Source: Bacillota bacterium (GTDB lineage: Bacteria > Bacillota > JAAYKD01). From it: a stretch of DNA of 64,000 nucleotides. This document shows positions 1-64,000 of this stretch, one piece after another; positions within the stretch are counted from its first letter, which is position 1; every line of letters starts with the position of its first letter. The translations under genes and the position numbers were made by a program. The stretch lies in the NCBI GenBank assembly GCA_963666425.2, contig OY762825.2, positions 1,984,001-2,048,000 of the forward strand, written 5' to 3'. The notes below the pieces were generated by a model, which was not told where the DNA came from, ran no database searches, and was given only the letters and a program-made list of their open reading frames with translations.

Positions 1-47
1 CTTATGTTACAATTTAGAGAAAGCAGTAAGAGAAAGGCGGCGATCCC

Positions 48-521
48 ATGGCCAAGGAAACCGGCAACAAGCAGCTGGCGCAGAACCGCAAAGCGCGGCA
101 TGATTATTTCATCCTGGAAACCTTCGAAGCCGGCATTGAATTGCGGGGCACGGAAGTAAAATCAATCCGCGGCGGCCGCTTGAACCTAAAAGACAGCTAC
201 GCCCGAGTGGAAAAGGGCGAGTGCTGGCTGCAAAACGTGCATATCAGCCCTTATGAAGCCGGTAACCGCTTCAATGTGGATCCCCTGCGGGCGCGCCGTT
301 TGCTTTTGCATAAGCGCGAAATTCTTAAGCTGCAGAGCGCCATCAAAGAAAAAGGTCTGACCTTAGTGCCGATTTCTTTCTATCTGAAAGATGGCCTGGT
401 CAAGGTGGAACTGGGAATTGCCCAAGGCAAAAAAATGTATGACAAGCGGGACGATGAAGCCGATAAAGCGGCAAAGTTGGAAAGCGCGCGCGCCAGTAAG
501 CTAACCAACCGTTACAATTAA
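48..521 (+). CDS. smpB: SsrA-binding protein SmpB
   Basis: [35 protein letters not shown] and GKKMYDKR motifs; 157 aa. Confidence 0.97.
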
Positions 522-551
522 ACTCCTGACAGAATCTCGCAAGGCAATAAC

Positions 552-580
552 TTGACAAGCGGGTAAAAACTGTGTATAAT
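552..580 (+). promoter_or_regulatory. sigma-A promoter of metK leader
   Basis: TTGACA (552-557), 17 nt, TATAAT (575-580): perfect consensus. Confidence 0.85.
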
Positions 581-597
581 TTTTTCTGACAATTAAA

Positions 598-700
598 TTC
601 TCATCAAGAGCGGTGGAGGGACAGGCCCGATGAAACCCGGCAACCGGCTGCTAGACGGTACGGTGCCAAATCCTGCACAAAAGCTTGTGGCAGATGAGTG
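598..700 (+). ncRNA. SAM-I (S-box) riboswitch
   Basis: CTCATCAAGAGCGGTGGAGGGACAGGCCCGATGAAACCCGGCAACC...GGTGCCAAATCC...GCAGATGAG; P1 CTCATC/GATGAG; upstream of metK. Confidence 0.95.
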
Positions 701-714
701 TATATGCAAAATAC

Positions 715-750
715 AAAGACCTCTGCTTTTTATTTAGCAGGGGTCTTTTT
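715..750 (+). terminator. riboswitch expression-platform terminator
   Basis: AAAGACCTCTGCT...AGCAGGGGTCTTTTT hairpin plus T-run. Confidence 0.85.
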
Positions 751-813
751 GCGCCGACAGGTCAGCGCAAGACCTGTCAGTACACGGTTTGATCTTAAGG
801 TAGGGGGGAAACA

Positions 814-2031
814 ATGATGAACAAAGAACGTCACTATTTCACTTCGGAATCGGTTACCGAAGGACATCCTGATAAGATGTGCGATCAGATTTCCGATGGC
901 ATTCTCGATGCGATTTTAAGCAGCGACAAAGGAGCAAGAGTCGCCTGCGAGACCATCGTCTGCACCGGACTGGCGCTGGTCATGGGGGAAATCACCACTA
1001 CAACCTATGTGGATATTCCCAGTATCGTGCGGCAGGTCATCGAGGAAATTGGCTACACCCGCGGTAAATATGGTTTTGACGCAGAAAACTGTGCTGTGCT
1101 CACATCCATCAACGAACAATCGGCGGATATCGCCATGGGGGTCAATGCAGCCCTGGAATTGAAGGAAAGCAGCGACAAAGAAACGGCGGACGATTGGCTG
1201 GGCGCCGGTGATCAGGGTATGATGTTTGGCTTTGCCTGCAATGAAACACCGGAACTGATGCCCGCTCCGATTCAGTATGCCCATCAGCTGACCCGCAGAC
1301 TGGCGGCGGTGCGCAAGGCAGGTTTGCTGCCCTGGCTGCGGCCGGACGGCAAAAGCCAGGTGACTGTTGAATATGAGGGGAATATCCCGGTGCGCATTGC
1401 AACGGTGGTCTTATCCACCCAGCATGCGCCGGATGTTTCGCAGGAAGAAATCCGCAGAGAAATTTTGCAGCAGGTGATTATTCCGGCGTTGCCCGCGCAT
1501 TTACTGGATGAGAAAACCCGTTATCTGATCAACCCAACCGGACGGTTTGTGATTGGCGGTCCGCACGGCGATTCCGGCTTGACCGGCCGCAAAATCATTG
1601 TCGACACCTACGGCGGCATGGCCAGCCACGGCGGCGGCGCTTTCTCCGGCAAGGATCCAACCAAAGTCGATCGTTCGGCAGCCTACATGGCCCGTTACAT
1701 CGCCAAGAATATCGTGGCGGCGGGTCTGGCCGATCGCTGCGAACTGCAGCTTGCCTACGCCATCGGCGTAGCGCAGCCGGTATCGGTGATGCTGAATACC
1801 TTCGGCACCGGCAAGTTAGCGGAAGACCAGCTGGTCAAACTGGTGCGCCAGTACTTTGACATGCGTCCGGCCGCTATCATCAACCGCTTGAACCTGCGTC
1901 GTCCCATCTATCGTCAGGTGGCCTGCTACGGCCACTTCGGACGCAGTGATTTAGACCTTAGCTGGGAAAAGACAGACATGGCTCAGATTCTGGCCAACGC
2001 CGCACTGAAAATCAGCGCGTCAGCCGAATAA
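814..2031 (+). CDS. metK: S-adenosylmethionine synthetase
   Basis: [35 protein letters not shown] motifs. Confidence 0.98.
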
Positions 2032-2047
2032 TCGGCAGAGCAATTTT

Positions 2048-2101
2048 AAACTCCCCTGGATCATCGCAACCCAATGCTGCGGCGATCCAGGGGAGTTTTT
2101 T
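2048..2101 (+). terminator. Rho-independent terminator after metK
   Basis: AAACTCCCCTGGATC...GATCCAGGGGAGTTTTTT. Confidence 0.8.
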
Positions 2102-2103
2102 GC

Positions 2104-2132
2104 TTGGATTCGCCTCTGTCCTGTGCTATAAT
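2104..2132 (+). promoter_or_regulatory. extended -10 promoter for recD2-comF
   Basis: TTGGAT, 17 nt, TG-c-TATAAT. Confidence 0.6.
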
Positions 2133-2196
2133 CAACAGGAAACTGGTGATTGCAGGGAAATCGATTTTCCCTCTCAAGAGAAAGGCGGCGGCTGGC

Positions 2197-4416
2197 ATGG
2201 TTTTATTGGAAGGCACGGTACGCAGAATTACTTTTCATAACGAAGAGAACTTTTATACTGTACTGCGTCTGGAACTGCCGGGCACAAAACTGCCAATTAC
2301 AGTGGTCGGTCACTTTCCCGCGGTCAAAGAAGGAGAGCAATTGCGTCTGGAGGGCGACTGGATCAACCATGCCACCTTCGGTCGGCAATTCCAGGCCGAA
2401 AAGAGTGAAGTTCTGCTGCCAACCACCGAGAACGGTCTGATTCGCTACCTTGGTTCCGGTCTGCTGAAAGGGATCAAGCAAAAACGAGCAGAAGCCATGG
2501 TGCAGCGATTCGGCAAAGACATTCTGCGCGTGATCCGGGAAGAGCCGCAGCGGCTGCAGGAGATTCGCGGCATCACGGCCAAAATGGCTGTGCAGATGCA
2601 GCGGGATCTGCAGGCGAATCAGCAAATTGAAGCTTTTATGATCTATTTGCAGGGTTTTGAGATCAGTCCGCATCTGGCGCTGCGCATTTATAAACATTAT
2701 CAGGGACAGGGCGGCGTCGATATGATCGCTCTGATCCGCGAAAATCCCTATCGCCTGGCCGATGAAGTGTTTGGCATTGGCTTCCGCACCGCCGATGAAA
2801 TCGGCAAAAAGCTGGGTGTGCTGGATGAGGATCCCAAACGCCTGCGCGCCGGGCTCAGCTTTGTCCTCAGCGAGCAAGTTAATGACGGACATTGCTATTA
2901 TCCGGAAGAACTCTTACTGGAAAAAGCGGCGGAATATCTGAAGGTGGAAAATGCCTTGCTGCAGACGGCGTTGCTGTCTTTGCTGAGCGGCGGCGATTTT
3001 GTGGCGGAAGTGGAAGCCGGCGGCAAGCGGCGGATTTATTTGCTGCCCTTCTATCTGGCCGAAACCAACACAGCACAGCGGCTGCAGCTGCTGTTGAATT
3101 TAGGCGCGGCGAATCTGCCGACTCTGCTGCAGGATACCGCCGGGGAGAGCGATTTTCAACAAAAACTGTTGCAATTGCAGGAACAGCAGCAGATTACGTT
3201 TGCGCCGGAGCAGCGCTTTGCTTTACAGGAGGCTTTGCATAACAGTCTGACGATCATCACCGGCGGACCGGGCACCGGCAAAACCACCATCGTGCGGGCT
3301 TTGGTGGCGCTCTATCTGCAATTGGGTGCCAAAGTTTTATTGGCGGCGCCTACCGGCCGGGCGGCTAAACGTCTGAGCGAAGTCACCGGGCGGGAAGCGA
3401 AAACGCTGCATCGTCTGTTGGAATACAGCTTTGTGGCCGGCAGCGGCATCGACTTTGCCCGCAATGAGGATAACCCTTTGGGCTGTGATCTCTTGATTGT
3501 GGATGAGAGCTCGATGATCGACTGCCTCTTGTTTTACCATTTACTGAAAGCGCTGCCCAACGGCTGTCGTTTGATTCTGATTGGAGACCGCGATCAACTG
3601 CCCCCCGTTGGCCCCGGCAATGTGTTGAAAGATCTGATTGCTTCTGGTGTGGTGCCGGTGGTGCAGTTGCAGACCGTTTTCCGGCAGGCGGCCGAGAGCC
3701 GCATTGTGACCAACGCGCATCGCATCAACCGGGGAGAAGTGCCGCTTTATGGGGAACAAAACAGTGACTTCTTTTTCATGGAAAAAGAAAATGGCGAAGA
3801 AGCCCTGCAGCTGGTCTGCGATTTGGCAGCCGAACGCCTGCCCAGCTTCCTCAATCTCGACCCGCTGGAGGGAATTCAGGTGCTGACCCCGATGCGCCGC
3901 GGCAGCGTAGGCGTGGAGAGTTTGAACCAGGCCTTACAGCAGCGCCTGAATTCGGCCGCAGCGAGCAAAGCAGAACTGCAGCGTGCCGGCGTGGCGTATC
4001 GTTTGGGTGATAAAGTCATGCAAATCCGCAATAACTACGATAAAGCCGTATTCAACGGCGATATCGGCCGTATCACCGCTGTGGATACCGCAGAACAAAG
4101 CCTGATTGTAGAGTATGTTGACGGGGAGGGCAGCCATTTGATTGCTTATGAGGACAACGAACTGGACGAACTGGTACAGAGCTATGCCATTTCCGTGCAT
4201 AAGAGCCAGGGCAGCGAATATCCCGTGGTGATCCTGCCGCTGCTGACCCAGCATGCCGTGATGCTGCAGCGCAACCTCCTGTATACCGCCGTCACCCGCG
4301 GCAAAAAGCTGGTGGTTGTGGTTGGCAGCAAACGCGCCATGCAGATGGCGGTTCAGCGCAATGATGTCGCCGTGCGCTACACTGCCCTTGCCGAGCGCTT
4401 GAGGCTGGGCCGATGA
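2197..4416 (+). CDS. recD2: ATP-dependent RecD-like DNA helicase (RecD2/YrrC)
   Basis: Walker A GGPGTGKT, APTGRAAKR, VDESSM, YAISVHKSQGSEY, LLYTAVTR; start moved to ATG 2197 (MVLLEG) after the promoter. Confidence 0.93.
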   Translation: MVLLEGTVRRITFHNEENFYTVLRLELPGTKLPITVVGHFPAVKEGEQLRLEGDWINHATFGRQFQAEKSEVLLPTTENGLIRYLGSGLLKGIKQKRAEAMVQRFGKDILRVIREEPQRLQEIRGITAKMAVQMQRDLQANQQIEAFMIYLQGFEISPHLALRIYKHYQGQGGVDMIALIRENPYRLADEVFGIGFRTADEIGKKLGVLDEDPKRLRAGLSFVLSEQVNDGHCYYPEELLLEKAAEYLKVENALLQTALLSLLSGGDFVAEVEAGGKRRIYLLPFYLAETNTAQRLQLLLNLGAANLPTLLQDTAGESDFQQKLLQLQEQQQITFAPEQRFALQEALHNSLTIITGGPGTGKTTIVRALVALYLQLGAKVLLAAPTGRAAKRLSEVTGREAKTLHRLLEYSFVAGSGIDFARNEDNPLGCDLLIVDESSMIDCLLFYHLLKALPNGCRLILIGDRDQLPPVGPGNVLKDLIASGVVPVVQLQTVFRQAAESRIVTNAHRINRGEVPLYGEQNSDFFFMEKENGEEALQLVCDLAAERLPSFLNLDPLEGIQVLTPMRRGSVGVESLNQALQQRLNSAAASKAELQRAGVAYRLGDKVMQIRNNYDKAVFNGDIGRITAVDTAEQSLIVEYVDGEGSHLIAYEDNELDELVQSYAISVHKSQGSEYPVVILPLLTQHAVMLQRNLLYTAVTRGKKLVVVVGSKRAMQMAVQRNDVAVRYTALAERLRLGR

Positions 4417-5147
4417 GTAAAACTCCCTGGCGTTATAACCCTTGGCTGCAGGCGGTCGGCAATCTGCTTTTTCCGCCGCTGCGGCAATGTTCGCTCTGTC
4501 AGGCAAAGCTCGAAAAAGAAAGCGATCATGGCGTCTGTCCAAACTGTTCTGCCGGGCTGCCTTTTTTGGCGGATCCCGTTTGTCCCGTCTGCGGCACGCC
4601 GTTTCCGGGCGGTGAAATTTGCGGCGTTTGCCGGCAGCGGCAGACACCTTTTACCGCCAATCGCTCCCTGCTTGCCTATCAAGACAAAGGCCGCGATTTG
4701 ATCTTGGATTATAAATACCGCTTCCAGCCCTCGCTGGCTGACTTTTTTGCCGCCGAACTGACGGCGCGGCGTCTGCCGCAATACCATTTTGAGCAGCCGC
4801 CTTGGCTGACTTGGGTACCGATGACCCGCTCCCGCCTGCGTGAACGCGGTTATAATCCCGCTTTGCTCTTAGCGGAAGCGCTCAGCGTGACGAGCGGTTA
4901 CCCGCTGCAGAATACCCTGGTCAAAACGAGCCAGCCGCCCGATCAGCATGGTCTCAACCGGGAACAGCGCTGGCAGGTGCTGGCGGATGTTTATCAGCCG
5001 ATTGCCCGCCTGCAGGCCGCCGGGCAGGTTTATTTGCTGATTGATGATGTTTACACCACCGGAGCGACATTGCATTTTTGCGCATCCGCGCTGCGTAAAG
5101 CCGGTGCCAAAGAAGTTTTCTGTCTGACTGCCGGCCTGACACTTTAA
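4413..5147 (+). CDS. comF: ComF family competence protein (Zn ribbon + PRTase-like domain)
   Basis: Multiple CxxC, RLRERGYN, LLIDDVYTTGAT. Confidence 0.9.
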   Translation: MSKTPWRYNPWLQAVGNLLFPPLRQCSLCQAKLEKESDHGVCPNCSAGLPFLADPVCPVCGTPFPGGEICGVCRQRQTPFTANRSLLAYQDKGRDLILDYKYRFQPSLADFFAAELTARRLPQYHFEQPPWLTWVPMTRSRLRERGYNPALLLAEALSVTSGYPLQNTLVKTSQPPDQHGLNREQRWQVLADVYQPIARLQAAGQVYLLIDDVYTTGATLHFCASALRKAGAKEVFCLTAGLTL

Positions 5148-5278
5148 GGGATTGCGGTAAATGTTGCTTTGAGACAACCGAAAAAAGAAGGAAAATGAAA
5201 TTGGTCTGTTGAACTGTAACAATAAGACAGGTGAGTAAGCCTCCTGTCGGGTTAGTATCACAAGAAAGAGGTGTGACT

Positions 5279-5824
5279 ATGAACCTACAGATCAAAGCGA
5301 AACATTTCACTCCCAATGAAAATCAGATCAGTTACGCAAACAAAAAGCTCAGTAAATTCGACAAACTGCTCAACCGGGAAATCGATGCCACGGTCAACTG
5401 CAGCAGAGTCAAAGACCAGGAACGAGTGGAGATCACAATCACAGCGGCCGGGTTCCGTCTGCGCGCCGAAGTCATTGCGCCTGAATTTTATGTCGCCTTC
5501 GATGCCGCTGTTGACACATTGGAAAGGCAATTGGATAAATATAAAACACGCTGGAATACCAAGCGCAAGAGCGGAGATTCTATCCGTACCGGCGCTTGGC
5601 TGCCGGAAGAAGAAAATCTGGCAGAGAGAGAACTCGAAGACCCGGAAATCATTCGTGTCAAACGATTTGCCTTAAAGCCAATCAGTCCGGAGGAAGCCAT
5701 TATGGAAATGGAAATGCTGGCGCATACCTTCTATATGTTCCTCAATGCCGAAACCGAAGAAGTTAATGTGGTTTATCGCCGCAACGATGGCAAGTATGGT
5801 TTGATCGAACCGGAACTGAAGTAA
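5279..5824 (+). CDS. hpf: ribosome hibernation promoting factor (long HPF/RaiA family)
   Basis: DAAVDTLERQLDKYK and C-terminal PEEAIMEMEMLAHTFYMF...VVYRRNDGKYGLIEP; SD GAGGTG before ATG 5279. Confidence 0.93.
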   Translation: MNLQIKAKHFTPNENQISYANKKLSKFDKLLNREIDATVNCSRVKDQERVEITITAAGFRLRAEVIAPEFYVAFDAAVDTLERQLDKYKTRWNTKRKSGDSIRTGAWLPEEENLAERELEDPEIIRVKRFALKPISPEEAIMEMEMLAHTFYMFLNAETEEVNVVYRRNDGKYGLIEPELK

Positions 5825-5849
5825 ATCAACCCGCAAAGCAAAAAGCTAG

Positions 5850-5881
5850 AACCCCTCGGCCGTTGGCCGAGGGGTTTTTTT
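5850..5881 (+). terminator. Rho-independent terminator after hpf
   Basis: AACCCCTCGGCC-GTT-GGCCGAGGGGTTTTTTT. Confidence 0.9.
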
Positions 5882-5901
5882 GATTCTACCAAAAAGGATG
5901 G

Positions 5902-5930
5902 TTGACTTAGCCGGATGAATGGTTTAGAAT
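5902..5930 (+). promoter_or_regulatory. sigma-A promoter for GGDEF gene
   Basis: TTGACT, 17 nt, TAGAAT. Confidence 0.6.
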
Positions 5931-6030
5931 GGTAAAAATAATAGAAGCAAATTAATTCCTATTTAGCGAATGGATGATGAGCGCTAGACGGAATTGAGGT
6001 ACAGAGCGCAGCGGTAAAGGAGCAGATGAA

Positions 6031-7707
6031 GTGAAAGCGAAAAAGCAATGGCTGACCGTTTTGTTTTCCATCGCCTTAAGCATCGCCTTGCTTTTTGTGT
6101 ACTATGCTTATCAGGCCTCCGCCGCGGATCCTTATATTCTCGATCAGGAAGGGATTCAGGATCTTTCCGATGGTTGGCTACAGCAGCAGGATGGCGCCAG
6201 CTTGAGTCTGCCCTACTCTACGGGCTTGACTGAGCAAGCGCCTTTGGTTTTATCCGGGCAGCTGCCCAGCCATCTGCCGGATTTTGCTGTCCTCTGCATC
6301 GAAACGAATTATCAATACCTGACAGTGACCGCAGGAGATACGGTACTCTATGCTTCCAACGAAAATCGCCTGACAATCTTTGGCAAACCCTTCTATCTCA
6401 CCCTGCATCTGGTGGAATTACCGCAGAATCTGCAGGGCAGCGTGCTGACTTTCACCACGGGCACGAATGCGGCAGAACAGAATGTGGGGATTCGTCAGCT
6501 TGTCCTCGGCAACAAGAGTGCGGTGACCGTTCGCTACATGAGAGAAATTGCGCCTGATTTGCTCTATTGCGCCATTATTTCTCTGGCAGGACTGCTTTTT
6601 TTAGCGGCGACCTTTTTTATCAAAAAGCCCAACATGGCGGTCAGCCGCGCCATTTTCAGAAATTTGGGGATCTTTACCTTGCTTGCGGCAACCTGGATGC
6701 TGACCGATATCAAGCCGCTGCAGCTCTTCTTTCCCAGAAAAGAAGCGGCTTATTTACTATCCTTCTTTACCATGATGCTGATGCCGCTGGCTTTTTTGCT
6801 GTTTGTCCGCCAGATCTGTCAGCGCGGTAAAACGCTGCTGAACGTTTTGAGCTATCTGACCGTTTTCATTTTTTTGCTGAATTTGAGCCTGGCTGTGGCG
6901 GGGATTGCCAGTCTTTCGCAGACCGTGCTGCTCAGCCATCTGCTGATCGCCGTCACGGTGTTCTGCTTGCCGGTGATTGGTTGGCTGGAATATCAGAAAG
7001 ATCGGAACACAGACTTGCGCGAAATCATCCTTGGCATGTTAATTCTCTGTTGCAGTGTCGTGATCAGCCTTGTTCAATATTACCTCGCTAAACCCGATGG
7101 CAATGCAAATTATGCGGTTATATTCAAACTGGGGATTCTCGTCTTTATTTCATTGCTGGCTGTCTCGGCCATCCGAAAAAGTGTGGCGTTTTATCGGGAC
7201 CTAACCGAAGCGGAGTTTTATAAGAAAATGGCCTTTACCGATTATATGACAAACCTGGGCAATCGAGCCGCCTTTGAAGTTGGCATGAGTCAAAAGCAGC
7301 AAACACAGGATGCTTTGAAAATACCGGCGGTGGTCGTTTTTGACATGGATAATCTAAAAGCAAGCAATGATGGCTTCGGTCACCGCGTAGGCGACGAATT
7401 AATCTGCGGTTTTGCCGCCTGTATTCAAAGTGTATTTCAAGCGCGCGGCACCGCTTACCGCATCGGCGGCGACGAATTTGCCGTGATTTTAGCAGTGCAG
7501 GAGCAAGCGGCGATGGATGCCTTGATGTTGGAATTTGACGCGAGCATCCGGCAATATAACGCCTCGCATCAGCATCCGATTCTAGTCTCCTGGGGATTTG
7601 CGCTGGGGCAGGCAGAACAACCAGAATGCATTGGAACAGAGCAGCTGTTTAAAAAAGCGGATCAGAATATGTACCGGCAGAAAGCAAAGCATAAATCGGA
7701 ACTCTAA
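6031..7707 (+). CDS. membrane-bound diguanylate cyclase
   Basis: Extracellular domain, multi-TM region, C-terminal DMDNLK..ND.FGH..GD and RIGGDEF. Confidence 0.9.
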   Translation: MKAKKQWLTVLFSIALSIALLFVYYAYQASAADPYILDQEGIQDLSDGWLQQQDGASLSLPYSTGLTEQAPLVLSGQLPSHLPDFAVLCIETNYQYLTVTAGDTVLYASNENRLTIFGKPFYLTLHLVELPQNLQGSVLTFTTGTNAAEQNVGIRQLVLGNKSAVTVRYMREIAPDLLYCAIISLAGLLFLAATFFIKKPNMAVSRAIFRNLGIFTLLAATWMLTDIKPLQLFFPRKEAAYLLSFFTMMLMPLAFLLFVRQICQRGKTLLNVLSYLTVFIFLLNLSLAVAGIASLSQTVLLSHLLIAVTVFCLPVIGWLEYQKDRNTDLREIILGMLILCCSVVISLVQYYLAKPDGNANYAVIFKLGILVFISLLAVSAIRKSVAFYRDLTEAEFYKKMAFTDYMTNLGNRAAFEVGMSQKQQTQDALKIPAVVVFDMDNLKASNDGFGHRVGDELICGFAACIQSVFQARGTAYRIGGDEFAVILAVQEQAAMDALMLEFDASIRQYNASHQHPILVSWGFALGQAEQPECIGTEQLFKKADQNMYRQKAKHKSEL

Positions 7708-7716
7708 ATAAAAGAG

Positions 7717-7766
7717 AAAAGCGCCGTCCGCTTCCCTTAGAAAGAGAAGCGGGCGGCGCTTTTTTT
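7717..7766. terminator. bidirectional terminator between convergent genes
   Basis: AAAAGCGCCGTCCGCTTC...GAAGCGGGCGGCGCTTTTTTT. Confidence 0.85.
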
Positions 7767-7832
7767 AACGTCAGAGTGGGAATTTTTGCATAGCAGTCTG
7801 CAGTTGGAACTAGAAAATGAAGCGGTTCCCTG

Positions 7833-8492
7833 TTATGAGGCGAGATTCAGCCAAATATGCCCCTGCGGATACATTTTCTTCAGCGCGAAGTGAAGCCACT
7901 GCTGTTGTTCTTCTGACATCAGCGGCAGCACCGTCTCATAATCCTGCTGATAACCTTCCCGTCCCGGATCGCTTGATTTGTAGAGCAAAATCAATTCCGG
8001 CGCCAGATAAGGCACACCGCCTCTTTGAAGAATGGCCTGACTGAGTTTGCGTTTGATTTCCGGGTTGCGGGCATAGAGAAAATCACTGCAATTGGTTTGA
8101 TCAAAGAGAAACTCAATGTAGTTGAGTTCGGTTTGCTCTTTATGTTCCATTTCGCAGAGGAAAAATCCCGCTTCTCCGCTTGGCTGCAATTTAAAATAAC
8201 GATTGCCCGGATAGATGCAGAAGAGGTTGCGTTTCAGCAGTTTTTGCTCCTCCGGATCACGGATCAGATGGACCAAATCGTTGCCGCACGCTTCATACAG
8301 CGTCCAGCCCTTGGCTTGCATACAACGGATCAAACTGTTGCGGTCTTTTTGCCAAACAGAAATATCCAGATCGTAATGCGGCCTGGATTTTCTGTTTAAA
8401 AACAAATCAATGGCATAACCACCGCAGACAGCGTAATGCAGCGGTAAATCGGCGAGCAATTTGGTTGCTTGGGTGATCATTGCAGGTAACAT
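7833..8492 (-). CDS. nucleotidyltransferase, ANT(2'')/LinA-like fold
   Basis: CGGYAIDLF..RPHYDLDI and PYLAPELILLYKS; substrate not determinable. Confidence 0.75.
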   Translation of the reverse strand: MLPAMITQATKLLADLPLHYAVCGGYAIDLFLNRKSRPHYDLDISVWQKDRNSLIRCMQAKGWTLYEACGNDLVHLIRDPEEQKLLKRNLFCIYPGNRYFKLQPSGEAGFFLCEMEHKEQTELNYIEFLFDQTNCSDFLYARNPEIKRKLSQAILQRGGVPYLAPELILLYKSSDPGREGYQQDYETVLPLMSEEQQQWLHFALKKMYPQGHIWLNLAS

Positions 8493-8504
8493 GAGAATCT
8501 CCTC

Positions 8505-9818
8505 CTAGTAGCCTATTTTACTGATCGGCTGCTGCGACTGTTTCTGTTTACGATGACGGTAAAGGTTAATCCCCAAGGCTGCCGTCAGACAGGCAACCAG
8601 GAAGATCGGCATGATCCAGGAATTGTAGGTTTCATCGCTGGTCAGTACTTCAACCCATAAGGTATCCATCAGCGTGTTGGCCTCGTCGCTGAGGTTGACA
8701 TAAGATTCGGCTTTGGCGAGAATTTCCTTGGAGGGGTAGCGGATGGGATCGCTGGTAACCTCTTCCCCCAGCAGTGCGAAGGCGCCGGTATTGGCGGTGG
8801 AATAGCCGATGTAATCCATGTTAATGGCGGCTACACTGGGCTCATTGAGAAAATTAATATACATCTCGGCAGCCAGTTTGTTATTGGCCACAACCGGAAT
8901 ACAGGTGCTGTCAACAAACATGTTGACTCCCTCATCGGGAAAGGAAAAAGCCAGATCCGGATTTAGTTTCTGCATCTGGAAAAAGTCGCCGGCATAATAG
9001 GGCGCCATGACTGCTTCACCGGCGATCATCTTGTCATAAATTTCATCCATGACATAAGCCTGTACCAGTGGTTTCTGGATTTTCAGTTCCCGTACCGCTT
9101 GCTGCAGTTCGTTGACATTTTCACTGTTCATCGAATAGCCCAGCTTTTTCAGCACGAGACCAAAGGCATCTCTGGGGCTGCCGAACATCAGGATTTGACC
9201 CAGGAAATTGGCGTCCCAAAGCGCATTCCAACTGGTAGGCGCATCGGGAATGATGCTGGTATTATAAATAATCCCGGTGGTGCCGCGGCTGTAGGGCACG
9301 CTGTAGGTGCCGTTGGGGTCAAAAGCCATATTGCGGAATTCTTCCATGATATAAGATGCATTGGGAATCTGATTGTAATCCAAGGGCAGCAGCATCTCTT
9401 CCTTGATCATACGGGAAACCATATAATCGGAGGGAATGATCACATCGTAACTGACGCTGCCGCTTTTTAATTTGGCGTACATTTCTTCATTGGTGGAGAA
9501 ATTATCGTAGATGACCCGAATCCCGGTCAGTTCGGCAAATTCCTTGTTGACATCCACATAATCGGAATCATTGGTCGCCATGTATTCGCCCCAGTTGAAG
9601 ACATTGACGGTGGTGTTGGTATTCGCCAACTGCCTGTAATAAGTCATATCGAGTGAAGCGTAATCAATGGTGAAATCAAAAGGCTCTGTCGCAGCGGGCT
9701 CTGCCGCCGCTGCCGCCGGTGTTTCAGTTGGCTCTTCCGCGCGGACCAGGCCGCCAAACGGCGTGATCAACAAAGCGCAAGCGAGCAGGAGGGCAAGCAA
9801 ACGAGTGTTCTTTTTCAT
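8505..9818 (-). CDS. potD: spermidine/putrescine ABC transporter substrate-binding protein
   Basis: VFNWGEY, TNEEMYAKL, YDVIIPSDYM; signal peptide and C-terminal TM anchor. Confidence 0.92.
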   Translation of the reverse strand: MKKNTRLLALLLACALLITPFGGLVRAEEPTETPAAAAAEPAATEPFDFTIDYASLDMTYYRQLANTNTTVNVFNWGEYMATNDSDYVDVNKEFAELTGIRVIYDNFSTNEEMYAKLKSGSVSYDVIIPSDYMVSRMIKEEMLLPLDYNQIPNASYIMEEFRNMAFDPNGTYSVPYSRGTTGIIYNTSIIPDAPTSWNALWDANFLGQILMFGSPRDAFGLVLKKLGYSMNSENVNELQQAVRELKIQKPLVQAYVMDEIYDKMIAGEAVMAPYYAGDFFQMQKLNPDLAFSFPDEGVNMFVDSTCIPVVANNKLAAEMYINFLNEPSVAAINMDYIGYSTANTGAFALLGEEVTSDPIRYPSKEILAKAESYVNLSDEANTLMDTLWVEVLTSDETYNSWIMPIFLVACLTAALGINLYRHRKQKQSQQPISKIGY

Positions 9819-9821
9819 CTT

Positions 9822-10679
9822 TTACACTCCCTCCTCTTTCCGGATATGGAGGGCTAGACGGGTTTCGCGTTCCTGCCGCAGCAGTTTTCTTTCCTTCTGA
9901 CCTTCCGAAAGATAAGAGACCAGCAGCACCGTCAGCACCACGACAAAGACGATGGTGGAGAGTGCATTAATTTCCGGGCTGATCCGCCGGCGGGTCATGG
10001 CATAGATGCGGATGGGCAAGGTTTGGGAAGCGGGACCGGTGGTGAAATAGCTGATGACAAAGTCGTCCATGGACATGGTCAGTGCCATCAGGAAACCGGC
10101 TAAAATGGCGGGGGAGATTTCCGGAATGATCACTTTACGGAAGGCCTGCCAGGGCGTGCAGCCTAAGTCCAGCGCCGCTTCGTAAGTAAACTGATCCAGC
10201 TGGCGTAGTTTTGGCATGACATTGAAAATAACATAAGGGATATTGAAGGTGATGTGCGCCAAAATCAAGGTCAGATAACCGGCATCGATGGGGATATTCA
10301 TCTTTTCTCTGGCAAAAACAAAAAGCAGCATCAAAGAGACACCGGTGATGATATCCGGATTGATGATGGGCAGATAAGTGATATTGCGGACGAGCTGTTT
10401 TGCTTTGGAATTGAGCGAATTGATGCCGATGGCGGCCGCCGTGCCAACAATGGTAGCGACGACAGAAGAAATGGCGGCAACCAACAAGGTATTGCCGAAC
10501 GCGGCGATGATGGCGTCATTTTGAAAGAGCTTGCCATACCAGTCGAAGGTAAATCCGGTCCAGGCACCGCGGCTCTTATTGGCGTTGAAGGAGTAAGTAA
10601 TCAGGACGGCAATGGGAGCGTAGAGAAAGACCATCACCATGGCCACATAAGAACTTCTTAACCACTTAAAGTTTCTCAT
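9822..10679 (-). CDS. potC: polyamine ABC permease PotC
   Basis: FLYAPI..YSFN, EAALDLG, SMDDFVISYF, PEINALST. Confidence 0.92.
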   Translation of the reverse strand: MRNFKWLRSSYVAMVMVFLYAPIAVLITYSFNANKSRGAWTGFTFDWYGKLFQNDAIIAAFGNTLLVAAISSVVATIVGTAAAIGINSLNSKAKQLVRNITYLPIINPDIITGVSLMLLFVFAREKMNIPIDAGYLTLILAHITFNIPYVIFNVMPKLRQLDQFTYEAALDLGCTPWQAFRKVIIPEISPAILAGFLMALTMSMDDFVISYFTTGPASQTLPIRIYAMTRRRISPEINALSTIVFVVVLTVLLVSYLSEGQKERKLLRQERETRLALHIRKEEGV

Positions 10680-11491
10680 AACAGCACATCCTCCATTTCC
10701 TCATTATCAAAAGAGTTGAGGAGGCTCATGCAGAGCAGGATGATTACCATCAGGACGAGCGAGATGGCGGACCCCAGATTGGGATTATAGGTATTGCCGT
10801 AAAACTGCAGATCAATTAGGTCACCGATCAGTAGATTGGCGCCGCCGCCCAACATGCGGGAAATAATAAAGGTGGAGATGGCCGGCACAAAGACCATCGT
10901 AATCCCGGTGGTGATGCCGGGGATGCTCAAAGGCAGCACGACTCGGCGCAGGATATCGAAGAAACCGGCGCCCAGATCGCGCGAGGCTTCAATTAAAGAA
11001 TCGCTGATCTTGATCATAATGGTATAGAGCGGCAGGATCATAAAAGGCAGATAATTGTAGACCATACCGAGCACCACGGCGCCAGGCGTGTTGATCATAT
11101 TCAGCGGTGCGATGCCAAACAAGCCTAAGAAGCGGTTGATCAGACCGGTTTTCTCTAAAATGGTCATCCAGGCATAGGTGCGCAGCAAAAAATTCATCCA
11201 CATCGGCAGCATCACGAGCAAAAGCAGAACACGCTGGTTGCTGGCCACCTGACGTGACATGATATAGGCCAAAGGATAAGCGATCAGCAGGCAAATTACC
11301 GTGGCAATGGCTGCCAGCATGATGGAGCGCATCAGCACCGGCATATACTTGCCAACCTGCGAGATGTTCTCAATGGTCCATTGCCCTTCCGCATTGGTAA
11401 AAGCAAAATAGCCGATCAGCAACAGCGGTACGACAATAAAAATGACCATCCAAACCAGATAAGGAGCGGCGGCCGTTTTGGACTTAAACAT
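10676..11491 (-). CDS. potB: polyamine ABC permease PotB
   Basis: LPMWMNFLLRTYAW, YNYLPFMILPLY, EASRDLGA; start MFKSK just after potA stop. Confidence 0.92.
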   Translation of the reverse strand: MFKSKTAAAPYLVWMVIFIVVPLLLIGYFAFTNAEGQWTIENISQVGKYMPVLMRSIMLAAIATVICLLIAYPLAYIMSRQVASNQRVLLLLVMLPMWMNFLLRTYAWMTILEKTGLINRFLGLFGIAPLNMINTPGAVVLGMVYNYLPFMILPLYTIMIKISDSLIEASRDLGAGFFDILRRVVLPLSIPGITTGITMVFVPAISTFIISRMLGGGANLLIGDLIDLQFYGNTYNPNLGSAISLVLMVIILLCMSLLNSFDNEEMEDVLL

Positions 11492-11492
11492 C

Positions 11493-12545
11493 TCAGTTGC
11501 CCTCCATCTTTTCCATGATCTGGATGTTTTCGGGGGCAATCTGAATACCGATGTGTTTGCCTGGCTCGGCGAATTTCGTGGTATGGATCATCCAGCGCAA
11601 GCCATGGGCGCTGAGCATAATCTCATAATGGACGCCTTTAAAAATTACGCTTTCCACCATACCGCTTAATTGTCCCTCTTCCGGCGCGACAATCACCATA
11701 TCTTCGGGACGAATCACCACATCGACCAGTTCCATGCGGTCCCAGCCGCGATCCACACAAGGGAATTTAACACCGGCAAATTCCACCAGCAGATCCTCAT
11801 GCATAATGCCGTCCACGATATTGCTTTCTCCGATAAAGTCTGCCACAAAAGCATTGACCGGTTCATTATAGATATTGACCGGCGTATCAATTTGTTGAAT
11901 TTTACCGTCTTTCATCACCACGATGCGGTCGGAAAGCGTTAAGGCTTCCTCTTGATCGTGGGTGACATAGATGAAGGTGATTTCCAGGTTTTCCTGGATG
12001 CGTTTCAATTCTTTCTGCATATCCTTGCGTAACTTCAGATCGAGCGCACCCAAAGGTTCGTCCAGCAATAAAACTCGTGGGTAATTGACCAAAGCACGGG
12101 CGATGGCAACACGCTGTTGCTGTCCGCCGGATAATTGGTTGATGTTGCGGTGCTCAAAGCCCTGCAGGTTGACCAATTCAAACATTTCATTGACGCGAGA
12201 CTGGATTTCTTTTTCCGCCAGTTTTTTAACGCGAAGACCAAAGGCAACATTCTCATAAACATTCAAATGGGGAAAAAGGGCATAACGCTGAAATACGGTG
12301 TTGACCGGCCTTAAGTGGGAAGGCACCTCGTTCATATTTTTGCCTTCGAAAATAACGTCTCCTTGCTTTGGCTGGATAAATCCACCGATAATCCGTAGGG
12401 TGGTTGTTTTGCCGCAGCCGGAAGGTCCCAGCAAAGTCACCACTTCTTTATCGTGAATATCCAGGCTGAAGTCGTCCAGGACCCGTTCGCCATTGTATTC
12501 CATCACCAGATTGCGTAAACTAATCAGTACTTTCTCATCTTTCAT
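11493..12545 (-). CDS. potA: polyamine ABC ATPase PotA
   Basis: [34 protein letters not shown] tail. Confidence 0.95.
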
Positions 12546-12787
12546 CCTGCAGTTCTCCTTTTCATCGTCACGTATTGGACCAATTAGATTTTGCTTGCAT
12601 CATAAACCTCTTAGAAAAAAATTTTCGCATTCGTCTGAATGCGAATCTCAAATAGAATTATAGCATAAAACGTTCGCCCCAGATATATTTATTTTGTAGT
12701 TTTCAGTGGAAAAGTGAATGGTATTTCTTGGAGGATATTTACGGCGCAACCGCACCGGAAAGAATTATATTTACAGCTCAAAACGGG

Positions 12788-13110
12788 TTATCCATAGGGT
12801 TTCCCCCGTTATTTTCAACTTATCCACAAGTTATACACTGTAAATGGTGGATAAAGCAATGGGACTGCCTGTAGAAACACCAAATTTATCTACTTAGTTA
12901 TCAACAGCCTGTTGATAAACCGGGCAGTTTGCAGAAAAATATCCTGACAAATTGATCAAGAAAAGCCTGTTTCTTAGCTTGTAAAGCTGAACAATAGGAA
13001 AACCAGGCAGTTTTTTATTTTAGTCTATTTCTAGATTAGGTGCTGCACGCGTATATTTTCATCGACAGACAAAAAGGAACAAAGCCGGCTGTGTATAAAA
13101 CGGTGAATAA
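12788..13110. promoter_or_regulatory. DnaA-box cluster
   Basis: Consensus boxes TTATCCACA (12820) and TGTGTATAA (13090). Near-consensus boxes at 12788, 12831, 12846, 12886, 12898, 12910 and 13102, in both orientations, inside a ~715-bp gene-free interval. Confidence 0.75.
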
Positions 13111-13259
13111 AACAACGGCTGGCAGCGGCATCAATAGGATCAATGGCAGGTTGGCTTGAGAATAAGACAATTCAATGAGAGGATAGGGGTGGAATCGGGT
13201 ATAATGGTAGTAAACAGGATCAGGGTGATTCAGTTCAGCTAAAAAGGAGTGGAAAGATC

Positions 13260-14423
13260 ATGCTACAATTACCGAAGAATTTTGAAAGTTACGATTTGGT
13301 CCGGCAAGCCGGTTTTTTGCGTGCCAAGGCGGTCAAGGAAAAAGGCATTCCGATGGTTGGTGTCTTTTGTACCTATACCCCCAAGGAATTGATTATGGCG
13401 GCTGGTGCAGTCAGCGTTGGTCTCTGCGGTATGAGCGAAGAGCCGATTGCCGCGGCGGAAACCAAACTGCCGAAAAACCTCTGTCCCCTGATCAAGTCGA
13501 GTTATGGCTTTGCTGTCAGCGAAACCTGTCCCTATTTTTACTTTTCCGATTTGGTGGTGGGGGAAACCACCTGCGATGGTAAGAAGAAAATGTATGAGCT
13601 TTTGGGACAATTGAAGGATGTTTATGTCATCCATCTGCCGCACAGTCCCAAACGCAGCAAAGCCGTTGAATATTTCTATCAGGAATTGCTGGACTTTAAA
13701 AAAGTGCTGGAAGATAAATTCCGGGTAGAAATCACAGATGAGAAACTGCGCAAAGCCATCCACGAAGCCAATGAGGAACGCGCCGCCATGCTACGATTAT
13801 ATGGACTGGGTAAAATGAATCCGGCTGTGATCTCGGGTTATGAGTTGAGCAGCATCGCTAATGGTTTGGATTTTCAGTTTTTTCATGAGGAGCGCATGGC
13901 TGTGATGAACCAGGCTTATCAGGACGGCTTAAACCGGCTGGAAGCGAGCAAAGCAAAACCGCAGGGAGCACGGCGGCCGCGTTTGATTATCACCGGTTGT
14001 CCGATTGGTGGTGTACGGGAGAAGATTATCAAGGCTGTAGAGGATTTAGGTGCTGATGTGGTCAGCTTTGAAATCTGCAGCGGTCCCAGAGAAAAACAAA
14101 CGGCGGTGGATGAAAACCCAGAGAAGGATCCGCTCTGGGCCATGGCCGAAAAATACCTGCAAATTGGTTGTTCCATTATGACGCCGAATGATTCCCGTTT
14201 GGTTACACTGGAAAACATGGTACGGGAGTATCAAGCCGATGCTGTCCTGGAAGTTGTTCTGCAGGCTTGCCATACCTATAACGTGGAATCGTACACGATT
14301 AAGCGCTTTGTCACCGACAGCCTGAAGAAACCGTATTACATGCTGGAGACGGATTATTCCAAAGCCGATTCCGGACAAATTCAAACCCGGCTGGAAGCAT
14401 TTTTGGAGACGATTCCATGCTAG
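13260..14423 (+). CDS. HgdB/FldC-like protein, YjiM/double-cubane cluster protein type
   Basis: VGVFCTYTP, LPKNLCPLIKSSYG, GETTCDGKKK, LQACHTYNVE, ETDYS..D.GQ..TRLEAF. Confidence 0.85.
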   Translation: MLQLPKNFESYDLVRQAGFLRAKAVKEKGIPMVGVFCTYTPKELIMAAGAVSVGLCGMSEEPIAAAETKLPKNLCPLIKSSYGFAVSETCPYFYFSDLVVGETTCDGKKKMYELLGQLKDVYVIHLPHSPKRSKAVEYFYQELLDFKKVLEDKFRVEITDEKLRKAIHEANEERAAMLRLYGLGKMNPAVISGYELSSIANGLDFQFFHEERMAVMNQAYQDGLNRLEASKAKPQGARRPRLIITGCPIGGVREKIIKAVEDLGADVVSFEICSGPREKQTAVDENPEKDPLWAMAEKYLQIGCSIMTPNDSRLVTLENMVREYQADAVLEVVLQACHTYNVESYTIKRFVTDSLKKPYYMLETDYSKADSGQIQTRLEAFLETIPC

Positions 14424-15181
14424 ATGCCATAGGAATTGACATTGGTTCCACCGCAACTAAAGTGCTCGTGCGCCGCGACGGGCAGATTTTCTGTACGCTT
14501 CTGATGCCAACCGGTTGGAACAGCCGGGAGACGGCGCTGAAAATTCAGGAAGAACTCCTGTTGAGAGGTGTGGATGTCAAAAACAGCAGCAGCATAGTGG
14601 TGGCTACCGGCTATGGCCGCATTTCGGTACCGTATGCGCAAAAGCAACTCACGGAGATCACCTGCCACGGCCTGGGCGGAGCAGCACTGGCAGGCGGTGA
14701 CACGACCATCATCGACATCGGCGGACAGGATACGAAAGTAATCACATTGGCAGATGGAGCGGTGTCTGCTTTTACCATGAATGATAAATGCTCGGCTGGT
14801 ACAGGCAGGTTTCTGGAGATTATGGCGAACCGCATGGCCGTCGATCTGGTGGAACTCTGCATGTTGGCAGAACAAGGTGTCATCTTGCCGATCAGCTCGA
14901 TGTGCACGGTGTTTGCGGAATCGGAAGTGATTGGCTATATTGGCAGCGGAGCCGCCAAGGCGGATATTTCGGCCGGAATCATTGATTCTGTTTTATCGAA
15001 GGTGACCAGTTTGGTGCAGCGGCATGGGCCGGGGCCGCAGTATTTGCTGACCGGCGGTTTATGCGATCTGCCCTATATCTGCCGCCGCTTAAGCGAGAAA
15101 CTGCAGGCTCCGGTGAAAACAGAAAAGATGTGCCGCTATGCAGGCGCCTTGGGTGCCGCGCTGAAAGCGGAACAGCTCTAA
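14417..15181 (+). CDS. ATP-dependent [4Fe-4S] activase (HgdC/YjiL family)
   Basis: GIDIGSTATK, ATGYGR, IDIGGQDTK, MNDKCSAGTGRFLE, SSMCTVFAESE. Confidence 0.92.
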   Translation: MLDAIGIDIGSTATKVLVRRDGQIFCTLLMPTGWNSRETALKIQEELLLRGVDVKNSSSIVVATGYGRISVPYAQKQLTEITCHGLGGAALAGGDTTIIDIGGQDTKVITLADGAVSAFTMNDKCSAGTGRFLEIMANRMAVDLVELCMLAEQGVILPISSMCTVFAESEVIGYIGSGAAKADISAGIIDSVLSKVTSLVQRHGPGPQYLLTGGLCDLPYICRRLSEKLQAPVKTEKMCRYAGALGAALKAEQL

Positions 15182-15191
15182 AGCAAGGAAA

Positions 15192-15239
15192 GGAGTCTGA
15201 AGCAATGCGCGCCAGAACAGCAGCATTGCTTCAGACTCC
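15192..15239. terminator. 17-bp inverted repeat between convergent genes (probable terminator)
   Basis: GGAGTCTGAAGCAATGC / GCATTGCTTCAGACTCC. Confidence 0.65.
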
Positions 15240-15257
15240 GATTATTTTATCCTGCTT

Positions 15258-16424
15258 CTAGCAGCATTCCTCAAACAATTTGGCGGCGGTCTCCATATTT
15301 ACCGTCACATTCAAGCCGAACGGACAGCGCTTGACGCAGGCACCGCAGGCCAGACATTCCGACGGTTTGACCTCTAAATTTTCATAAGCTTGCTTTAAGG
15401 CTTCGGTCATGCCGTGATTTTTGACAGCGTCGAGCAGCCTAGTTGTTTCGGCAATATTGATATGCATCGGGCAGGGCAGGCAATGGTTGCAATACATGCA
15501 GGTTTTATTGCCGCCCGTATTAATTGTGGCTAAAACAGGGTGGTAATCTTTCTCTGCGGCGCTGTTCTGGGCAAAAGCGGCGGCGGTTTTTACTTCCTCC
15601 AGATTTTTGCAGCCAACCAGCACGCTGCTCACTGCCGGACGATCCAGGGCATACTGCACACATTGCGCTACGGTGAGGGCTTTGCCAAACGGAGAATCGG
15701 CCGGATCCAAAAGACTACCGGCAGCCAGCGACTTCATGACGGTGATGCCAACCTTCCGCTCGGCGCAGAGGTTGTAGAATTTGACGCGTTCCTCGTCGAT
15801 CGTCATCGTGGTGGGGAATTTATCCTCATCCTTCATGCCAAAGAACGTATCCACATTGGGCATGACCAGATCAAAAATCGGACTGATGCTGAACATCACC
15901 ACGTCAATTTTGCCGGTCTTGACAATTTCCTGCGCTACTCGCGGGTTGTGCGAGCTGACCCCGAGGAAATGAAAGACACCCTTTTCTTTTTGTTCGCACA
16001 TATAATCGAGAATGCCGTGTTCCAGCACTGTCTGCCAATCGGATAATTCATCTACGTAATGCAGCATGGCAATGTCGATGTAATCGGTATGAAAGCGCTG
16101 CAGAAAATCTGCGATGTAGATTTTGCATTGTTCCAGATCGCGGCTGCGTTTGTATTGTCCGTTTTCTACTACGGCGCCGACATGACCCTGCAGATACATT
16201 TTATCCCGCTGGCCTTGGAGCGCATCACCGATTTTACTGCGGACATCCGGATCGGACATAAACACATCCATCAGATTGATCCCCTGGCTGATGGCATAGT
16301 CGATCATTTGCTTGGCTTCTTCCGGTGAGGCTTTGACGAAATATTCGCCGCCCAAACCAATTTCGCTAACCTTCAGGCCGGTTTTTCCTAAACTGCGATA
16401 ATTCACAAGATCCGCTCCCTTCAA
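15258..16424 (-). CDS. aldo/keto reductase with C-terminal 4Fe-4S dicluster
   Basis: YRSLGKTGLKVSEIGLG, TDYIDI, CMYCNHCLPCP, CLACGACVKRCP. Confidence 0.9.
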   Translation of the reverse strand: MKGADLVNYRSLGKTGLKVSEIGLGGEYFVKASPEEAKQMIDYAISQGINLMDVFMSDPDVRSKIGDALQGQRDKMYLQGHVGAVVENGQYKRSRDLEQCKIYIADFLQRFHTDYIDIAMLHYVDELSDWQTVLEHGILDYMCEQKEKGVFHFLGVSSHNPRVAQEIVKTGKIDVVMFSISPIFDLVMPNVDTFFGMKDEDKFPTTMTIDEERVKFYNLCAERKVGITVMKSLAAGSLLDPADSPFGKALTVAQCVQYALDRPAVSSVLVGCKNLEEVKTAAAFAQNSAAEKDYHPVLATINTGGNKTCMYCNHCLPCPMHINIAETTRLLDAVKNHGMTEALKQAYENLEVKPSECLACGACVKRCPFGLNVTVNMETAAKLFEECC

Positions 16425-16691
16425 ACTGTTTTATGACTAATTCGTTCTGATTGGGAAAGAACCCTTCTTCGCACAGCCAATAATAGAAAAAAATGGCTAA
16501 TAAAAAAGGACTGTGATGGAGTTTAATTTCCAAAAAACAGCAAGCAGGCTGGATTGACTTGCCTGAGCAGAGGAATCGAACCTGTGTGGAAAGTGAATTT
16601 TAATCGACAGAAAAGTCAGCGTTTGCGATAGCGCTGTTTGCACTCTTGTGCTATACTAGAAAACATATTTAGAATGAAAAGAGGCCAATCC

Positions 16692-17261
16692 ATGCAAGTA
16701 TTCCACTTAACACAAAAGGATTATATCACCTCCATTTGGAGCGGCGGCAGCACCACACAGCTGTTCCTCTGGCCGCCGCAAGGCAATTATAACGAACGCG
16801 ATTTTCTCTTCCGTATCAGCTCTGCCACCGTGGAAACAGAAACCTCCACCTTTACAGAACTGCCCGGAATTGGCCGATATATCACACCGCTGCAAGGCAG
16901 CTTGACCTTGCAGCATAAAGGTCATCATACGGTCACCCTGCAGCCGCTGCAGATTGACAGTTTCTCCGGCAACTGGCAAACGACCAGTATTGGCAAGGCG
17001 CGTGATTTTAACCTGATGCTGAAAAAATGTCAGGGTCAATTGGCGCTGCTGCCGCGGCGGATGCGCCTGGAAATTGAGCCGGCCAGACGAGAGTCTTTTG
17101 AAGGATTTTATTTTACCAAACCCGGCAATTGTTTAGTGCAGGGCACAACCTACCCAGTGCAGGCAGGAGATCTGCTGCTGCTGCATTTGCTGGCAGAAGA
17201 GGAACGCATTGAAGTGATCCTGCAAACGGAAGAGACGCTGCATCTCGCGATCCAATTGTAA
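16692..17261 (+). CDS. HutD/Ves family protein
   Basis: WSGGSTTQL, FLFRISSATVE, DFNLM; SD GAGG before ATG 16692. Confidence 0.85.
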   Translation: MQVFHLTQKDYITSIWSGGSTTQLFLWPPQGNYNERDFLFRISSATVETETSTFTELPGIGRYITPLQGSLTLQHKGHHTVTLQPLQIDSFSGNWQTTSIGKARDFNLMLKKCQGQLALLPRRMRLEIEPARRESFEGFYFTKPGNCLVQGTTYPVQAGDLLLLHLLAEEERIEVILQTEETLHLAIQL

Positions 17262-17299
17262 GCGAATAGAGTAAGAAAAGAAAGGCAGTTGAACCAACA

Positions 17300-17686
17300 A
17301 TGAAAAGTATCAAACCCGGACGCGGTCCCTCCATGATGAGCGGTATCGCTTCCCTGGCGGTGGGAGTCTTTGGCATCGTATGGACTTTTGCCGCCGCTTC
17401 CATGGGCGCACCTGGTTTCTTTAGCCTGTTTGGTGTCTTTTTTGTCCTGATGGCGGTTGTCAGCGGAATTTACAATATCCGCAATGCCACTGCGGAACAG
17501 CGCTACTCTGCTTTTGATATTACCGATGGAAGCGAAGAAGCAGACCCGCTGAATCAGCACTTTGGCGCAGCTCCCGAGCAGACTGACACAGCGGCAGCCC
17601 AAAGCGACGGCCGCTTTTGCCCCTATTGCGGCGCCTCCGTAGAGGAAGATTACAGCTATTGCCGCCAATGCGGCAAGAAACTCTAA
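17300..17686 (+). CDS. 2-TM membrane protein with C-terminal zinc ribbon
   Basis: Two hydrophobic helices; FCPYCG...YCRQCGKKL. Confidence 0.8.
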   Translation: MKSIKPGRGPSMMSGIASLAVGVFGIVWTFAAASMGAPGFFSLFGVFFVLMAVVSGIYNIRNATAEQRYSAFDITDGSEEADPLNQHFGAAPEQTDTAAAQSDGRFCPYCGASVEEDYSYCRQCGKKL

Positions 17687-17759
17687 AAATCGGCTTACCG
17701 CCATAACTTACCCTCGCTTTAACCCATCTTCGCCGTAGTCATCTTTTATCGTAACCATC

Positions 17760-18470
17760 TTGTGTTGTAATCCCATCCCCGTCGTCCCCTCTTTTGTCGT
17801 TCCCCCTCTTGTAATATATTATTCTGCTTTACGGCCACTAGACTTTCACCAAATGTAGGGAACGGTCTTGACCGTTCCGCCGTAACCCATCCTCGTCGTT
17901 CCCCCCCTCCGTCGTCCCCTCTTTCGTCGTCATCCCTCTAGTAACATATTATTCTGCCTTACGGCTACTTGATTTTTACCAAATGTAGGGAATGGTCTTG
18001 ACCATTCCGCCATAACCAACCTCGCCGTGACTTCCCTCGTCGTCCCCTCTTTCGCCGTCCCCTCTAGTAACATATTATTCTGCCTCACGGCTACTAGACT
18101 TTTACCAAATGTAGGGAACGGTCTTGACCGTTCCGCCGTAACCCATCCTCGTCGTTCCCCCCCTCCGTCGTCCCCTCTTTCGCCGTCCCCTCTAGTAACA
18201 TATTATTCTGCCTCACGGCTACTAGACTTTTACCAAATGTAGGGAACGGTCTTGACCGTTCCGCCGTAACCCATCCTCGTCGTTCCCCCCCTCCGTCGTC
18301 CCCTCTTTCGTCGTCATCCCTCTAGTAACATATTATTCTGCCTCACGGCTACTAGGCTTTTACCAAATGTAGGGAACGGTCTTGACCGTTCCGCCGTAAC
18401 CAACCTCGTCGTAACCCATCCTCGTTCCCCTCCCTCCGTCGTAACCATCGTGCGTCGTCATCCCTTTAGT
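17760..18470 (+). repeat. tandem array of ~126-130-bp units, each carrying a REP-like GTAG+hairpin
   Basis: GTAG-GGAACGGTC-TT-GACCGTTCC at 17855, 17985, 18111, 18239, 18369; the linker sequences are near-identical. Confidence 0.9.
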
Positions 18471-18584
18471 AACAAATTAAAATATCGGCGCTGCGAGCAA
18501 ATGTTGATAAGCATGAAACAGGAGTTCTCCTTTAAAAAAACAAAAAAACACCGGCGGTGTGAGCAGAGAGGAAGCGAGAAAAAA

Positions 18585-18995
18585 ATGCGATCCTTAAATA
18601 TTGTGGTGGTCTATGATCCAACCGGAGAAAATCTGCTCTTTTGCAAGCGCCGCAAGAAACCCTTTCTGGGCTTGTATAACTTTGTGGGCGGCAAACTGGA
18701 GCCGGGAGAAGAGCCGCTGCAGGCTGCTTACCGTGAACTGCAGGAAGAAACCGGTATCCCGCCGCAGTTGATAGACTTGTGTCATTTTATGGACTTCACC
18801 TATTATCTGGATGATCTGCTGCTGCAGGTCTTTGTGGGCAAATTAAAACAGCCGTTTGCGGTGCACGGCACGGAAAACCAACTGCTTTGGTTACCAACAG
18901 AGCAGAACTTCTTTGATGAGACCGTTTTTGCCGGTCACGGTAATATCGGCCATATCCTGGCCATGCTGAACGATCCCACCGCGCAGAAGTTTTAG
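18585..18995 (+). CDS. NUDIX hydrolase (MutT-like)
   Basis: Nudix box GGKLEPGEEPLQAAYRELQEETG. Confidence 0.9.
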   Translation: MRSLNIVVVYDPTGENLLFCKRRKKPFLGLYNFVGGKLEPGEEPLQAAYRELQEETGIPPQLIDLCHFMDFTYYLDDLLLQVFVGKLKQPFAVHGTENQLLWLPTEQNFFDETVFAGHGNIGHILAMLNDPTAQKF

Positions 18996-19114
18996 ATGCT
19001 CTCTCGTCTTACGACCAAGCGGCTTCCAATTTGCTATCTCGCTGTAACTTCTTTGCCGTCATAACCGTTTGCATAACAAGCTATTTCGTCTTATGACCAC
19101 AAAGTTTTCAATTT

Positions 19115-19275
19115 GTCGCCGTAACCATCCCCGTCGTAACCCCTCTCCGTCGTAATCCCTCTTGCATCATGTTCTACCGCCTTACGATTACAAAATTTTA
19201 CCAAATGTAGGGAACGGTCTTGACCGTTCCGCGTAACCCATCCTCCGTCATCCCCCTCCCCGTCGTCACCTCTCA
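19115..19275 (+). repeat. solo, diverged copy of the REP-like unit
   Basis: CCAAATGTAGGGAACGGTCTTGACCGTTCCG (GTAG at 19207) with similar CCGTCGT-rich flanks. Confidence 0.85.
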
Positions 19276-19379
19276 CAAGCCCGATTGTGATACTGTAACC
19301 CACATCACTTCTCAAGCGATTTGCTATCTTGCTCACAAACCTAGCGATGAACCGATCATCGAAAGGAGCTCAAAAGCCC

Positions 19380-19760
19380 ATGAGTGACTATGATAATACG
19401 TTTTGGTATTTGGTGGGTCAAAACAGCAACGACCCGGGTGGACCTTCCGGCGGTGGGAGAGGACCCGGCTGTTTTGTATGGTCGCTGATTCTTTTTGTTT
19501 GCGTTTTCCTCCCGCTTTGGTTCCTGGTATCCTTGAACCTAAGTGACGGAATGCTAATTGTAGTTGTTGCTACTGCGGCTTATTTACTCTGGCGCTATGC
19601 TACAAAGGATCAGAAGAAAAGGGAAGAACAAAAAAAGCAGGAGCAGGCGAGGCTGGAGCAACAGAAACTTGATTGGGAGAAGCAGAAACAGGAAAAACTG
19701 GACCTGGAGAAGCAGGAAAAAGAGCAAAAAGAACAGCAGGAAGATCCGGAACTGATGTGA
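19380..19760 (+). CDS. hypothetical membrane protein with charged coiled-coil tail
   Basis: SD GAAAGGAG, two TM helices, E/Q/K-rich C-terminus. Confidence 0.7.
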   Translation: MSDYDNTFWYLVGQNSNDPGGPSGGGRGPGCFVWSLILFVCVFLPLWFLVSLNLSDGMLIVVVATAAYLLWRYATKDQKKREEQKKQEQARLEQQKLDWEKQKQEKLDLEKQEKEQKEQQEDPELM

Positions 19761-19932
19761 GGGCGAAAACATCTTTTGAAGAGAATGTATTTTTATAGAA
19801 ACAGAAAAAGTTCTTTAGAAGTAAACGGGTAAGCGGTTTATCTTACTTGTATTGCAGCTAAGGAATACTTACCGGATAAGGCTATGTCCTATGTGCAAAA
19901 AGGTTCGTTTTGATTAGCAAAAGCACAAGCTC

Positions 19933-20023
19933 TTGACAGGTTTAATTAAAGTGATTACTATACAACCAATAACACAACATCGTATTCCGTGGAAGCTGCT
20001 TCCGTGGAATACGATGTTTTTTT
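19933..20023 (+). promoter_or_regulatory. promoter followed immediately by a 20-bp terminator-like hairpin
   Basis: TTGACA, 17 nt, TACTAT; hairpin 19976-20018 followed by a T-run. Confidence 0.6.
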
Positions 20024-20217
20024 ACTACTTGCTGTATCCCCTAGTAAATCCTTGCTGTTTCCCACCATTTTTGCTGTAGTTCCCGCTTACCTTCCGTCAC
20101 TTTCCATCTATTTTGCTGCAGCACTTGCATCAACTGCGCAGATGCATACGTTTTGATCTTTGCTTATACTGCAGTCAGCAGCGGGCCCACTGCAAAAAAA
20201 GGAAAGGAATGATAAAC

Positions 20218-20442
20218 ATGGCAGCAACAAACACCGCCAAACCCACCTCTCTGTCTCTCAAGTTCATCACCGCCACCGTCAATGGAGTAAACACCTATCT
20301 CAGCCGCACCTACAACAACATTAAAGCAGGCGCGACCGACGATAACGTCTTCAGCGTGGCAACTACGCTTGCCGCTCTCACAACCTACACGCTCAGCGCC
20401 GTTACCCGCAACGATAAGGGTGATCTCACTGAAGCCGTTTAG
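20218..20442 (+). CDS. DUF1659-like small protein
   Basis: 74 aa; SLSLKF...SRTYNNIKAGATDDNVFSVA pattern; strong SD. Confidence 0.7.
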   Translation: MAATNTAKPTSLSLKFITATVNGVNTYLSRTYNNIKAGATDDNVFSVATTLAALTTYTLSAVTRNDKGDLTEAV

Positions 20443-20477
20443 GCTTCTACCGAACTTTGAAAGGAGTCTCTTAAAAA

Positions 20478-20717
20478 ATGGCTGTACAACAATCGAAAAC
20501 TCTGGTACTTAAATTCACGCTTGCCAATGGCAAAAGCATGACTCTCAATGTGCCCAATCCCTCCGAAACCTTGGCGGCCGCTGATGCAATTGCCGCCATG
20601 CAGGCCATCATCACCGCCAACATCTTTGAAGTGGGCGGCTCCTCCGTTACCGCTATCTCCGACGCCTATATCAACGACCTGACCAAGACCGATATCCAAG
20701 TCGTTAGCGGCGCTTAA
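20478..20717 (+). CDS. DUF2922-like small protein
   Basis: KTLVLKF...GKSMTLNVPNP...AMQAIITANIF pattern; adjacent to DUF1659-like gene as is usual. Confidence 0.8.
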   Translation: MAVQQSKTLVLKFTLANGKSMTLNVPNPSETLAAADAIAAMQAIITANIFEVGGSSVTAISDAYINDLTKTDIQVVSGA

Positions 20718-20737
20718 GCACCCCGGAGGAACGGTAA

Positions 20738-21145
20738 ATGACGGACTTTGAACGCTTTACCGCCGGTTTGAAATGGGGCTGCGGGCTAATTGCCTGCGGC
20801 CTCAGCTTCTTACTGGGAGCCAATGATACGCTGCTCTCCATTCTCATTGCCCTGCTGGTGCTCGATTACCTAACCGGTGTGATTTCGGCTTATGTCAGCG
20901 GTAAACAACTGAGCAGCCGCATCGGCATGCAAGGCATTGCCAAAAAGATGATGTATCTGGCTCTGTTGGTCTTGGCAAACTTAATGGATAAGATCCTCAA
21001 CACCCCGGGTTCCCTGCGTGCGCTGGTATTAGGCTTTTTGATTGCTAACGAAAGCCTTAGCGTGCTGGAGAATTGTCGCAAGTGCGGTATCCCCATCCCT
21101 TTGAAATTGAAAGAAGCGCTGGAGAAATTTAAATCCCCCAGCTAA
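20738..21145 (+). CDS. phage holin family 4 (toxin secretion/phage lysis holin)
   Basis: LDYLTG, LSSRIG..GIAKK, ANESLSVLEN..GIPIP. Confidence 0.9.
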   Translation: MTDFERFTAGLKWGCGLIACGLSFLLGANDTLLSILIALLVLDYLTGVISAYVSGKQLSSRIGMQGIAKKMMYLALLVLANLMDKILNTPGSLRALVLGFLIANESLSVLENCRKCGIPIPLKLKEALEKFKSPS

Positions 21146-21155
21146 CAAAAACGAG

Positions 21156-21737
21156 GTGATCCCAATGCTCTTAATACAAGGTCATTTGGCTGAAAATCAA
21201 TATGACGGCTATGCGCCGCATCATCACATGATGCTGCTTGATCTCAGCTTTGAAGAATATGAAAAATACCATCAGCGCACCGGTAATGTCTTTGCCGATA
21301 AAACCTTGGCTTCCGCTGTGCGCAATCCCTGGCGCAGCGGTTTTGTGCGTAAAATCTTAGAGAAAACAGATGACGGTTACGATTACTGCACTCAGGTGGA
21401 ACCGGCGCACAAAGATCTCTACGCTTTCAACGGTTTGCACGATGGTGTGGATGTGCAGCCTTTTCAGGTAGCGCCGCAACCGCTCCTGGGCCAATTCTAC
21501 AGTAAGTATACCAACATCAACGGCACAAAATCGAGCTGCTCCGTCTACGAAGTGCACGACTGCCTGGAAGATGAGAAAACCGGTGAAATTGGCCGCTGCT
21601 GGGTTTGGATCGGCGCTCTCTTTGTGCAGGGGGTGTTGATTGATGGTAAAAGCTATGTGCATGTGAAAGGTCTCACCGATGCCGCCATGGCACCGCGACC
21701 GATCTGGGATGAACGCAGATTAACAGTGGAAGTATAA
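21156..21737 (+). CDS. hypothetical protein downstream of holin
   Basis: 193-aa ORF with SD, followed by a terminator; no confident family. Confidence 0.65.
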   Translation: MIPMLLIQGHLAENQYDGYAPHHHMMLLDLSFEEYEKYHQRTGNVFADKTLASAVRNPWRSGFVRKILEKTDDGYDYCTQVEPAHKDLYAFNGLHDGVDVQPFQVAPQPLLGQFYSKYTNINGTKSSCSVYEVHDCLEDEKTGEIGRCWVWIGALFVQGVLIDGKSYVHVKGLTDAAMAPRPIWDERRLTVEV

Positions 21738-21781
21738 AAAAACACGGGTTCCAATGATGAATTGGAACCCGTGTTTTTTTA
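21735..21781. terminator. bidirectional terminator
   Basis: AAAAAAACACGGGTTCCAAT-GATGA-ATTGGAACCCGTGTTTTTTT. Confidence 0.9.
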
Positions 21782-21956
21782 TGTACATTCCAATTGGATT
21801 TGTTATATTACCACCGCGATGCGGGGGATATACTATGTCGCTCCGCAAGCCTAACAACAACGTCGTCCTCTCATTTTCAACCGTTCTCCGCCGTTCCCCG
21901 TTGTAGGGGCGAGGCATTGACTCGCCCGCGGTCATTCAACCTCATCGTAACCGCCC

Positions 21957-22300
21957 CCGCTCTGGAATCTGTCAGCCTTGAACCTAGGTCCCGGAATGTT
22001 GGCTTTGGTTTCTGGAACTGCGACATATTTGCTCTGGCTTTATGTTGAAAATGCTCAATAAAACAAGAAATGCAAAAAAGCAGAGCAAGCGAGGCTTGAA
22101 CAACAAAAACTCAATTGAGAGAAGCAGAAGCAGGTAAAATTATTCCAGGGGAAGCAGGAACGAGAGCAGCAGGAAGAGCCGTAACTGATGTGAAATGAAA
22201 ACAGCTTTTGAATAGATCATATTTCCATTAAAAAGAAAAAGGTTCATTGGCAGAGGCACGGGTAAGTAGTGTATCTTATTCGTATAGCAGCCAAAGAATC
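21957..22300 (+). pseudogene. decayed duplicate of the 19380-19760 gene 3' half and its downstream region
   Basis: CCTTGAACCTA.., GCGAGGCT, GAGAAGCAG, CAGCAGGAAGA..AACTGATGTGA and ACGGGTAAG blocks align with ~19510-19870; contains stop codons. Confidence 0.75.
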
Positions 22301-22459
22301 TTTTCGTGTTATATAATGTAATTCATTTAAAAAGATTTAGTGCGAGATATATTCTAATTGATATTTAATACAAAGAAGGGAATGTGAAAGAATATGTCGA
22401 AAAAATCTTGAGGTACAAAACATTTCATAGCTCAATGATTTATTACGCTAAGGGCGGAC

Positions 22460-22690
22460 ATGCTGCACGGATTTTTTTAAACGAAACTTGAGAAGTGGTC
22501 AAACCTTGAAAAAATAGCCGAACATCTCGGTGTGAGCAAGGACACGATCCGCAACAGGATAAAAAAAGGCGTTATTCCATTCCACCGAATTGGCAAACAG
22601 CATAAATCCGAAATTTTTGAAGTAGACACTTGGGTCAACAGCAGTAAAAGTGCCGAAGTTCAGAAAATGCTGATGATAACTGGAATCTAG
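22460..22690 (+). pseudogene. excisionase-like HTH (HTH_17) pseudogene
   Basis: Frame reads KLEKWSNLEKIAEHLGVSKDTIRNRIKKGVIPFHRIGKQ..EVDTWV; in-frame TAA at codon 7 (22478). Confidence 0.7.
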
Positions 22691-22729
22691 GGAAGTGAAA
22701 ATGTGATGAAATAAGGCAGTCTCTATGCC

Positions 22730-23195
22730 GCATAAGGTACCCTTACTGCCGAGCGAATGTCGTTGAACGAAAGACTGCAAGGACTTCTTGCAAAGAAAGA
22801 TGATGTCGACGCTTTGATAAACTACGAGCTAAAACAAAAATTAGCTGATTTAAAATATCCCTGCAAAGCTATCGCAGATCAATTGAAATACAGAACGAAT
22901 CTAATCTCACTATATGTTACGAGACGAAGTTGAAAATCAGATATTTGAGAGAATGGCAGAAGAATACTCAGACGTTGAATTTGAAATTAAAAGCACTATG
23001 ACCACACCATTTTAAACGATGACAATGACTAACTAACAAGAATTCTCGATGCTTGTAAATTCGATTTCTTTAATTCAACATATTTGCCGTTGAGCAGTTT
23101 TGATGTAGAAGTAAACGGTAAAGGGAAAGGAACCTACGACAAAGGTTAAAGAGCTTTTCTAAATACAGTTGTTGCTATTGCTTTATTTGAGTAAA
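22730..23195 (+). pseudogene. fragment of a large coiled-coil ABC/SbcC-like ATPase
   Basis: Translates to SFDVEVNGKGKGTYDKG*RAFLNTVVAIALF, resembling the GKGYRAFLN signature; many stops. Confidence 0.4.
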
Positions 23196-23347
23196 AAGTG
23201 TAAAAGCAAATGTGATTCGCTTTACAAAGGATCCTGAAAGTAATCGTTAAGGTCTACTAGAAAATTCACAATAAGAAATCAAGAGCAAATATAGGACCGA
23301 GTAATAAAATATCAAAAAATGGAATTCAAATGAAAGAGGTCAAGAGA

Positions 23348-25354
23348 ATGGACAATCAACAACACAATGGAATCGTTAGTTTCATATGGGGTATCGCGGA
23401 TGACTGTCTTCGTGATGTTTATGTTCGGGGTAAATATCGCGATGTGATTTTGCCTATGACCGTTATTCGGCGCCTTGACGCAGTACTTGAACCAACAAAA
23501 ATAGCTGTTCTCGGTATGAAAAAACGGCTTGACGATGCTAAAATCACGAATCAAACGCCAGCATTATGCTATGCTGCTGGCCAATCTTTCTGCAATAGTT
23601 CAGATTTCTGTCTGCGTGATCTCACTTCGCGGGCGAAGCGTCAAACACTGAAGAAGGACTTTATAGAATATCTCAACGGCTTTTCACCCAATGTCCAGGA
23701 GATATTAGAGAAGTTTAAATTTCGTAATCAGATTGACACGATGATAGATGCGGACATTCTTGGCGCAATAATTGAAAAATTCGTTTCTCCGACAATTAAC
23801 TTAAGCCCCTTTCCTATATATAAGGATGATACAAAAACTGAAATTCGTATGCCCGGGCTTGATAACCATGCAATGGGTACTATTTTTGAAGAGCTTGTTC
23901 GCCGCTTCAACGAAGCAAACAATGAGGAAGCCGGTGAACACTGGACACCGCGCGATGTTGTTGAACTGATGGCAGATCTTATTTTCACACCGATAAGTGA
24001 TAAAATAAAAGACGCAACCTATTCATGCTATGATGGTGCTTGCGGAACGGGCGGTATGCTTACCGTTGCACAGGAAAGACTGCTGCAGTTGGCAGATAAT
24101 ACCGGCAAGAATGTGTCTATTCACCTATTTGGGCAAGAAATAAATCCAGAAACGTATGCTATTGCAAAAGCTGATTTACTTCTTAAAGGTGATGGTGACC
24201 AATCAGAGCATATTCATTTTGGCTCAACCCTCTCCGATGATGGCTGGGCGACCTATCGTTATGACTTTATGCTTTCAAATCCACCTTACGGTAAGACATG
24301 GAAAACCGACGCCGAAAAAATGGGCGGTAAAAAAGACATTCTTGACAGCCGCTTCAACGAAACTTTGAGCGACGGAACCCAACTAACAATGATTCCGAGA
24401 GTGAGTGATGGTCAACTCTTATTTCTCTTGAATAATGTGGCTAAAATGAAAATCGACACACCGCTCGGTAGCCGTATTGCAGAGGTACATAACGGCTCCT
24501 CGCTATTCACAGGTGATGCTGGTTCTGGCGAGAGCAATGCTCGTCGCTATATGATTGAAAGCGACCTTGTTGAAGCCATTATAGCCGTTCCCGAAAAGAT
24601 GTTTTACAACACAGGTATAGGAACATTTATCTGGGTTCTCTCTAACCGAAAGGAAGCGCGACGCAAGGGGAAAATACAGCTAATCGATGCCACTGGTATG
24701 AAGTCTCCGCTTCGCAAAAACTTAGGTGAAAAGAACTGCGAGTTCACGGATGAAATACGCCGTCAAATCATTGATATATATATGAACTTCGAGGAAAGTG
24801 ATGTCAGCCGTATTTTTAACAATAGTGACTTTGGATATTGGCTAATCACGGTGGAACGCCCACTGCGCCTCCGCATTGACACACAAAAGCCCATTCCTGT
24901 CACTGCTTTGAAAGCAGAGGAGTTAAAAACTTACCACTCTGCCCTTGCTGCTTTGCCACAGGGTATGCCGATGAATGACTGGACAGCATTTGCGAAAGCT
25001 ACAAAGCTGAAAGCCACTCTGCTGAAAAAGGTGTGTCCGCTCATTACAGATAAAGATCCGACTGCAAAGCCGGTAGAGGATGAAGCCGATACAGAACTGC
25101 GAGACACTGAGATTGTGCCGTTCAATTATGACGGTGGTATTCTCGCTTTCATGGAAAATGAGGTGCATCCCTTTGCACCGGATGCTTGGATTGAAGATAA
25201 GCAGACGAAAATCGGCTATGAAATCAGCTTCACAAAGTATTTTTATAAACCTATCAAATTGCGCTCCATGGCTGATATCCTCTCAGATTTGAAAATCCTT
25301 GAAGCTGAAACCGATGGTATGCTGGCGGAGATTATTGGAGGTGTTCAAGGATGA
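23348..25354 (+). CDS. hsdM: type I R-M methyltransferase subunit (m6A)
   Basis: AGEHWTPRDVV, DGACGTGGML, SNPPYG, FYNTGI. Confidence 0.95.
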   Translation: MDNQQHNGIVSFIWGIADDCLRDVYVRGKYRDVILPMTVIRRLDAVLEPTKIAVLGMKKRLDDAKITNQTPALCYAAGQSFCNSSDFCLRDLTSRAKRQTLKKDFIEYLNGFSPNVQEILEKFKFRNQIDTMIDADILGAIIEKFVSPTINLSPFPIYKDDTKTEIRMPGLDNHAMGTIFEELVRRFNEANNEEAGEHWTPRDVVELMADLIFTPISDKIKDATYSCYDGACGTGGMLTVAQERLLQLADNTGKNVSIHLFGQEINPETYAIAKADLLLKGDGDQSEHIHFGSTLSDDGWATYRYDFMLSNPPYGKTWKTDAEKMGGKKDILDSRFNETLSDGTQLTMIPRVSDGQLLFLLNNVAKMKIDTPLGSRIAEVHNGSSLFTGDAGSGESNARRYMIESDLVEAIIAVPEKMFYNTGIGTFIWVLSNRKEARRKGKIQLIDATGMKSPLRKNLGEKNCEFTDEIRRQIIDIYMNFEESDVSRIFNNSDFGYWLITVERPLRLRIDTQKPIPVTALKAEELKTYHSALAALPQGMPMNDWTAFAKATKLKATLLKKVCPLITDKDPTAKPVEDEADTELRDTEIVPFNYDGGILAFMENEVHPFAPDAWIEDKQTKIGYEISFTKYFYKPIKLRSMADILSDLKILEAETDGMLAEIIGGVQG

Positions 25355-26715
25355 GTGTGTATGAATCCTATGTTGCCATACCTTTACCGTGGTTAAGCCA
25401 AATGCCTTCTCACTGGACATTGTTACGTAACAAGAATTTCCTTCAAGAGGTAAAGGAAACCGTAGGAAGTGACTCTGTGGACTATACTTTACTCTCGTTA
25501 ACCAAAAACGGTATTATTCCAAGAGATGTTGCTAGCGGTAAAGGAAAATTTCCAAAAGACTTTGATACCTATAAAGTTATCACATCAGGAGATTTGGCTT
25601 TTTGTCTCTTTGATATCGATGAAACACCGAGAACAGTTGGCTTGTCAAAACAGGATGGAATGCTAACTGGAGCGTATACAGTATTTCATTTAAACGGGAT
25701 TAATTCTCAATTTATGACCTATTACTATTTAGCTCTTGATAACGCAAAGGCGCTTAGACCCTTTTATTCAGGGCTGAGAAAAACAATTAAGACGAATATT
25801 TTTATTGGAATTAAATTACCAGTTCCTCCTCGTAATGAACAAGATCAGATTGTTCGCTATCTCGACTGGCAGGTATCAAAAACTAACAAGCTCATTTCTA
25901 CGTTGAAAAAACAAATTGCCCTATTGAAGGAGCATAAACAGGCGATTATCAATGAGGCCGTGACAAAAGGGATTGACCCCAACGTGTCAATGAAAGACAG
26001 TGGTGTTGCATGGATTGGAGAGATTCCAGCGCATTGGAGCATAATTAAGCTCCGTAGTATATTGAAGCCTGTGAGCGTTAAAAACCACCCAGAAATGCCC
26101 CTACTCTCTGTTGTCAGAGAACAGGGAGTAATAATCCGTAATGTCGGAGATGCCGAGTCCAACCACAATTTCATACCTGACGATTTGAGCAACTATAAGG
26201 TTGTTCGTGAAGGTCAATTTGCCATGAACAAAATGAAAGCGTGGCAAGGTTCATACGGCATTTCACCATGCACCGGGATTGCTAGTCCCGCATACTTTGT
26301 CTTTGATGTTAACTTCCCAAATAGCGACTATTTTCACTATGCGATTCGCAGCAAGGTTTATGTAAATTTCTTTGCACAAGCTTCCGATGGCATACGCGTT
26401 GGACAGTGGGATTTGAATATGCAGAAAATGAAGGAAATTCCATTCATTGTGCCACCAACTCCCGAGCAAGCGGATATATTCGCATACATATCAAAAGCCT
26501 TTATGAAAATTAAAAAAGCAATAGTGGCTATAGAGCAGGAAATCGCATTACTCAGTGAATACCGCACCCGCCTCATTTCCGATGTAGCTACAGGTCAGAT
26601 TGATGTGCGCGGCGTTGAAATACCTGAATTTGAATATATAGCAGATGAAGTCGACGAAGCAACTGATGAAGAAAATCTTGAAGTTGAAGAAACGGAGGAT
26701 GAAAAAAATGAGTGA
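25351..26715 (+). CDS. hsdS: type I R-M specificity subunit
   Basis: Two TRD halves, PVPPRNEQDQI, MKDSGVAWIGEIPAHW, LISDVATGQIDVR. Confidence 0.95.
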   Translation: MSVYESYVAIPLPWLSQMPSHWTLLRNKNFLQEVKETVGSDSVDYTLLSLTKNGIIPRDVASGKGKFPKDFDTYKVITSGDLAFCLFDIDETPRTVGLSKQDGMLTGAYTVFHLNGINSQFMTYYYLALDNAKALRPFYSGLRKTIKTNIFIGIKLPVPPRNEQDQIVRYLDWQVSKTNKLISTLKKQIALLKEHKQAIINEAVTKGIDPNVSMKDSGVAWIGEIPAHWSIIKLRSILKPVSVKNHPEMPLLSVVREQGVIIRNVGDAESNHNFIPDDLSNYKVVREGQFAMNKMKAWQGSYGISPCTGIASPAYFVFDVNFPNSDYFHYAIRSKVYVNFFAQASDGIRVGQWDLNMQKMKEIPFIVPPTPEQADIFAYISKAFMKIKKAIVAIEQEIALLSEYRTRLISDVATGQIDVRGVEIPEFEYIADEVDEATDEENLEVEETEDEKNE

Positions 26716-27169
26716 TAATTTGCATATGGAAATATCCATACCAACAGACGAGGATGGATATGTCCTTTTACAATGTCCCAATTGTGGCACCTATTTTAAA
26801 GCCACGCCACCTGATATCAAAGATGACGGTGTTTTGGAGTTATTTTGCCCAAGCTGTGGACTTGCGGGCGAAAGCTTTATAACCGAAGATATAATAGAAT
26901 TGGCTATGGCAATGGTGCAAAATAAAGCAATGGACATGATACATGATGAATTTAAGAAAATGGAACGCCAGTTTAAAAAGGGTCCAGTTACTTTTAAGGC
27001 TGGCAAGCCCCCTAAACACGAATCTGAAGATCCGATTCGCTCGGGCATTGAGGCTTTGGAAATAGTATCGTTTCCATGTTGCAAGCGTACTGCTAAGATA
27101 AAGCCAATTCTAAGAATGACCGGGTGTTACTGCCCGTTTTGTGGGGTGAAAAATTATGAATTTGAATAG
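26708..27169 (+). CDS. zinc-ribbon protein inserted in the hsd operon
   Basis: CPNC, CPSC, CC and CPFC motifs; overlaps hsdS stop. Confidence 0.8.
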   Translation: MSDNLHMEISIPTDEDGYVLLQCPNCGTYFKATPPDIKDDGVLELFCPSCGLAGESFITEDIIELAMAMVQNKAMDMIHDEFKKMERQFKKGPVTFKAGKPPKHESEDPIRSGIEALEIVSFPCCKRTAKIKPILRMTGCYCPFCGVKNYEFE

Positions 27170-27938
27170 AGCGGATTTAAAGAAAATCATATATGATTTT
27201 AACAGCATATCAAATCGTCTCATGCAAGCTGATTGTAATGATTATTCAAGTGTACTATCCAAATTTGTAGTTTTTCTCAAAAACAACCAAATCATTAATG
27301 ATTACATTGACGATTGCGGGACGTGTGAACAGGATTTAGCACAAGAATTTAATAAAGCACGTAGCTATAATGGAAGTATTTTTTCACTCGGTGATACGAG
27401 CGAAGAAGAAGTTAGGAATGTTTTTGCCATATTGATCTATAGTGTCGAGAATAATATTAATATCCCGCGTGAAGTCGCTATAGGTTATTCATCCTCAAAT
27501 AAATACCAAGATAAGGCTAAAGGCTTTAATGATCGTGTGGTTAAGGTGCTAATTCGCCATATTGAAAGTTACTTAACAAAGATTGGAATCGACATGGGAA
27601 TTGACGAAAAGATTATATATTCAATTACTGTACAAAACGGGCAAGTTAATATTGCCCATGATAATGCAACTATCACTGCAACAAATGCTATAGGAATTGA
27701 TACTGCGAAATTAGCAGAATTGGTTCACGCTGTGCGAAGCACTGCAAATAACTTATCGCCCGACGATACTGATACTTTAAATAGCAGTTTGGAGGTAGTC
27801 GAAGAAGAAGTGAAATCCAATGAACCACGGAAAAGTTTCTTGAAAACAGCAATTAATGGTTTGCGTATTTTGAAGGGAACCGCTGAATTCTCTGCTGCTG
27901 TAATTGCACTCTTTCAGTTTATTCAACCTTTGTTATAG
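27156..27938 (+). CDS. hypothetical protein inserted in the hsd operon
   Basis: 260-aa ORF overlapping the upstream gene; low GC. Confidence 0.75.
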   Translation: MNLNRADLKKIIYDFNSISNRLMQADCNDYSSVLSKFVVFLKNNQIINDYIDDCGTCEQDLAQEFNKARSYNGSIFSLGDTSEEEVRNVFAILIYSVENNINIPREVAIGYSSSNKYQDKAKGFNDRVVKVLIRHIESYLTKIGIDMGIDEKIIYSITVQNGQVNIAHDNATITATNAIGIDTAKLAELVHAVRSTANNLSPDDTDTLNSSLEVVEEEVKSNEPRKSFLKTAINGLRILKGTAEFSAAVIALFQFIQPLL

Positions 27939-27957
27939 TTTTAATGGAGGTGAGTTA

Positions 27958-30933
27958 GTGTATACAAACACAAAAGAATCTGGGCTTGAATCTTTGATCG
28001 TAAAGTGGCTTATCGAACAGAATGGCTATGAACAAGGCACAAACGAGGACTACAACCGCGAATATGCTGTTGATGAAACACGACTGTTGCGCTTTCTTTT
28101 CGAAACGCAAACGGACGAAATGGAGAAGCTCGGTGTTTTTTCTGACGGCCTAAAAAAAGCAAAGTTCCTTGACCGTTTGCGTGGCGAAATTGCCAAACGT
28201 GGTGTGATTGATGTGCTTCGCAATGGCATGAAGATGTACCCCGCCAACCTCATTATGTTTTACACTTCTCCTTCCCTGAAAAACACAAAGGCACGAGAGA
28301 TGTTTGAGAAGAACATTTTCAGTGTCACGCGCCAGCTCATGTACTCGAAAGATGCCACACGCATGGCACTTGATTTGTGCATTTTCATTAACGGTCTGCC
28401 GGTCATTACCGATGAGCTTAAAAACCAGTTAACCAAGCAGAATGTTGACGATGCCGTATATCAATATCAGCACGATCGCGACCCGAAAGAGCTCCTTTTT
28501 CAGTTTAAACGTTGCATGGTACACTTTGCTGCGGACGATGTCCGTTTAAGATTCTGTACAAAATTAGATGGCAAAGATTCGTATTTCCTTCCTTTTGATA
28601 AAGGCAACAATGATAATGCCGGGAATCCGCCCAATCCCAATGGATTGATGACAGATTATTTCTGGAAGCAGATTTTGACAAAACCCATGCTCGCCCATAT
28701 TATTGAAAACTACGCGCAGGTTGTCGAGGAAACTGATCCCGATACAAGGAGAAAGAGTTACAAACAGATATTTCCACGCTTTCATCAGTTGTCCGTCGTG
28801 GAAAACTTGCTCGCGGATGTACAACACAAAGGCATCGGGCAGCGGTATTTGATCCAACACAGCGCCGGAAGCGGTAAATCAAACTCCATCGCTTGGCTTG
28901 CCCACCAACTCATCGGAATTGAACGTGCTGACGGAAGCACAATTGTGGACACCGTTCTTGTCGTAACTGACCGTGTTCTTTTGGATAAACAAATACGTGA
29001 CACCATCAAACAATTTATGCAGGTATCGAATATTGTTGCATGGGCTGAACATTCCGGTAATCTCCGTGATGCCATCAACAACGGCAAGAAGATCATTATA
29101 ACCACTGTACATAAGTTCCCGGTCATCCTCGACAGCATCGGAAGCGAGCATAAAGGACGTAATTTTGCCATCATTATCGACGAGGCACACTCATCTCAAA
29201 GCGGTAGTATGTCGGCACAGATGAACATCGTTCTATCTGGTGAATATTCTGGAACAAATGAAGAGGACGATGAAGACCGCATCAACCGCCTGATTGAGGA
29301 ACGCATCAAGGGGAAAAGAATGCTGACAAACGCCAGTTATTTTGCATTCACAGCGACCCCCAAGAATAAAACTCTTGAAATGTTCGGTATTCCGTACCCC
29401 GAGGGTGACCAAGTCAAGCACAGACCGTTCCATGTTTATACCATGAAACAAGCCATTCAAGAGGGTTTCATTCTTGATGTGCTAAAATATTACACGCCGG
29501 TGGATAGCTATTTTAAGCTTATTAAAACCGCACAAGACGACCCCATGTTTGACAAGAATAAGGCGCAAAAGAAGCTGCGCTATTTCGTGGAAAGTGACGA
29601 GTTCACTATTTTGCAAAAAGCAACGCTGATGGTTGAACATTTCCACGAACAGGTTGTTGCGAAGAACAAAATCGGTGGCAAAGCCCGCGCTATGGTCGTG
29701 ACAAGTAGCATTAAGCGGTGTATAGATTATTACTATGCGTTAAACAAATGCCTGACAGACAGGCGCAGTCCATACAAAGCGATTATTACTTTTTCTGGTG
29801 AATGTGAATTCCGAAAGGGGACGACACTAACATCTGCCGGATTGAACGGATTTCCCGATAACGCGATAACAAAGGTATTTCGTACGGACCCATACCGTTT
29901 TCTCATTGTTGCGGATATGTTTCAGACGGGTTATGATGAACCTCTACTCCATACCATGTATGTAGACAAAATGCTATCCGACATAAAAGCTGTGCAAACG
30001 TTGTCCAGATTGAATCGCTCTTGTCCGAAGAAATACGATACTTTTGTGTTGGACTTTGCAAACAAAACCTCCGTTATTGAAGAAGCATTTTCGAATTATT
30101 ATCGGACGACGATTTTGTCCTCGGAAACAGATCCGAACAAGCTCTACGATATTGTCGCTATTATGGAGAACTACCAGATTTTCTCACAGGAGCATGTCGA
30201 TATGCTGGTTGGTTTGTATTTGAATGGTGCAGACCGCGACCGTCTCGATCCGATTCTCGACGCTTGTGTAGCACAGTATAAAGAGCTTGAGAACGAAGAT
30301 AAAATTCGATTCAAGGGTGCTGCGAAGTCTTTTGTGCGTACATATGGATTTCTCGGCGCAATTCTACCATATGGGAATGCTGATTGGGAAAAATTATCCA
30401 TATTCCTAAATTTCCTTGTCCCTAAATTGCCGTCGCCACAAGAGGACGACCTATCACGCGGAATCTTGGAAGCAATTGACCTTGACAGTTATCGTGTTGA
30501 GGCGCGCGAAGCCATCTCGTTGAGATCTGAAGACACCGATGCAGAAGTCGACCCTGTTCCTGCGGGGAGCGCTGGTGGCCTGGGTGACCCTGAGTTGGAC
30601 TTGCTCTCTTCGATCCTGATGGCGTTTAACGATATGTTTGGCAATATCGACTGGAACGACGCTGACAATGTACGTCGCCAGATCCTTGAAATCCCAACAA
30701 TGGTATCCAAGGATAAAAGATATCAGAATGCTATGAAGTATTCCGACAAGCAAAGCGCTCGTATGGAAAGTGAGCGTGCATTGCAGCAGGTTATCTTCAG
30801 CATTATGGCGGATAATATGGAATTGTTTAAGCAATTTCAAGATAATCCATCATTTAAGAAAGAGCTATCCGATTTGGTGTTTAACTTGACATATAACGAA
30901 AAAGGGGAGCCTTTCGAGAAGCCGCATGAATAA
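27958..30933 (+). CDS. hsdR: type I R-M restriction subunit
   Basis: ELKN nuclease motif, QHSAGSGKS, IIDEAHSSQ, FTATPK, QTGYDEP, QTLSRLNR; GTG start after SD GGAGG. Confidence 0.95.
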   Translation: MYTNTKESGLESLIVKWLIEQNGYEQGTNEDYNREYAVDETRLLRFLFETQTDEMEKLGVFSDGLKKAKFLDRLRGEIAKRGVIDVLRNGMKMYPANLIMFYTSPSLKNTKAREMFEKNIFSVTRQLMYSKDATRMALDLCIFINGLPVITDELKNQLTKQNVDDAVYQYQHDRDPKELLFQFKRCMVHFAADDVRLRFCTKLDGKDSYFLPFDKGNNDNAGNPPNPNGLMTDYFWKQILTKPMLAHIIENYAQVVEETDPDTRRKSYKQIFPRFHQLSVVENLLADVQHKGIGQRYLIQHSAGSGKSNSIAWLAHQLIGIERADGSTIVDTVLVVTDRVLLDKQIRDTIKQFMQVSNIVAWAEHSGNLRDAINNGKKIIITTVHKFPVILDSIGSEHKGRNFAIIIDEAHSSQSGSMSAQMNIVLSGEYSGTNEEDDEDRINRLIEERIKGKRMLTNASYFAFTATPKNKTLEMFGIPYPEGDQVKHRPFHVYTMKQAIQEGFILDVLKYYTPVDSYFKLIKTAQDDPMFDKNKAQKKLRYFVESDEFTILQKATLMVEHFHEQVVAKNKIGGKARAMVVTSSIKRCIDYYYALNKCLTDRRSPYKAIITFSGECEFRKGTTLTSAGLNGFPDNAITKVFRTDPYRFLIVADMFQTGYDEPLLHTMYVDKMLSDIKAVQTLSRLNRSCPKKYDTFVLDFANKTSVIEEAFSNYYRTTILSSETDPNKLYDIVAIMENYQIFSQEHVDMLVGLYLNGADRDRLDPILDACVAQYKELENEDKIRFKGAAKSFVRTYGFLGAILPYGNADWEKLSIFLNFLVPKLPSPQEDDLSRGILEAIDLDSYRVEAREAISLRSEDTDAEVDPVPAGSAGGLGDPELDLLSSILMAFNDMFGNIDWNDADNVRRQILEIPTMVSKDKRYQNAMKYSDKQSARMESERALQQVIFSIMADNMELFKQFQDNPSFKKELSDLVFNLTYNEKGEPFEKPHE

Positions 30934-31197
30934 TGCTCTGTAATTTAACTTTGGAAGTGTTGGAATTCATACTTTCCGAATGCTAGGATTTTATCCTGCC
31001 AAATACCACCATGGAAATCTCCTAATTTTCGAGGATCAAAGCTGCCGAATTGCTCATGCTTTATAAAGGCTCGGTTTGCAAGACACACAAAAGTATTTCT
31101 TAATGAACCAGGGTATTAGAACACTTCCGTATTACATCTCATTACAATTTAAGATCGTATAAGAATTCAAATTTTTGATTGGTTTTGGAGGATTATT

Positions 31198-32190
31198 ATG
31201 ACTACTTATGTTGAACTACCCGTTGCTGAGATTGAACTTGATAAGAGCAATCCACGTATTGCACTTGGCATATCTCGTTTTGACCCTATTACTAGTGATA
31301 TCATGGCGCTTCTTCTTGGGTCTACTTCTGAATCATGTGTGAGTTTACGGGAATCCGTCCGGGAAAATGGTGGCATTATTCACCCGATTGTAGTAAACAA
31401 ACGGGCCGATGGGACTTATGTAGTAATTGAGGGTAACACTCGTTTGCAGATATACAAGGATTTTATAAAAGCAGGAGAACCAGGTGATTGGACTACCATT
31501 CGTGCCATTGTATATAATTGCTTAGGTGACAATAAAATGCACTCGATTCGGTTGCAAGCTCATTTCATTGGTCCGCGAGAGTGGGACCCGTATTCTAAGG
31601 CAATGTATTTGAACTATCTTGCTAATATTGAGCATATGCCAATGAATACGTTAATTTCTTTTTGCGGTGGTAGCTCTAAGGCCTCAGAAATAAGGAATAT
31701 GATCGCAGCTTATAACGATATGGAAAAGTACTATCGTCCTTTATGCGATGATGATACCCAATTTGATATCCGCAAGTTTCACGGGTTTGTTGAGCTTCAG
31801 AATCGCAATATTATTGATTGCTTAATGATACATGGTTATAATAAGTCTGATTTTTCGCAATGGATGATTGATGATAGGTTTAGTACTTTGCAGGATGTAC
31901 GGCGTCTTCCTGATATTCTAAAAAGCAAGAAATCTTTAGAAACCTTTTTCAAAGAGAACAGCCAAGAAGCCAAAAAGATACTGGCTGTTGAAGAAATCAC
32001 ATCAGATAAACTAAAAGACGTTCCCTATGAATTACTGGCTCAAGAACTTGAGAAGCGAATGATAAAGATTGAATTGCATGAAGTTAACCATCTGCGTGAC
32101 GATTCGGAATATTCGGATAAATTGGACTACTTACAACGCGTGTATGATGAATTAAAGTTTGTACTTGATGAAGTGCATGGAGTGAATTAA
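31198..32190 (+). CDS. ParB/Srx-like N-terminal domain protein (copy 1)
   Basis: LDKSNPRI, LRESVRENGGIIHPIVV, YVVIEGNTRL. Confidence 0.8.
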   Translation: MTTYVELPVAEIELDKSNPRIALGISRFDPITSDIMALLLGSTSESCVSLRESVRENGGIIHPIVVNKRADGTYVVIEGNTRLQIYKDFIKAGEPGDWTTIRAIVYNCLGDNKMHSIRLQAHFIGPREWDPYSKAMYLNYLANIEHMPMNTLISFCGGSSKASEIRNMIAAYNDMEKYYRPLCDDDTQFDIRKFHGFVELQNRNIIDCLMIHGYNKSDFSQWMIDDRFSTLQDVRRLPDILKSKKSLETFFKENSQEAKKILAVEEITSDKLKDVPYELLAQELEKRMIKIELHEVNHLRDDSEYSDKLDYLQRVYDELKFVLDEVHGVN

Positions 32191-32192
32191 TA

Positions 32193-32600
32193 ATGAGTGA
32201 ATCTGCACAGCATCAACAACTTGTACAGCTTATCATTAGCGATGTAATATATACTGTCGGTCAAGATCACAATTGCTTTATATCTTCTGATGCTGTTGAC
32301 GAATTTTCACTTTCTCCTTATACCGAAGAAGGATTTCGACCTGATTTGTTCTATTTATTCAAAGATCATCTCATCATCGGTGAAGCTAAAACAAGTGATG
32401 ATATTGAAAGAATACATAGCAAGCAACAATATGAATCATTTATTCGTAAATGCTCACTTTTTGAAGGTAGTGCTATATTTATCGCTGCAGTACCTTGGAA
32501 GGATCACGCAACAATTCACAATATTCTTCAGAAAATCCGCAAGAAATATCCCGGTAATTACTTAATTAAGATATTGGATGGCATCGGGGGAACGATATGA
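32193..32600 (+). CDS. small protein with PD-(D/E)xK-like nuclease motif
   Basis: RPDLF...IIGEAKT. Confidence 0.6.
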   Translation: MSESAQHQQLVQLIISDVIYTVGQDHNCFISSDAVDEFSLSPYTEEGFRPDLFYLFKDHLIIGEAKTSDDIERIHSKQQYESFIRKCSLFEGSAIFIAAVPWKDHATIHNILQKIRKKYPGNYLIKILDGIGGTI

Positions 32601-34087
32601 AAAAAGTTCATTTGATAAAAGAGCCGAGTCTACTGGCAAAATATGATGCCTTTCCATATCAACGAGAAGCGTTTGAGGCTGTTAAGGACTTAGATTATGC
32701 GGCGATTTTTCATGAACAAGGTTTAGGAAAGACAAAAATCGCGATTGACCTATTGCTCTATTGGTTAGGTAAAACATCCATAGATACTGTACTGGTAGTA
32801 ACAAAAAAGCAACTCGTCCAAAACTGGATCCGAGAGTTCAAGATGCATACATCAATCGTGCCAACAGTATTGAATACAGATAAACAAAGTAATTACTATG
32901 TATTTTCTGGGCCGACAAGAGTTGTTGTTACTAATTTCGAACTGTTGATAGTAGAAAAAGAGCGTTTTAAACTATATTTAAACACGCGCAATGTAGCTAT
33001 CATAATTGATGAATCGGCCAAGTTGAAAAATCCTGATGCTAATTTAACAAAGGCCTATTTTGAATTAGCACCTCAATTTAAAAAAAAAGTAATTATGACC
33101 GGTACTCCCGTTGCTAATCGACCATATGACATTTGGTCGCAGATTTTCTTTCTAGATCAAGGCGCAAGCTTGGGAACGGATTTCAAGGCTTTTAAGCGGC
33201 AAACAGACTTAAATAATAAACTTTCGAATGACGAAGAATTGCAAAAGGGTTTTGAGAATATTGTCTCAAATATACATGATAAAATCAAGAATTTCTCTGT
33301 ACGCGAAATAAAAAGTAGCGGAATCATTGAATTGCCGGACAAAATCTATATTCGAGAAGAAACTGAATTTACTCCGGAGCAGGAAGAGCTATATGATAGA
33401 ATATGTGATGAGCTGAAAATTGAAGTTATAAAAGCAGGGCAGGTAATTGAAGATGACTCCACAGCATTAGTAAAACGGCTTTTGCGTTTAGTTCAAGTAA
33501 CTTCAAACCCATACCTTGTAGATGAGTCATATAAAGGGAAATCGGCAAAGGAAACTGTTTTAGATTCTTTATTACATCACATCGTTGATGCTGGTGAGAA
33601 ATGTATTGTATGGACTAATTTTATCGATAATGTTGAGCAGTTTACAAAGACTTACTCCAAATATGGGAGCGTCAAAATTCACGGCGGCATGAAAATTACT
33701 GATCGAAACCGCTCCGTTGAACGATTTCGGACAGAAGATTATAAGGTGATGTTTGCGACACCTGCATCAGCTAAAGAAGGCTTAACGTTGACAATGGCAA
33801 ATCATGTTATTTTCTATGATCGAGGTTTTAGTTTGGATGACTATCTACAAGCGCAAGATAGGATCCACCGAATATCCCAGAAAAAAACGTGTTATATCCA
33901 TAACATCATAATAAACAGAAGCATTGATGAATGGATTGATGTATTGTTAAAATCTAAGCAAAACGCTGCATCCTTAGCTCAGGGAGACATTTCGTTAAAG
34001 GAATATAGAAAAGTGGCAGATTACAGTTTTGGAGACTTAATCAAAACAATATTATCCACAAATCAGGAGGGCAAAGAATATGAGTAA
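32597..34087 (+). CDS. SNF2-family SF2 helicase/ATPase
   Basis: HEQGLGKT, IIDESA, MTGTP, EGLTLT.A, QAQDRIHRISQ. Confidence 0.9.
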   Translation: MKKVHLIKEPSLLAKYDAFPYQREAFEAVKDLDYAAIFHEQGLGKTKIAIDLLLYWLGKTSIDTVLVVTKKQLVQNWIREFKMHTSIVPTVLNTDKQSNYYVFSGPTRVVVTNFELLIVEKERFKLYLNTRNVAIIIDESAKLKNPDANLTKAYFELAPQFKKKVIMTGTPVANRPYDIWSQIFFLDQGASLGTDFKAFKRQTDLNNKLSNDEELQKGFENIVSNIHDKIKNFSVREIKSSGIIELPDKIYIREETEFTPEQEELYDRICDELKIEVIKAGQVIEDDSTALVKRLLRLVQVTSNPYLVDESYKGKSAKETVLDSLLHHIVDAGEKCIVWTNFIDNVEQFTKTYSKYGSVKIHGGMKITDRNRSVERFRTEDYKVMFATPASAKEGLTLTMANHVIFYDRGFSLDDYLQAQDRIHRISQKKTCYIHNIIINRSIDEWIDVLLKSKQNAASLAQGDISLKEYRKVADYSFGDLIKTILSTNQEGKEYE

Positions 34088-35072
34088 GATTACAATTGGG
34101 AAAACTGAATATGAATTTAAAGAGGAGCTTCTTGATCAGTGTCAACTCCTCTTCTATGAAGAGAATCCCCGTGTCTACTCTATTCTTAGGGCGAATGGTT
34201 CTATTCCAACGCAAAATGGAATAGAAGAACAGTTGACTTCTATGGATCATGTTAAGCAATTGCGTCTATCAATTGAGCAAAACGGAGGTTTGATAGATCC
34301 CTTAATGGTTGTGAAACGTAAAGGGGACTATGTTGTATTGGAAGGTAATAGCCGGCTTGCAGCTTATCGACTACTTGCGGTAAAAGATCCAATCAAATGG
34401 CAAAAAGTGAGAACACATTTACTTCCTGAAGAAATATCTGACAATGATATTTTTACGCTCTTAGGGCAATATCATCTTATCGGACGCAAAGATTGGAGTG
34501 TGTTTGAGCAAGCTGCATACCTATATCGGCAAAAAAAAACCTCACAATTAGAAAATGACATACTCGCGAAAAATGTAGGTTTGACTGAAAGCAAGGTATA
34601 TACATATATCAGCGTGTATACTTTTATGCTTGAGCATGATGATTTGCGACCGGATAGATGGAGCTATTATGAGGAATATTTAAAAAGCAGAGGAATTAGA
34701 AAATATCGTGATACCAATCCTGAAATAGATGAAGTGTTCGTAAAACAAGTAAAAAACAGAAAAATTAAACAAGCCATGGACGTACGTACTGTCCTTGGAG
34801 AAATTGCAAAATCTGGAGATAAAATTGCGAAGAAGATTATGCAGGGCATAATTAATGATGGAACGGACATTTACGATGGTCATGAAAAACTTAAAGTAAC
34901 TGGCAAAACAAGCAATGGTTATCAAAGAATCAAGAGATTCCATGAATTAGTAGCTGATGATGACTTTCAAAAAGTGTTAAAACTTGAGGCTACATCAAAT
35001 GCATCCATTGCTTTTGAACTCAAAAAGATACAAAAAGCTGTTGATAAATTACTAAGGGATATCTCCAAGTAA
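34080..35072 (+). CDS. ParB/Srx-like N-terminal domain protein (copy 2)
   Basis: FYEENPRV, LRLSIEQNGGLIDPLMV, YVVLEGNSRL. Confidence 0.8.
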   Translation: MSKITIGKTEYEFKEELLDQCQLLFYEENPRVYSILRANGSIPTQNGIEEQLTSMDHVKQLRLSIEQNGGLIDPLMVVKRKGDYVVLEGNSRLAAYRLLAVKDPIKWQKVRTHLLPEEISDNDIFTLLGQYHLIGRKDWSVFEQAAYLYRQKKTSQLENDILAKNVGLTESKVYTYISVYTFMLEHDDLRPDRWSYYEEYLKSRGIRKYRDTNPEIDEVFVKQVKNRKIKQAMDVRTVLGEIAKSGDKIAKKIMQGIINDGTDIYDGHEKLKVTGKTSNGYQRIKRFHELVADDDFQKVLKLEATSNASIAFELKKIQKAVDKLLRDISK

Positions 35073-35099
35073 TATTCTTTCGAAAGGGTCTACGACTAT

Positions 35100-37145
35100 A
35101 TGAGTAATATTTTGCTAATTGAACCGAATTATAAGAATAAGTATCCACCACTTGGACTTATGAAGATTTCGTATTTCCATAAACATTTTCTTCATGATTA
35201 TGTTCGCTTTACCAAAGGCGAGCTACCTCCAGCATTAGCAAATACAAAATGGGACCGTGTCTATGTGACTACACTCTTCACATTTGAATGGGCGAATACA
35301 ATTGCGTCAATCGAATACGCAAAGACATTGGTTGATTCTTTAGAGAAAATTACAATAGGTGGTATTGCTGCGACTATGCTACCCGATCAGATATACAAAG
35401 AAACTGGTATTCATCCAGTTTGTGGTTTATTAAATCATCCTGGTAAGTTAGGAATATTAGGCGATGAGTGCATAGACCAAATTGTTCCAGATTATTCAAT
35501 CCTCGATGATGTCGATTATGTATATCCATTTAGTGATGCCTACTTTCTCAGTGCAACCAAAGGGTGCGGTAACAAATGCGGCTTCTGCGCTGTCCAAACT
35601 CTTGAACCCACTTATGTTCCATACATAGATATCAAGGAAAAAATTACAGCTATTGACTGTGAGTTCGGGTCAAAAAGAGATCTCTTATTAATGGACAATA
35701 ATGTGTTACGTTCACCAGACTATGATCAGATCATTGATGATATTATTGTTGCTGGCTTTGGTAAAGGTGCGACTTATGTTAATCCAAGAACAAATAAAAC
35801 CGTTCGCAGATATGTTGATTTTAATCAGGGTTTAGATGCTATGTTCCTTAATGAAACAAAAGCAATGCGTCTTGGAGAAATAGCGCTAAAAACTGCCAGA
35901 GTAGCTTTTGATCATATTGAAGACCAGCAAACATATGAGAACGCACTGTGTTTGTGTGCGAAGTATGGTATTACAGAGTTATCAAATTATGTTTTGTACA
36001 ACAGCGAGAATTTTGGTGGAAAAGGTCACCAATATGCCGCAGATACTCCAGCTAATCTATATGATAGAATGCGTATTACCTTAGATATTAAAGAAGAAAT
36101 TAATAAAAAGCTTCTCGTAAGTGAACGCGTCAGCGCATTTTCTTTCCCGATGAGATACATACCTCTTTCTGCTCATGAACGAGGCTATATTGGCTCTCAA
36201 TGGAACGCCAAATTTTTGCGCGCAGTTCAATGTATGCTTATACCAACTCAGGGTAAGGGAGTCGGTAGTCGGTCTTTCTTCGAAGCGGATTTTGGCAAAG
36301 ACTCTGATGAATTCGTGCGCTTTTTATGTATGCCCGATAAGCTGATTGCTGCACGTGGTAATCTTAGCTCTGGAGGTCGTGGTAGAACAAGTGAAACAGA
36401 AGAAGAATTTAATACTCGTAAAAATGCTTGGGAAAAAAACCAACGGAAAATTGCTGAGTGGAATCGTCTATATGATCAACTCGGGGAAGAGAAAGAAAGC
36501 TTCATCACGTTTATAAGCGATAATGAATTTTTGCCTGAGAAATTTCTTGGCATTTCGTCGATAGCTCAAAAGAAACTATATTTATTCTACTTGACTACCC
36601 CACGTATTTTGTCTTTGTTTGGATTTCTAAGCCCAAACTCACCAACCTCTAGCATCGTTTATGACTATATAACCAATGAATTTCCAGCTATGTATCAAGA
36701 TGTGCTGATATTTGTTTGTGAAAGTGAAACGCAACAACAGTATATTTTTAGAAACTTTCTTTCTTTCTTTGGGAAGGAGGGTGTGTCCAATATCTTGCAT
36801 GTTCTCGCAGAAATCGATTTTTCTGCCGACAAACAATTACGGAAGTGGAATATCTTTTGCAAAAAAAAGGGTATATGGTTTATTGATTTTGAGCTTATCA
36901 GAGTATATAGAAGATACATCGATGTACATGTCTTCAATAAATCAGATCATCAAAGTGCAAAAAATGCGATATTAAGAATGGATATGCCCGAATTAGCTTC
37001 AATACTTGAGAGGAATTTTTTGAGCTTTAAAAATAACATTGCCTCAACTCTCAGCAATGAAAAAGGGCAGAAGATTTTAACAAATGCGACGAAATCGATA
37101 TTTAGTAATATCCAAATAAAGTTGTCGCGTGTTATGGAGGAATAA
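35100..37145 (+). CDS. radical SAM protein with cobalamin-binding-like N-terminal domain and long C-terminal extension
   Basis: YPPLGLMKIS, IGGIAAT, PDYSILD, TKGCGNKCGFC (CxxxCxxC), MDNN, VDFNQGLDA. Confidence 0.88.
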   Translation: MSNILLIEPNYKNKYPPLGLMKISYFHKHFLHDYVRFTKGELPPALANTKWDRVYVTTLFTFEWANTIASIEYAKTLVDSLEKITIGGIAATMLPDQIYKETGIHPVCGLLNHPGKLGILGDECIDQIVPDYSILDDVDYVYPFSDAYFLSATKGCGNKCGFCAVQTLEPTYVPYIDIKEKITAIDCEFGSKRDLLLMDNNVLRSPDYDQIIDDIIVAGFGKGATYVNPRTNKTVRRYVDFNQGLDAMFLNETKAMRLGEIALKTARVAFDHIEDQQTYENALCLCAKYGITELSNYVLYNSENFGGKGHQYAADTPANLYDRMRITLDIKEEINKKLLVSERVSAFSFPMRYIPLSAHERGYIGSQWNAKFLRAVQCMLIPTQGKGVGSRSFFEADFGKDSDEFVRFLCMPDKLIAARGNLSSGGRGRTSETEEEFNTRKNAWEKNQRKIAEWNRLYDQLGEEKESFITFISDNEFLPEKFLGISSIAQKKLYLFYLTTPRILSLFGFLSPNSPTSSIVYDYITNEFPAMYQDVLIFVCESETQQQYIFRNFLSFFGKEGVSNILHVLAEIDFSADKQLRKWNIFCKKKGIWFIDFELIRVYRRYIDVHVFNKSDHQSAKNAILRMDMPELASILERNFLSFKNNIASTLSNEKGQKILTNATKSIFSNIQIKLSRVMEE

Positions 37146-37146
37146 C

Positions 37147-38673
37147 ATGAGCAACATTGTAATCGGGAAACACACGCTAGAATCGCTTACTTCGGGAATG
37201 TATTTAGATCCATATGTTATTTTTCGTGAGTATATTCAAAATGCTGCAGATTCTATTGATGAAGCCATTAAATCTGGTATCCTGAAAAGCGGTGAAGATA
37301 AGGTAGAGATAAACCTTTCTCCTTCTGAGTGTAAGATAGCTATTCGTGATAATGGTGCTGGTATTTCATCACTTATTGCCGAGAAATCATTAATCAGTAT
37401 AGGCAACTCTAAAAAAGTTTCTGGCAGTTCACGAGGGTTTAGGGGGATAGGTAGATTGTCAGCCCTAAGTTATTGCACTAAGCTAACATTCGAAACAAGT
37501 GCTTATGGTGAAAAGAGTGGAACAAGAGTTATTTTCAATGCAAAAAAGCTATCTGAATTGCTTGCTTCAAATGAAAGAGATGATCTTTCGGCGATAGATG
37601 TATTACTCAATATATACAAGATGGAAACATTTGTTGAAAAGGAAAACTCACACTATTTCTGCGTTTGTTTAGAAGGTGTAGACGAGAAATCCAAATTAAA
37701 TGAATATGACGAAGTTATGTCTTATATTTCTCAAAATGTCCCAGTGCCATATGATCCAGATGGTTTCATTTTGGGGAAGGAAATTTACCGCCGACTAAAT
37801 CAGGAAAAACTCGCTATACACCAATATAATGTTTTTGTTACATATGGAAATAAAACAATATCAATATTTAAGCCTTATAAAGATGAATTTCTAGTTGATA
37901 AAGGCAAAAACTTAATTGATAAAATAACCGACATTAACATTATAAAAATCAAACAAGCTGATGGGTCCATTTTTGCCATTGGATGGATTGCGAAAACAAA
38001 CTACCTAGGTAGTATTTATGATAAAACAATCAAGGGAATACGGCTACGCAAGGGGAATATTCTTATCGGAGATAGTCAAACACTCAATGTTATTTTTAAA
38101 GAAGGTCGGTTTAATGGTTGGGCAATTGGCGAAATATTCGCGATTGATTCAAAGTTAATTCCAAATGCGCGGAGAGACAACCTGGAAAAAAATACTGCAT
38201 ATTTCAAGCTATTTGAGCAATTGACGCCGATAGCAAGTAGTATTACAAAGGAAATTAGATATGCATCGTTAAACAGAAGCATAGAATTATCAAATATATT
38301 AAACCAGTCTGAGCAAGTGGCAATGTTGGCAAATGATGCAATTCAGGAAGGTTTTAGCAGTTCTAAAAAAAGTGTGATTAAGCAAAGCATTACTAATATG
38401 CAATCGGTCATAGCCAATTCCAACCTGAATAGTGATACTGATGTTTATTATCAGGAAATTGCTTTTGAAGAACTTGATATGCTTATCGGAAAACTACAGG
38501 GGTTAACATCCTTTAAAGCAATTAATGCTATTAAGGGCTTGACAAAAACAGAAAAGAAAATTCTCGAAAGAGTATTCAATGTTATTCTTTTTATTGATAA
38601 AGATCATTCCGATGTAACAATTGATGCTATACTTGAAAGTTTCTCTACGCGTGATGATTCGTCTTTGGAATAA
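37147..38673 (+). CDS. GHKL ATPase (MORC/MutL/Hsp90-like, HATPase_c_3 type)
   Basis: FREYIQNAADS, IRDNGAG, GFRGIGRLS, IPNARRD; SD GGAGG before ATG 37147. Confidence 0.88.
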   Translation: MSNIVIGKHTLESLTSGMYLDPYVIFREYIQNAADSIDEAIKSGILKSGEDKVEINLSPSECKIAIRDNGAGISSLIAEKSLISIGNSKKVSGSSRGFRGIGRLSALSYCTKLTFETSAYGEKSGTRVIFNAKKLSELLASNERDDLSAIDVLLNIYKMETFVEKENSHYFCVCLEGVDEKSKLNEYDEVMSYISQNVPVPYDPDGFILGKEIYRRLNQEKLAIHQYNVFVTYGNKTISIFKPYKDEFLVDKGKNLIDKITDINIIKIKQADGSIFAIGWIAKTNYLGSIYDKTIKGIRLRKGNILIGDSQTLNVIFKEGRFNGWAIGEIFAIDSKLIPNARRDNLEKNTAYFKLFEQLTPIASSITKEIRYASLNRSIELSNILNQSEQVAMLANDAIQEGFSSSKKSVIKQSITNMQSVIANSNLNSDTDVYYQEIAFEELDMLIGKLQGLTSFKAINAIKGLTKTEKKILERVFNVILFIDKDHSDVTIDAILESFSTRDDSSLE

Positions 38674-38766
38674 GAAGCAGTAATTCTTTGCTCAACGAAT
38701 AAGTTGTCAGAAATAGTATATTTTCGATTGCTTGCCAACTAGAACATCCATTAAGGAGATATTTCA

Positions 38767-40008
38767 GTGGACGACGATAAAAAGAAATATTATGAAAATG
38801 AATATTTCATGCTCAAAGATGCTCATTTTCAAACTTCTCAAAGGATTACCACTTTTTTTCAATATGCATTATTAATATTTTCAGCGCCAATCGCGTTACT
38901 GACGTCGGTTGAAATTGACCAATTGCTTCTTGGAATAGTGTTTGCATTCATAGGAGTTGTAGGTCTATTTGTCATGCTTTATCTTTCTCGACTCAGAGTC
39001 GAATCTTTATTGTACGCAAGAGGCATTAATAGAATTCGTAGTATACTCTACACTTCCGGTCTTCTTGGAAGGGGAATTTATGAGATACATAAAGGTAAAG
39101 TGTTGCTCGCTCAAGATAAAAAGCCAGAATACTCTGATTGGCAACAATTTGGATTTATAGTTACTGTATTAGGTCTCTTTGATTCATTTTATTTCGCATT
39201 TGGCATAAATAAAATCATCTCGTCTCCAGGCATTTATTGTGAATGGATTATAAGGCACTTATTACTTATAACAGTAGTTATTGGTTTTTTTTGGTTATTG
39301 GTACATTTTTTCTTGCATAACTGGTGTAGTGAAGTCAGTGAGTATGGTAGTGATTATTATAAGAGGATAATTGGCGTAGACATTGATGGAGTACTAAACA
39401 AGCACGAAAAACAATTCGTTAAAATATTCAATCAGATTTATAGAAAAAGAAAATCAATTACTGTATCAGATATTACCACTTTGCCTGTTTCAGAATCGGG
39501 TATTGTTAATCGAACGGAAGAACACATGATATTCAACACCCTTGAATATTGGAGCGATATGCCAGTAAATGATCATGTTTTCGAAAATTTAATAGAAGAA
39601 ATTCGAAATAAACGTGGTTATAAGATATATATTTTTACTTGGAGAGATTGGGAGATATGCCGGAATATAAAGGGTGAATCAGTTACTAGTTCCATTAACA
39701 AGCAGACAAGAAAATGGCTTAAAGACAATGAAATATTGTACAATAAGTTACTTTTTGAAAAAGGGAATGTTGATCGTCCAGTTTCGTTATTCAATGTGAA
39801 ATATAAAACGAGATATTACTATTCAAAAAAATATAAAATTAGATATTTTGTTGAAGACACAGCAGAAAATGCGATTAAATTGTCTCATATTTGTGAATAT
39901 GTATTTCTGATTAACCATCAGTATAACGGAAATATTGAATTACCGTACAATGTTGTTCGAGTCGATGGTTGGGATGATATTCTCTACTGGATTAAGAAAT
40001 TTGAGTAA
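38767..40008 (+). CDS. multi-TM protein fused to a HAD-family 5'(3')-nucleotidase-like domain
   Basis: About 4 TM helices, then IIGVDIDGVL (motif I), IFTWR, FVED, YN. Confidence 0.75.
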   Translation: MDDDKKKYYENEYFMLKDAHFQTSQRITTFFQYALLIFSAPIALLTSVEIDQLLLGIVFAFIGVVGLFVMLYLSRLRVESLLYARGINRIRSILYTSGLLGRGIYEIHKGKVLLAQDKKPEYSDWQQFGFIVTVLGLFDSFYFAFGINKIISSPGIYCEWIIRHLLLITVVIGFFWLLVHFFLHNWCSEVSEYGSDYYKRIIGVDIDGVLNKHEKQFVKIFNQIYRKRKSITVSDITTLPVSESGIVNRTEEHMIFNTLEYWSDMPVNDHVFENLIEEIRNKRGYKIYIFTWRDWEICRNIKGESVTSSINKQTRKWLKDNEILYNKLLFEKGNVDRPVSLFNVKYKTRYYYSKKYKIRYFVEDTAENAIKLSHICEYVFLINHQYNGNIELPYNVVRVDGWDDILYWIKKFE

Positions 40009-40120
40009 ATACAATTTGAAACTTAGGTACTCTATTATGTACACCCCGGATAGAGCAAAATAATTGCGTTTTTACCTTTCCGAAATCTTCCGATGATTAC
40101 CGGAGCAGTTTGAGTCCCTT

Positions 40121-40172
40121 TTTGTCAATCGAAAAGTTGACAACTATGTTATTTGAAAAGTAGACCACCTGG
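40121..40172. mobile_element. orphan IS21 terminus related to the 44156-46597 element
   Basis: TTTGTCAATCGAAAAGTTGAC..TTGAAAAGTAGACCACCT matches the reverse complement of 46545-46593. Confidence 0.65.
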
Positions 40173-40324
40173 AGGTGTGGATAAAATCCTGGGTCAGATT
40201 TATTTAGGCGGTATCGCATGTTCTCGTATTAAGATCGAGTCAAAGCCGTCAAGTAATAATTCAATATGATATGAGTTACCCAACCATAATTCGTGAGTTG
40301 GAATATCCTTCAAAACAATCCCTA

Positions 40325-40403
40325 TGCAAGTGGGATGAAACCTTATCCGGGAAATCAATCGATAATTATAAGAGAATATGGCCTCAGTTTTGAATGCGTC
40401 TAG
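40325..40403 (-). pseudogene. IS256-family transposase C-terminal scrap
   Basis: RRIQN*GHILL*LSIDFPDKV; ~55 bp homologous to 60052-60105. Confidence 0.55.
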
Positions 40404-40955
40404 TGTAAATTACGAACCCTAAACATCACGCGCACGGACTAAAAACTCCAGTGAAACAGCATATTAATACCGGGCTCTCGGCGAAGTAATACCAGCCTAA
40501 CGGAAGAGAACTCAATTCTAGATACTTGATAAAAAATAAATCGAGTGGCATCATAATAATGCGTTAACTCATATACAGGATAGGGCAACGCTGAGGTGCG
40601 ACCTGAGTGGTATATGAGGTTTTGCGAGAGAGTGATGCCATGACGGTGTCACTCTTTTCTTTGCGTTTAAACGAGAAAACATCAGTATCACTCTCCTGGT
40701 AAAACCTAAGCGTTAAACCTTAGGGGTTCGGGGGCAACGCCCCCGGTAGTCAACTTTTACGAATCTATATCATCGAAACTTTTTAAGCCATGGCGTTCAT
40801 GCATAGATTTTATCCTGTTAATAATAAGACCAATAGAATGATACTTAAATAAAATGGTGCTCAGGTCCGTGATGGTGGAGCTATTTGACCGTGCACGTGG
40901 AATTCTTAAGGCGTAATCTACAGTAAACAACGGAAATTTGGAAAGGATGAAAACA

Positions 40956-41483
40956 ATGAGCTTTGAAGAGCAGGTTATGAGTGAGTATTTAAGTTTTGAT
41001 GCAATGAAGAATAATATTGAAACATTGCCTGATTGCCCGGGGAGTCTCATCATATTATTAAAAAATAAAAAAGTCTGTGATGCACTTTTCCCTAACGTTC
41101 AATTTCATTACTTACAAGGTTTGCCTATCATCTACGTCAGTATCACTAATCATGGGATATACGGTCGGTATAGGAATCATTTCCTTGGGACAGCCATATT
41201 CTCAACTTTAAGAAAAAGCATAGGAGCCTTGTTTCATTGGCACGATTACCGGGTGATTATGGCTGGCAATAGATACCATTTCGATGATTTACACGAAAGT
41301 GAATTAACCGAGTGGATGAAGAAGAATTTACTTTTCTTGTATAAGTGTGTTTTACCAGATGCCGATTTGGACATATGTAAACAATACCTTACCCAGGAGT
41401 TGAATCCACCGTTAAATATTAGCATGAATCATAATCCAGTAAATTCTCAATTTAGAGAAGAGCTAACAATGTTGAGAAGGTAA
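40956..41483 (+). CDS. GIY-YIG-like nuclease family protein (degenerate motif)
   Basis: LPDCPG, IIYVSI, RYRNHF, STLRKSIGAL, ELNPPLNI. Confidence 0.65.
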   Translation: MSFEEQVMSEYLSFDAMKNNIETLPDCPGSLIILLKNKKVCDALFPNVQFHYLQGLPIIYVSITNHGIYGRYRNHFLGTAIFSTLRKSIGALFHWHDYRVIMAGNRYHFDDLHESELTEWMKKNLLFLYKCVLPDADLDICKQYLTQELNPPLNISMNHNPVNSQFREELTMLRR

Positions 41484-41649
41484 CTAACGAACTCGCCAAT
41501 ATGAACCTTTTTATTCAGTTGAGTGTTGCTGCCAAGTAGCTTTGGCCGCAAACTGACAGGAACTTTTGGCCTCACTTTGACAGCAATCGTGACCGCTTGA
41601 GGGTAAGCAGGTTGGCGGTGCCAACCTGCTTCGCAAAATCCAAAAGGAC

Positions 41650-42120
41650 TTAACTCATTTCACCTTCAATCACCAGACGAACCATATGGTCATCAATAAT
41701 CCGGTGTTTACCAGTTGCACCATACAGCAAACAATTGGTGCAGAGCTTGTTAATCAGGCGCGGGATACCGGTAGAATAAAGATAGATCTCCTGGACCGCC
41801 GCATCGGTAAAGAGATCCCGCTCCACTCCAGCACAGCGTAACTGGCTATGGATAAACGCGGCTGTTTCGGCTTTATCCAATGGCTGTAAGCGGCATAGAA
41901 TATCAATGCGCTGCCGGATGGCCGCAAAGGCTTTCAGCTCCAGCCGGTTCCATAATTCACTTTGACCTACCAAAATCAGAGCGAATAGCGAACAGCTGAT
42001 GCTCCGCCGCGTAGCGCAAGCGCCCCAGGGTTTCTTCCAGCATGCCGCTGGGGTAGAGTGACTGAGTCGTAATTTCTCGGGAAAACGGCGTTCTTTCGCA
42101 TTGGTAGAAGCTTTCATACA
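41650..42120 (-). pseudogene. ExeA-like transposition AAA ATPase, internally deleted/frameshifted
   Basis: LILVGQSEL, AIRQRI, TGIPRLINKLC present; Walker A region absent. Confidence 0.75.
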
Positions 42121-42594
42121 TGGCGGTCTTCTCCTAAATCACGAAAGGAAATGGCAGTCTTTTGTTGCTTTTCCCGTATTTGGTTTTTCAGCTTCGCCGC
42201 TGTCAGATACCGAGATTGAGCAGGCTGCTCCACTTTACCCGCAGGTAAGACAGGTCGGATAGCGGACCTTGAACCTATTTGTAACGGTTTAGCGGTAAAA
42301 CGCGGCAGGCCGTCGGCTTCTACCCAGAGCAGATCCGGGGTTTGGCTGTCGTAGAGTAGTGTGACTTTACGACCAACCAAGAGTAAGCCATACTCCAACT
42401 CGTATTTTTTACCGTTGAAGCTAATACAACCGGCTTTGTCTACTTTGCGTTGTTCTACCCGTAGAAAGGCTTCTGCCAAGCTTTCGCTGGCAATAAAGCG
42501 TAAGGGTTCGCTGTCTTGCCGGAAGGCCAAAGCCGGCGAAGTCTTACCTCCTAAACCACGGTGCGGCCGATTTTGGTAGCATTCCGCTAACCAA
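42114..42594 (-). pseudogene. Mu-like DDE transposase C-terminal fragment
   Basis: RPHRGLGG, RKVDKAGCISFNGKKYE; N-terminus missing. Confidence 0.75.
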
Positions 42595-42793
42595 ACCAGT
42601 CTATTTCTATCTCGTAACCGGGTTTGTGTTCAAGGTGCATTGTAGCCTTATTACGCTGCACATATTCGTAATAATGATGCCTAAACTGGGTATAGCCGTA
42701 TGGAATTTGTGTTTTGTCAAGAAGAAATCCCTGAAATTATCAAGGTAAATTCCCGGAAATAATCACGAGCAATCCCGAGAAAAATCATCGAGG

Positions 42794-43552
42794 TTATTTA
42801 ACAGATTGACGCATCAAAGCATGAGTCATCCGGTAGCTTTGGCCCTCAAAAATCAGAAGGTGACCATGGTGAACCAAACGGTCAATCATGGCAGCAGCCA
42901 TTTGCTCATCCGTGAAAATACCACCCCATTTGGAAAATTCGAGGTTCGTTGTGAGGATCAAGCTTTTACTCTCGTAGCTGTCAGCAACTACCCGAAAGAG
43001 CAATTGAGAACCTTCCTTATCAACCGGAATATAGCCCCATTCATCGAGAATCAGAAGATCCAGATTTATCAAATCACGCACCAAACGTTCCAGCGTGCCG
43101 GATCTGTGTGCCTCTCCCAGTTTTAAAACAAGTTCTGTCACTGTGAAGAAACGCACATTCATCCCCATCTCGCAGGCTTTGACACCCAAAGCAATGGCCA
43201 AGTGCGTTTTACCGATTCCTACCGGACCATAAAGAATCAAGTTTTTCTTTTCCGCAATAAAGCGGCAGCTTAGAAGTTCTTCTTTTGTTAGGGATGGCGG
43301 GAGGCGCATTACATTGAATTCATAATCGGCGAAACTTTTCAGGACTGGAAAGCAAGCTCGATTCAACTGTCTGGTTCGTCGGTTCCTTTCTCGCTTCAAA
43401 ATCTCCTCTTCAAGCACGTAAGCGAGGAACTCCTCTTGTTTTGGTGTTGCTTTTTGCTCACACAATTCCACCATTCGCTGCGAAAGAATCAGCTTTTTAC
43501 AACTAGCTGAAATGGAGTCGCGAGCCGCGCTGCGCGCCTTCGTGTTAAGCAT
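42794..43552 (-). CDS. istB: IS21 helper ATPase IstB (element A)
   Basis: GPVGIGKTH, LILDEWGY, TTNLEFSKW, DRLVHH. Confidence 0.92.
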   Translation of the reverse strand: MLNTKARSAARDSISASCKKLILSQRMVELCEQKATPKQEEFLAYVLEEEILKRERNRRTRQLNRACFPVLKSFADYEFNVMRLPPSLTKEELLSCRFIAEKKNLILYGPVGIGKTHLAIALGVKACEMGMNVRFFTVTELVLKLGEAHRSGTLERLVRDLINLDLLILDEWGYIPVDKEGSQLLFRVVADSYESKSLILTTNLEFSKWGGIFTDEQMAAAMIDRLVHHGHLLIFEGQSYRMTHALMRQSVK

Positions 43553-44277
43553 CGCGTTCACCCACCTGCAGAAGCTGGTCATAGGCAGTCAGATCGGGTC
43601 CTTTTTCCGGAGCGGTATGCAAGCCATAATTCATCATACGGGCAGCTAAGACAGCAGCATCGCAGAAATGGTGCCGATTCGTGCGAAATCCCTCCTCCAA
43701 AGCTTTTACTGCCGTATCAAAAGAATAAACCTTGCTCAATTCAGACAGGGTGCGCACCGTTTGCTTGAGATCTTCCCGGCAAAGAACATCCATATTGTCC
43801 CGCAAAGCAACCGGAATCATTTCACGCACACTGCTATTTTTCCAGGCGCCGACGTTCCTGGTCAAGGTTGCTAAGGTGGTGCGATAATCCAGGCTGTCCG
43901 TCCGTTCTTCACCAAATTTGCGGCTGTGGATGACAATCATCTCACCACGCTCGGCATAAATCTCTATGGTATGCGCTTTCACCCCGACCAAAAACTCGGT
44001 TCCACCGAATTCAGGGCAGGTAGAGTAGTAATGGCGGTCGTCCACTCTTACTTTGCCGTAACTGTCGGCATTGACGTAAATGAAACGGCAGACATTGGAC
44101 GGGTGTACCGGAAGTGATTTGAGCGCTTTGAGATCTTCTTCGAATAATTCATGAATGTATATGCTAATCTAAATGTTGACCAGTTTAGCACCGAATGCTA
44201 AACGAAAAGTTGACCACCTTGAGCCCCTTTCCTGTTATGATGTATTTGCGAGAAACATCAAGCAGGAGGAAAGGAAA

Positions 44278-45747
44278 ATGTACAAGATGGTCGATAAAGA
44301 GTATATCAGAAAACTGTATTACATGGAAGACTGGCCCATCAGGAAAATCAGTCGTCAGCTTCAGATATCACGTCAAGCCATCCGAAAAATGATAGAGGAT
44401 ACGGAAAAGCCAAAGTATGAAATTAAGAAAGAGCGGCCGGCACCGGTCATGGATCAGTATTTGGAAATATTGCGGCAATGGATTGAAGAAGACGAGAAAG
44501 CTCCGAAAAAACAAAGGCATACTGCGATACGAATGTATGAACGCTTAAGGGATGAACATAATTTTACCGGTGGCAGTTCAACCGTGAGACAGAGCGTTGC
44601 CAAATTGAAAAACAAAGTACCGGAAGTATTTATACCTTTAACGGCAGCACCGGGTGAACAGGTTCAGGTAGACTTCGGGCATGCACAAGTGGTGCTGGCC
44701 GGTCATGAACAGAAAGTAAATATCTTTTGCATGCGTTTGAAGCACAGTTCGGTACCCTTTGTTGTAGCTTTTCCAACAGAACGGCTGGAAGCCTTTTTGG
44801 AAGGACACGTTCAAGGTTTTGCTTACTTCGGTGGTGTGCCAAGAGAAGGTCTCTACGATAATGCGAAGACGCAGGTCGTGAAGATCTTAGAGGGGCCTTA
44901 CCGCCAAGAACACGAGGATTTCTCAAGTTTACGCTCTCACTATTTGTTTAACAGTCTTTTTTGCCGACCGAGAAAAGGTAATGAGAAAGGAGCGGTAGAG
45001 GGTCTGGTGAAGCAAGTACGCAGCCAAGCAATGGTTCCCGTGCCGGAATGCGAAAATTTGGAAGAACTTAACGCTTTATTACTGAATTGGTGTAAGAAAG
45101 AAAAATCAAGAAACCAAGAAAAGTGGTTAGCTGAACAGGCGCAATTACGTCCTTTGCCAGTAGAACCATACTCGGCAGCAAAAATAGTGGCTGCGAAGGT
45201 GAGTTCTTACTCACTGGTGACCATTGACCGAAACCGTTACTCCGTTCCCACAGAGTTTGTAGGAGAAAACTTATTTGTTAAAGCTTATGTGAATCGCATA
45301 GAAGTTCTGCACCGTAACCATGTTATTGCGACTCACAATCGCTGCTACGGTAGGAACCATACTTCTTTACAATTAGAGCATTATCTCAATGCCTTAGAGA
45401 AAAAACCACACGCGGTAACACATGCTACGGTGGTTCGCCAATTGCCTTTACCTTTTCAGCAGGTCAAAGAGAACATGGAGCAAGCGCACGGAACCGGCTA
45501 CAAAGATTTTTTACGAGTTCTTTTGTTAACACACGAGTATCCGTTGAATGAAATAGGTGCTGCGATTACCGACCTTGGGGCTTCTCGAGCCTGCGAAGAG
45601 ACCCTGAGACACTATTTACAAAGTAAACGAAACCCATTAGAAGAACAGCGAGACCCACAAAGACAACTCCTCACCAATGGGATTCCCCTGATCACCATAC
45701 AAGATACTCAACGCTATGATTTGTTGTTGCAGGGGGTGAGAGCATGA
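44278..45747 (+). CDS. istA: IS21 transposase IstA (element B)
   Basis: PGEQVQVDFG, YDNAKT, NEKGAVE, NRYSVP. Confidence 0.93.
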   Translation: MYKMVDKEYIRKLYYMEDWPIRKISRQLQISRQAIRKMIEDTEKPKYEIKKERPAPVMDQYLEILRQWIEEDEKAPKKQRHTAIRMYERLRDEHNFTGGSSTVRQSVAKLKNKVPEVFIPLTAAPGEQVQVDFGHAQVVLAGHEQKVNIFCMRLKHSSVPFVVAFPTERLEAFLEGHVQGFAYFGGVPREGLYDNAKTQVVKILEGPYRQEHEDFSSLRSHYLFNSLFCRPRKGNEKGAVEGLVKQVRSQAMVPVPECENLEELNALLLNWCKKEKSRNQEKWLAEQAQLRPLPVEPYSAAKIVAAKVSSYSLVTIDRNRYSVPTEFVGENLFVKAYVNRIEVLHRNHVIATHNRCYGRNHTSLQLEHYLNALEKKPHAVTHATVVRQLPLPFQQVKENMEQAHGTGYKDFLRVLLLTHEYPLNEIGAAITDLGASRACEETLRHYLQSKRNPLEEQRDPQRQLLTNGIPLITIQDTQRYDLLLQGVRA

Positions 45748-46508
45748 GTCTTGATATAACCGAGGCTCAAATTGAGCTCTCTTGTAAACTTCTTCGCTTA
45801 CCAGGCTTGAAACAACAGTTTCGCGCTCTGGTTCGCGAAGCAAACGAAAGGAACCTGAATTGTAGTCAATTCTTGAAACTGTGCTTAGAACAAGAAATTC
45901 ACGATCGCCAGGTAAAGAAACAGCAAATTCTGCTTCGTCAGGCTAAATTCCCGGCAAAGAAGACCTTGGCGGATTTCGATTTTACGAAAATCCCGCAACT
46001 GCCAAAGAACAAAATATTAAAGCTTGCCGATTCCGAATATGTTAAGCGTAAAGAAAATATTATTTGTATTGGCAGAGCTGGAACGGGAAAAAGTCATATT
46101 AGCATTGCCTTGGGAATGGAAGCTTTACAAAAGGGTTTTCGAGTTCGGTTCATTTCAGTGATGCAGCTTTTGCAGGAAATTCAATTGGCTGAAGCGGAAT
46201 TCCGCTTACCCCGCTACTTAAAAGCATGGAACCGAGTCGATCTTGTTATTCTTGATGAACTTGGTTATCTCCCACTTGGGGAACAGGGTAAACTACTATT
46301 TCATTTTATCTCTCAACGTTACGAAACAGGAAGCTTGATAATAACCTCTAACTTAGAGTTTTCCCGCTGGGTTGAAGTCTTGCATGACCCAGCATTAACT
46401 TCTGCCTTGCTAGACAGACTGACTCACCATTCTAATATTATTCTTTTCGATGGAGAATCGTATCGCTTTCGCGAAAGCCTGGCTCGCCAGGCGGTGGATT
46501 TGAATTAG
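45744..46508 (+). CDS. istB: IS21 helper ATPase IstB (element B)
   Basis: GRAGTGKSH, ILDELGY, TSNLEFSRW, LDRLTHH. Confidence 0.95.
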   Translation: MSLDITEAQIELSCKLLRLPGLKQQFRALVREANERNLNCSQFLKLCLEQEIHDRQVKKQQILLRQAKFPAKKTLADFDFTKIPQLPKNKILKLADSEYVKRKENIICIGRAGTGKSHISIALGMEALQKGFRVRFISVMQLLQEIQLAEAEFRLPRYLKAWNRVDLVILDELGYLPLGEQGKLLFHFISQRYETGSLIITSNLEFSRWVEVLHDPALTSALLDRLTHHSNIILFDGESYRFRESLARQAVDLN

Positions 46509-48554
46509 TTTTCACTAAGTTTTTATCTTATTTTTTTACGCCAAGGTGGTCAACTTTTCGAATAGCAAGGTGGTCAACTTTTCGATTGACAAATACACAT
46601 GAATCGGGCGCAGCTTTTTGTAATGGATCTCTTCTGCCTTGATTCGGTGCATTTCCAGCAACTCTTGGTTGTAACTTTCTATGCTGTCGTATGAGGGAAT
46701 CGGCACAAAGAGATTATGCCGGGTATAACATACCTTGTTCTCTACGTGGCCTTTTTCATGTCCGGCACTTTAGATTACAGAACCTTGCAATGAAACCGTA
46801 GTGTGCCCGCATTTGCTGAAAAAGCTGCGCCTCACGAATTTCATCCCCCATACGCCGTCCGATTCCCGTTGCGTTGTCAAAGACCAATACACTGGGAACG
46901 CCGCCAATATAAGCAAAAATATCCTTTAATCCTTGGCAGACGCACTCACTTGTTTCCCCGCCAAATACTTGGCTGAAACCATTATTGCTGTAAGGGAACG
47001 AAACTGTCAGATATTTTTTCCGAATCAACTCGCCCTTTTCGTAAAAATCCGATTCGCCAAAATCAACTTGTGCTTCTCCGGCATGCCAAACGAGTTCCTG
47101 AAAGGTTTGTTTCTTCTGTATGCTTGCTTTATATGACTTAACGTAACGTTGCACGGTTGGATAGGATAAATCGAATTCCGGATGTTCTTTCTTCAGACGG
47201 TCGTAAATTCTCTGTGCCGTATGGCGTTGTTTATACCAAACATTCGCATCTGCATCGATCCATTCACATATCTGTGCTTTATATGGATCCAGGCGCGATT
47301 CGCGCTCTTCATGCGAAGGTACTTGCGGTGAAAAATCTTCCTTGTTCAGATATTTTCGCACCGTTTTCTCATCTAGCGTCAGCTCTCGGGCAATCTGTGC
47401 GATTTTATTCCCGGCCGCGTAGCTTTCTTTGATTTCATTGATTTGAGACATATTCAGCATGACTCCCTTCCTCCTCAACCGCTTCTTTACGATTAAGGAT
47501 ATGGTTTTTAAGACAGTAGTCAACCATCTTTTCGTCATGATTTTTCCCGGGAATTCCTGATGATAATAACCGGACTTCCTGATAATTTTTTCCGGTATTT
47601 TTAGTTTACATTAAACAGGAATTTCTGCTGTATGCCGACAGTCATTGCAGTATTCATCTCAAAGCAGAGAGAAGGTAACGCCTCGCTGACCCAGATCTTT
47701 ATGCATTTTCTCGTAATCCGGCACCCGCCGGTTTTGGTCCTTAGCAGCCTTTTCCGGATAGAGCAGAGCTTCCAGTTCGGTGTCACTCATTTCGTTTGGC
47801 TGCGGCCAAACCATGGTCTTCTCGCTGGCACGCTTGAGCACGTCAGCTACTGTGTTTCGCGAGTATCCGAGGTTTGCTCCAATACTCGTGCGGCTCAAGC
47901 CTATGCTGTTAAGCCGTAAGATTTCGCGGTAATTGGTCATTCTTTGACCTCATTCATGTTTTCACACTGATTGTGTGTAACATGATTTTACCACGATTGA
48001 GAGACTGCACTGAGTTCCGTTTTAGCTGCACTCGTTTTCCGTCGCTGCTGCACTCGTTTTCCGTCGCTGCTGCACTAACTTTCCGATCCAACTGCACGGT
48101 TTCAGCCGATGTAATCAGAATAACTACTTTAGACCCTGTCTATATGTCACGAATAATATCGCAATTCACCGCAATTGACAGCAGATTTAATAGTGATAAC
48201 TTCACAGAAAATTATACACTAGCTATAGATTATGAAAAAGCTAAATATTTGTGCGAAAGATTCAATCTTACTATTCTAGACGATTTGTGTAATGAAAATT
48301 TTCCCTGCAAAACGGTACCGCCACATTGAAATATGCAACCAAAATGATCTCTGAAAACACTCGATTCTAAATAGTCTTCTCTTCGTTCTGCTTTCTTTGA
48401 CTTCATCACAGAAGGTTCATCATCTTCACACTCTTATTTTGTCGGGTTTTTCTAGACCATTATAATTGGTTGTCCAGGATTTTGACCGCCCCCTCGGTAG
48501 TATCGTATACCGAATATATTTGTCAACCGAAATATTCATAAAGGAGGGGCTAGC

Positions 48555-49043
48555 GTGTTTTATAAAGGCTTTAATAGTAAACTTCAAGGTTACGGAGATT
48601 ATCAATTTGAAATAGGTAAAACTCACTCATCAATTACTAAAGATAACTTTGTATGGTTTCATTATGCAGAATATCTAAGTGCGACATTGGTACATTTTGA
48701 AGCAGACATACGTATTTGCTTGGTTACTCCACTTGGAGAAACGCGATATTTTAAGGGGGGATTGGATGGGGTAGGAAAAGGTTACTACACAACAAACAAA
48801 ATTCTGATTGACAGGGAATTAACGAGACGAGAAATCTTCGAAATTTTTGGGAATGAGGAATTCTCTTTCTATTTACTTCTTAAATTGAATCCCCCGTTTG
48901 AAGTGTTAGTTAAATATAAAATGAAAATATTTAAATACTCAGATAGCGTTCTACAAATGAAACACCTAACCAAGGAGCAGAAGCTATTCTTACTTCCTAA
49001 GGTTTGTCATAAATATATCGATTTGTATCCAGCTGCTTTCTAA
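48555..49043 (+). CDS. hypothetical protein with phage-like N-terminus
   Basis: SD AAGGAGG; YKGFNSKL..YQFEIGKT resembles a motif common in phage proteins. Confidence 0.6.
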   Translation: MFYKGFNSKLQGYGDYQFEIGKTHSSITKDNFVWFHYAEYLSATLVHFEADIRICLVTPLGETRYFKGGLDGVGKGYYTTNKILIDRELTRREIFEIFGNEEFSFYLLLKLNPPFEVLVKYKMKIFKYSDSVLQMKHLTKEQKLFLLPKVCHKYIDLYPAAF

Positions 49044-49450
49044 CTGATTGTTAACCTTTCTGATGCATCAAAGGCGACTTACTAACATGTTACATGAAAG
49101 AGTTTTTGAACCCTGTGAATTTCTTAGTAAAGTTAGTATAAAGAGATGGGTTACCTTGGGCAATTTCCTCGAGGTTACGACTGAACCGATATTGGCGAAG
49201 TGAGATTGCAGTCCAGCTTCGGGTATCTTGTAAGCAACCAAGTCCCGATGCAACAGATGACGTTGGAGTAAGGCCGAATAGTCGATATAGTTTTCAAACT
49301 TTTTTACGATACTTATATCTTTTAATCATTTCTTTTTTACCGCCTACAAGATGGTGTGCATGAAATAATTATTAAATTACAAAAAATGCGCCAGGGCAGG
49401 CAAAGCCAACGTGGAAGATAAACTTCAATTGCATATGAAAGGGAAAAGCA

Positions 49451-51052
49451 ATGAAAAGAGTTTTGAGTGTTTTGTTAATAATTCTGCTTCTGTTCTCAGT
49501 AACAATAGGGAGCGCCCTTGCATCAAATCCAGCTATTCCGACTTCGGCTTCTGTACTGGTAAACGGACAATCCGTCACTTTCGAAGCTTACAACATTACC
49601 GATAACAACTACTTCAAACTGCGTGATTTAGCACAAGCTCTAAAGGGCTCAGATAAACAGTTTGAGGTTGGTTGGGATGTATCTCTAAACGCAATCAATT
49701 TGACTACAGGCCAGTCATATACTACCGTTGGTGGTGAGTTGACTTCTTCTGGTAGCATTGGAGCGCAATCAGCAGTATTGTCTTCATCGCCAGTATATAT
49801 CAACGGGACTAAAGTTTCCTTAACTGCTTATAATATCGCCGGTTATAATTATTTCAAATTACGGGATATAGCAAATGCAATCAAATTCGGCGTTGGCTGG
49901 GATGGAATAACAAGTACAATTACTATTGATACCACTGTCGGGTATACAGACACATCTGATTTAACTGTACATTTCCTTGATGTTGGGCAAGGTGATTCCG
50001 AATTCATTATCCTACCGGATGGCAAGACTATGCTGATAGATGCCGGTGAAAGTGAATATGGCGATACTATCGTCAATTACATCAAAAATCTAGGCTATAG
50101 CAAAATTGACTATCTAGTAGCTACCCATCCCCATACTGACCATATTGGTGGTATGACGATGATAATTCAGAATTTCAAGATGGGTTCAATTTATATGCCA
50201 TACGCCACAACGACAACAGAGACATATGCGGATCTACTGATGGTAATAAAAAACGCTGGTCTTACGATATCAACTGCAAAAGCAGGAGTTACTATGTTCA
50301 ACTCCAACGGAGTAACGGCGAATATCATAGCACCTGTGGGAACTGAATATGATGATTTAAACAATTATTCAGCTGTCATCAAGCTCATATACAACAACAA
50401 TTCTATTCTGTTTATGGGTGACGCCGAAGAATTATCCGAGAATGAGATAACAGCTAATGTGGAAGCTGACATTTTAAAGGTAGGTCATCATGGCAGTGAT
50501 TCATCCACAGGGCAAACTTTCCTAAATAAAATTGCTCCAAAGTATGCAGTGATTTCTGTTGGAGCAGATAATGATTATGGGCATCCGGCTCAGACTACAT
50601 TAGATAAACTGAGCAAAGTTGGAGCAGCAATATACAGGACAGACAAAGATGGAACGATTATTTTCACACTTGATGGAACGAATATCACGGTCAATAAGAT
50701 ACCTTCAACAGAGAGTTCAAATACAGATCCAAGTGCAGGATCAGGCAACGGAACACTGGCAACAAATGTTGTAATTAGTAGCGTAGATAAAGTTGTGGAA
50801 CTCGTGACCATTGAGAATAACGGTATGAGTGATGTCAATCTAGCTGGCTGGGTGTTGATTTCTGTGACAGGTAATCAGAGATTTACATTCCCGTCTTATA
50901 TTCTTAAGGCGGGTGAAAAAATAACAGTTGCAAGCGGTGGGGCTTATGGAGATTTAGTTTGGTCAACAAGCAATACCTGGAACAATTCAAGCAGTGATCC
51001 TGCACAATTGTATGATTCAAATGGCACTTTGATTTCTACCCATTCAGATTAG
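49451..51052 (+). CDS. secreted ComEC/Rec2-like metallo-beta-lactamase nuclease with two cell-surface (copper-amine-oxidase-N-like) repeats and a lamin-tail domain
   Basis: Signal peptide; 2x AYNI..NYFKLRD; FLDVGQGD, THPHTDHIGG, KVGHHGS, YGHP; ELVTIEN..GW..WNN. Confidence 0.9.
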   Translation: MKRVLSVLLIILLLFSVTIGSALASNPAIPTSASVLVNGQSVTFEAYNITDNNYFKLRDLAQALKGSDKQFEVGWDVSLNAINLTTGQSYTTVGGELTSSGSIGAQSAVLSSSPVYINGTKVSLTAYNIAGYNYFKLRDIANAIKFGVGWDGITSTITIDTTVGYTDTSDLTVHFLDVGQGDSEFIILPDGKTMLIDAGESEYGDTIVNYIKNLGYSKIDYLVATHPHTDHIGGMTMIIQNFKMGSIYMPYATTTTETYADLLMVIKNAGLTISTAKAGVTMFNSNGVTANIIAPVGTEYDDLNNYSAVIKLIYNNNSILFMGDAEELSENEITANVEADILKVGHHGSDSSTGQTFLNKIAPKYAVISVGADNDYGHPAQTTLDKLSKVGAAIYRTDKDGTIIFTLDGTNITVNKIPSTESSNTDPSAGSGNGTLATNVVISSVDKVVELVTIENNGMSDVNLAGWVLISVTGNQRFTFPSYILKAGEKITVASGGAYGDLVWSTSNTWNNSSSDPAQLYDSNGTLISTHSD

Positions 51053-51065
51053 AGGTGACTTAATC

Positions 51066-51266
51066 ATGAAAATTATCATTGAACGTTTTGAAGGTGATTT
51101 TGCTGTAGTTGAACTTGAAGACAGAACCTTTGCAAATATACCCAAGAAACTAATTCCCTTTGGGGCATCAGAAGGCACAGTATTAATCATAAATATTGAT
51201 CATGAAGAAACAGAAAAGTTAAAAGCGGAAATATCAAGACTCGCGAAAGAGCTTTTCAAAAAATAA
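51066..51266 (+). CDS. DUF3006 family protein
   Basis: IIERFEGDFAVVE..IPKKLIP.GASEG; usual partner of the upstream MBL gene. Confidence 0.85.
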   Translation: MKIIIERFEGDFAVVELEDRTFANIPKKLIPFGASEGTVLIINIDHEETEKLKAEISRLAKELFKK

Positions 51267-51619
51267 TAATAAGGATAACATGTGCCATCAGAAGGTACTC
51301 TGTGTATCGTCAGGATTTGGTTAATGCCGATTGAATATTCCGGTGTGACAGAGTCCACCAGTCCAGCGCAATAGAGTCGTTTCAAGAAAACCTTATTTTT
51401 GTCTCATCATAGTGCAGGCGAGACAAAGAAATAGCATAGAGCCAACGGAAAAACAGTGTAGTGCAACGGAGTTTGGATGCCAGTCCATACTTGCAAAATT
51501 TCATTTGATGGATCGGGTTTTCATTGATTTTTACACTAATTTTGAGAATCTTTGAAACCACGCCAAAGAATATTTTTTGAGAAATAGTGAAATATTGAAG
51601 AGAGCGAAGGAGATTCGAC

Positions 51620-52993
51620 ATGGACAAAGAAGAATTTCTTAAATTTATGTCTGTATCATCTGAAGAAGAATTACTTTTGTATTTCAACAATTACAGTCTA
51701 GAACAATATACATTCGATAATAGTAAATATGAAATAACTTTTTTATATAACCTCGGCTTATTCATATCTAAAGTATACTCGCAAGATATACTTCAGAATC
51801 TTTTTAGAAGTGAAGACAAGTATTATTATGCACCTTTTTGCTATCTGAAAGCGGTTCAAATATATGAGACTAATAAACTGGAATTGAATAAAGATAGAGG
51901 TTTTGTCCATGAAACTATAAGGCGCTGTTACGTTAACTTAGGAAATGAATATAGTAATCAATTTAGAACGGTCGATGCTCTAAGATATTTTCGAAAGGCG
52001 TTAGAAATTGACAACTTTTTTGATATGGCAGTAGGAAATTTTGCATACTGCATTGAAAGGCATCCCGTTTTTTTTAAGTTTAGTGAGTCCGATAAAATCT
52101 TTAATTTATTATTCAAATTATACGACGGTGTTCATATTCAAGAATTGGATGCTGGCCAAGAATTCTTTAACAATAAAAAAATTCGATCTAATTACTTAAG
52201 GAGTTCTTATAACGAATCAATTAGGCTTGGACAAAATTCACATTATAACCCGGGTAATTTTCTCATAAAAATTTCTAATGAGGGGTACGAAGAATGGTGT
52301 GTTAGAAACACTTTGGTTTTAAATCCAATTAATGATATAGGCGATTATGTAGAAGGTCAAAAGGATATGGACTTTGACTATATTGCCCTGAAATTGGAAC
52401 TAAAAAATGAGAAAACTTTACTAAAGCATATGTATGACCTTTACATCTATCTACGGAAAAAGATATTTCTACACAAAGAAATTAATGATATAGGAGATAT
52501 TTTTGAAATAGAACTGGTTTTTAATACCTTATACTCATTCTTTGATAAAATAGCATTTTGGTTATACAAATATTTTAGTTTAGAGTTCAAAGATGAAAGC
52601 AAAGTAAGCATATTAAGCATTTGGTGTAAAAAAACAAACTTAGGTGTACCTTTGTTGGATTATAAAAATCAACATCTTTATAACATTTTTTGGCTTAGAA
52701 AAGAATATCGACAACTAAAACCAGGTGATTTGGAAATTAATAAACAATTATCACCGGATGCTCAAAATTATTGGACCCTTCGGAATAGTATGGAGCATAG
52801 AGGATATAGTACTGACGCGTCAGCGGAACATTATATCAATCCATTGGATTTATTATCTAAAACCATAAAATTAACTTCGGTAGTAAGAAATTTAATATTA
52901 TCGATTATATTCATGGTTGATGTTGAAAACAAATTGATTGTAGATGGCAAAAGGAATTTAGATTTAGTGTTTTTTCCATGTGAGTGGTTTTAA
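51620..52993 (+). CDS. TPR + LA2681-like HEPN domain protein (putative RNase effector)
   Basis: TPR-like YVNLGN..ALRYFRKALEID; LYSFFDKIAF; HEPN RxxxxH motif RNSMEH. Confidence 0.75.
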   Translation: MDKEEFLKFMSVSSEEELLLYFNNYSLEQYTFDNSKYEITFLYNLGLFISKVYSQDILQNLFRSEDKYYYAPFCYLKAVQIYETNKLELNKDRGFVHETIRRCYVNLGNEYSNQFRTVDALRYFRKALEIDNFFDMAVGNFAYCIERHPVFFKFSESDKIFNLLFKLYDGVHIQELDAGQEFFNNKKIRSNYLRSSYNESIRLGQNSHYNPGNFLIKISNEGYEEWCVRNTLVLNPINDIGDYVEGQKDMDFDYIALKLELKNEKTLLKHMYDLYIYLRKKIFLHKEINDIGDIFEIELVFNTLYSFFDKIAFWLYKYFSLEFKDESKVSILSIWCKKTNLGVPLLDYKNQHLYNIFWLRKEYRQLKPGDLEINKQLSPDAQNYWTLRNSMEHRGYSTDASAEHYINPLDLLSKTIKLTSVVRNLILSIIFMVDVENKLIVDGKRNLDLVFFPCEWF

Positions 52994-53012
52994 TAAAATG
53001 TAGTTTTTTTGT

Positions 53013-53254
53013 TGATATATTGCAAAATGGAGTGTGCCACCCTGAGTGTGGGTAAAAGGCTAGCTCACAATGAAGACTTCGTATAGAATGGAGTTGTAAA
53101 GACAACATTCAAACGGAGGTAACAATATGAGCTATGTTGGGATTGCGGACGACTTTTTGGAAAATTTAGGTGGCCAGATTACGAAAATGTATGGGCTGGA
53201 AATCGCCTATTCAAGTATTTCTTAACGAAGTGGCGCACTTGACATTACAATTCA
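53013..53254 (+). mobile_element. internally deleted IS30-family element
   Basis: IRs ..TTGCAAAATGGAGTGTGCCAC / GTGGCGCACTTGACATTACAATTCA; SD + ATG AGC TAT near the left end, and transposase C-terminus RLRKCMGWKSP..VAHLTLQF at the right end. Confidence 0.7.
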
Positions 53255-53378
53255 TTAAATATATGAATGCGATCATAATCCGGATTCCTCGCAGAAATTA
53301 CACAACTAATAATGAAGCGCCTTTATCCGCGCAACAAGACGCGGCAATAATACTTAAACATTGTAAGGAGGGACCATT

Positions 53379-54395
53379 ATGGCTCAGCAACTATCATTCA
53401 CCTCCGTCTTCGAGAGCGCGGCAAAACTCCCGCTTGTACACATCGACCGAAAAGCGTTCTTGACCAAGAACCTCAGCAAGCTCTGTACCAAAATACAGTT
53501 GCAAAAGGCTATCGCTGAGGGAACGCTTCATGCCAACATCCCGATTGCAACATTAGACAGTTTGGCAAATGCCGTCATTAACGCAGAAACCATCAAGGTA
53601 ACCGTCATATCAACAGCGGCAGGCATGCCAGGCGGGATCGCTATAGTTGCTACTATCCCGGCTGACTTGGTGCAGTTCTACGGATTTGTAATCCGTATAT
53701 CGCAAGAACTGGCATACATATACGGTTGGGAAGAGATATTTGCCGAATCGGCTGAGCTTGACGCGGGCACGGAGTCTCAACTCATTTTGTTTATCGGCGT
53801 GATGTCCGGTGTAGGAGCCGCTAACAAGGTCGTGGCCAAGTTGTTCGGTGAAACGGCAATGAGGGCTGTTGCAAAAAAAGTTGCCGCCAAAGCGCTTACT
53901 AAAACGTGGTATTATCCATTTGTCAAGAAAATCGCGACAATGTTGGGGCAAAATATGGTAAAGGCAACATTCGCCAAGGGCGTATCAAAATTTGTTCCTA
54001 TACTTGGCGGAGTTATCTCTGGCGGTCTCACGCTGGCAATGTTTAAGCCGATGGCACACATGCTCAAGAAGCATCTCTCAACAATGGCTCATATGTCGCC
54101 GGAAGAGTTTGCCGAGTACGAAGCCGCTATTGTCTTTGATGCGAAAGACTCAGACACAGATGGCGAGATTGTTGAAGTAGTGATTGAGGAGGTTGCGACA
54201 AACTATTGGGTTTGTACTTGTGGTGCGGAGAACAAAGGTAAATTCTGCACTGAGTGTGGCAAAACAAAACCCATCGGGATACCGCAATACAAATGTGACA
54301 AGTGCGGTTGGGAACCGGATGATAAGACTCACCTACCAAAGTTCTGTCCGGCATGTGGCGACTCATTTGATGATGGCGATATAGTATTGGTATAA
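53379..54395 (+). CDS. EcsC-like helical protein with C-terminal double zinc ribbon
   Basis: AGMPGG..TIPADL.Q, KFVPILGGVISGG; WVCTCG..FCTECG..CDKCGW..FCPACG. Confidence 0.75.
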   Translation: MAQQLSFTSVFESAAKLPLVHIDRKAFLTKNLSKLCTKIQLQKAIAEGTLHANIPIATLDSLANAVINAETIKVTVISTAAGMPGGIAIVATIPADLVQFYGFVIRISQELAYIYGWEEIFAESAELDAGTESQLILFIGVMSGVGAANKVVAKLFGETAMRAVAKKVAAKALTKTWYYPFVKKIATMLGQNMVKATFAKGVSKFVPILGGVISGGLTLAMFKPMAHMLKKHLSTMAHMSPEEFAEYEAAIVFDAKDSDTDGEIVEVVIEEVATNYWVCTCGAENKGKFCTECGKTKPIGIPQYKCDKCGWEPDDKTHLPKFCPACGDSFDDGDIVLV

Positions 54396-54730
54396 CATAA
54401 TTAGCAAACATTATAAACAAATTGGTAGCTCTCCAGTTACTATGAGTTGCCCACTATGTTTAAAAAAACGTAACGAGCGTAATACAAATATTCTGAAATA
54501 AAAGCTCCTCATCACAAGAAGGAAAATCAATGATGATGAGCTTTTTATTCCCAAGCCTTATATCTGTATAACCGTAAGCGTCAAATAATACCCACATCAA
54601 GCTAAAAAAGCCACCCGAAAATGGCAAAGTCATAATTCACACAGAATTCTTCTATTTGTGGCTTAACCTGCAGATTTGTGGAATTTCCACTGCCCACAGC
54701 AGCGCTTCTATCGGTTCTGTTTTATACCGT

Positions 54731-54803
54731 TGATTACGTCGGTTGAAACTGTGCCGTTGCACTAACTTTCCGTTTCTACTGCACTCCAGAGGTGATATAA
54801 TCA
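54731..54803. mobile_element. 73-bp ends-only IS21 derivative
   Basis: TGATTACGTCGGTTGAAAC...GATATAATCA with 7-bp TSD ATACCGT; homologous to the element C end. Confidence 0.8.
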
Positions 54804-55005
54804 ATACCGTTGGATCTGCTGGAAGACATACTCAAGATAAGCATACGGAATAAGCCCGTTTTCTTTTGCGGTCTCTACTGGACATTTTCTTGGACCTAAG
54901 ATACTAAACAAAGACTATATCTGTACCACTGTGAGACTCATTTCTTTGAGTAAGGTTTTAATCTGACCTTCGTTCTGGTTCGAGTTGACGTTTGTGTAAA
55001 CTGAG

Positions 55006-55103
55006 GAAGCGCCGTAAACCGAACGGTACGTACGGTGCTGTGGGAGGTGGGTATTCCGGACGAGGTTACCCCGGAGGGGGTGCGGATAAAATCCTGAACT
55101 GAT
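55006..55103 (+). ncRNA. group II intron (IIC-like) domain V/VI remnant
   Basis: GAAGCGCCGTAAACCGAACGGTACGTACGGTGCTGTGGGAGG followed by a DVI-like segment; no RT ORF. Confidence 0.7.
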
Positions 55104-55127
55104 TAAACCCAAACCAAGGAGACAAAG

Positions 55128-55685
55128 ATGAGCCGATTTGCAGTTATAGACACGGAGACAACTTGGCGCGATGCGGTTATGTCCATTGGGATTGTGATAG
55201 CGGAATCTGCAACTTTCGAATTGATTGACAAGCGGTACTTCATACTTACGCCATTCAAAAATCAAGGCGGTATGTATTCATATGCTTTATATGCAAACAA
55301 CATCAAGCCAGATCTTGAGTGCTCTCGGGAAAAGGCGATTGACGAGTTAAGGCAGTTTCTTTTTGATCACGATATTGAGACTATCTTTGCTTACAATGCT
55401 GCATTCGACTATCGTCACTTGCCAGAACTCCAGCACTTCGCTTGGCACGACATTATGAAGTTGGCGGCGTATAGGCAGCACAATCCCAGAATACCACATT
55501 GTGCCCAGTGTTATGGTACGGGCAGGTTGAAGCGCGGATATGGTGTGGAGAGCATTTATCGAATGTTAAGCGAAAATTTGGAATACTGCGAAATGCATAA
55601 TGCCTTAACCGACGCGATAGATGAATTGATTATTATGAGGATGCTAAATCACGAGCTTGGTAATTATGCTATGGCAAGGATATAA
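55128..55685 (+). CDS. DEDDh 3'-5' exonuclease (copy 1)
   Basis: VIDTET, AYNAAFD, HNALTDA. Confidence 0.88.
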   Translation: MSRFAVIDTETTWRDAVMSIGIVIAESATFELIDKRYFILTPFKNQGGMYSYALYANNIKPDLECSREKAIDELRQFLFDHDIETIFAYNAAFDYRHLPELQHFAWHDIMKLAAYRQHNPRIPHCAQCYGTGRLKRGYGVESIYRMLSENLEYCEMHNALTDAIDELIIMRMLNHELGNYAMARI

Positions 55686-56079
55686 ATAGCAGACACATCG
55701 CGGCTAACCTTTTAGCAATACATGTGAAGTGCTATACTTATTTATAAAACGTCTGAAAAATGCACATGGTTGTGCATGTAATGTTATAGCTAGCTCAAAT
55801 AAGCCGCAAAATGCTAAGGTTACCTGACCGAGAGTTGTTTGGCATAATGGCCAAAAAGAGAAAGGAAAAGTCACCCTCGATAAGGAGCTCCATGTGTATC
55901 TAGCACAAGAACCCAAGGGGTGTCTCACCAAAAGCATGATAATTATATCAGACTTTACTTTGAAGCGCAGGAGCGAAAACGAAGCAAAAGCGCGCTTTAA
56001 ATTAAGCGAGTGAATTGCATCAAACCAACTTATTATATATGGTCGGTAAAACCTCAGCTGCACACTGGTTCGCACGATG

Positions 56080-56233
56080 ACTTGCGACTAACTTGCAACT
56101 AACTTGCGACTAACTTGCAACTAACTTGCGTTTAACTTGCAACTAACTTGCAACTAACTTGCGACTAACTTGCGACTAACTTGCGACTAACTTGCAACTA
56201 ACTTGCAACTAACTTGCAACTAACTTGGAACTA
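56080..56233 (+). repeat. 11-bp tandem repeat ACTTG(C/G)(A/G)ACTA x14
   Basis: Direct unit count. Confidence 0.95.
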
Positions 56234-56389
56234 ACATTTCCCAGCAGAACGGTCAATAACACAAGAAGTCGCGGAGGCACTCAAGTGCAGTCAGAAACGA
56301 TAAAACGAATGCTTGCGATCCGGTTTGCCGCGCTGCTAACTGCATTTCATTATCCACAATGAATCCTCAACAAACAAGGAGATGATTTT

Positions 56390-57754
56390 ACGAAAAGAAA
56401 AATCGCCGTATTTTACTATGATGGTTTCGCGGAGTTTGAAATCGCTCCGCTTTTACTGCTGTTGAACGAACAAGAGATAACATTTTTGGCCTTGGAAAAC
56501 AGGTCTTATCAAAGTGGGGAGCAACAGCGTTTCTCGGTGGATAAGACCATTGCAGAAATAGATCCGCTCCTCTTTGATCTTTTAATTCTGCCGGGTGGAG
56601 ATTCCGCGCCATTATACGAAAATAGGCGACTGAAGAATTTCATCTCTGCCATGCTCAGCCAGGGCAAAGCGGTTGCCGCAATCTGCGGCGGCTCAGAGCT
56701 GCTGGCCGCCATGGGCTTCCTCACTGGCAAGCATTGCACCGGCGGCGCATCGGGTGTATCAAAAACAGACACTGTATATCCGCTTTATCGCGAAGCGCTC
56801 TTATCTCAAGCGCAGGTGGTGTTGGATGGCAGCATCATTACCGCTCAAGGCCAAGCCTATCTGGAATTTGCGGTGACGGTGGCCAAGTACCTGGGGATTC
56901 TGAAAGATGATCCTGCAAAGCTTGAGACGCTGAACTGGCTGAAAAATAGGCGCGGGGAAGCGAGCACGGTCAATTGGCTGCAGCCGCTGGATGGTTGGAT
57001 CGACCTAAGCGAGTCTGTCAAGGTGAGCACCGGCAGCTTTGAAGAATGCAATCTGACTCTGGTCGTTTCGGAGGGCGAGGCGCTTTTAGTGGATACCGGC
57101 TACGAAATGCCGGAAGCTGAACGTGTACTGCTGTATCTGAAAAAGCATGGCTTAAAACTGAAGCATATTGTTATCACCCATCATCATGATGATCACGATG
57201 CGAATCTGGCGCTTTTTACGATGAACGAAGGGCAGATTTTCGATCCGGCGCATCTGCCGGATGAAGCGGAATTGCGCATTGGCAATAAGAAAGTCAGGTT
57301 GCAGAAAACACCGGGACATTTTCCGGCAGGAGATATCAGCGCTGTTGTGGTAGAGGAGCAGATCTTGATTGCGGGGGATATTCTCTATGCCTGTCTGCCG
57401 CCGCAATTGTGTTACGGTGCCAATCCGGAAGTATTGATCCAGACCTTAGAAAAAATAGAGCAGCAGCACTACAAATGGATTGTCCCGGGGCACGGCAAAG
57501 TGCTTTCGGGGCCGCTGATGATGTCTATGTCACTGTCCTACATCCAACTGCTCTACGAAAAACTGCAGGCAATTGTTCTGCGGCAGGGTGCGGCGGTGGA
57601 GATAGACCAGATTGCTTTAGCCGATTGTATCCTACATCGGGATTGGATGGTGGAAGCACCGGCGCTTGATCTGCATCGTCAAAACAAAAAGGAACTCTTC
57701 GCTAAACTCAAGCGTATCAATGCAAACGGCAGCACCAGCGTGCTTAAAGGGTGA
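56390..57754 (+). CDS. DJ-1/PfpI + metallo-beta-lactamase fusion (copy 1), probable ACG start
   Basis: GFAEFE, LPGG, AAICGG; VDTG, ITHHHDDH, TPGH, AGD, VPGHG. Confidence 0.85.
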   Translation, partial: TKRKIAVFYYDGFAEFEIAPLLLLLNEQEITFLALENRSYQSGEQQRFSVDKTIAEIDPLLFDLLILPGGDSAPLYENRRLKNFISAMLSQGKAVAAICGGSELLAAMGFLTGKHCTGGASGVSKTDTVYPLYREALLSQAQVVLDGSIITAQGQAYLEFAVTVAKYLGILKDDPAKLETLNWLKNRRGEASTVNWLQPLDGWIDLSESVKVSTGSFEECNLTLVVSEGEALLVDTGYEMPEAERVLLYLKKHGLKLKHIVITHHHDDHDANLALFTMNEGQIFDPAHLPDEAELRIGNKKVRLQKTPGHFPAGDISAVVVEEQILIAGDILYACLPPQLCYGANPEVLIQTLEKIEQQHYKWIVPGHGKVLSGPLMMSMSLSYIQLLYEKLQAIVLRQGAAVEIDQIALADCILHRDWMVEAPALDLHRQNKKELFAKLKRINANGSTSVLKG

Positions 57755-57763
57755 ACAAGCAAG

Positions 57764-58269
57764 ATGAATCATCATAACATGGACATTCAGCCATAGAATT
57801 TAACTCGGATCGAACCAATTCTGCAGGCGCATCTGCGTGCTTTGGCCTTTCCAATGGATTCTTTTCTCGAAGACCGCTTGACGAACAGTAAAATTTACGC
57901 ACTATCGTCTGAGGATCAGCTGATTGGATATGCCGGCGTTTACGAAGGGGTATTGTATTTCTTTCACATTTTACTCGCTCACTTTAGCCTGGCGCCTGAG
58001 ATTTTGGAGAAATTCATACTGGAAAATGTAATCGACCGCGTTTATGTTACAACGCAGGACCCTCTTTTTGCTGCTTTAATTGCCGAATGGGATTATGAAA
58101 AGCAGAAAGATGCCTGCTGGTTCATTGACGGCAACAGAAGTATGCGGCCAACAGCAATCACGAATGCAATGGTCTTTCGCTTGGCTCAAGCGGAGGATCT
58201 GCAAACAATTGCTGCTGCAACCGATCCTTTTTTTGATTCGCTGGGCCAAAGAATCCAAGAGCAAAGCAT
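57764..58269 (+). pseudogene. GNAT acetyltransferase copy 1 (nonsense mutation and truncation)
   Basis: TAG at 57794 where copy 2 has TCG; 3' end replaced by IS66 tnpA sequence. Confidence 0.88.
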
Positions 58270-58545
58270 TCAGCCATTTGTGCAGTGTGCTGACGCCAAT
58301 GCCGTTTTCTTCACACCATGTTTTTATTGACATTCCGCTGCACTGATACAAATTTAGCAGCTCGGTCTTTTCTGGCTTTGTGTATTTCTTGCGCTTTTGC
58401 GTTTTTGTTGTTTCCATGACTACACCCCCTTTTGGAGGTATTATCTCATTTCGAAGTTTGTTTGACTATGTGGGTATTATTTGACGCTTACTGATAAGCA
58501 ATAGTAAGCAACTGCAGTTTGTAAAAAGTGGGAGATGGAAAAAGT

Positions 58546-59907
58546 ATGGAAATTAATGCTGCATTAAGAAAAGAAATCGAGATAGACATCTCGCAATGTG
58601 AGGAATACGGTGAAGCTAAAGGCTCGGAGTCTCTTTATGGCGTCCTCATGGCAAAATATAGCGTTGTAGATTCGCAATTTGGCAAGGGGTTATCTACGAA
58701 CGGAAAAGCTGCAGCGCCGGGCAACGAGTTCGATTTCAGGCAGGAACTAAAAGCGATAGCTGCAAAATTGCGGATGTGGCTGTTGACTACCCCTTCGTCA
58801 ACTGATATATCTCCAAATACAAAATCGAACCCGCTGAAAGAGAAAGTTTGTTCTTTCATCCAGCGAGGAGAGGAAATACTGGTCAAAGAGCGGCATACTC
58901 CAGAAAGAGGAATCGTCATGCCCTCTTATGTGTCTGGGCCTTTGTTGGATGCATGGATGGGTGAAATTATCATTTTCAACGAGCGGTATTTGAAAAAGCA
59001 TCCCCTCCATGACAGCATATACACTACATATCTCCGTTATAAGGAACAATTTTCCTGTTGTGGAGATATGCTTGGCCATTTGCGTGCGTTAGCAACAGAC
59101 GATGAATTTTTCGAAATAAACCAACATCCAGCATCGATAAAAACTGCTTCGGTCATTCCAAACATGGCAGATATGTTGACAGATGATATATCCAGATGTC
59201 AAGAATTCATCGCCAGGCCAACTGATGAGAAAATCGGTCAGAATCTTTACACTGAGATCACAAGCCGATATGACAGCGCCATAAAGGGATTTGGCAACGG
59301 GTTATACCAATACTACGCCGAACAGCATTTTTATGATCCGGAGATTTCAGGCGATTCACTCACTCACAATCTGAATGTGTTACTTAATAAGATGGTCTCA
59401 TTCAAGGCACAAAAATACGGTGTGTCGAACGAAAGTCGAAAGATGGCGACGCATATGAGCAATAAGGTATTTATTGTCCACGGACATGACGAAGCTGCAA
59501 AACAAACAATGGCGCGTACACTTGAACATGGTGGATTTGAGCCAATCATCCTCCATGAGCAAGCAAGCAGCGGGCGTACAATTATCGAAAAAATTGAAAA
59601 TTATACAGATGCTTCTTTCGCTGTGGTTTTGTATACTGAGTGCGATTTAGGACGAGCGAAAGAAAAAAGATGTGAAGATGAGCATTACCGAGCTCGTCAA
59701 AATGTTGTATTTGAACACGGATATCTGATTGGCAGATTAAGCCGGGAGCGTGTTTGCGCGCTGGTAAAGGGCAATGTTGAAACCCCCGGTGATATTTCCG
59801 GCGTTGTATATATATCGATGGACGATGCCGGTGCATGGAAAATGGAACTTGCAAAGGAAATGCAGAATGTGGGTATAACTATTGATATGAATAGTTTCTG
59901 CAAATAA
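58546..59907 (+). CDS. TIR-like nucleotide-binding domain protein (CAP12/Pycsar-effector-type TIR) with unknown N-terminus
   Basis: KVFIVHGHD, PIILHEQ, TIIEKIE, RARQNVVFEHG, ETPGDISG. Confidence 0.88.
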   Translation: MEINAALRKEIEIDISQCEEYGEAKGSESLYGVLMAKYSVVDSQFGKGLSTNGKAAAPGNEFDFRQELKAIAAKLRMWLLTTPSSTDISPNTKSNPLKEKVCSFIQRGEEILVKERHTPERGIVMPSYVSGPLLDAWMGEIIIFNERYLKKHPLHDSIYTTYLRYKEQFSCCGDMLGHLRALATDDEFFEINQHPASIKTASVIPNMADMLTDDISRCQEFIARPTDEKIGQNLYTEITSRYDSAIKGFGNGLYQYYAEQHFYDPEISGDSLTHNLNVLLNKMVSFKAQKYGVSNESRKMATHMSNKVFIVHGHDEAAKQTMARTLEHGGFEPIILHEQASSGRTIIEKIENYTDASFAVVLYTECDLGRAKEKRCEDEHYRARQNVVFEHGYLIGRLSRERVCALVKGNVETPGDISGVVYISMDDAGAWKMELAKEMQNVGITIDMNSFCK

Positions 59908-59979
59908 AGAAAGGCCGCACTAAAGGTTTTATCCTTCTGGAGTTGTCAATAGCGGTTCAGTCATTATCTCGAGATAATT

Positions 59980-60267
59980 GGGTCTGTCAAGAGTTTTGTG
60001 CTTTTGCTTACCAGAAGTAATTCTACTGCAAATAGGACGAAAACAAATTCAGGAAATCAATCGATAATTGTAAGAGACTATAGCCCCAGTTTTGAATGCG
60101 CCTAGACCACTTCCTGAGGATATCCTTTCTAGGTAGACAAGCATTTTCTTTAAAGCTTCATCATTAGAGATTATTTTTTTCTCATTTGCGCCATTCCTTT
60201 CACCTCTACATCCAATCATACATCGATAGGTTTGGTTTGACAAAAGCACAAACTATTTTATACTACC
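59980..60267 (-). mobile_element. internally deleted IS256-family element (MITE-like)
   Basis: Imperfect IRs GGGTCTGTCAAGAGTTTTGTGCTTTTG / GGTAGTATAAAATAGTTTGTGCTTTTG; SD + ATG followed by SNDEALKKML..RKWSRRIQNWG. Confidence 0.7.
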
Positions 60268-60294
60268 AATTAATCCCAAACCAAGGAGATAAAG

Positions 60295-60852
60295 ATGAGC
60301 CGATTTGCAGTTATAGACACAGAGACAACTTGGTGCGATGCGGTTATGTCCATTGGGACTGTGATAGCAGAATCTGAAACCTTCGAATTGATTGACAAGC
60401 GGTACTTCATACTTACACCATTCAAAAATCAAGGCGGTATGTATTCATATGCTTTATATGCAAACAATATCAAGCCAGATCTTGAGTGCTCTCGGGAAAA
60501 GGCGATTGACGAGTTAAGACGATTTCTCTTCAACCACGATATCGAGACTATCTTTGCTTACAATGCTGCATTCGACTATCGTCACTTGCCAGAACTCCAG
60601 CACTTCGCTTGGCACGACATTATGAAGCTGGCGGCGTATAGACAGCACAATCCCAGAATACCAGATTGTGCCCAATGCTATGGCACGGGCAGATTGAAGC
60701 GCGGATATGGCGTGGAGAGCATTTATCGAATGTTAAGCGAAAATTTGGAATACTGCGAAATGCATAATGCCTTAACCGACGCGATAGATGAATTGATTAT
60801 TATGAGGATGCTAAATCACGAGCTTGGTAATTATGCTATGGCGAGGATATAA
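60295..60852 (+). CDS. DEDDh 3'-5' exonuclease (copy 2)
   Basis: Near-identical to 55128-55685. Confidence 0.88.
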   Translation: MSRFAVIDTETTWCDAVMSIGTVIAESETFELIDKRYFILTPFKNQGGMYSYALYANNIKPDLECSREKAIDELRRFLFNHDIETIFAYNAAFDYRHLPELQHFAWHDIMKLAAYRQHNPRIPDCAQCYGTGRLKRGYGVESIYRMLSENLEYCEMHNALTDAIDELIIMRMLNHELGNYAMARI

Positions 60853-61245
60853 ATAGCAGACATATCGCGGCTAACCTTTTAACAATACATGTGAAGTGCT
60901 GTCGTTATTAATACAATGTCTGAAAAACGCACATGGTTGTGCATGTAATGTTATAGCCAGCTCAAATAAGCCGCAAATGCTCAGATTGTCTGACCGAGCG
61001 TTGTTTGGCATAATGGCCAAAAAGAGAAAGGAAAAGTCACCCTCGATAAGGAGCCCCATGTGTAGCTAGCACAAGAACCCAAGGGGTGTCTCACCAAAAG
61101 CATGATAATTGTATCAGACTTTTCTTTGAAGCGCAGGAGCGAAAACGAAACAAAAGCACGCTTTAAGTTAAGCGAGTGAATTGCATCAAACCAATTTAAT
61201 ATATATGGTCAGTAAAACCTCAGCTGCACACTGGTTCGCACGATG

Positions 61246-61311
61246 ACTTGCGACTAACTTGCAACTAACTTGGAACTAACTTGGAACTAACTTGGAACTA
61301 ACTTGGAACTA
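61246..61311 (+). repeat. 11-bp tandem repeat x6 (copy 2)
   Basis: Direct unit count; mostly ACTTGGAACTA. Confidence 0.95.
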
Positions 61312-61467
61312 ACTTCTTCCAGCAGAACGATCAATAACACAAGAAGTCGCGGAGGCACGCAAGTGTTGTCGGAAACGAGAAAACGAGTGCTTGCGATCTG
61401 GTTTGCCGCGTTACTGACTGCATTTCATTATCCACAATGAATCCTCAACAAACCTGGAGATGATTTT

Positions 61468-62832
61468 ACGAAAAGAAAAATCGCCGTATTTTACTATGAT
61501 GGATTCGCGGAGTTTGAAATCGCTCCGCTCTTACTGCTTTTGAACGAACAAGAGATAACATTTTTAGCCTTAGAAAACAGGTCCTATCAAAGCGGGGAGC
61601 AGCAGCGTTTCTTGGTGGATAAGACCATTGCAGAAATAAATCCACTCCGCTTTGATCTTTTAATTCTGCCGGGTGGAGATTCCGCGCCATTGTACGAAAA
61701 TAAGCAATTGAAGAATTTCATCTCTGCCATGCTCAGCCAGGGCAAAGCGGTTGCCGCAATCTGCGGCGGCTCGGAGCTGTTGGCCGCCATGGGTTTCCTT
61801 AATGGCAAGCATTGCACCGGCGGCGCATCGGGTGTATCAAACACAGATGCCGTTTATCCGCTTTATCGCGAAGCGCTTTTATCTCAGACGCAGGTGGTGT
61901 TGGATGGCAGCATCATTACCGCCCAAGGCCAAGCCTATCTGGAATTTGCGGTGACGGTGGCCAAGTACCTGGGGATTCTGAAAGATGATCCTGCAAAGCT
62001 TGAGACGCTGAACTGGCTGAAAAATAGGCGCGGTGAAGCGAGCACGGTCAATTGGCTGCAGCCGCTGGATGGTTGGATCGATCTAAGCGAGTCAGTCAAG
62101 GTGAGCACCGGCAGCTTTGAAGAATGCAATCTGACTCTGGTCGTTTCGGAGGGCGAGGCGCTTTTAGTGGATACCGGCTACGAAATGCCGGAAGCCGAAC
62201 GTGTGCTGCAGTATCTAAAAAAGCACGACTTAAAACTGAAGCATATTGTCATCACCCATCATCATGATGATCACGATGCGAATCTGGCGCTTTTTACGAT
62301 GAACGAAGGGCAGATTTACGATCCGGCGCATCTGCCGGATGAAGCGGAATTGCGCATTGGCAATAAGAACGTCAGGCTGCAGAAAACACCGGGACATTTT
62401 CCGGCGGGAGATATCAGCGCTGTTGTGGTAGAAGAGCAGATCTTGATCGCGGGGGATATTCTCTATACCTGTCTGCCGCCGCAGCTGTGTTATGGCGCCA
62501 ATCCGGAAGTATTGATTCAGACCTTAGAAAAAATAGAGCAGCAGCACTACAAATGGATTGTCCCGGGGCACGGCAAAGTGCTTTCGGGGCCGCTGATGAT
62601 GTCTATGTCACTGTCCTACATCCAACAGCTCTACGAAAAACTGCAGGCAATTGTTCAACAGCAGGGCACGGTAGCGGAGATAGACCAGATTACCTTGGCC
62701 GATTGTATCCTGCATCGGGACTGGATGGTGGAAGCACCGGCGCTTGATCTGCATCGTCAAAATAAAAAGGAACTCTTCGCTAAACTCAAGCGTATCAATG
62801 CAAATTGCAGCACCAGCGTGCTTAAAGGGTGA
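61468..62832 (+). CDS. DJ-1/PfpI + metallo-beta-lactamase fusion (copy 2), probable ACG start
   Basis: Same motifs as copy 1. Confidence 0.85.
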   Translation, partial: TKRKIAVFYYDGFAEFEIAPLLLLLNEQEITFLALENRSYQSGEQQRFLVDKTIAEINPLRFDLLILPGGDSAPLYENKQLKNFISAMLSQGKAVAAICGGSELLAAMGFLNGKHCTGGASGVSNTDAVYPLYREALLSQTQVVLDGSIITAQGQAYLEFAVTVAKYLGILKDDPAKLETLNWLKNRRGEASTVNWLQPLDGWIDLSESVKVSTGSFEECNLTLVVSEGEALLVDTGYEMPEAERVLQYLKKHDLKLKHIVITHHHDDHDANLALFTMNEGQIYDPAHLPDEAELRIGNKNVRLQKTPGHFPAGDISAVVVEEQILIAGDILYTCLPPQLCYGANPEVLIQTLEKIEQQHYKWIVPGHGKVLSGPLMMSMSLSYIQQLYEKLQAIVQQQGTVAEIDQITLADCILHRDWMVEAPALDLHRQNKKELFAKLKRINANCSTSVLKG

Positions 62833-62841
62833 ACAAGCAAG

Positions 62842-63675
62842 ATGAATCATCATAACATGGACATTCAGCCATCGAATTTAACTAGGATCGAACCAATTCT
62901 GCAGGCGCATCTGCGTGCCTTCGCTTTTCCAATGGATTCTTTTCTCGAAGACCGATTGACGAACAGTGAAATTTACGCAATATCGTCTGAGGATCAGCTG
63001 ATTGGATACGCCGGTGTTTACGAAGGGGTATTGTTTTTCTTTCACGTTTTACTCGCTCACTTTAGCCTGGCGCCGGAGATTTTGGATAAATTCATACTGG
63101 AAAACGCAATCGACCGCGTTTATGTCACAACGCAGGACCCCCTTTTTGCTGCTTTAATTGCCGAATGGGATTATGAAAAGAAGAAAGATGCCTGCTTTTT
63201 CATTGACGGCAACAGAAGTGTGCAGCCAACAGCAATCACGGATACAATGGTCTTTCGCTTGGCTCAATCGGAGGATCTGCAAACAATTGCTGCTGCAACC
63301 GATCCTTTTTTTGATTCGCTGGAACAAAGAATCAAAGAGCAAAGCATCTTTCTCTTGGAAGAGGGAAAGCAATTATTGGGCTGCGGCCTGATTGAAAAAG
63401 GAGTGTTCTTTCCAGGCTGCGTCTCCATCGGCATGATTACCTGTAAAGAGCATCGCCGGAGAGGCATCGGCCAGAGTATTCTTTGCTGCTTAAAAGAATG
63501 GGCGTATGAAAAGGGTTATCAACCCATTGCCGGCTGTTGGTATTATAATACGTTATCCAGAAAAACCTTAGAAAAAGCAGGTATGGTTGCCATTGGCATA
63601 GGTTATGAAGCAAAATTAACCGGAAAAGAAAAAGCGCCGCTTATCACAGGCCGTGCATCGGGTGAGAAAATATAA
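62842..63675 (+). CDS. GNAT family acetyltransferase
   Basis: IGM...HRRRGIG, GCWYYNTLSRKTLEKAG. Confidence 0.88.
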   Translation: MNHHNMDIQPSNLTRIEPILQAHLRAFAFPMDSFLEDRLTNSEIYAISSEDQLIGYAGVYEGVLFFFHVLLAHFSLAPEILDKFILENAIDRVYVTTQDPLFAALIAEWDYEKKKDACFFIDGNRSVQPTAITDTMVFRLAQSEDLQTIAAATDPFFDSLEQRIKEQSIFLLEEGKQLLGCGLIEKGVFFPGCVSIGMITCKEHRRRGIGQSILCCLKEWAYEKGYQPIAGCWYYNTLSRKTLEKAGMVAIGIGYEAKLTGKEKAPLITGRASGEKI

Positions 63676-63694
63676 AAAGAGCGGAGGACGTATC

Positions 63695-64000
63695 ATGCAA
63701 CTCGGCTGCACAAAGAAGCTTTTGGATTACCTCGGTAAAAAAGGTGGACCTGCGGATACCAATATTGCACCGCTGCTGTCCTGGAGCGCGAACCTAATCA
63801 CGCTCAATCGTCGGCATGTTTTGGTGGCAGCCAACGATTCGTCGCGTTACGGTTTTGTGCTGTATGGTTTGAAAGCCAAGGATGTTAAAGCACTGGATAA
63901 GATCATATTGGACGGTATACGTACCTGTTTGGAGATCGAATGCATCGCACCGGAACTGATTGAGCAATACATAGCCGATTGCGGCGATACCGTAAGCTTC
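63695..64000 (+). CDS. DUF6933 / pRiA4b ORF3-like protein, N-terminal part (runs off the window)
   Basis: SD GGAGG; MQLGCTKKLL..SWSANL..RR..VAANDSSRY..VLYGL. Confidence 0.7.
   Translation, partial: MQLGCTKKLLDYLGKKGGPADTNIAPLLSWSANLITLNRRHVLVAANDSSRYGFVLYGLKAKDVKALDKIILDGIRTCLEIECIAPELIEQYIADCGDTVSF

Follow-up and report, generated by a model that had tools for sequence, protein, structure and literature searches.

The 681-residue protein encoded at positions 35100..37145 (+ strand, ATG start) of the window, the whole 64,000-nucleotide stretch of DNA analyzed here, belongs to a family of radical SAM enzymes that is real but unnamed and that probably marks or attacks DNA within an undescribed antiviral system. 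The invariant core of this system is the radical SAM enzyme together with an Hsp90-like GHKL ATPase, and the pairing of the two is obligate. This pair is a mobile core joined to exchangeable DNA-directed modules. The reading favored here, at a probability of roughly 0.45, is that the enzyme supplies the self-marking, DNA-modifying half of a defense system, so far undescribed, that resembles Dpd, Dnd, or DISARM. The system appears to be horizontally mobile, DNA-directed, and of the defense type, with the 681-residue protein as its putative catalytic subunit.

The Radical SAM Enzyme

Translation, alignment, and profile searches divide the enzyme into a B12-binding-like N-terminal domain (residues ~1–135), a radical SAM core, and a helical C-terminal region (residues ~430–681). 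The motifs on which the original prediction drew are all present in the 681-residue reading frame. PPLGLMKIS spans residues 16–24 and GGIAAT residues 87–92, giving the N-terminal domain the pattern LLIEPN...YPPLGLMKIS...GGIAAT, and CGNKCGFC (residues 156–163, nucleotides 35565–35588) contains the CxxxCxxC cluster motif, C156-x3-C160-x2-C163. The latter is conserved across the family and is not a chance motif: C156, C160, and C163 are invariant in all 37 sequences of the family alignment, in which the relatives are 35–72% identical to the window protein. The same alignment has an invariant N-terminal stretch composed of L5, L6, E8, P9, N10, Y11, K12, N13, K14, Y15, P16, and P17. No other cysteine is invariant or near-invariant in these 37 sequences; thus, the enzyme has no auxiliary cluster of the MiaB/RimO type, i.e., a second [4Fe-4S] cluster with three cysteines in the N-terminal domain. 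The approximately 250 extra C-terminal residues that had been proposed are real. Family-wide conservation extends to residue ~500; the final ~180 residues are common only to five other long sequences of the alignment.

When searched alone, the window protein matches Pfam Radical_SAM (PF04055) at E 0.003, with 18.2 bits versus a gathering cutoff of 29.5. At E ≤ 0.1, this domain is found in 37/37 family members (best 3.6e-9), and it is present in 14–59% of the members of neighboring Atlas clusters. The B12-binding domain (PF02310) is detected at the same threshold in 17 of the 37 members (best 2.5e-5), the window protein itself having no match. The assignment to the radical SAM enzymes, with an N-terminal domain of B12-binding-like type, is thus supported; the protein belongs to no curated family and resides in a defense island.

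An NCBIfam scan assigns the window protein to no family at E ≤ 0.01. The models nearest to its family are B12-type radical SAM enzymes, all with weak matches: rSAM_ladder_B12 (29/37 members, best 6.2e-8), the Sden_1168 P-methyltransferase (19/37), BchE (16/37), and MJ_0865 (14/37). None of the curated cutoffs for B12-radical SAM enzymes (TIGR04072, NF038361, TIGR02026, TIGR04014, TIGR03471, and TIGR04479, among others) is reached by the family; one member, for example, scores 19.7 bits versus 360. The P-methyltransferase near-matches raised the possibility of P-methylation of the DNA backbone, which was set aside on chemical grounds; P-methyltransferases act on P–H phosphinates and not on phosphodiesters. 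In PDB sequence searches with the enzyme and with the family profile, no match is stronger than E 0.15. At the E-value thresholds used, no PADLOC model matches the window enzyme or its relatives L012, L058, L085, and L081, and the relative L010 matches only PDC-M51A (E 0.0093). The proposal that the enzyme is not viperin-like agrees with the lack of any defense-system (PADLOC) match to it.

Cobalamin belongs to the physiology of this organism, as the genome harbors a riboswitch for it (82.6 bits). The enzyme may itself use cobalamin and perform methyl transfer chemistry.

The GHKL ATPase as a Constant Partner

The GHKL ATPase (514 residues, 37129..38673, + strand) is encoded directly downstream, in a gene that shares 17 nt with the radical SAM gene, and matches Pfam HATPase_c_3 above the cutoff (E 1.3e-8). 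In a PDB profile search, its family profile matches the N-terminal domains of HtpG, TRAP1, and Hsp90 (2.8e-13) over the first ~130 residues only. All 29 aligned GHKL sequences have the Bergerat-fold residues E34, N38, D74, G78, G103, G106, and G108. One relative carries ankyrin repeats fused to the GHKL domain.

The pairing was surveyed in 73 related loci with a whole radical SAM reading frame. A GHKL gene lies within 7 kb of the radical SAM gene in 71 of these and is directly adjacent in 65; in the two loci without one, the contig ends 138 and 523 nt after the radical SAM gene. The two proteins co-diverge, their pairwise distances being correlated at r = 0.926 for 61 pairs (highest value among 500 shuffles, 0.144), and one 1359-residue protein is a fusion of DGQHR, radical SAM, and GHKL domains. 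A DNA-clamp role for the ATPase is assumed here; its domain is nearer in sequence to Hsp90 than to MutL or MORC.

Operon and Neighborhood in the Window

The accessory module of the window begins with a 330-residue ParB-like protein (31198..32190, + strand) that matches Pfam ParB_N at E 2.7e-4, which is below the cutoff, and the PADLOC models PD-Lambda-5_A (5.4e-9) and PDC-M38A (6.1e-8). Homologs occupy the same position in loci L003, L009, L081, and L097. It is followed by a small 135-residue protein (32193..32600, + strand) that has no Pfam, NCBIfam, or PADLOC match and is conserved inside the ParB–SNF2–ParB module. Homologs or same-sized genes stand between the first ParB-like gene and the SNF2 gene in L003 (49% identical), L009, L081 (139 residues), and L097 (136 residues). 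The SNF2-family helicase (496 residues, 32597..34087, + strand) is identified by Pfam SNF2-rel_dom (2.5e-29) and Helicase_C (7.2e-20) and matches the PADLOC models ZorD (3.8e-47), DpdE (1.8e-36), and, weakly, DrmD. A second 330-residue ParB-like protein (34080..35072, + strand; NCBIfam parB_part 3.5e-4; PADLOC PDC-M38A 4.6e-10), with a conserved GxxR motif (G89 and R92) in its alignment, is encoded immediately upstream of the radical SAM gene. The order of these last two genes recurs in L001, L009, and G264/L097, and in 2/401 genomes of the phylum sample.

The ParB-like, SNF2, radical SAM, and GHKL genes form one packed string, with overlaps of 4–17 nt or gaps of 2–27 nt. A type I restriction-modification system (HsdM, HsdS, and HsdR) is located nearby at 23330–30933. 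The restriction-like setting that had been described is therefore present, and Pfam, NCBIfam, and PADLOC scans of the neighborhood likewise bear out the claim that it contains no precursor-peptide or cofactor-pathway genes. The region is low in GC (0.33–0.44 versus ~0.5 in the flanks), and PDC-M14 genes and IS21 copies also lie beside it. A functional link to the type I genes was rejected, as homologs of HsdM, HsdS, and HsdR occur in 0/80 related loci.

Downstream of the GHKL gene is a membrane-anchored NT5C/HAD-like protein (413 residues, 38767..40008, + strand) with N-terminal hydrophobic helices, a C-terminal NT5C/HAD-like domain (Pfam NT5C E 0.0078, residues 200–242), and an IGVDIDGVLN motif. 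It has no PADLOC match, and its homologs are found in 0/80 related loci; it is thus a neighbor, not a conserved part, and was rejected as a component of the system. The original prediction had offered either a mark on nucleic acid or an antiviral nucleotide processed by this HAD enzyme. DNA is the best-supported target, since every partner module in the relatives is a DNA motor, a nuclease, or a ParB/DGQHR NTPase. However, processing by the HAD enzyme is unsupported, the GHKL ATPase being the constant partner instead.

By NCBIfam and PADLOC, the operon of the window itself encodes no DGQHR protein, ParB-like proteins standing in its place, and PADLOC detects neither DrmA nor DrmB in it. The TGT domain of DpdA is absent from every gene between 23 and 47 kb and from the relatives scanned.

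Exchangeable Modules in Related Loci

Besides the ParB–small protein–SNF2–ParB module of the window type, the core is accompanied by several other modules. In one, a HerA protein (PDB 7f6d_B, E 3.2e-56) is paired with a NurA-like protein (E 0.02). A second consists of DrmA, DrmB, and a NERD/UvrD helicase (PADLOC 1.4e-166, 6.3e-57, and 6.5e-70, respectively), and a third of an XPB-like helicase (2.9e-20) and a Rad50-like ATPase (6.6e-9). Some relatives encode a PIN-like protein and a second GHKL protein. A RelA/SpoT-like gene follows the GHKL gene in L002. No orphan pair, i.e., one without motor or nuclease partners, is seen; nine loci have no assigned module, mostly with short contig flanks.

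A cyclase-like 260-residue protein is the sole partner of the core in 14/73 loci, one of them mixed with NurA–HerA. Among its Atlas neighbors are a cluster automatically named guanylate cyclase (0.97) and a PF00211 cluster (0.88), and the cyclase-like reading, drawn from motifs and these neighbors, is only a lead. A ParB-like fold was rejected for this protein of the three-gene form (hhalign probability 0.4%), and its profile has no PDB match. The 335-residue partner of a convergent form also has no PDB match and shows only a weak match to the PP_RS20740 family.

DrmA and DrmB are encoded immediately upstream of the radical SAM–GHKL pair in the second copy of this genome and in L004, L005, L006, L030, L047, and G004. 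Neither a DNA methyltransferase nor a PLD-type DrmC is found by Pfam domain among reading frames of at least 100 residues in L004 or L006, so the pair fills the slot of the modification gene in these loci. In L047, a small class-I methyltransferase-fold gene lies nearby.

DGQHR proteins of the DndB/DpdB family are encoded immediately upstream of the radical SAM gene on plasmids of Rhizobium and Novosphingobium and in an Acidobacteriota MAG. These proteins score 142.5 and 117 bits against TIGR03187 (cutoff 58.85) and match PADLOC DpdB (8.4e-19). Such proteins occur in L081, L082, L042, and L002, and are fused to the radical SAM enzyme in P0121 and P0211.

Distribution and Mobility

The core comprises 560 clusters at 50% identity (E ≤ 1e-30). 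In a phylum-wide sample the family occurs in 9/401 genomes, and it is missing from a genome of the same genus; it is also found on conjugative plasmids and in a temperate phage. Among the loci and records examined, the core is seen in Bacillota, Bacteroidota, Planctomycetota, Acidobacteriota, Deferribacterota, Cloacimonadota, Mycoplasmatota, and Alphaproteobacteria. The genome of the window encodes a second radical SAM copy (L085), which is 50% identical to the first and lies in a DISARM-like setting with DrmA (1.8e-155) and DrmB (3.4e-52) but no DrmC or DrmM match in PADLOC. Two divergent copies in one genome are as expected for specificity-bearing systems of the restriction-modification type. 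PADLOC 2.0.0 has no model for the radical SAM–GHKL pair, and a full-text literature search, with most subscription journals outside its reach, found no description of it.

Proposed Mechanism and Alternatives

DNA would be the substrate of the enzyme, and the purpose self-marking rather than attack. The GHKL ATPase and the flanking ParB-type NTPases (DGQHR/DpdB-type in relatives) may load or hold the enzyme on DNA through nucleotide hydrolysis. The enzyme would reductively cleave SAM at its [4Fe-4S] cluster and mark the host's own DNA covalently, at a carbon of a base or sugar. This mark would probably be a methyl group delivered via the cobalamin-type N-terminal domain. The motor and nuclease module, SNF2 with the ParB-like proteins in the window, would then attack DNA that lacks the mark. 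Such a division of labor would parallel that of DpdA/DpdB with DpdD–K, of DndA–E with DndFGH, and of the DISARM methylase. It is a tentative and rather doubtful extension of this reading that a cobalamin-type radical SAM enzyme, brought to DNA by the GHKL ATPase and ParB/DGQHR NTPases, writes a new covalent mark on host DNA, such as a methyl group on an unactivated carbon of a base or sugar. The mark would serve as the self-signal of a large modular defense family that has exchanged its restriction half (NurA–HerA, DISARM DrmAB, XPB/Rad50-like, or SNF2/ParB) repeatedly.

Several observations weigh against the self-marking reading. The system in the window has no DGQHR protein of its own, so that this link comes from relatives, and its enzyme has no Pfam B12-binding match at E ≤ 0.1. 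True restriction-modification systems commonly have orphan modification modules, whereas no orphan radical SAM–GHKL pair is seen. The loci in which the cyclase-like protein alone accompanies the core (14/73) fit signaling or effector logic better than modification-restriction. DrmC is missing from the DISARM-like loci as well, and the pair could therefore stand in for the nuclease and not the methylase; the methyltransferase-fold gene nearby in L047 and the closeness of the GHKL domain to Hsp90 rather than to MutL or MORC point in the same unfavorable direction.

The alternative that survives best, although unlikely, is that the enzyme is an effector and not a marker. The GHKL ATPase would sense or clamp invader DNA, and the radical SAM enzyme would damage or block that DNA, for example through radical hydrogen abstraction that produces strand breaks, cross-links, or adducts blocking replication, while the motors and nucleases would feed it DNA or complete the job. 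In no case is the core seen apart from motors or nucleases, which is consistent with this role, as is the absence of the DrmC nuclease from the DISARM-like loci. Between architecture types, GHKL identity is 19–29% versus ~41% for the enzyme, so that the ATPase evolves much faster, like arms-race sensors, and both the cyclase-like three-gene form and the GHKL–ankyrin fusion suggest sensing or signaling. However, dedicated nucleases (NurA, NERD, PIN-like, and PLD) are already present in most architectures, and the highly conserved enzyme core with its constant active-site region fits a fixed chemistry on a universal substrate. The adjacent or fused DGQHR/DpdB-type proteins also argue for marking; in the characterized Dpd system, DpdB works on the modification side, its ATPase being needed for the insertion of preQ0 into DNA by DpdA (PMC10164549).

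A protein or RNA substrate is improbable. The Hsp90-like ATPase would here present a client for the enzyme to modify, and chaperones of the Hsp90/HtpG type are indeed the best sequence matches of the GHKL domain, one relative of which carries ankyrin repeats. Precedents are the B12 radical SAM enzymes of the Mmp10 type, which methylate proteins, and the MiaB/RimO types, whose substrates are tRNA or ribosomal protein. The NCBIfam near-matches include the protein methylase MJ_0865 as well as RimO/MiaB, yet all of them are far under their cutoffs, and the absence of conserved cysteines outside CxxxCxxC excludes a MiaB/RimO-type auxiliary cluster. No gene emerged as a conserved client candidate, and the partners are enzymes that act on DNA.

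Production of a small molecule is a still fainter prospect. The enzyme would convert a nucleotide or metabolite to an antiviral or signaling molecule in the manner of viperin or Ophion, possibly handled by the HAD-like protein. Radical SAM enzymes of pVip systems perform such chemistry, and Ophion, a defense system with a radical SAM component, is proposed to interfere with nucleic acids (10.1101/2025.09.30.679545). The nucleotidase-like gene after the GHKL gene in the window, the RelA/SpoT-like gene in L002, and the cyclase-like partner in 14 of the 73 loci are in keeping with this role. However, the HAD-like gene recurs in 0/80 related loci, no PADLOC model fits the enzyme, whose N-terminal domain is B12-like, DNA-motor partners dominate, and the DGQHR fusions point to DNA.

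The least probable alternative is a DNA-repair or housekeeping module, in which a lyase-type radical SAM protein like spore photoproduct lyase would work with HerA–NurA and a MutL-like ATPase. HerA and NurA form a pair that resects DNA ends (solved complex 7f6d), and GHKL ATPases include MutL, to which matches are weak. Against this alternative stand the patchy distribution (9/401 genomes, absent from the same-genus genome), the occurrence on plasmids, in a temperate phage, and within islands of low GC, the swapping of partners among defense-type modules (DISARM genes and PLD helicases), and the two divergent copies in one genome.

Modification-based immunity is known to employ ordinary methyltransferases, sulfur insertion (Dnd/Ssp), and base exchange (Dpd). 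If the self-marking reading is true, the system would widen the chemistry of DNA epigenetics, most likely through a mark out of reach of ordinary methylases, and could give a new tool for site-directed DNA modification. Within the literature searched, it would be the first epigenetic DNA mark written by a radical SAM enzyme and used for immunity. Even if the enzyme is an effector, a compact two-gene core is defined across several phyla. The loci also constitute a natural experiment in which DISARM-like and HerA–NurA machines are coupled to different discrimination modules.

Comparison with Known Systems

Class B radical SAM enzymes (P-methyltransferases, BchE, HpnJ, the MCR glutamine C-methyltransferase MJ_0865, and the ladderane-lipid enzyme) share the arrangement of a B12-binding-like Rossmann domain followed by a CxxxCxxC core. 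In contrast, the present family has its own invariant N-terminal motif, EPNYKNKYPP, a long extra C-terminal region, and DNA enzymes as neighbors instead of a lipid, cofactor, or antibiotic pathway.

Prokaryotic MORC and paraMORC systems also encode a GHKL ATPase with helicases and nucleases, whereas the ATPase domain described here is nearest to Hsp90/HtpG by sequence. Iyer, Abhiman, and Aravind (2008) reportedly described MORC/paraMORC-type GHKL ATPases encoded with helicases and nucleases in mobile operons resembling restriction-modification systems; a radical SAM partner is not known to be part of that work.

DISARM is composed of DrmA, DrmB, and DrmC with either DrmD/DrmMI or DrmE/DrmMII. 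The second copy in this genome and several relatives have DrmA and DrmB upstream of the pair, and the SNF2 helicase of the window weakly matches DrmD. However, L004 and L006 lack the methyltransferase and DrmC and carry a NERD/UvrD helicase and the radical SAM–GHKL pair instead, and the window copy has neither DrmA nor DrmB.

Prokaryotic viperins, and also Ophion, in which OpnA has PHP and PRTase partners, likewise bring radical SAM chemistry to anti-phage defense (10.1101/2025.09.30.679545). In contrast to these, the family has a B12-like N-terminal domain, matches no PADLOC model, and has a GHKL ATPase and DNA motors as partners where those systems have kinases, PHP, or PRTase.

Dnd/Ssp phosphorothioation systems combine a ParB-superfamily/DGQHR protein (DndB) with an iron–sulfur enzyme acting on DNA and have swappable restriction modules (PMC10853773). 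No homologs of DndA, DndC, DndD, or DndE are seen in the family loci, and DndC is a PP-loop enzyme outside the radical SAM superfamily (PMC10853773).

Dpd, the 7-deazaguanine DNA modification-restriction system, differs in that no DpdA or DpdC is seen, radical SAM and GHKL proteins being in their place, and in that the window operon has ParB-like proteins and no DGQHR protein. The likeness lies in the architecture: in relatives, a DGQHR/DpdB-type NTPase is beside or fused to the catalytic enzyme, the SNF2 helicase of the window matches DpdE, and the locus is a multigene mobile island.

Sequence and Family of the Radical SAM Enzyme

The enzyme is encoded on the forward strand at 35100–37145, an uninterrupted frame of 681 codons with an ATG start, and its translation harbors the motifs PPLGLMKIS (residues 16–24), GGIAAT (87–92), and CGNKCGFC (156–163). 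In a search against 5.8 billion proteins, 6660 of the 8000 scored candidates matched at E ≤ 0.001; the top relatives are 70–74% identical over the full length and nearly all without a name. Across an alignment of 37 family members (35–72% identical to the window protein), all three CxxxCxxC cysteines are invariant, and no further conserved cysteine is present. Also invariant are an N-terminal block, LLxEPNYKNKYPPxGLMK, and motifs including DFNQGxD, RxAFD, SNYxLxN, and SFPM.

The window protein scores 18.2 bits against Pfam Radical_SAM, under the cut-off of 29.5, and has no match in the NCBIfam or PADLOC scans. Family-wide, Radical_SAM is matched by 37/37 members at E ≤ 0.1 (best 3.6e-9) and the B12-binding domain by 17/37 at the same threshold (best 2.5e-5). 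In NCBIfam, the closest models belong to B12-type radical SAM families and to MiaB/RimO, every match being weak, and in a protein-language-model atlas the window protein falls among unnamed radical SAM clusters. The original prediction, a radical SAM protein with a B12-binding-like N-terminal domain, is confirmed at the sequence level by the invariant cysteines and the family-wide matches, as is the long C-terminal region; the protein falls outside any curated family.

The distribution of the family is patchy. In an evenly drawn phylum sample, 9 of the 401 genomes carry it (E ≤ 1e-30), and the ParB2 type is in two of the 401. Within the class, it is present in 2 of 10 genomes, and the same-genus genome lacks it. 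A set of 1.84 billion 50%-identity representatives contains 560 matches at E ≤ 1e-30 and, at the looser threshold of E ≤ 1e-3, 3367. Fifteen plasmid records carry the family, seven of them predicted conjugative. The temperate Marinitoga camini virus 1 encodes a 360-aa relative (28% identical, E 8e-35; L083, 7001–10827) in convergent orientation to genes annotated as HerA and NurA-type, and no GHKL gene is annotated in the 15-kb region covered. A distant 305-aa relative stands beside DNA methyltransferase and PAPS-reductase genes in a Bacteroides LoVEphage.

A Constant GHKL ATPase Partner

The gene adjoining the enzyme, with a 17-nt overlap, encodes a GHKL ATPase (37129–38673; HATPase_c_3, E 1.3e-8). 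Conservation of this pair was assessed in the best 80 of 307 confirmed matches, a set biased towards relatives of the window protein because it was retrieved by peptide patterns from the query. Of the 73 loci with a complete radical SAM frame, 71 have a GHKL gene no more than 7 kb away, and in 65 it is the immediate neighbor; the two that have none stop 138 and 523 nt past the radical SAM gene. The enzyme and the ATPase show correlated pairwise distances (r = 0.926 over 61 pairs); none of 500 shuffles exceeded 0.144. The enzyme evolves more slowly, with about 41% identity between architecture types compared with 19–29% for the ATPase. The Bergerat motifs are invariant in the family alignment, and in the PDB the GHKL profile aligns with HtpG/TRAP1/Hsp90 over the N-domain only (2.8e-13). 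One relative of the ATPase, P0273 (1077 aa), is 38% identical across 98% of the query and has Pfam ankyrin-repeat domains, a hint that the family may engage in protein–protein recognition.

Variable Partner Modules

Clustering and annotation of the neighboring genes yielded six recurrent architectures. Type A (38 loci plus one mixed) consists of NurA-like, HerA, GHKL, and radical SAM genes; its HerA profile matches PDB 7f6d_B at 3.2e-56, and its NurA-like protein weakly matches NurA of the 7f6d complex (E 0.02). In type B (13 loci plus the mixed A/B locus), the sole extra partner is a 260-aa protein (L010:7593–8378 and 13 similar genes) with FIDxLGF, GQTSDS, and FRGGIAKG motifs. It has no match in Pfam, PDB, or NCBIfam, its atlas neighbors are auto-named guanylate cyclase (score 0.97), and a class III cyclase-like palm, read from the motifs, is offered as a lead only. 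Type C (five loci) combines DrmA (PADLOC, 1.4e-166), DrmB (6.3e-57), and a NERD/UvrD helicase with the pair. Type D, in which a ParB-like protein, a small protein, SNF2, and a second ParB-like protein accompany the pair, is found in the window, three loci, and genome G264, and partly in L001. Type E (four loci) adds a 335-aa protein, and type F (three phylum-sample genomes) a 1150-aa protein, an XPB-like helicase (2.9e-20), a Rad50-like ATPase (6.6e-9), and a small protein. The module is unassignable in nine loci, mostly with short contig flanks. On a quick, non-final maximum-likelihood tree of the enzyme, the labels cluster strongly (9 changes versus a shuffled mean of 28.1), and the window protein groups with types C, D, and F, the 670–690-aa forms (SH-aLRT 100).

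The source genome holds a second pair (G000:C1:1424000–1443999, minus strand, about 8872–19353), whose radical SAM protein is 670 aa and 50% identical. It is preceded by DrmA, DrmB, and a NERD/UvrD helicase in a DISARM-like arrangement and adjoins PDC-S01 and a mad3/mad8-like ATPase.

Island Setting

GC content around the enzyme is low, 0.33–0.44 versus about 0.5 in the flanks. The island is bordered by housekeeping genes. A type I R-M system lies upstream, with PDC-M14 candidate-system genes (26645–27938; PADLOC, A 2.5e-60, B 7e-113) nested between HsdS and HsdR. Downstream are a GIY-YIG_2 nuclease gene (40938–41483) and two IS21-type elements (42114–46508), the first broken and the second intact (IstB 2.1e-67 and 4.4e-74, plus Mu-transposase C-terminal fragments); these insertions may cut the island short downstream of the GHKL gene. 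Beyond these, two more genes of defence type encode a protein combining TPR and HEPN_LA2681 (51620–52993; 6.2e-17) and a protein with a CAP12/Pycsar-type TIR domain (58528–59907; 5.4e-39). At 55128–57754 and again at 60295–62832, a 185-aa frame precedes a 430-aa DJ-1/PfpI and metallo-beta-lactamase protein, each followed by a GNAT gene, an apparent duplication judged by frame sizes and Pfam matches.

Association with DGQHR Proteins

On a Rhizobium plasmid, the gene order is ParB-like, small protein, SNF2, ParB, DGQHR, radical SAM, GHKL, PIN-like, and second GHKL; Novosphingobium pNL1 has the order PIN-like, ATPase, DGQHR, radical SAM, and GHKL. The two DGQHR proteins score 142.5 and 117 bits against TIGR03187 (cut-off 58.85), match DpdB models (8.4e-19 in PADLOC), and are of the DndB/DpdB family. 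According to PMC10164549, preQ0 insertion into DNA by DpdA needs the DpdB ATPase, and PMC10853773 describes the role of DndB as under debate. The DGQHR–radical SAM order recurs in one Acidobacteriota locus. In L002, the closest relative, a gene for such a protein is located two genes downstream. No DGQHR protein is encoded in the operon of the window itself. Two proteins fuse these domains, P0121 (1359 aa; DGQHR, radical SAM, and GHKL) and P0211 (791 aa; DGQHR-like and radical SAM), and may be artefacts, since P0121 is one metagenomic sequence and P0211 represents one 50%-identity cluster. Beside the trio of DGQHR, radical SAM, and GHKL genes, the two alphaproteobacterial plasmids (L081, 12322–15843; L082, 4078–7631) carry a PIN-like protein and a second Hsp90-like GHKL ATPase, neither of which matches any PADLOC system.

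Candidate Functions

Every partner module consists of DNA motors, nucleases, or ParB-superfamily NTPases; therefore, DNA is most likely the arena of the enzyme. DNA modification for self-marking is favored by the DGQHR adjacency and fusions, by two divergent copies in one genome, and by the pair's place in DISARM-like loci where no DNA methyltransferase was found (none among frames of at least 100 aa in L004 and L006; in L047, a small gene of the class-I methyltransferase fold is nearby). Against it stand the failure to see an orphan pair, the absence of DrmC, too, from the DISARM-like loci, and the three-gene cyclase-like form, which suggests sensing or signalling. Weighing these points therefore gives self-marking a probability of roughly 45%. 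An effector acting on invader DNA is a distinctly less probable second. A protein or RNA substrate is improbable. Slightly more doubtful still is a small-molecule product, which the original prediction had perhaps processed by the neighboring HAD enzyme. That link fails because the membrane-anchored NT5C/HAD-like protein (38767–40008; 413 aa, with several hydrophobic helices at the N-terminus and a DIDGV motif in its C-terminal NT5C/HAD-like domain) has a homologue in none of the 80 related loci; it also lacks a PADLOC match and may be an independent island gene, e.g., a membrane-bound deoxynucleotidase. A repair role is very unlikely.

Comparison with Known Systems

The enzyme is not represented among the models of PADLOC 2.0.0, and no description of a radical SAM and GHKL pair was found in full-text searches of a collection that lacks most subscription journals. 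Ophion (10.1101/2025.09.30.679545) is a different three-gene set. The enzyme scores under every cut-off of the curated B12-radical SAM families and, in the 37-member alignment, lacks the auxiliary-cluster cysteines of MiaB/RimO. The system differs from Dpd in having no TGT, from Dnd/Ssp in having no Dnd enzymes, and from DISARM in having neither the methylase nor DrmC. While a member of none of these three, it works most like them.
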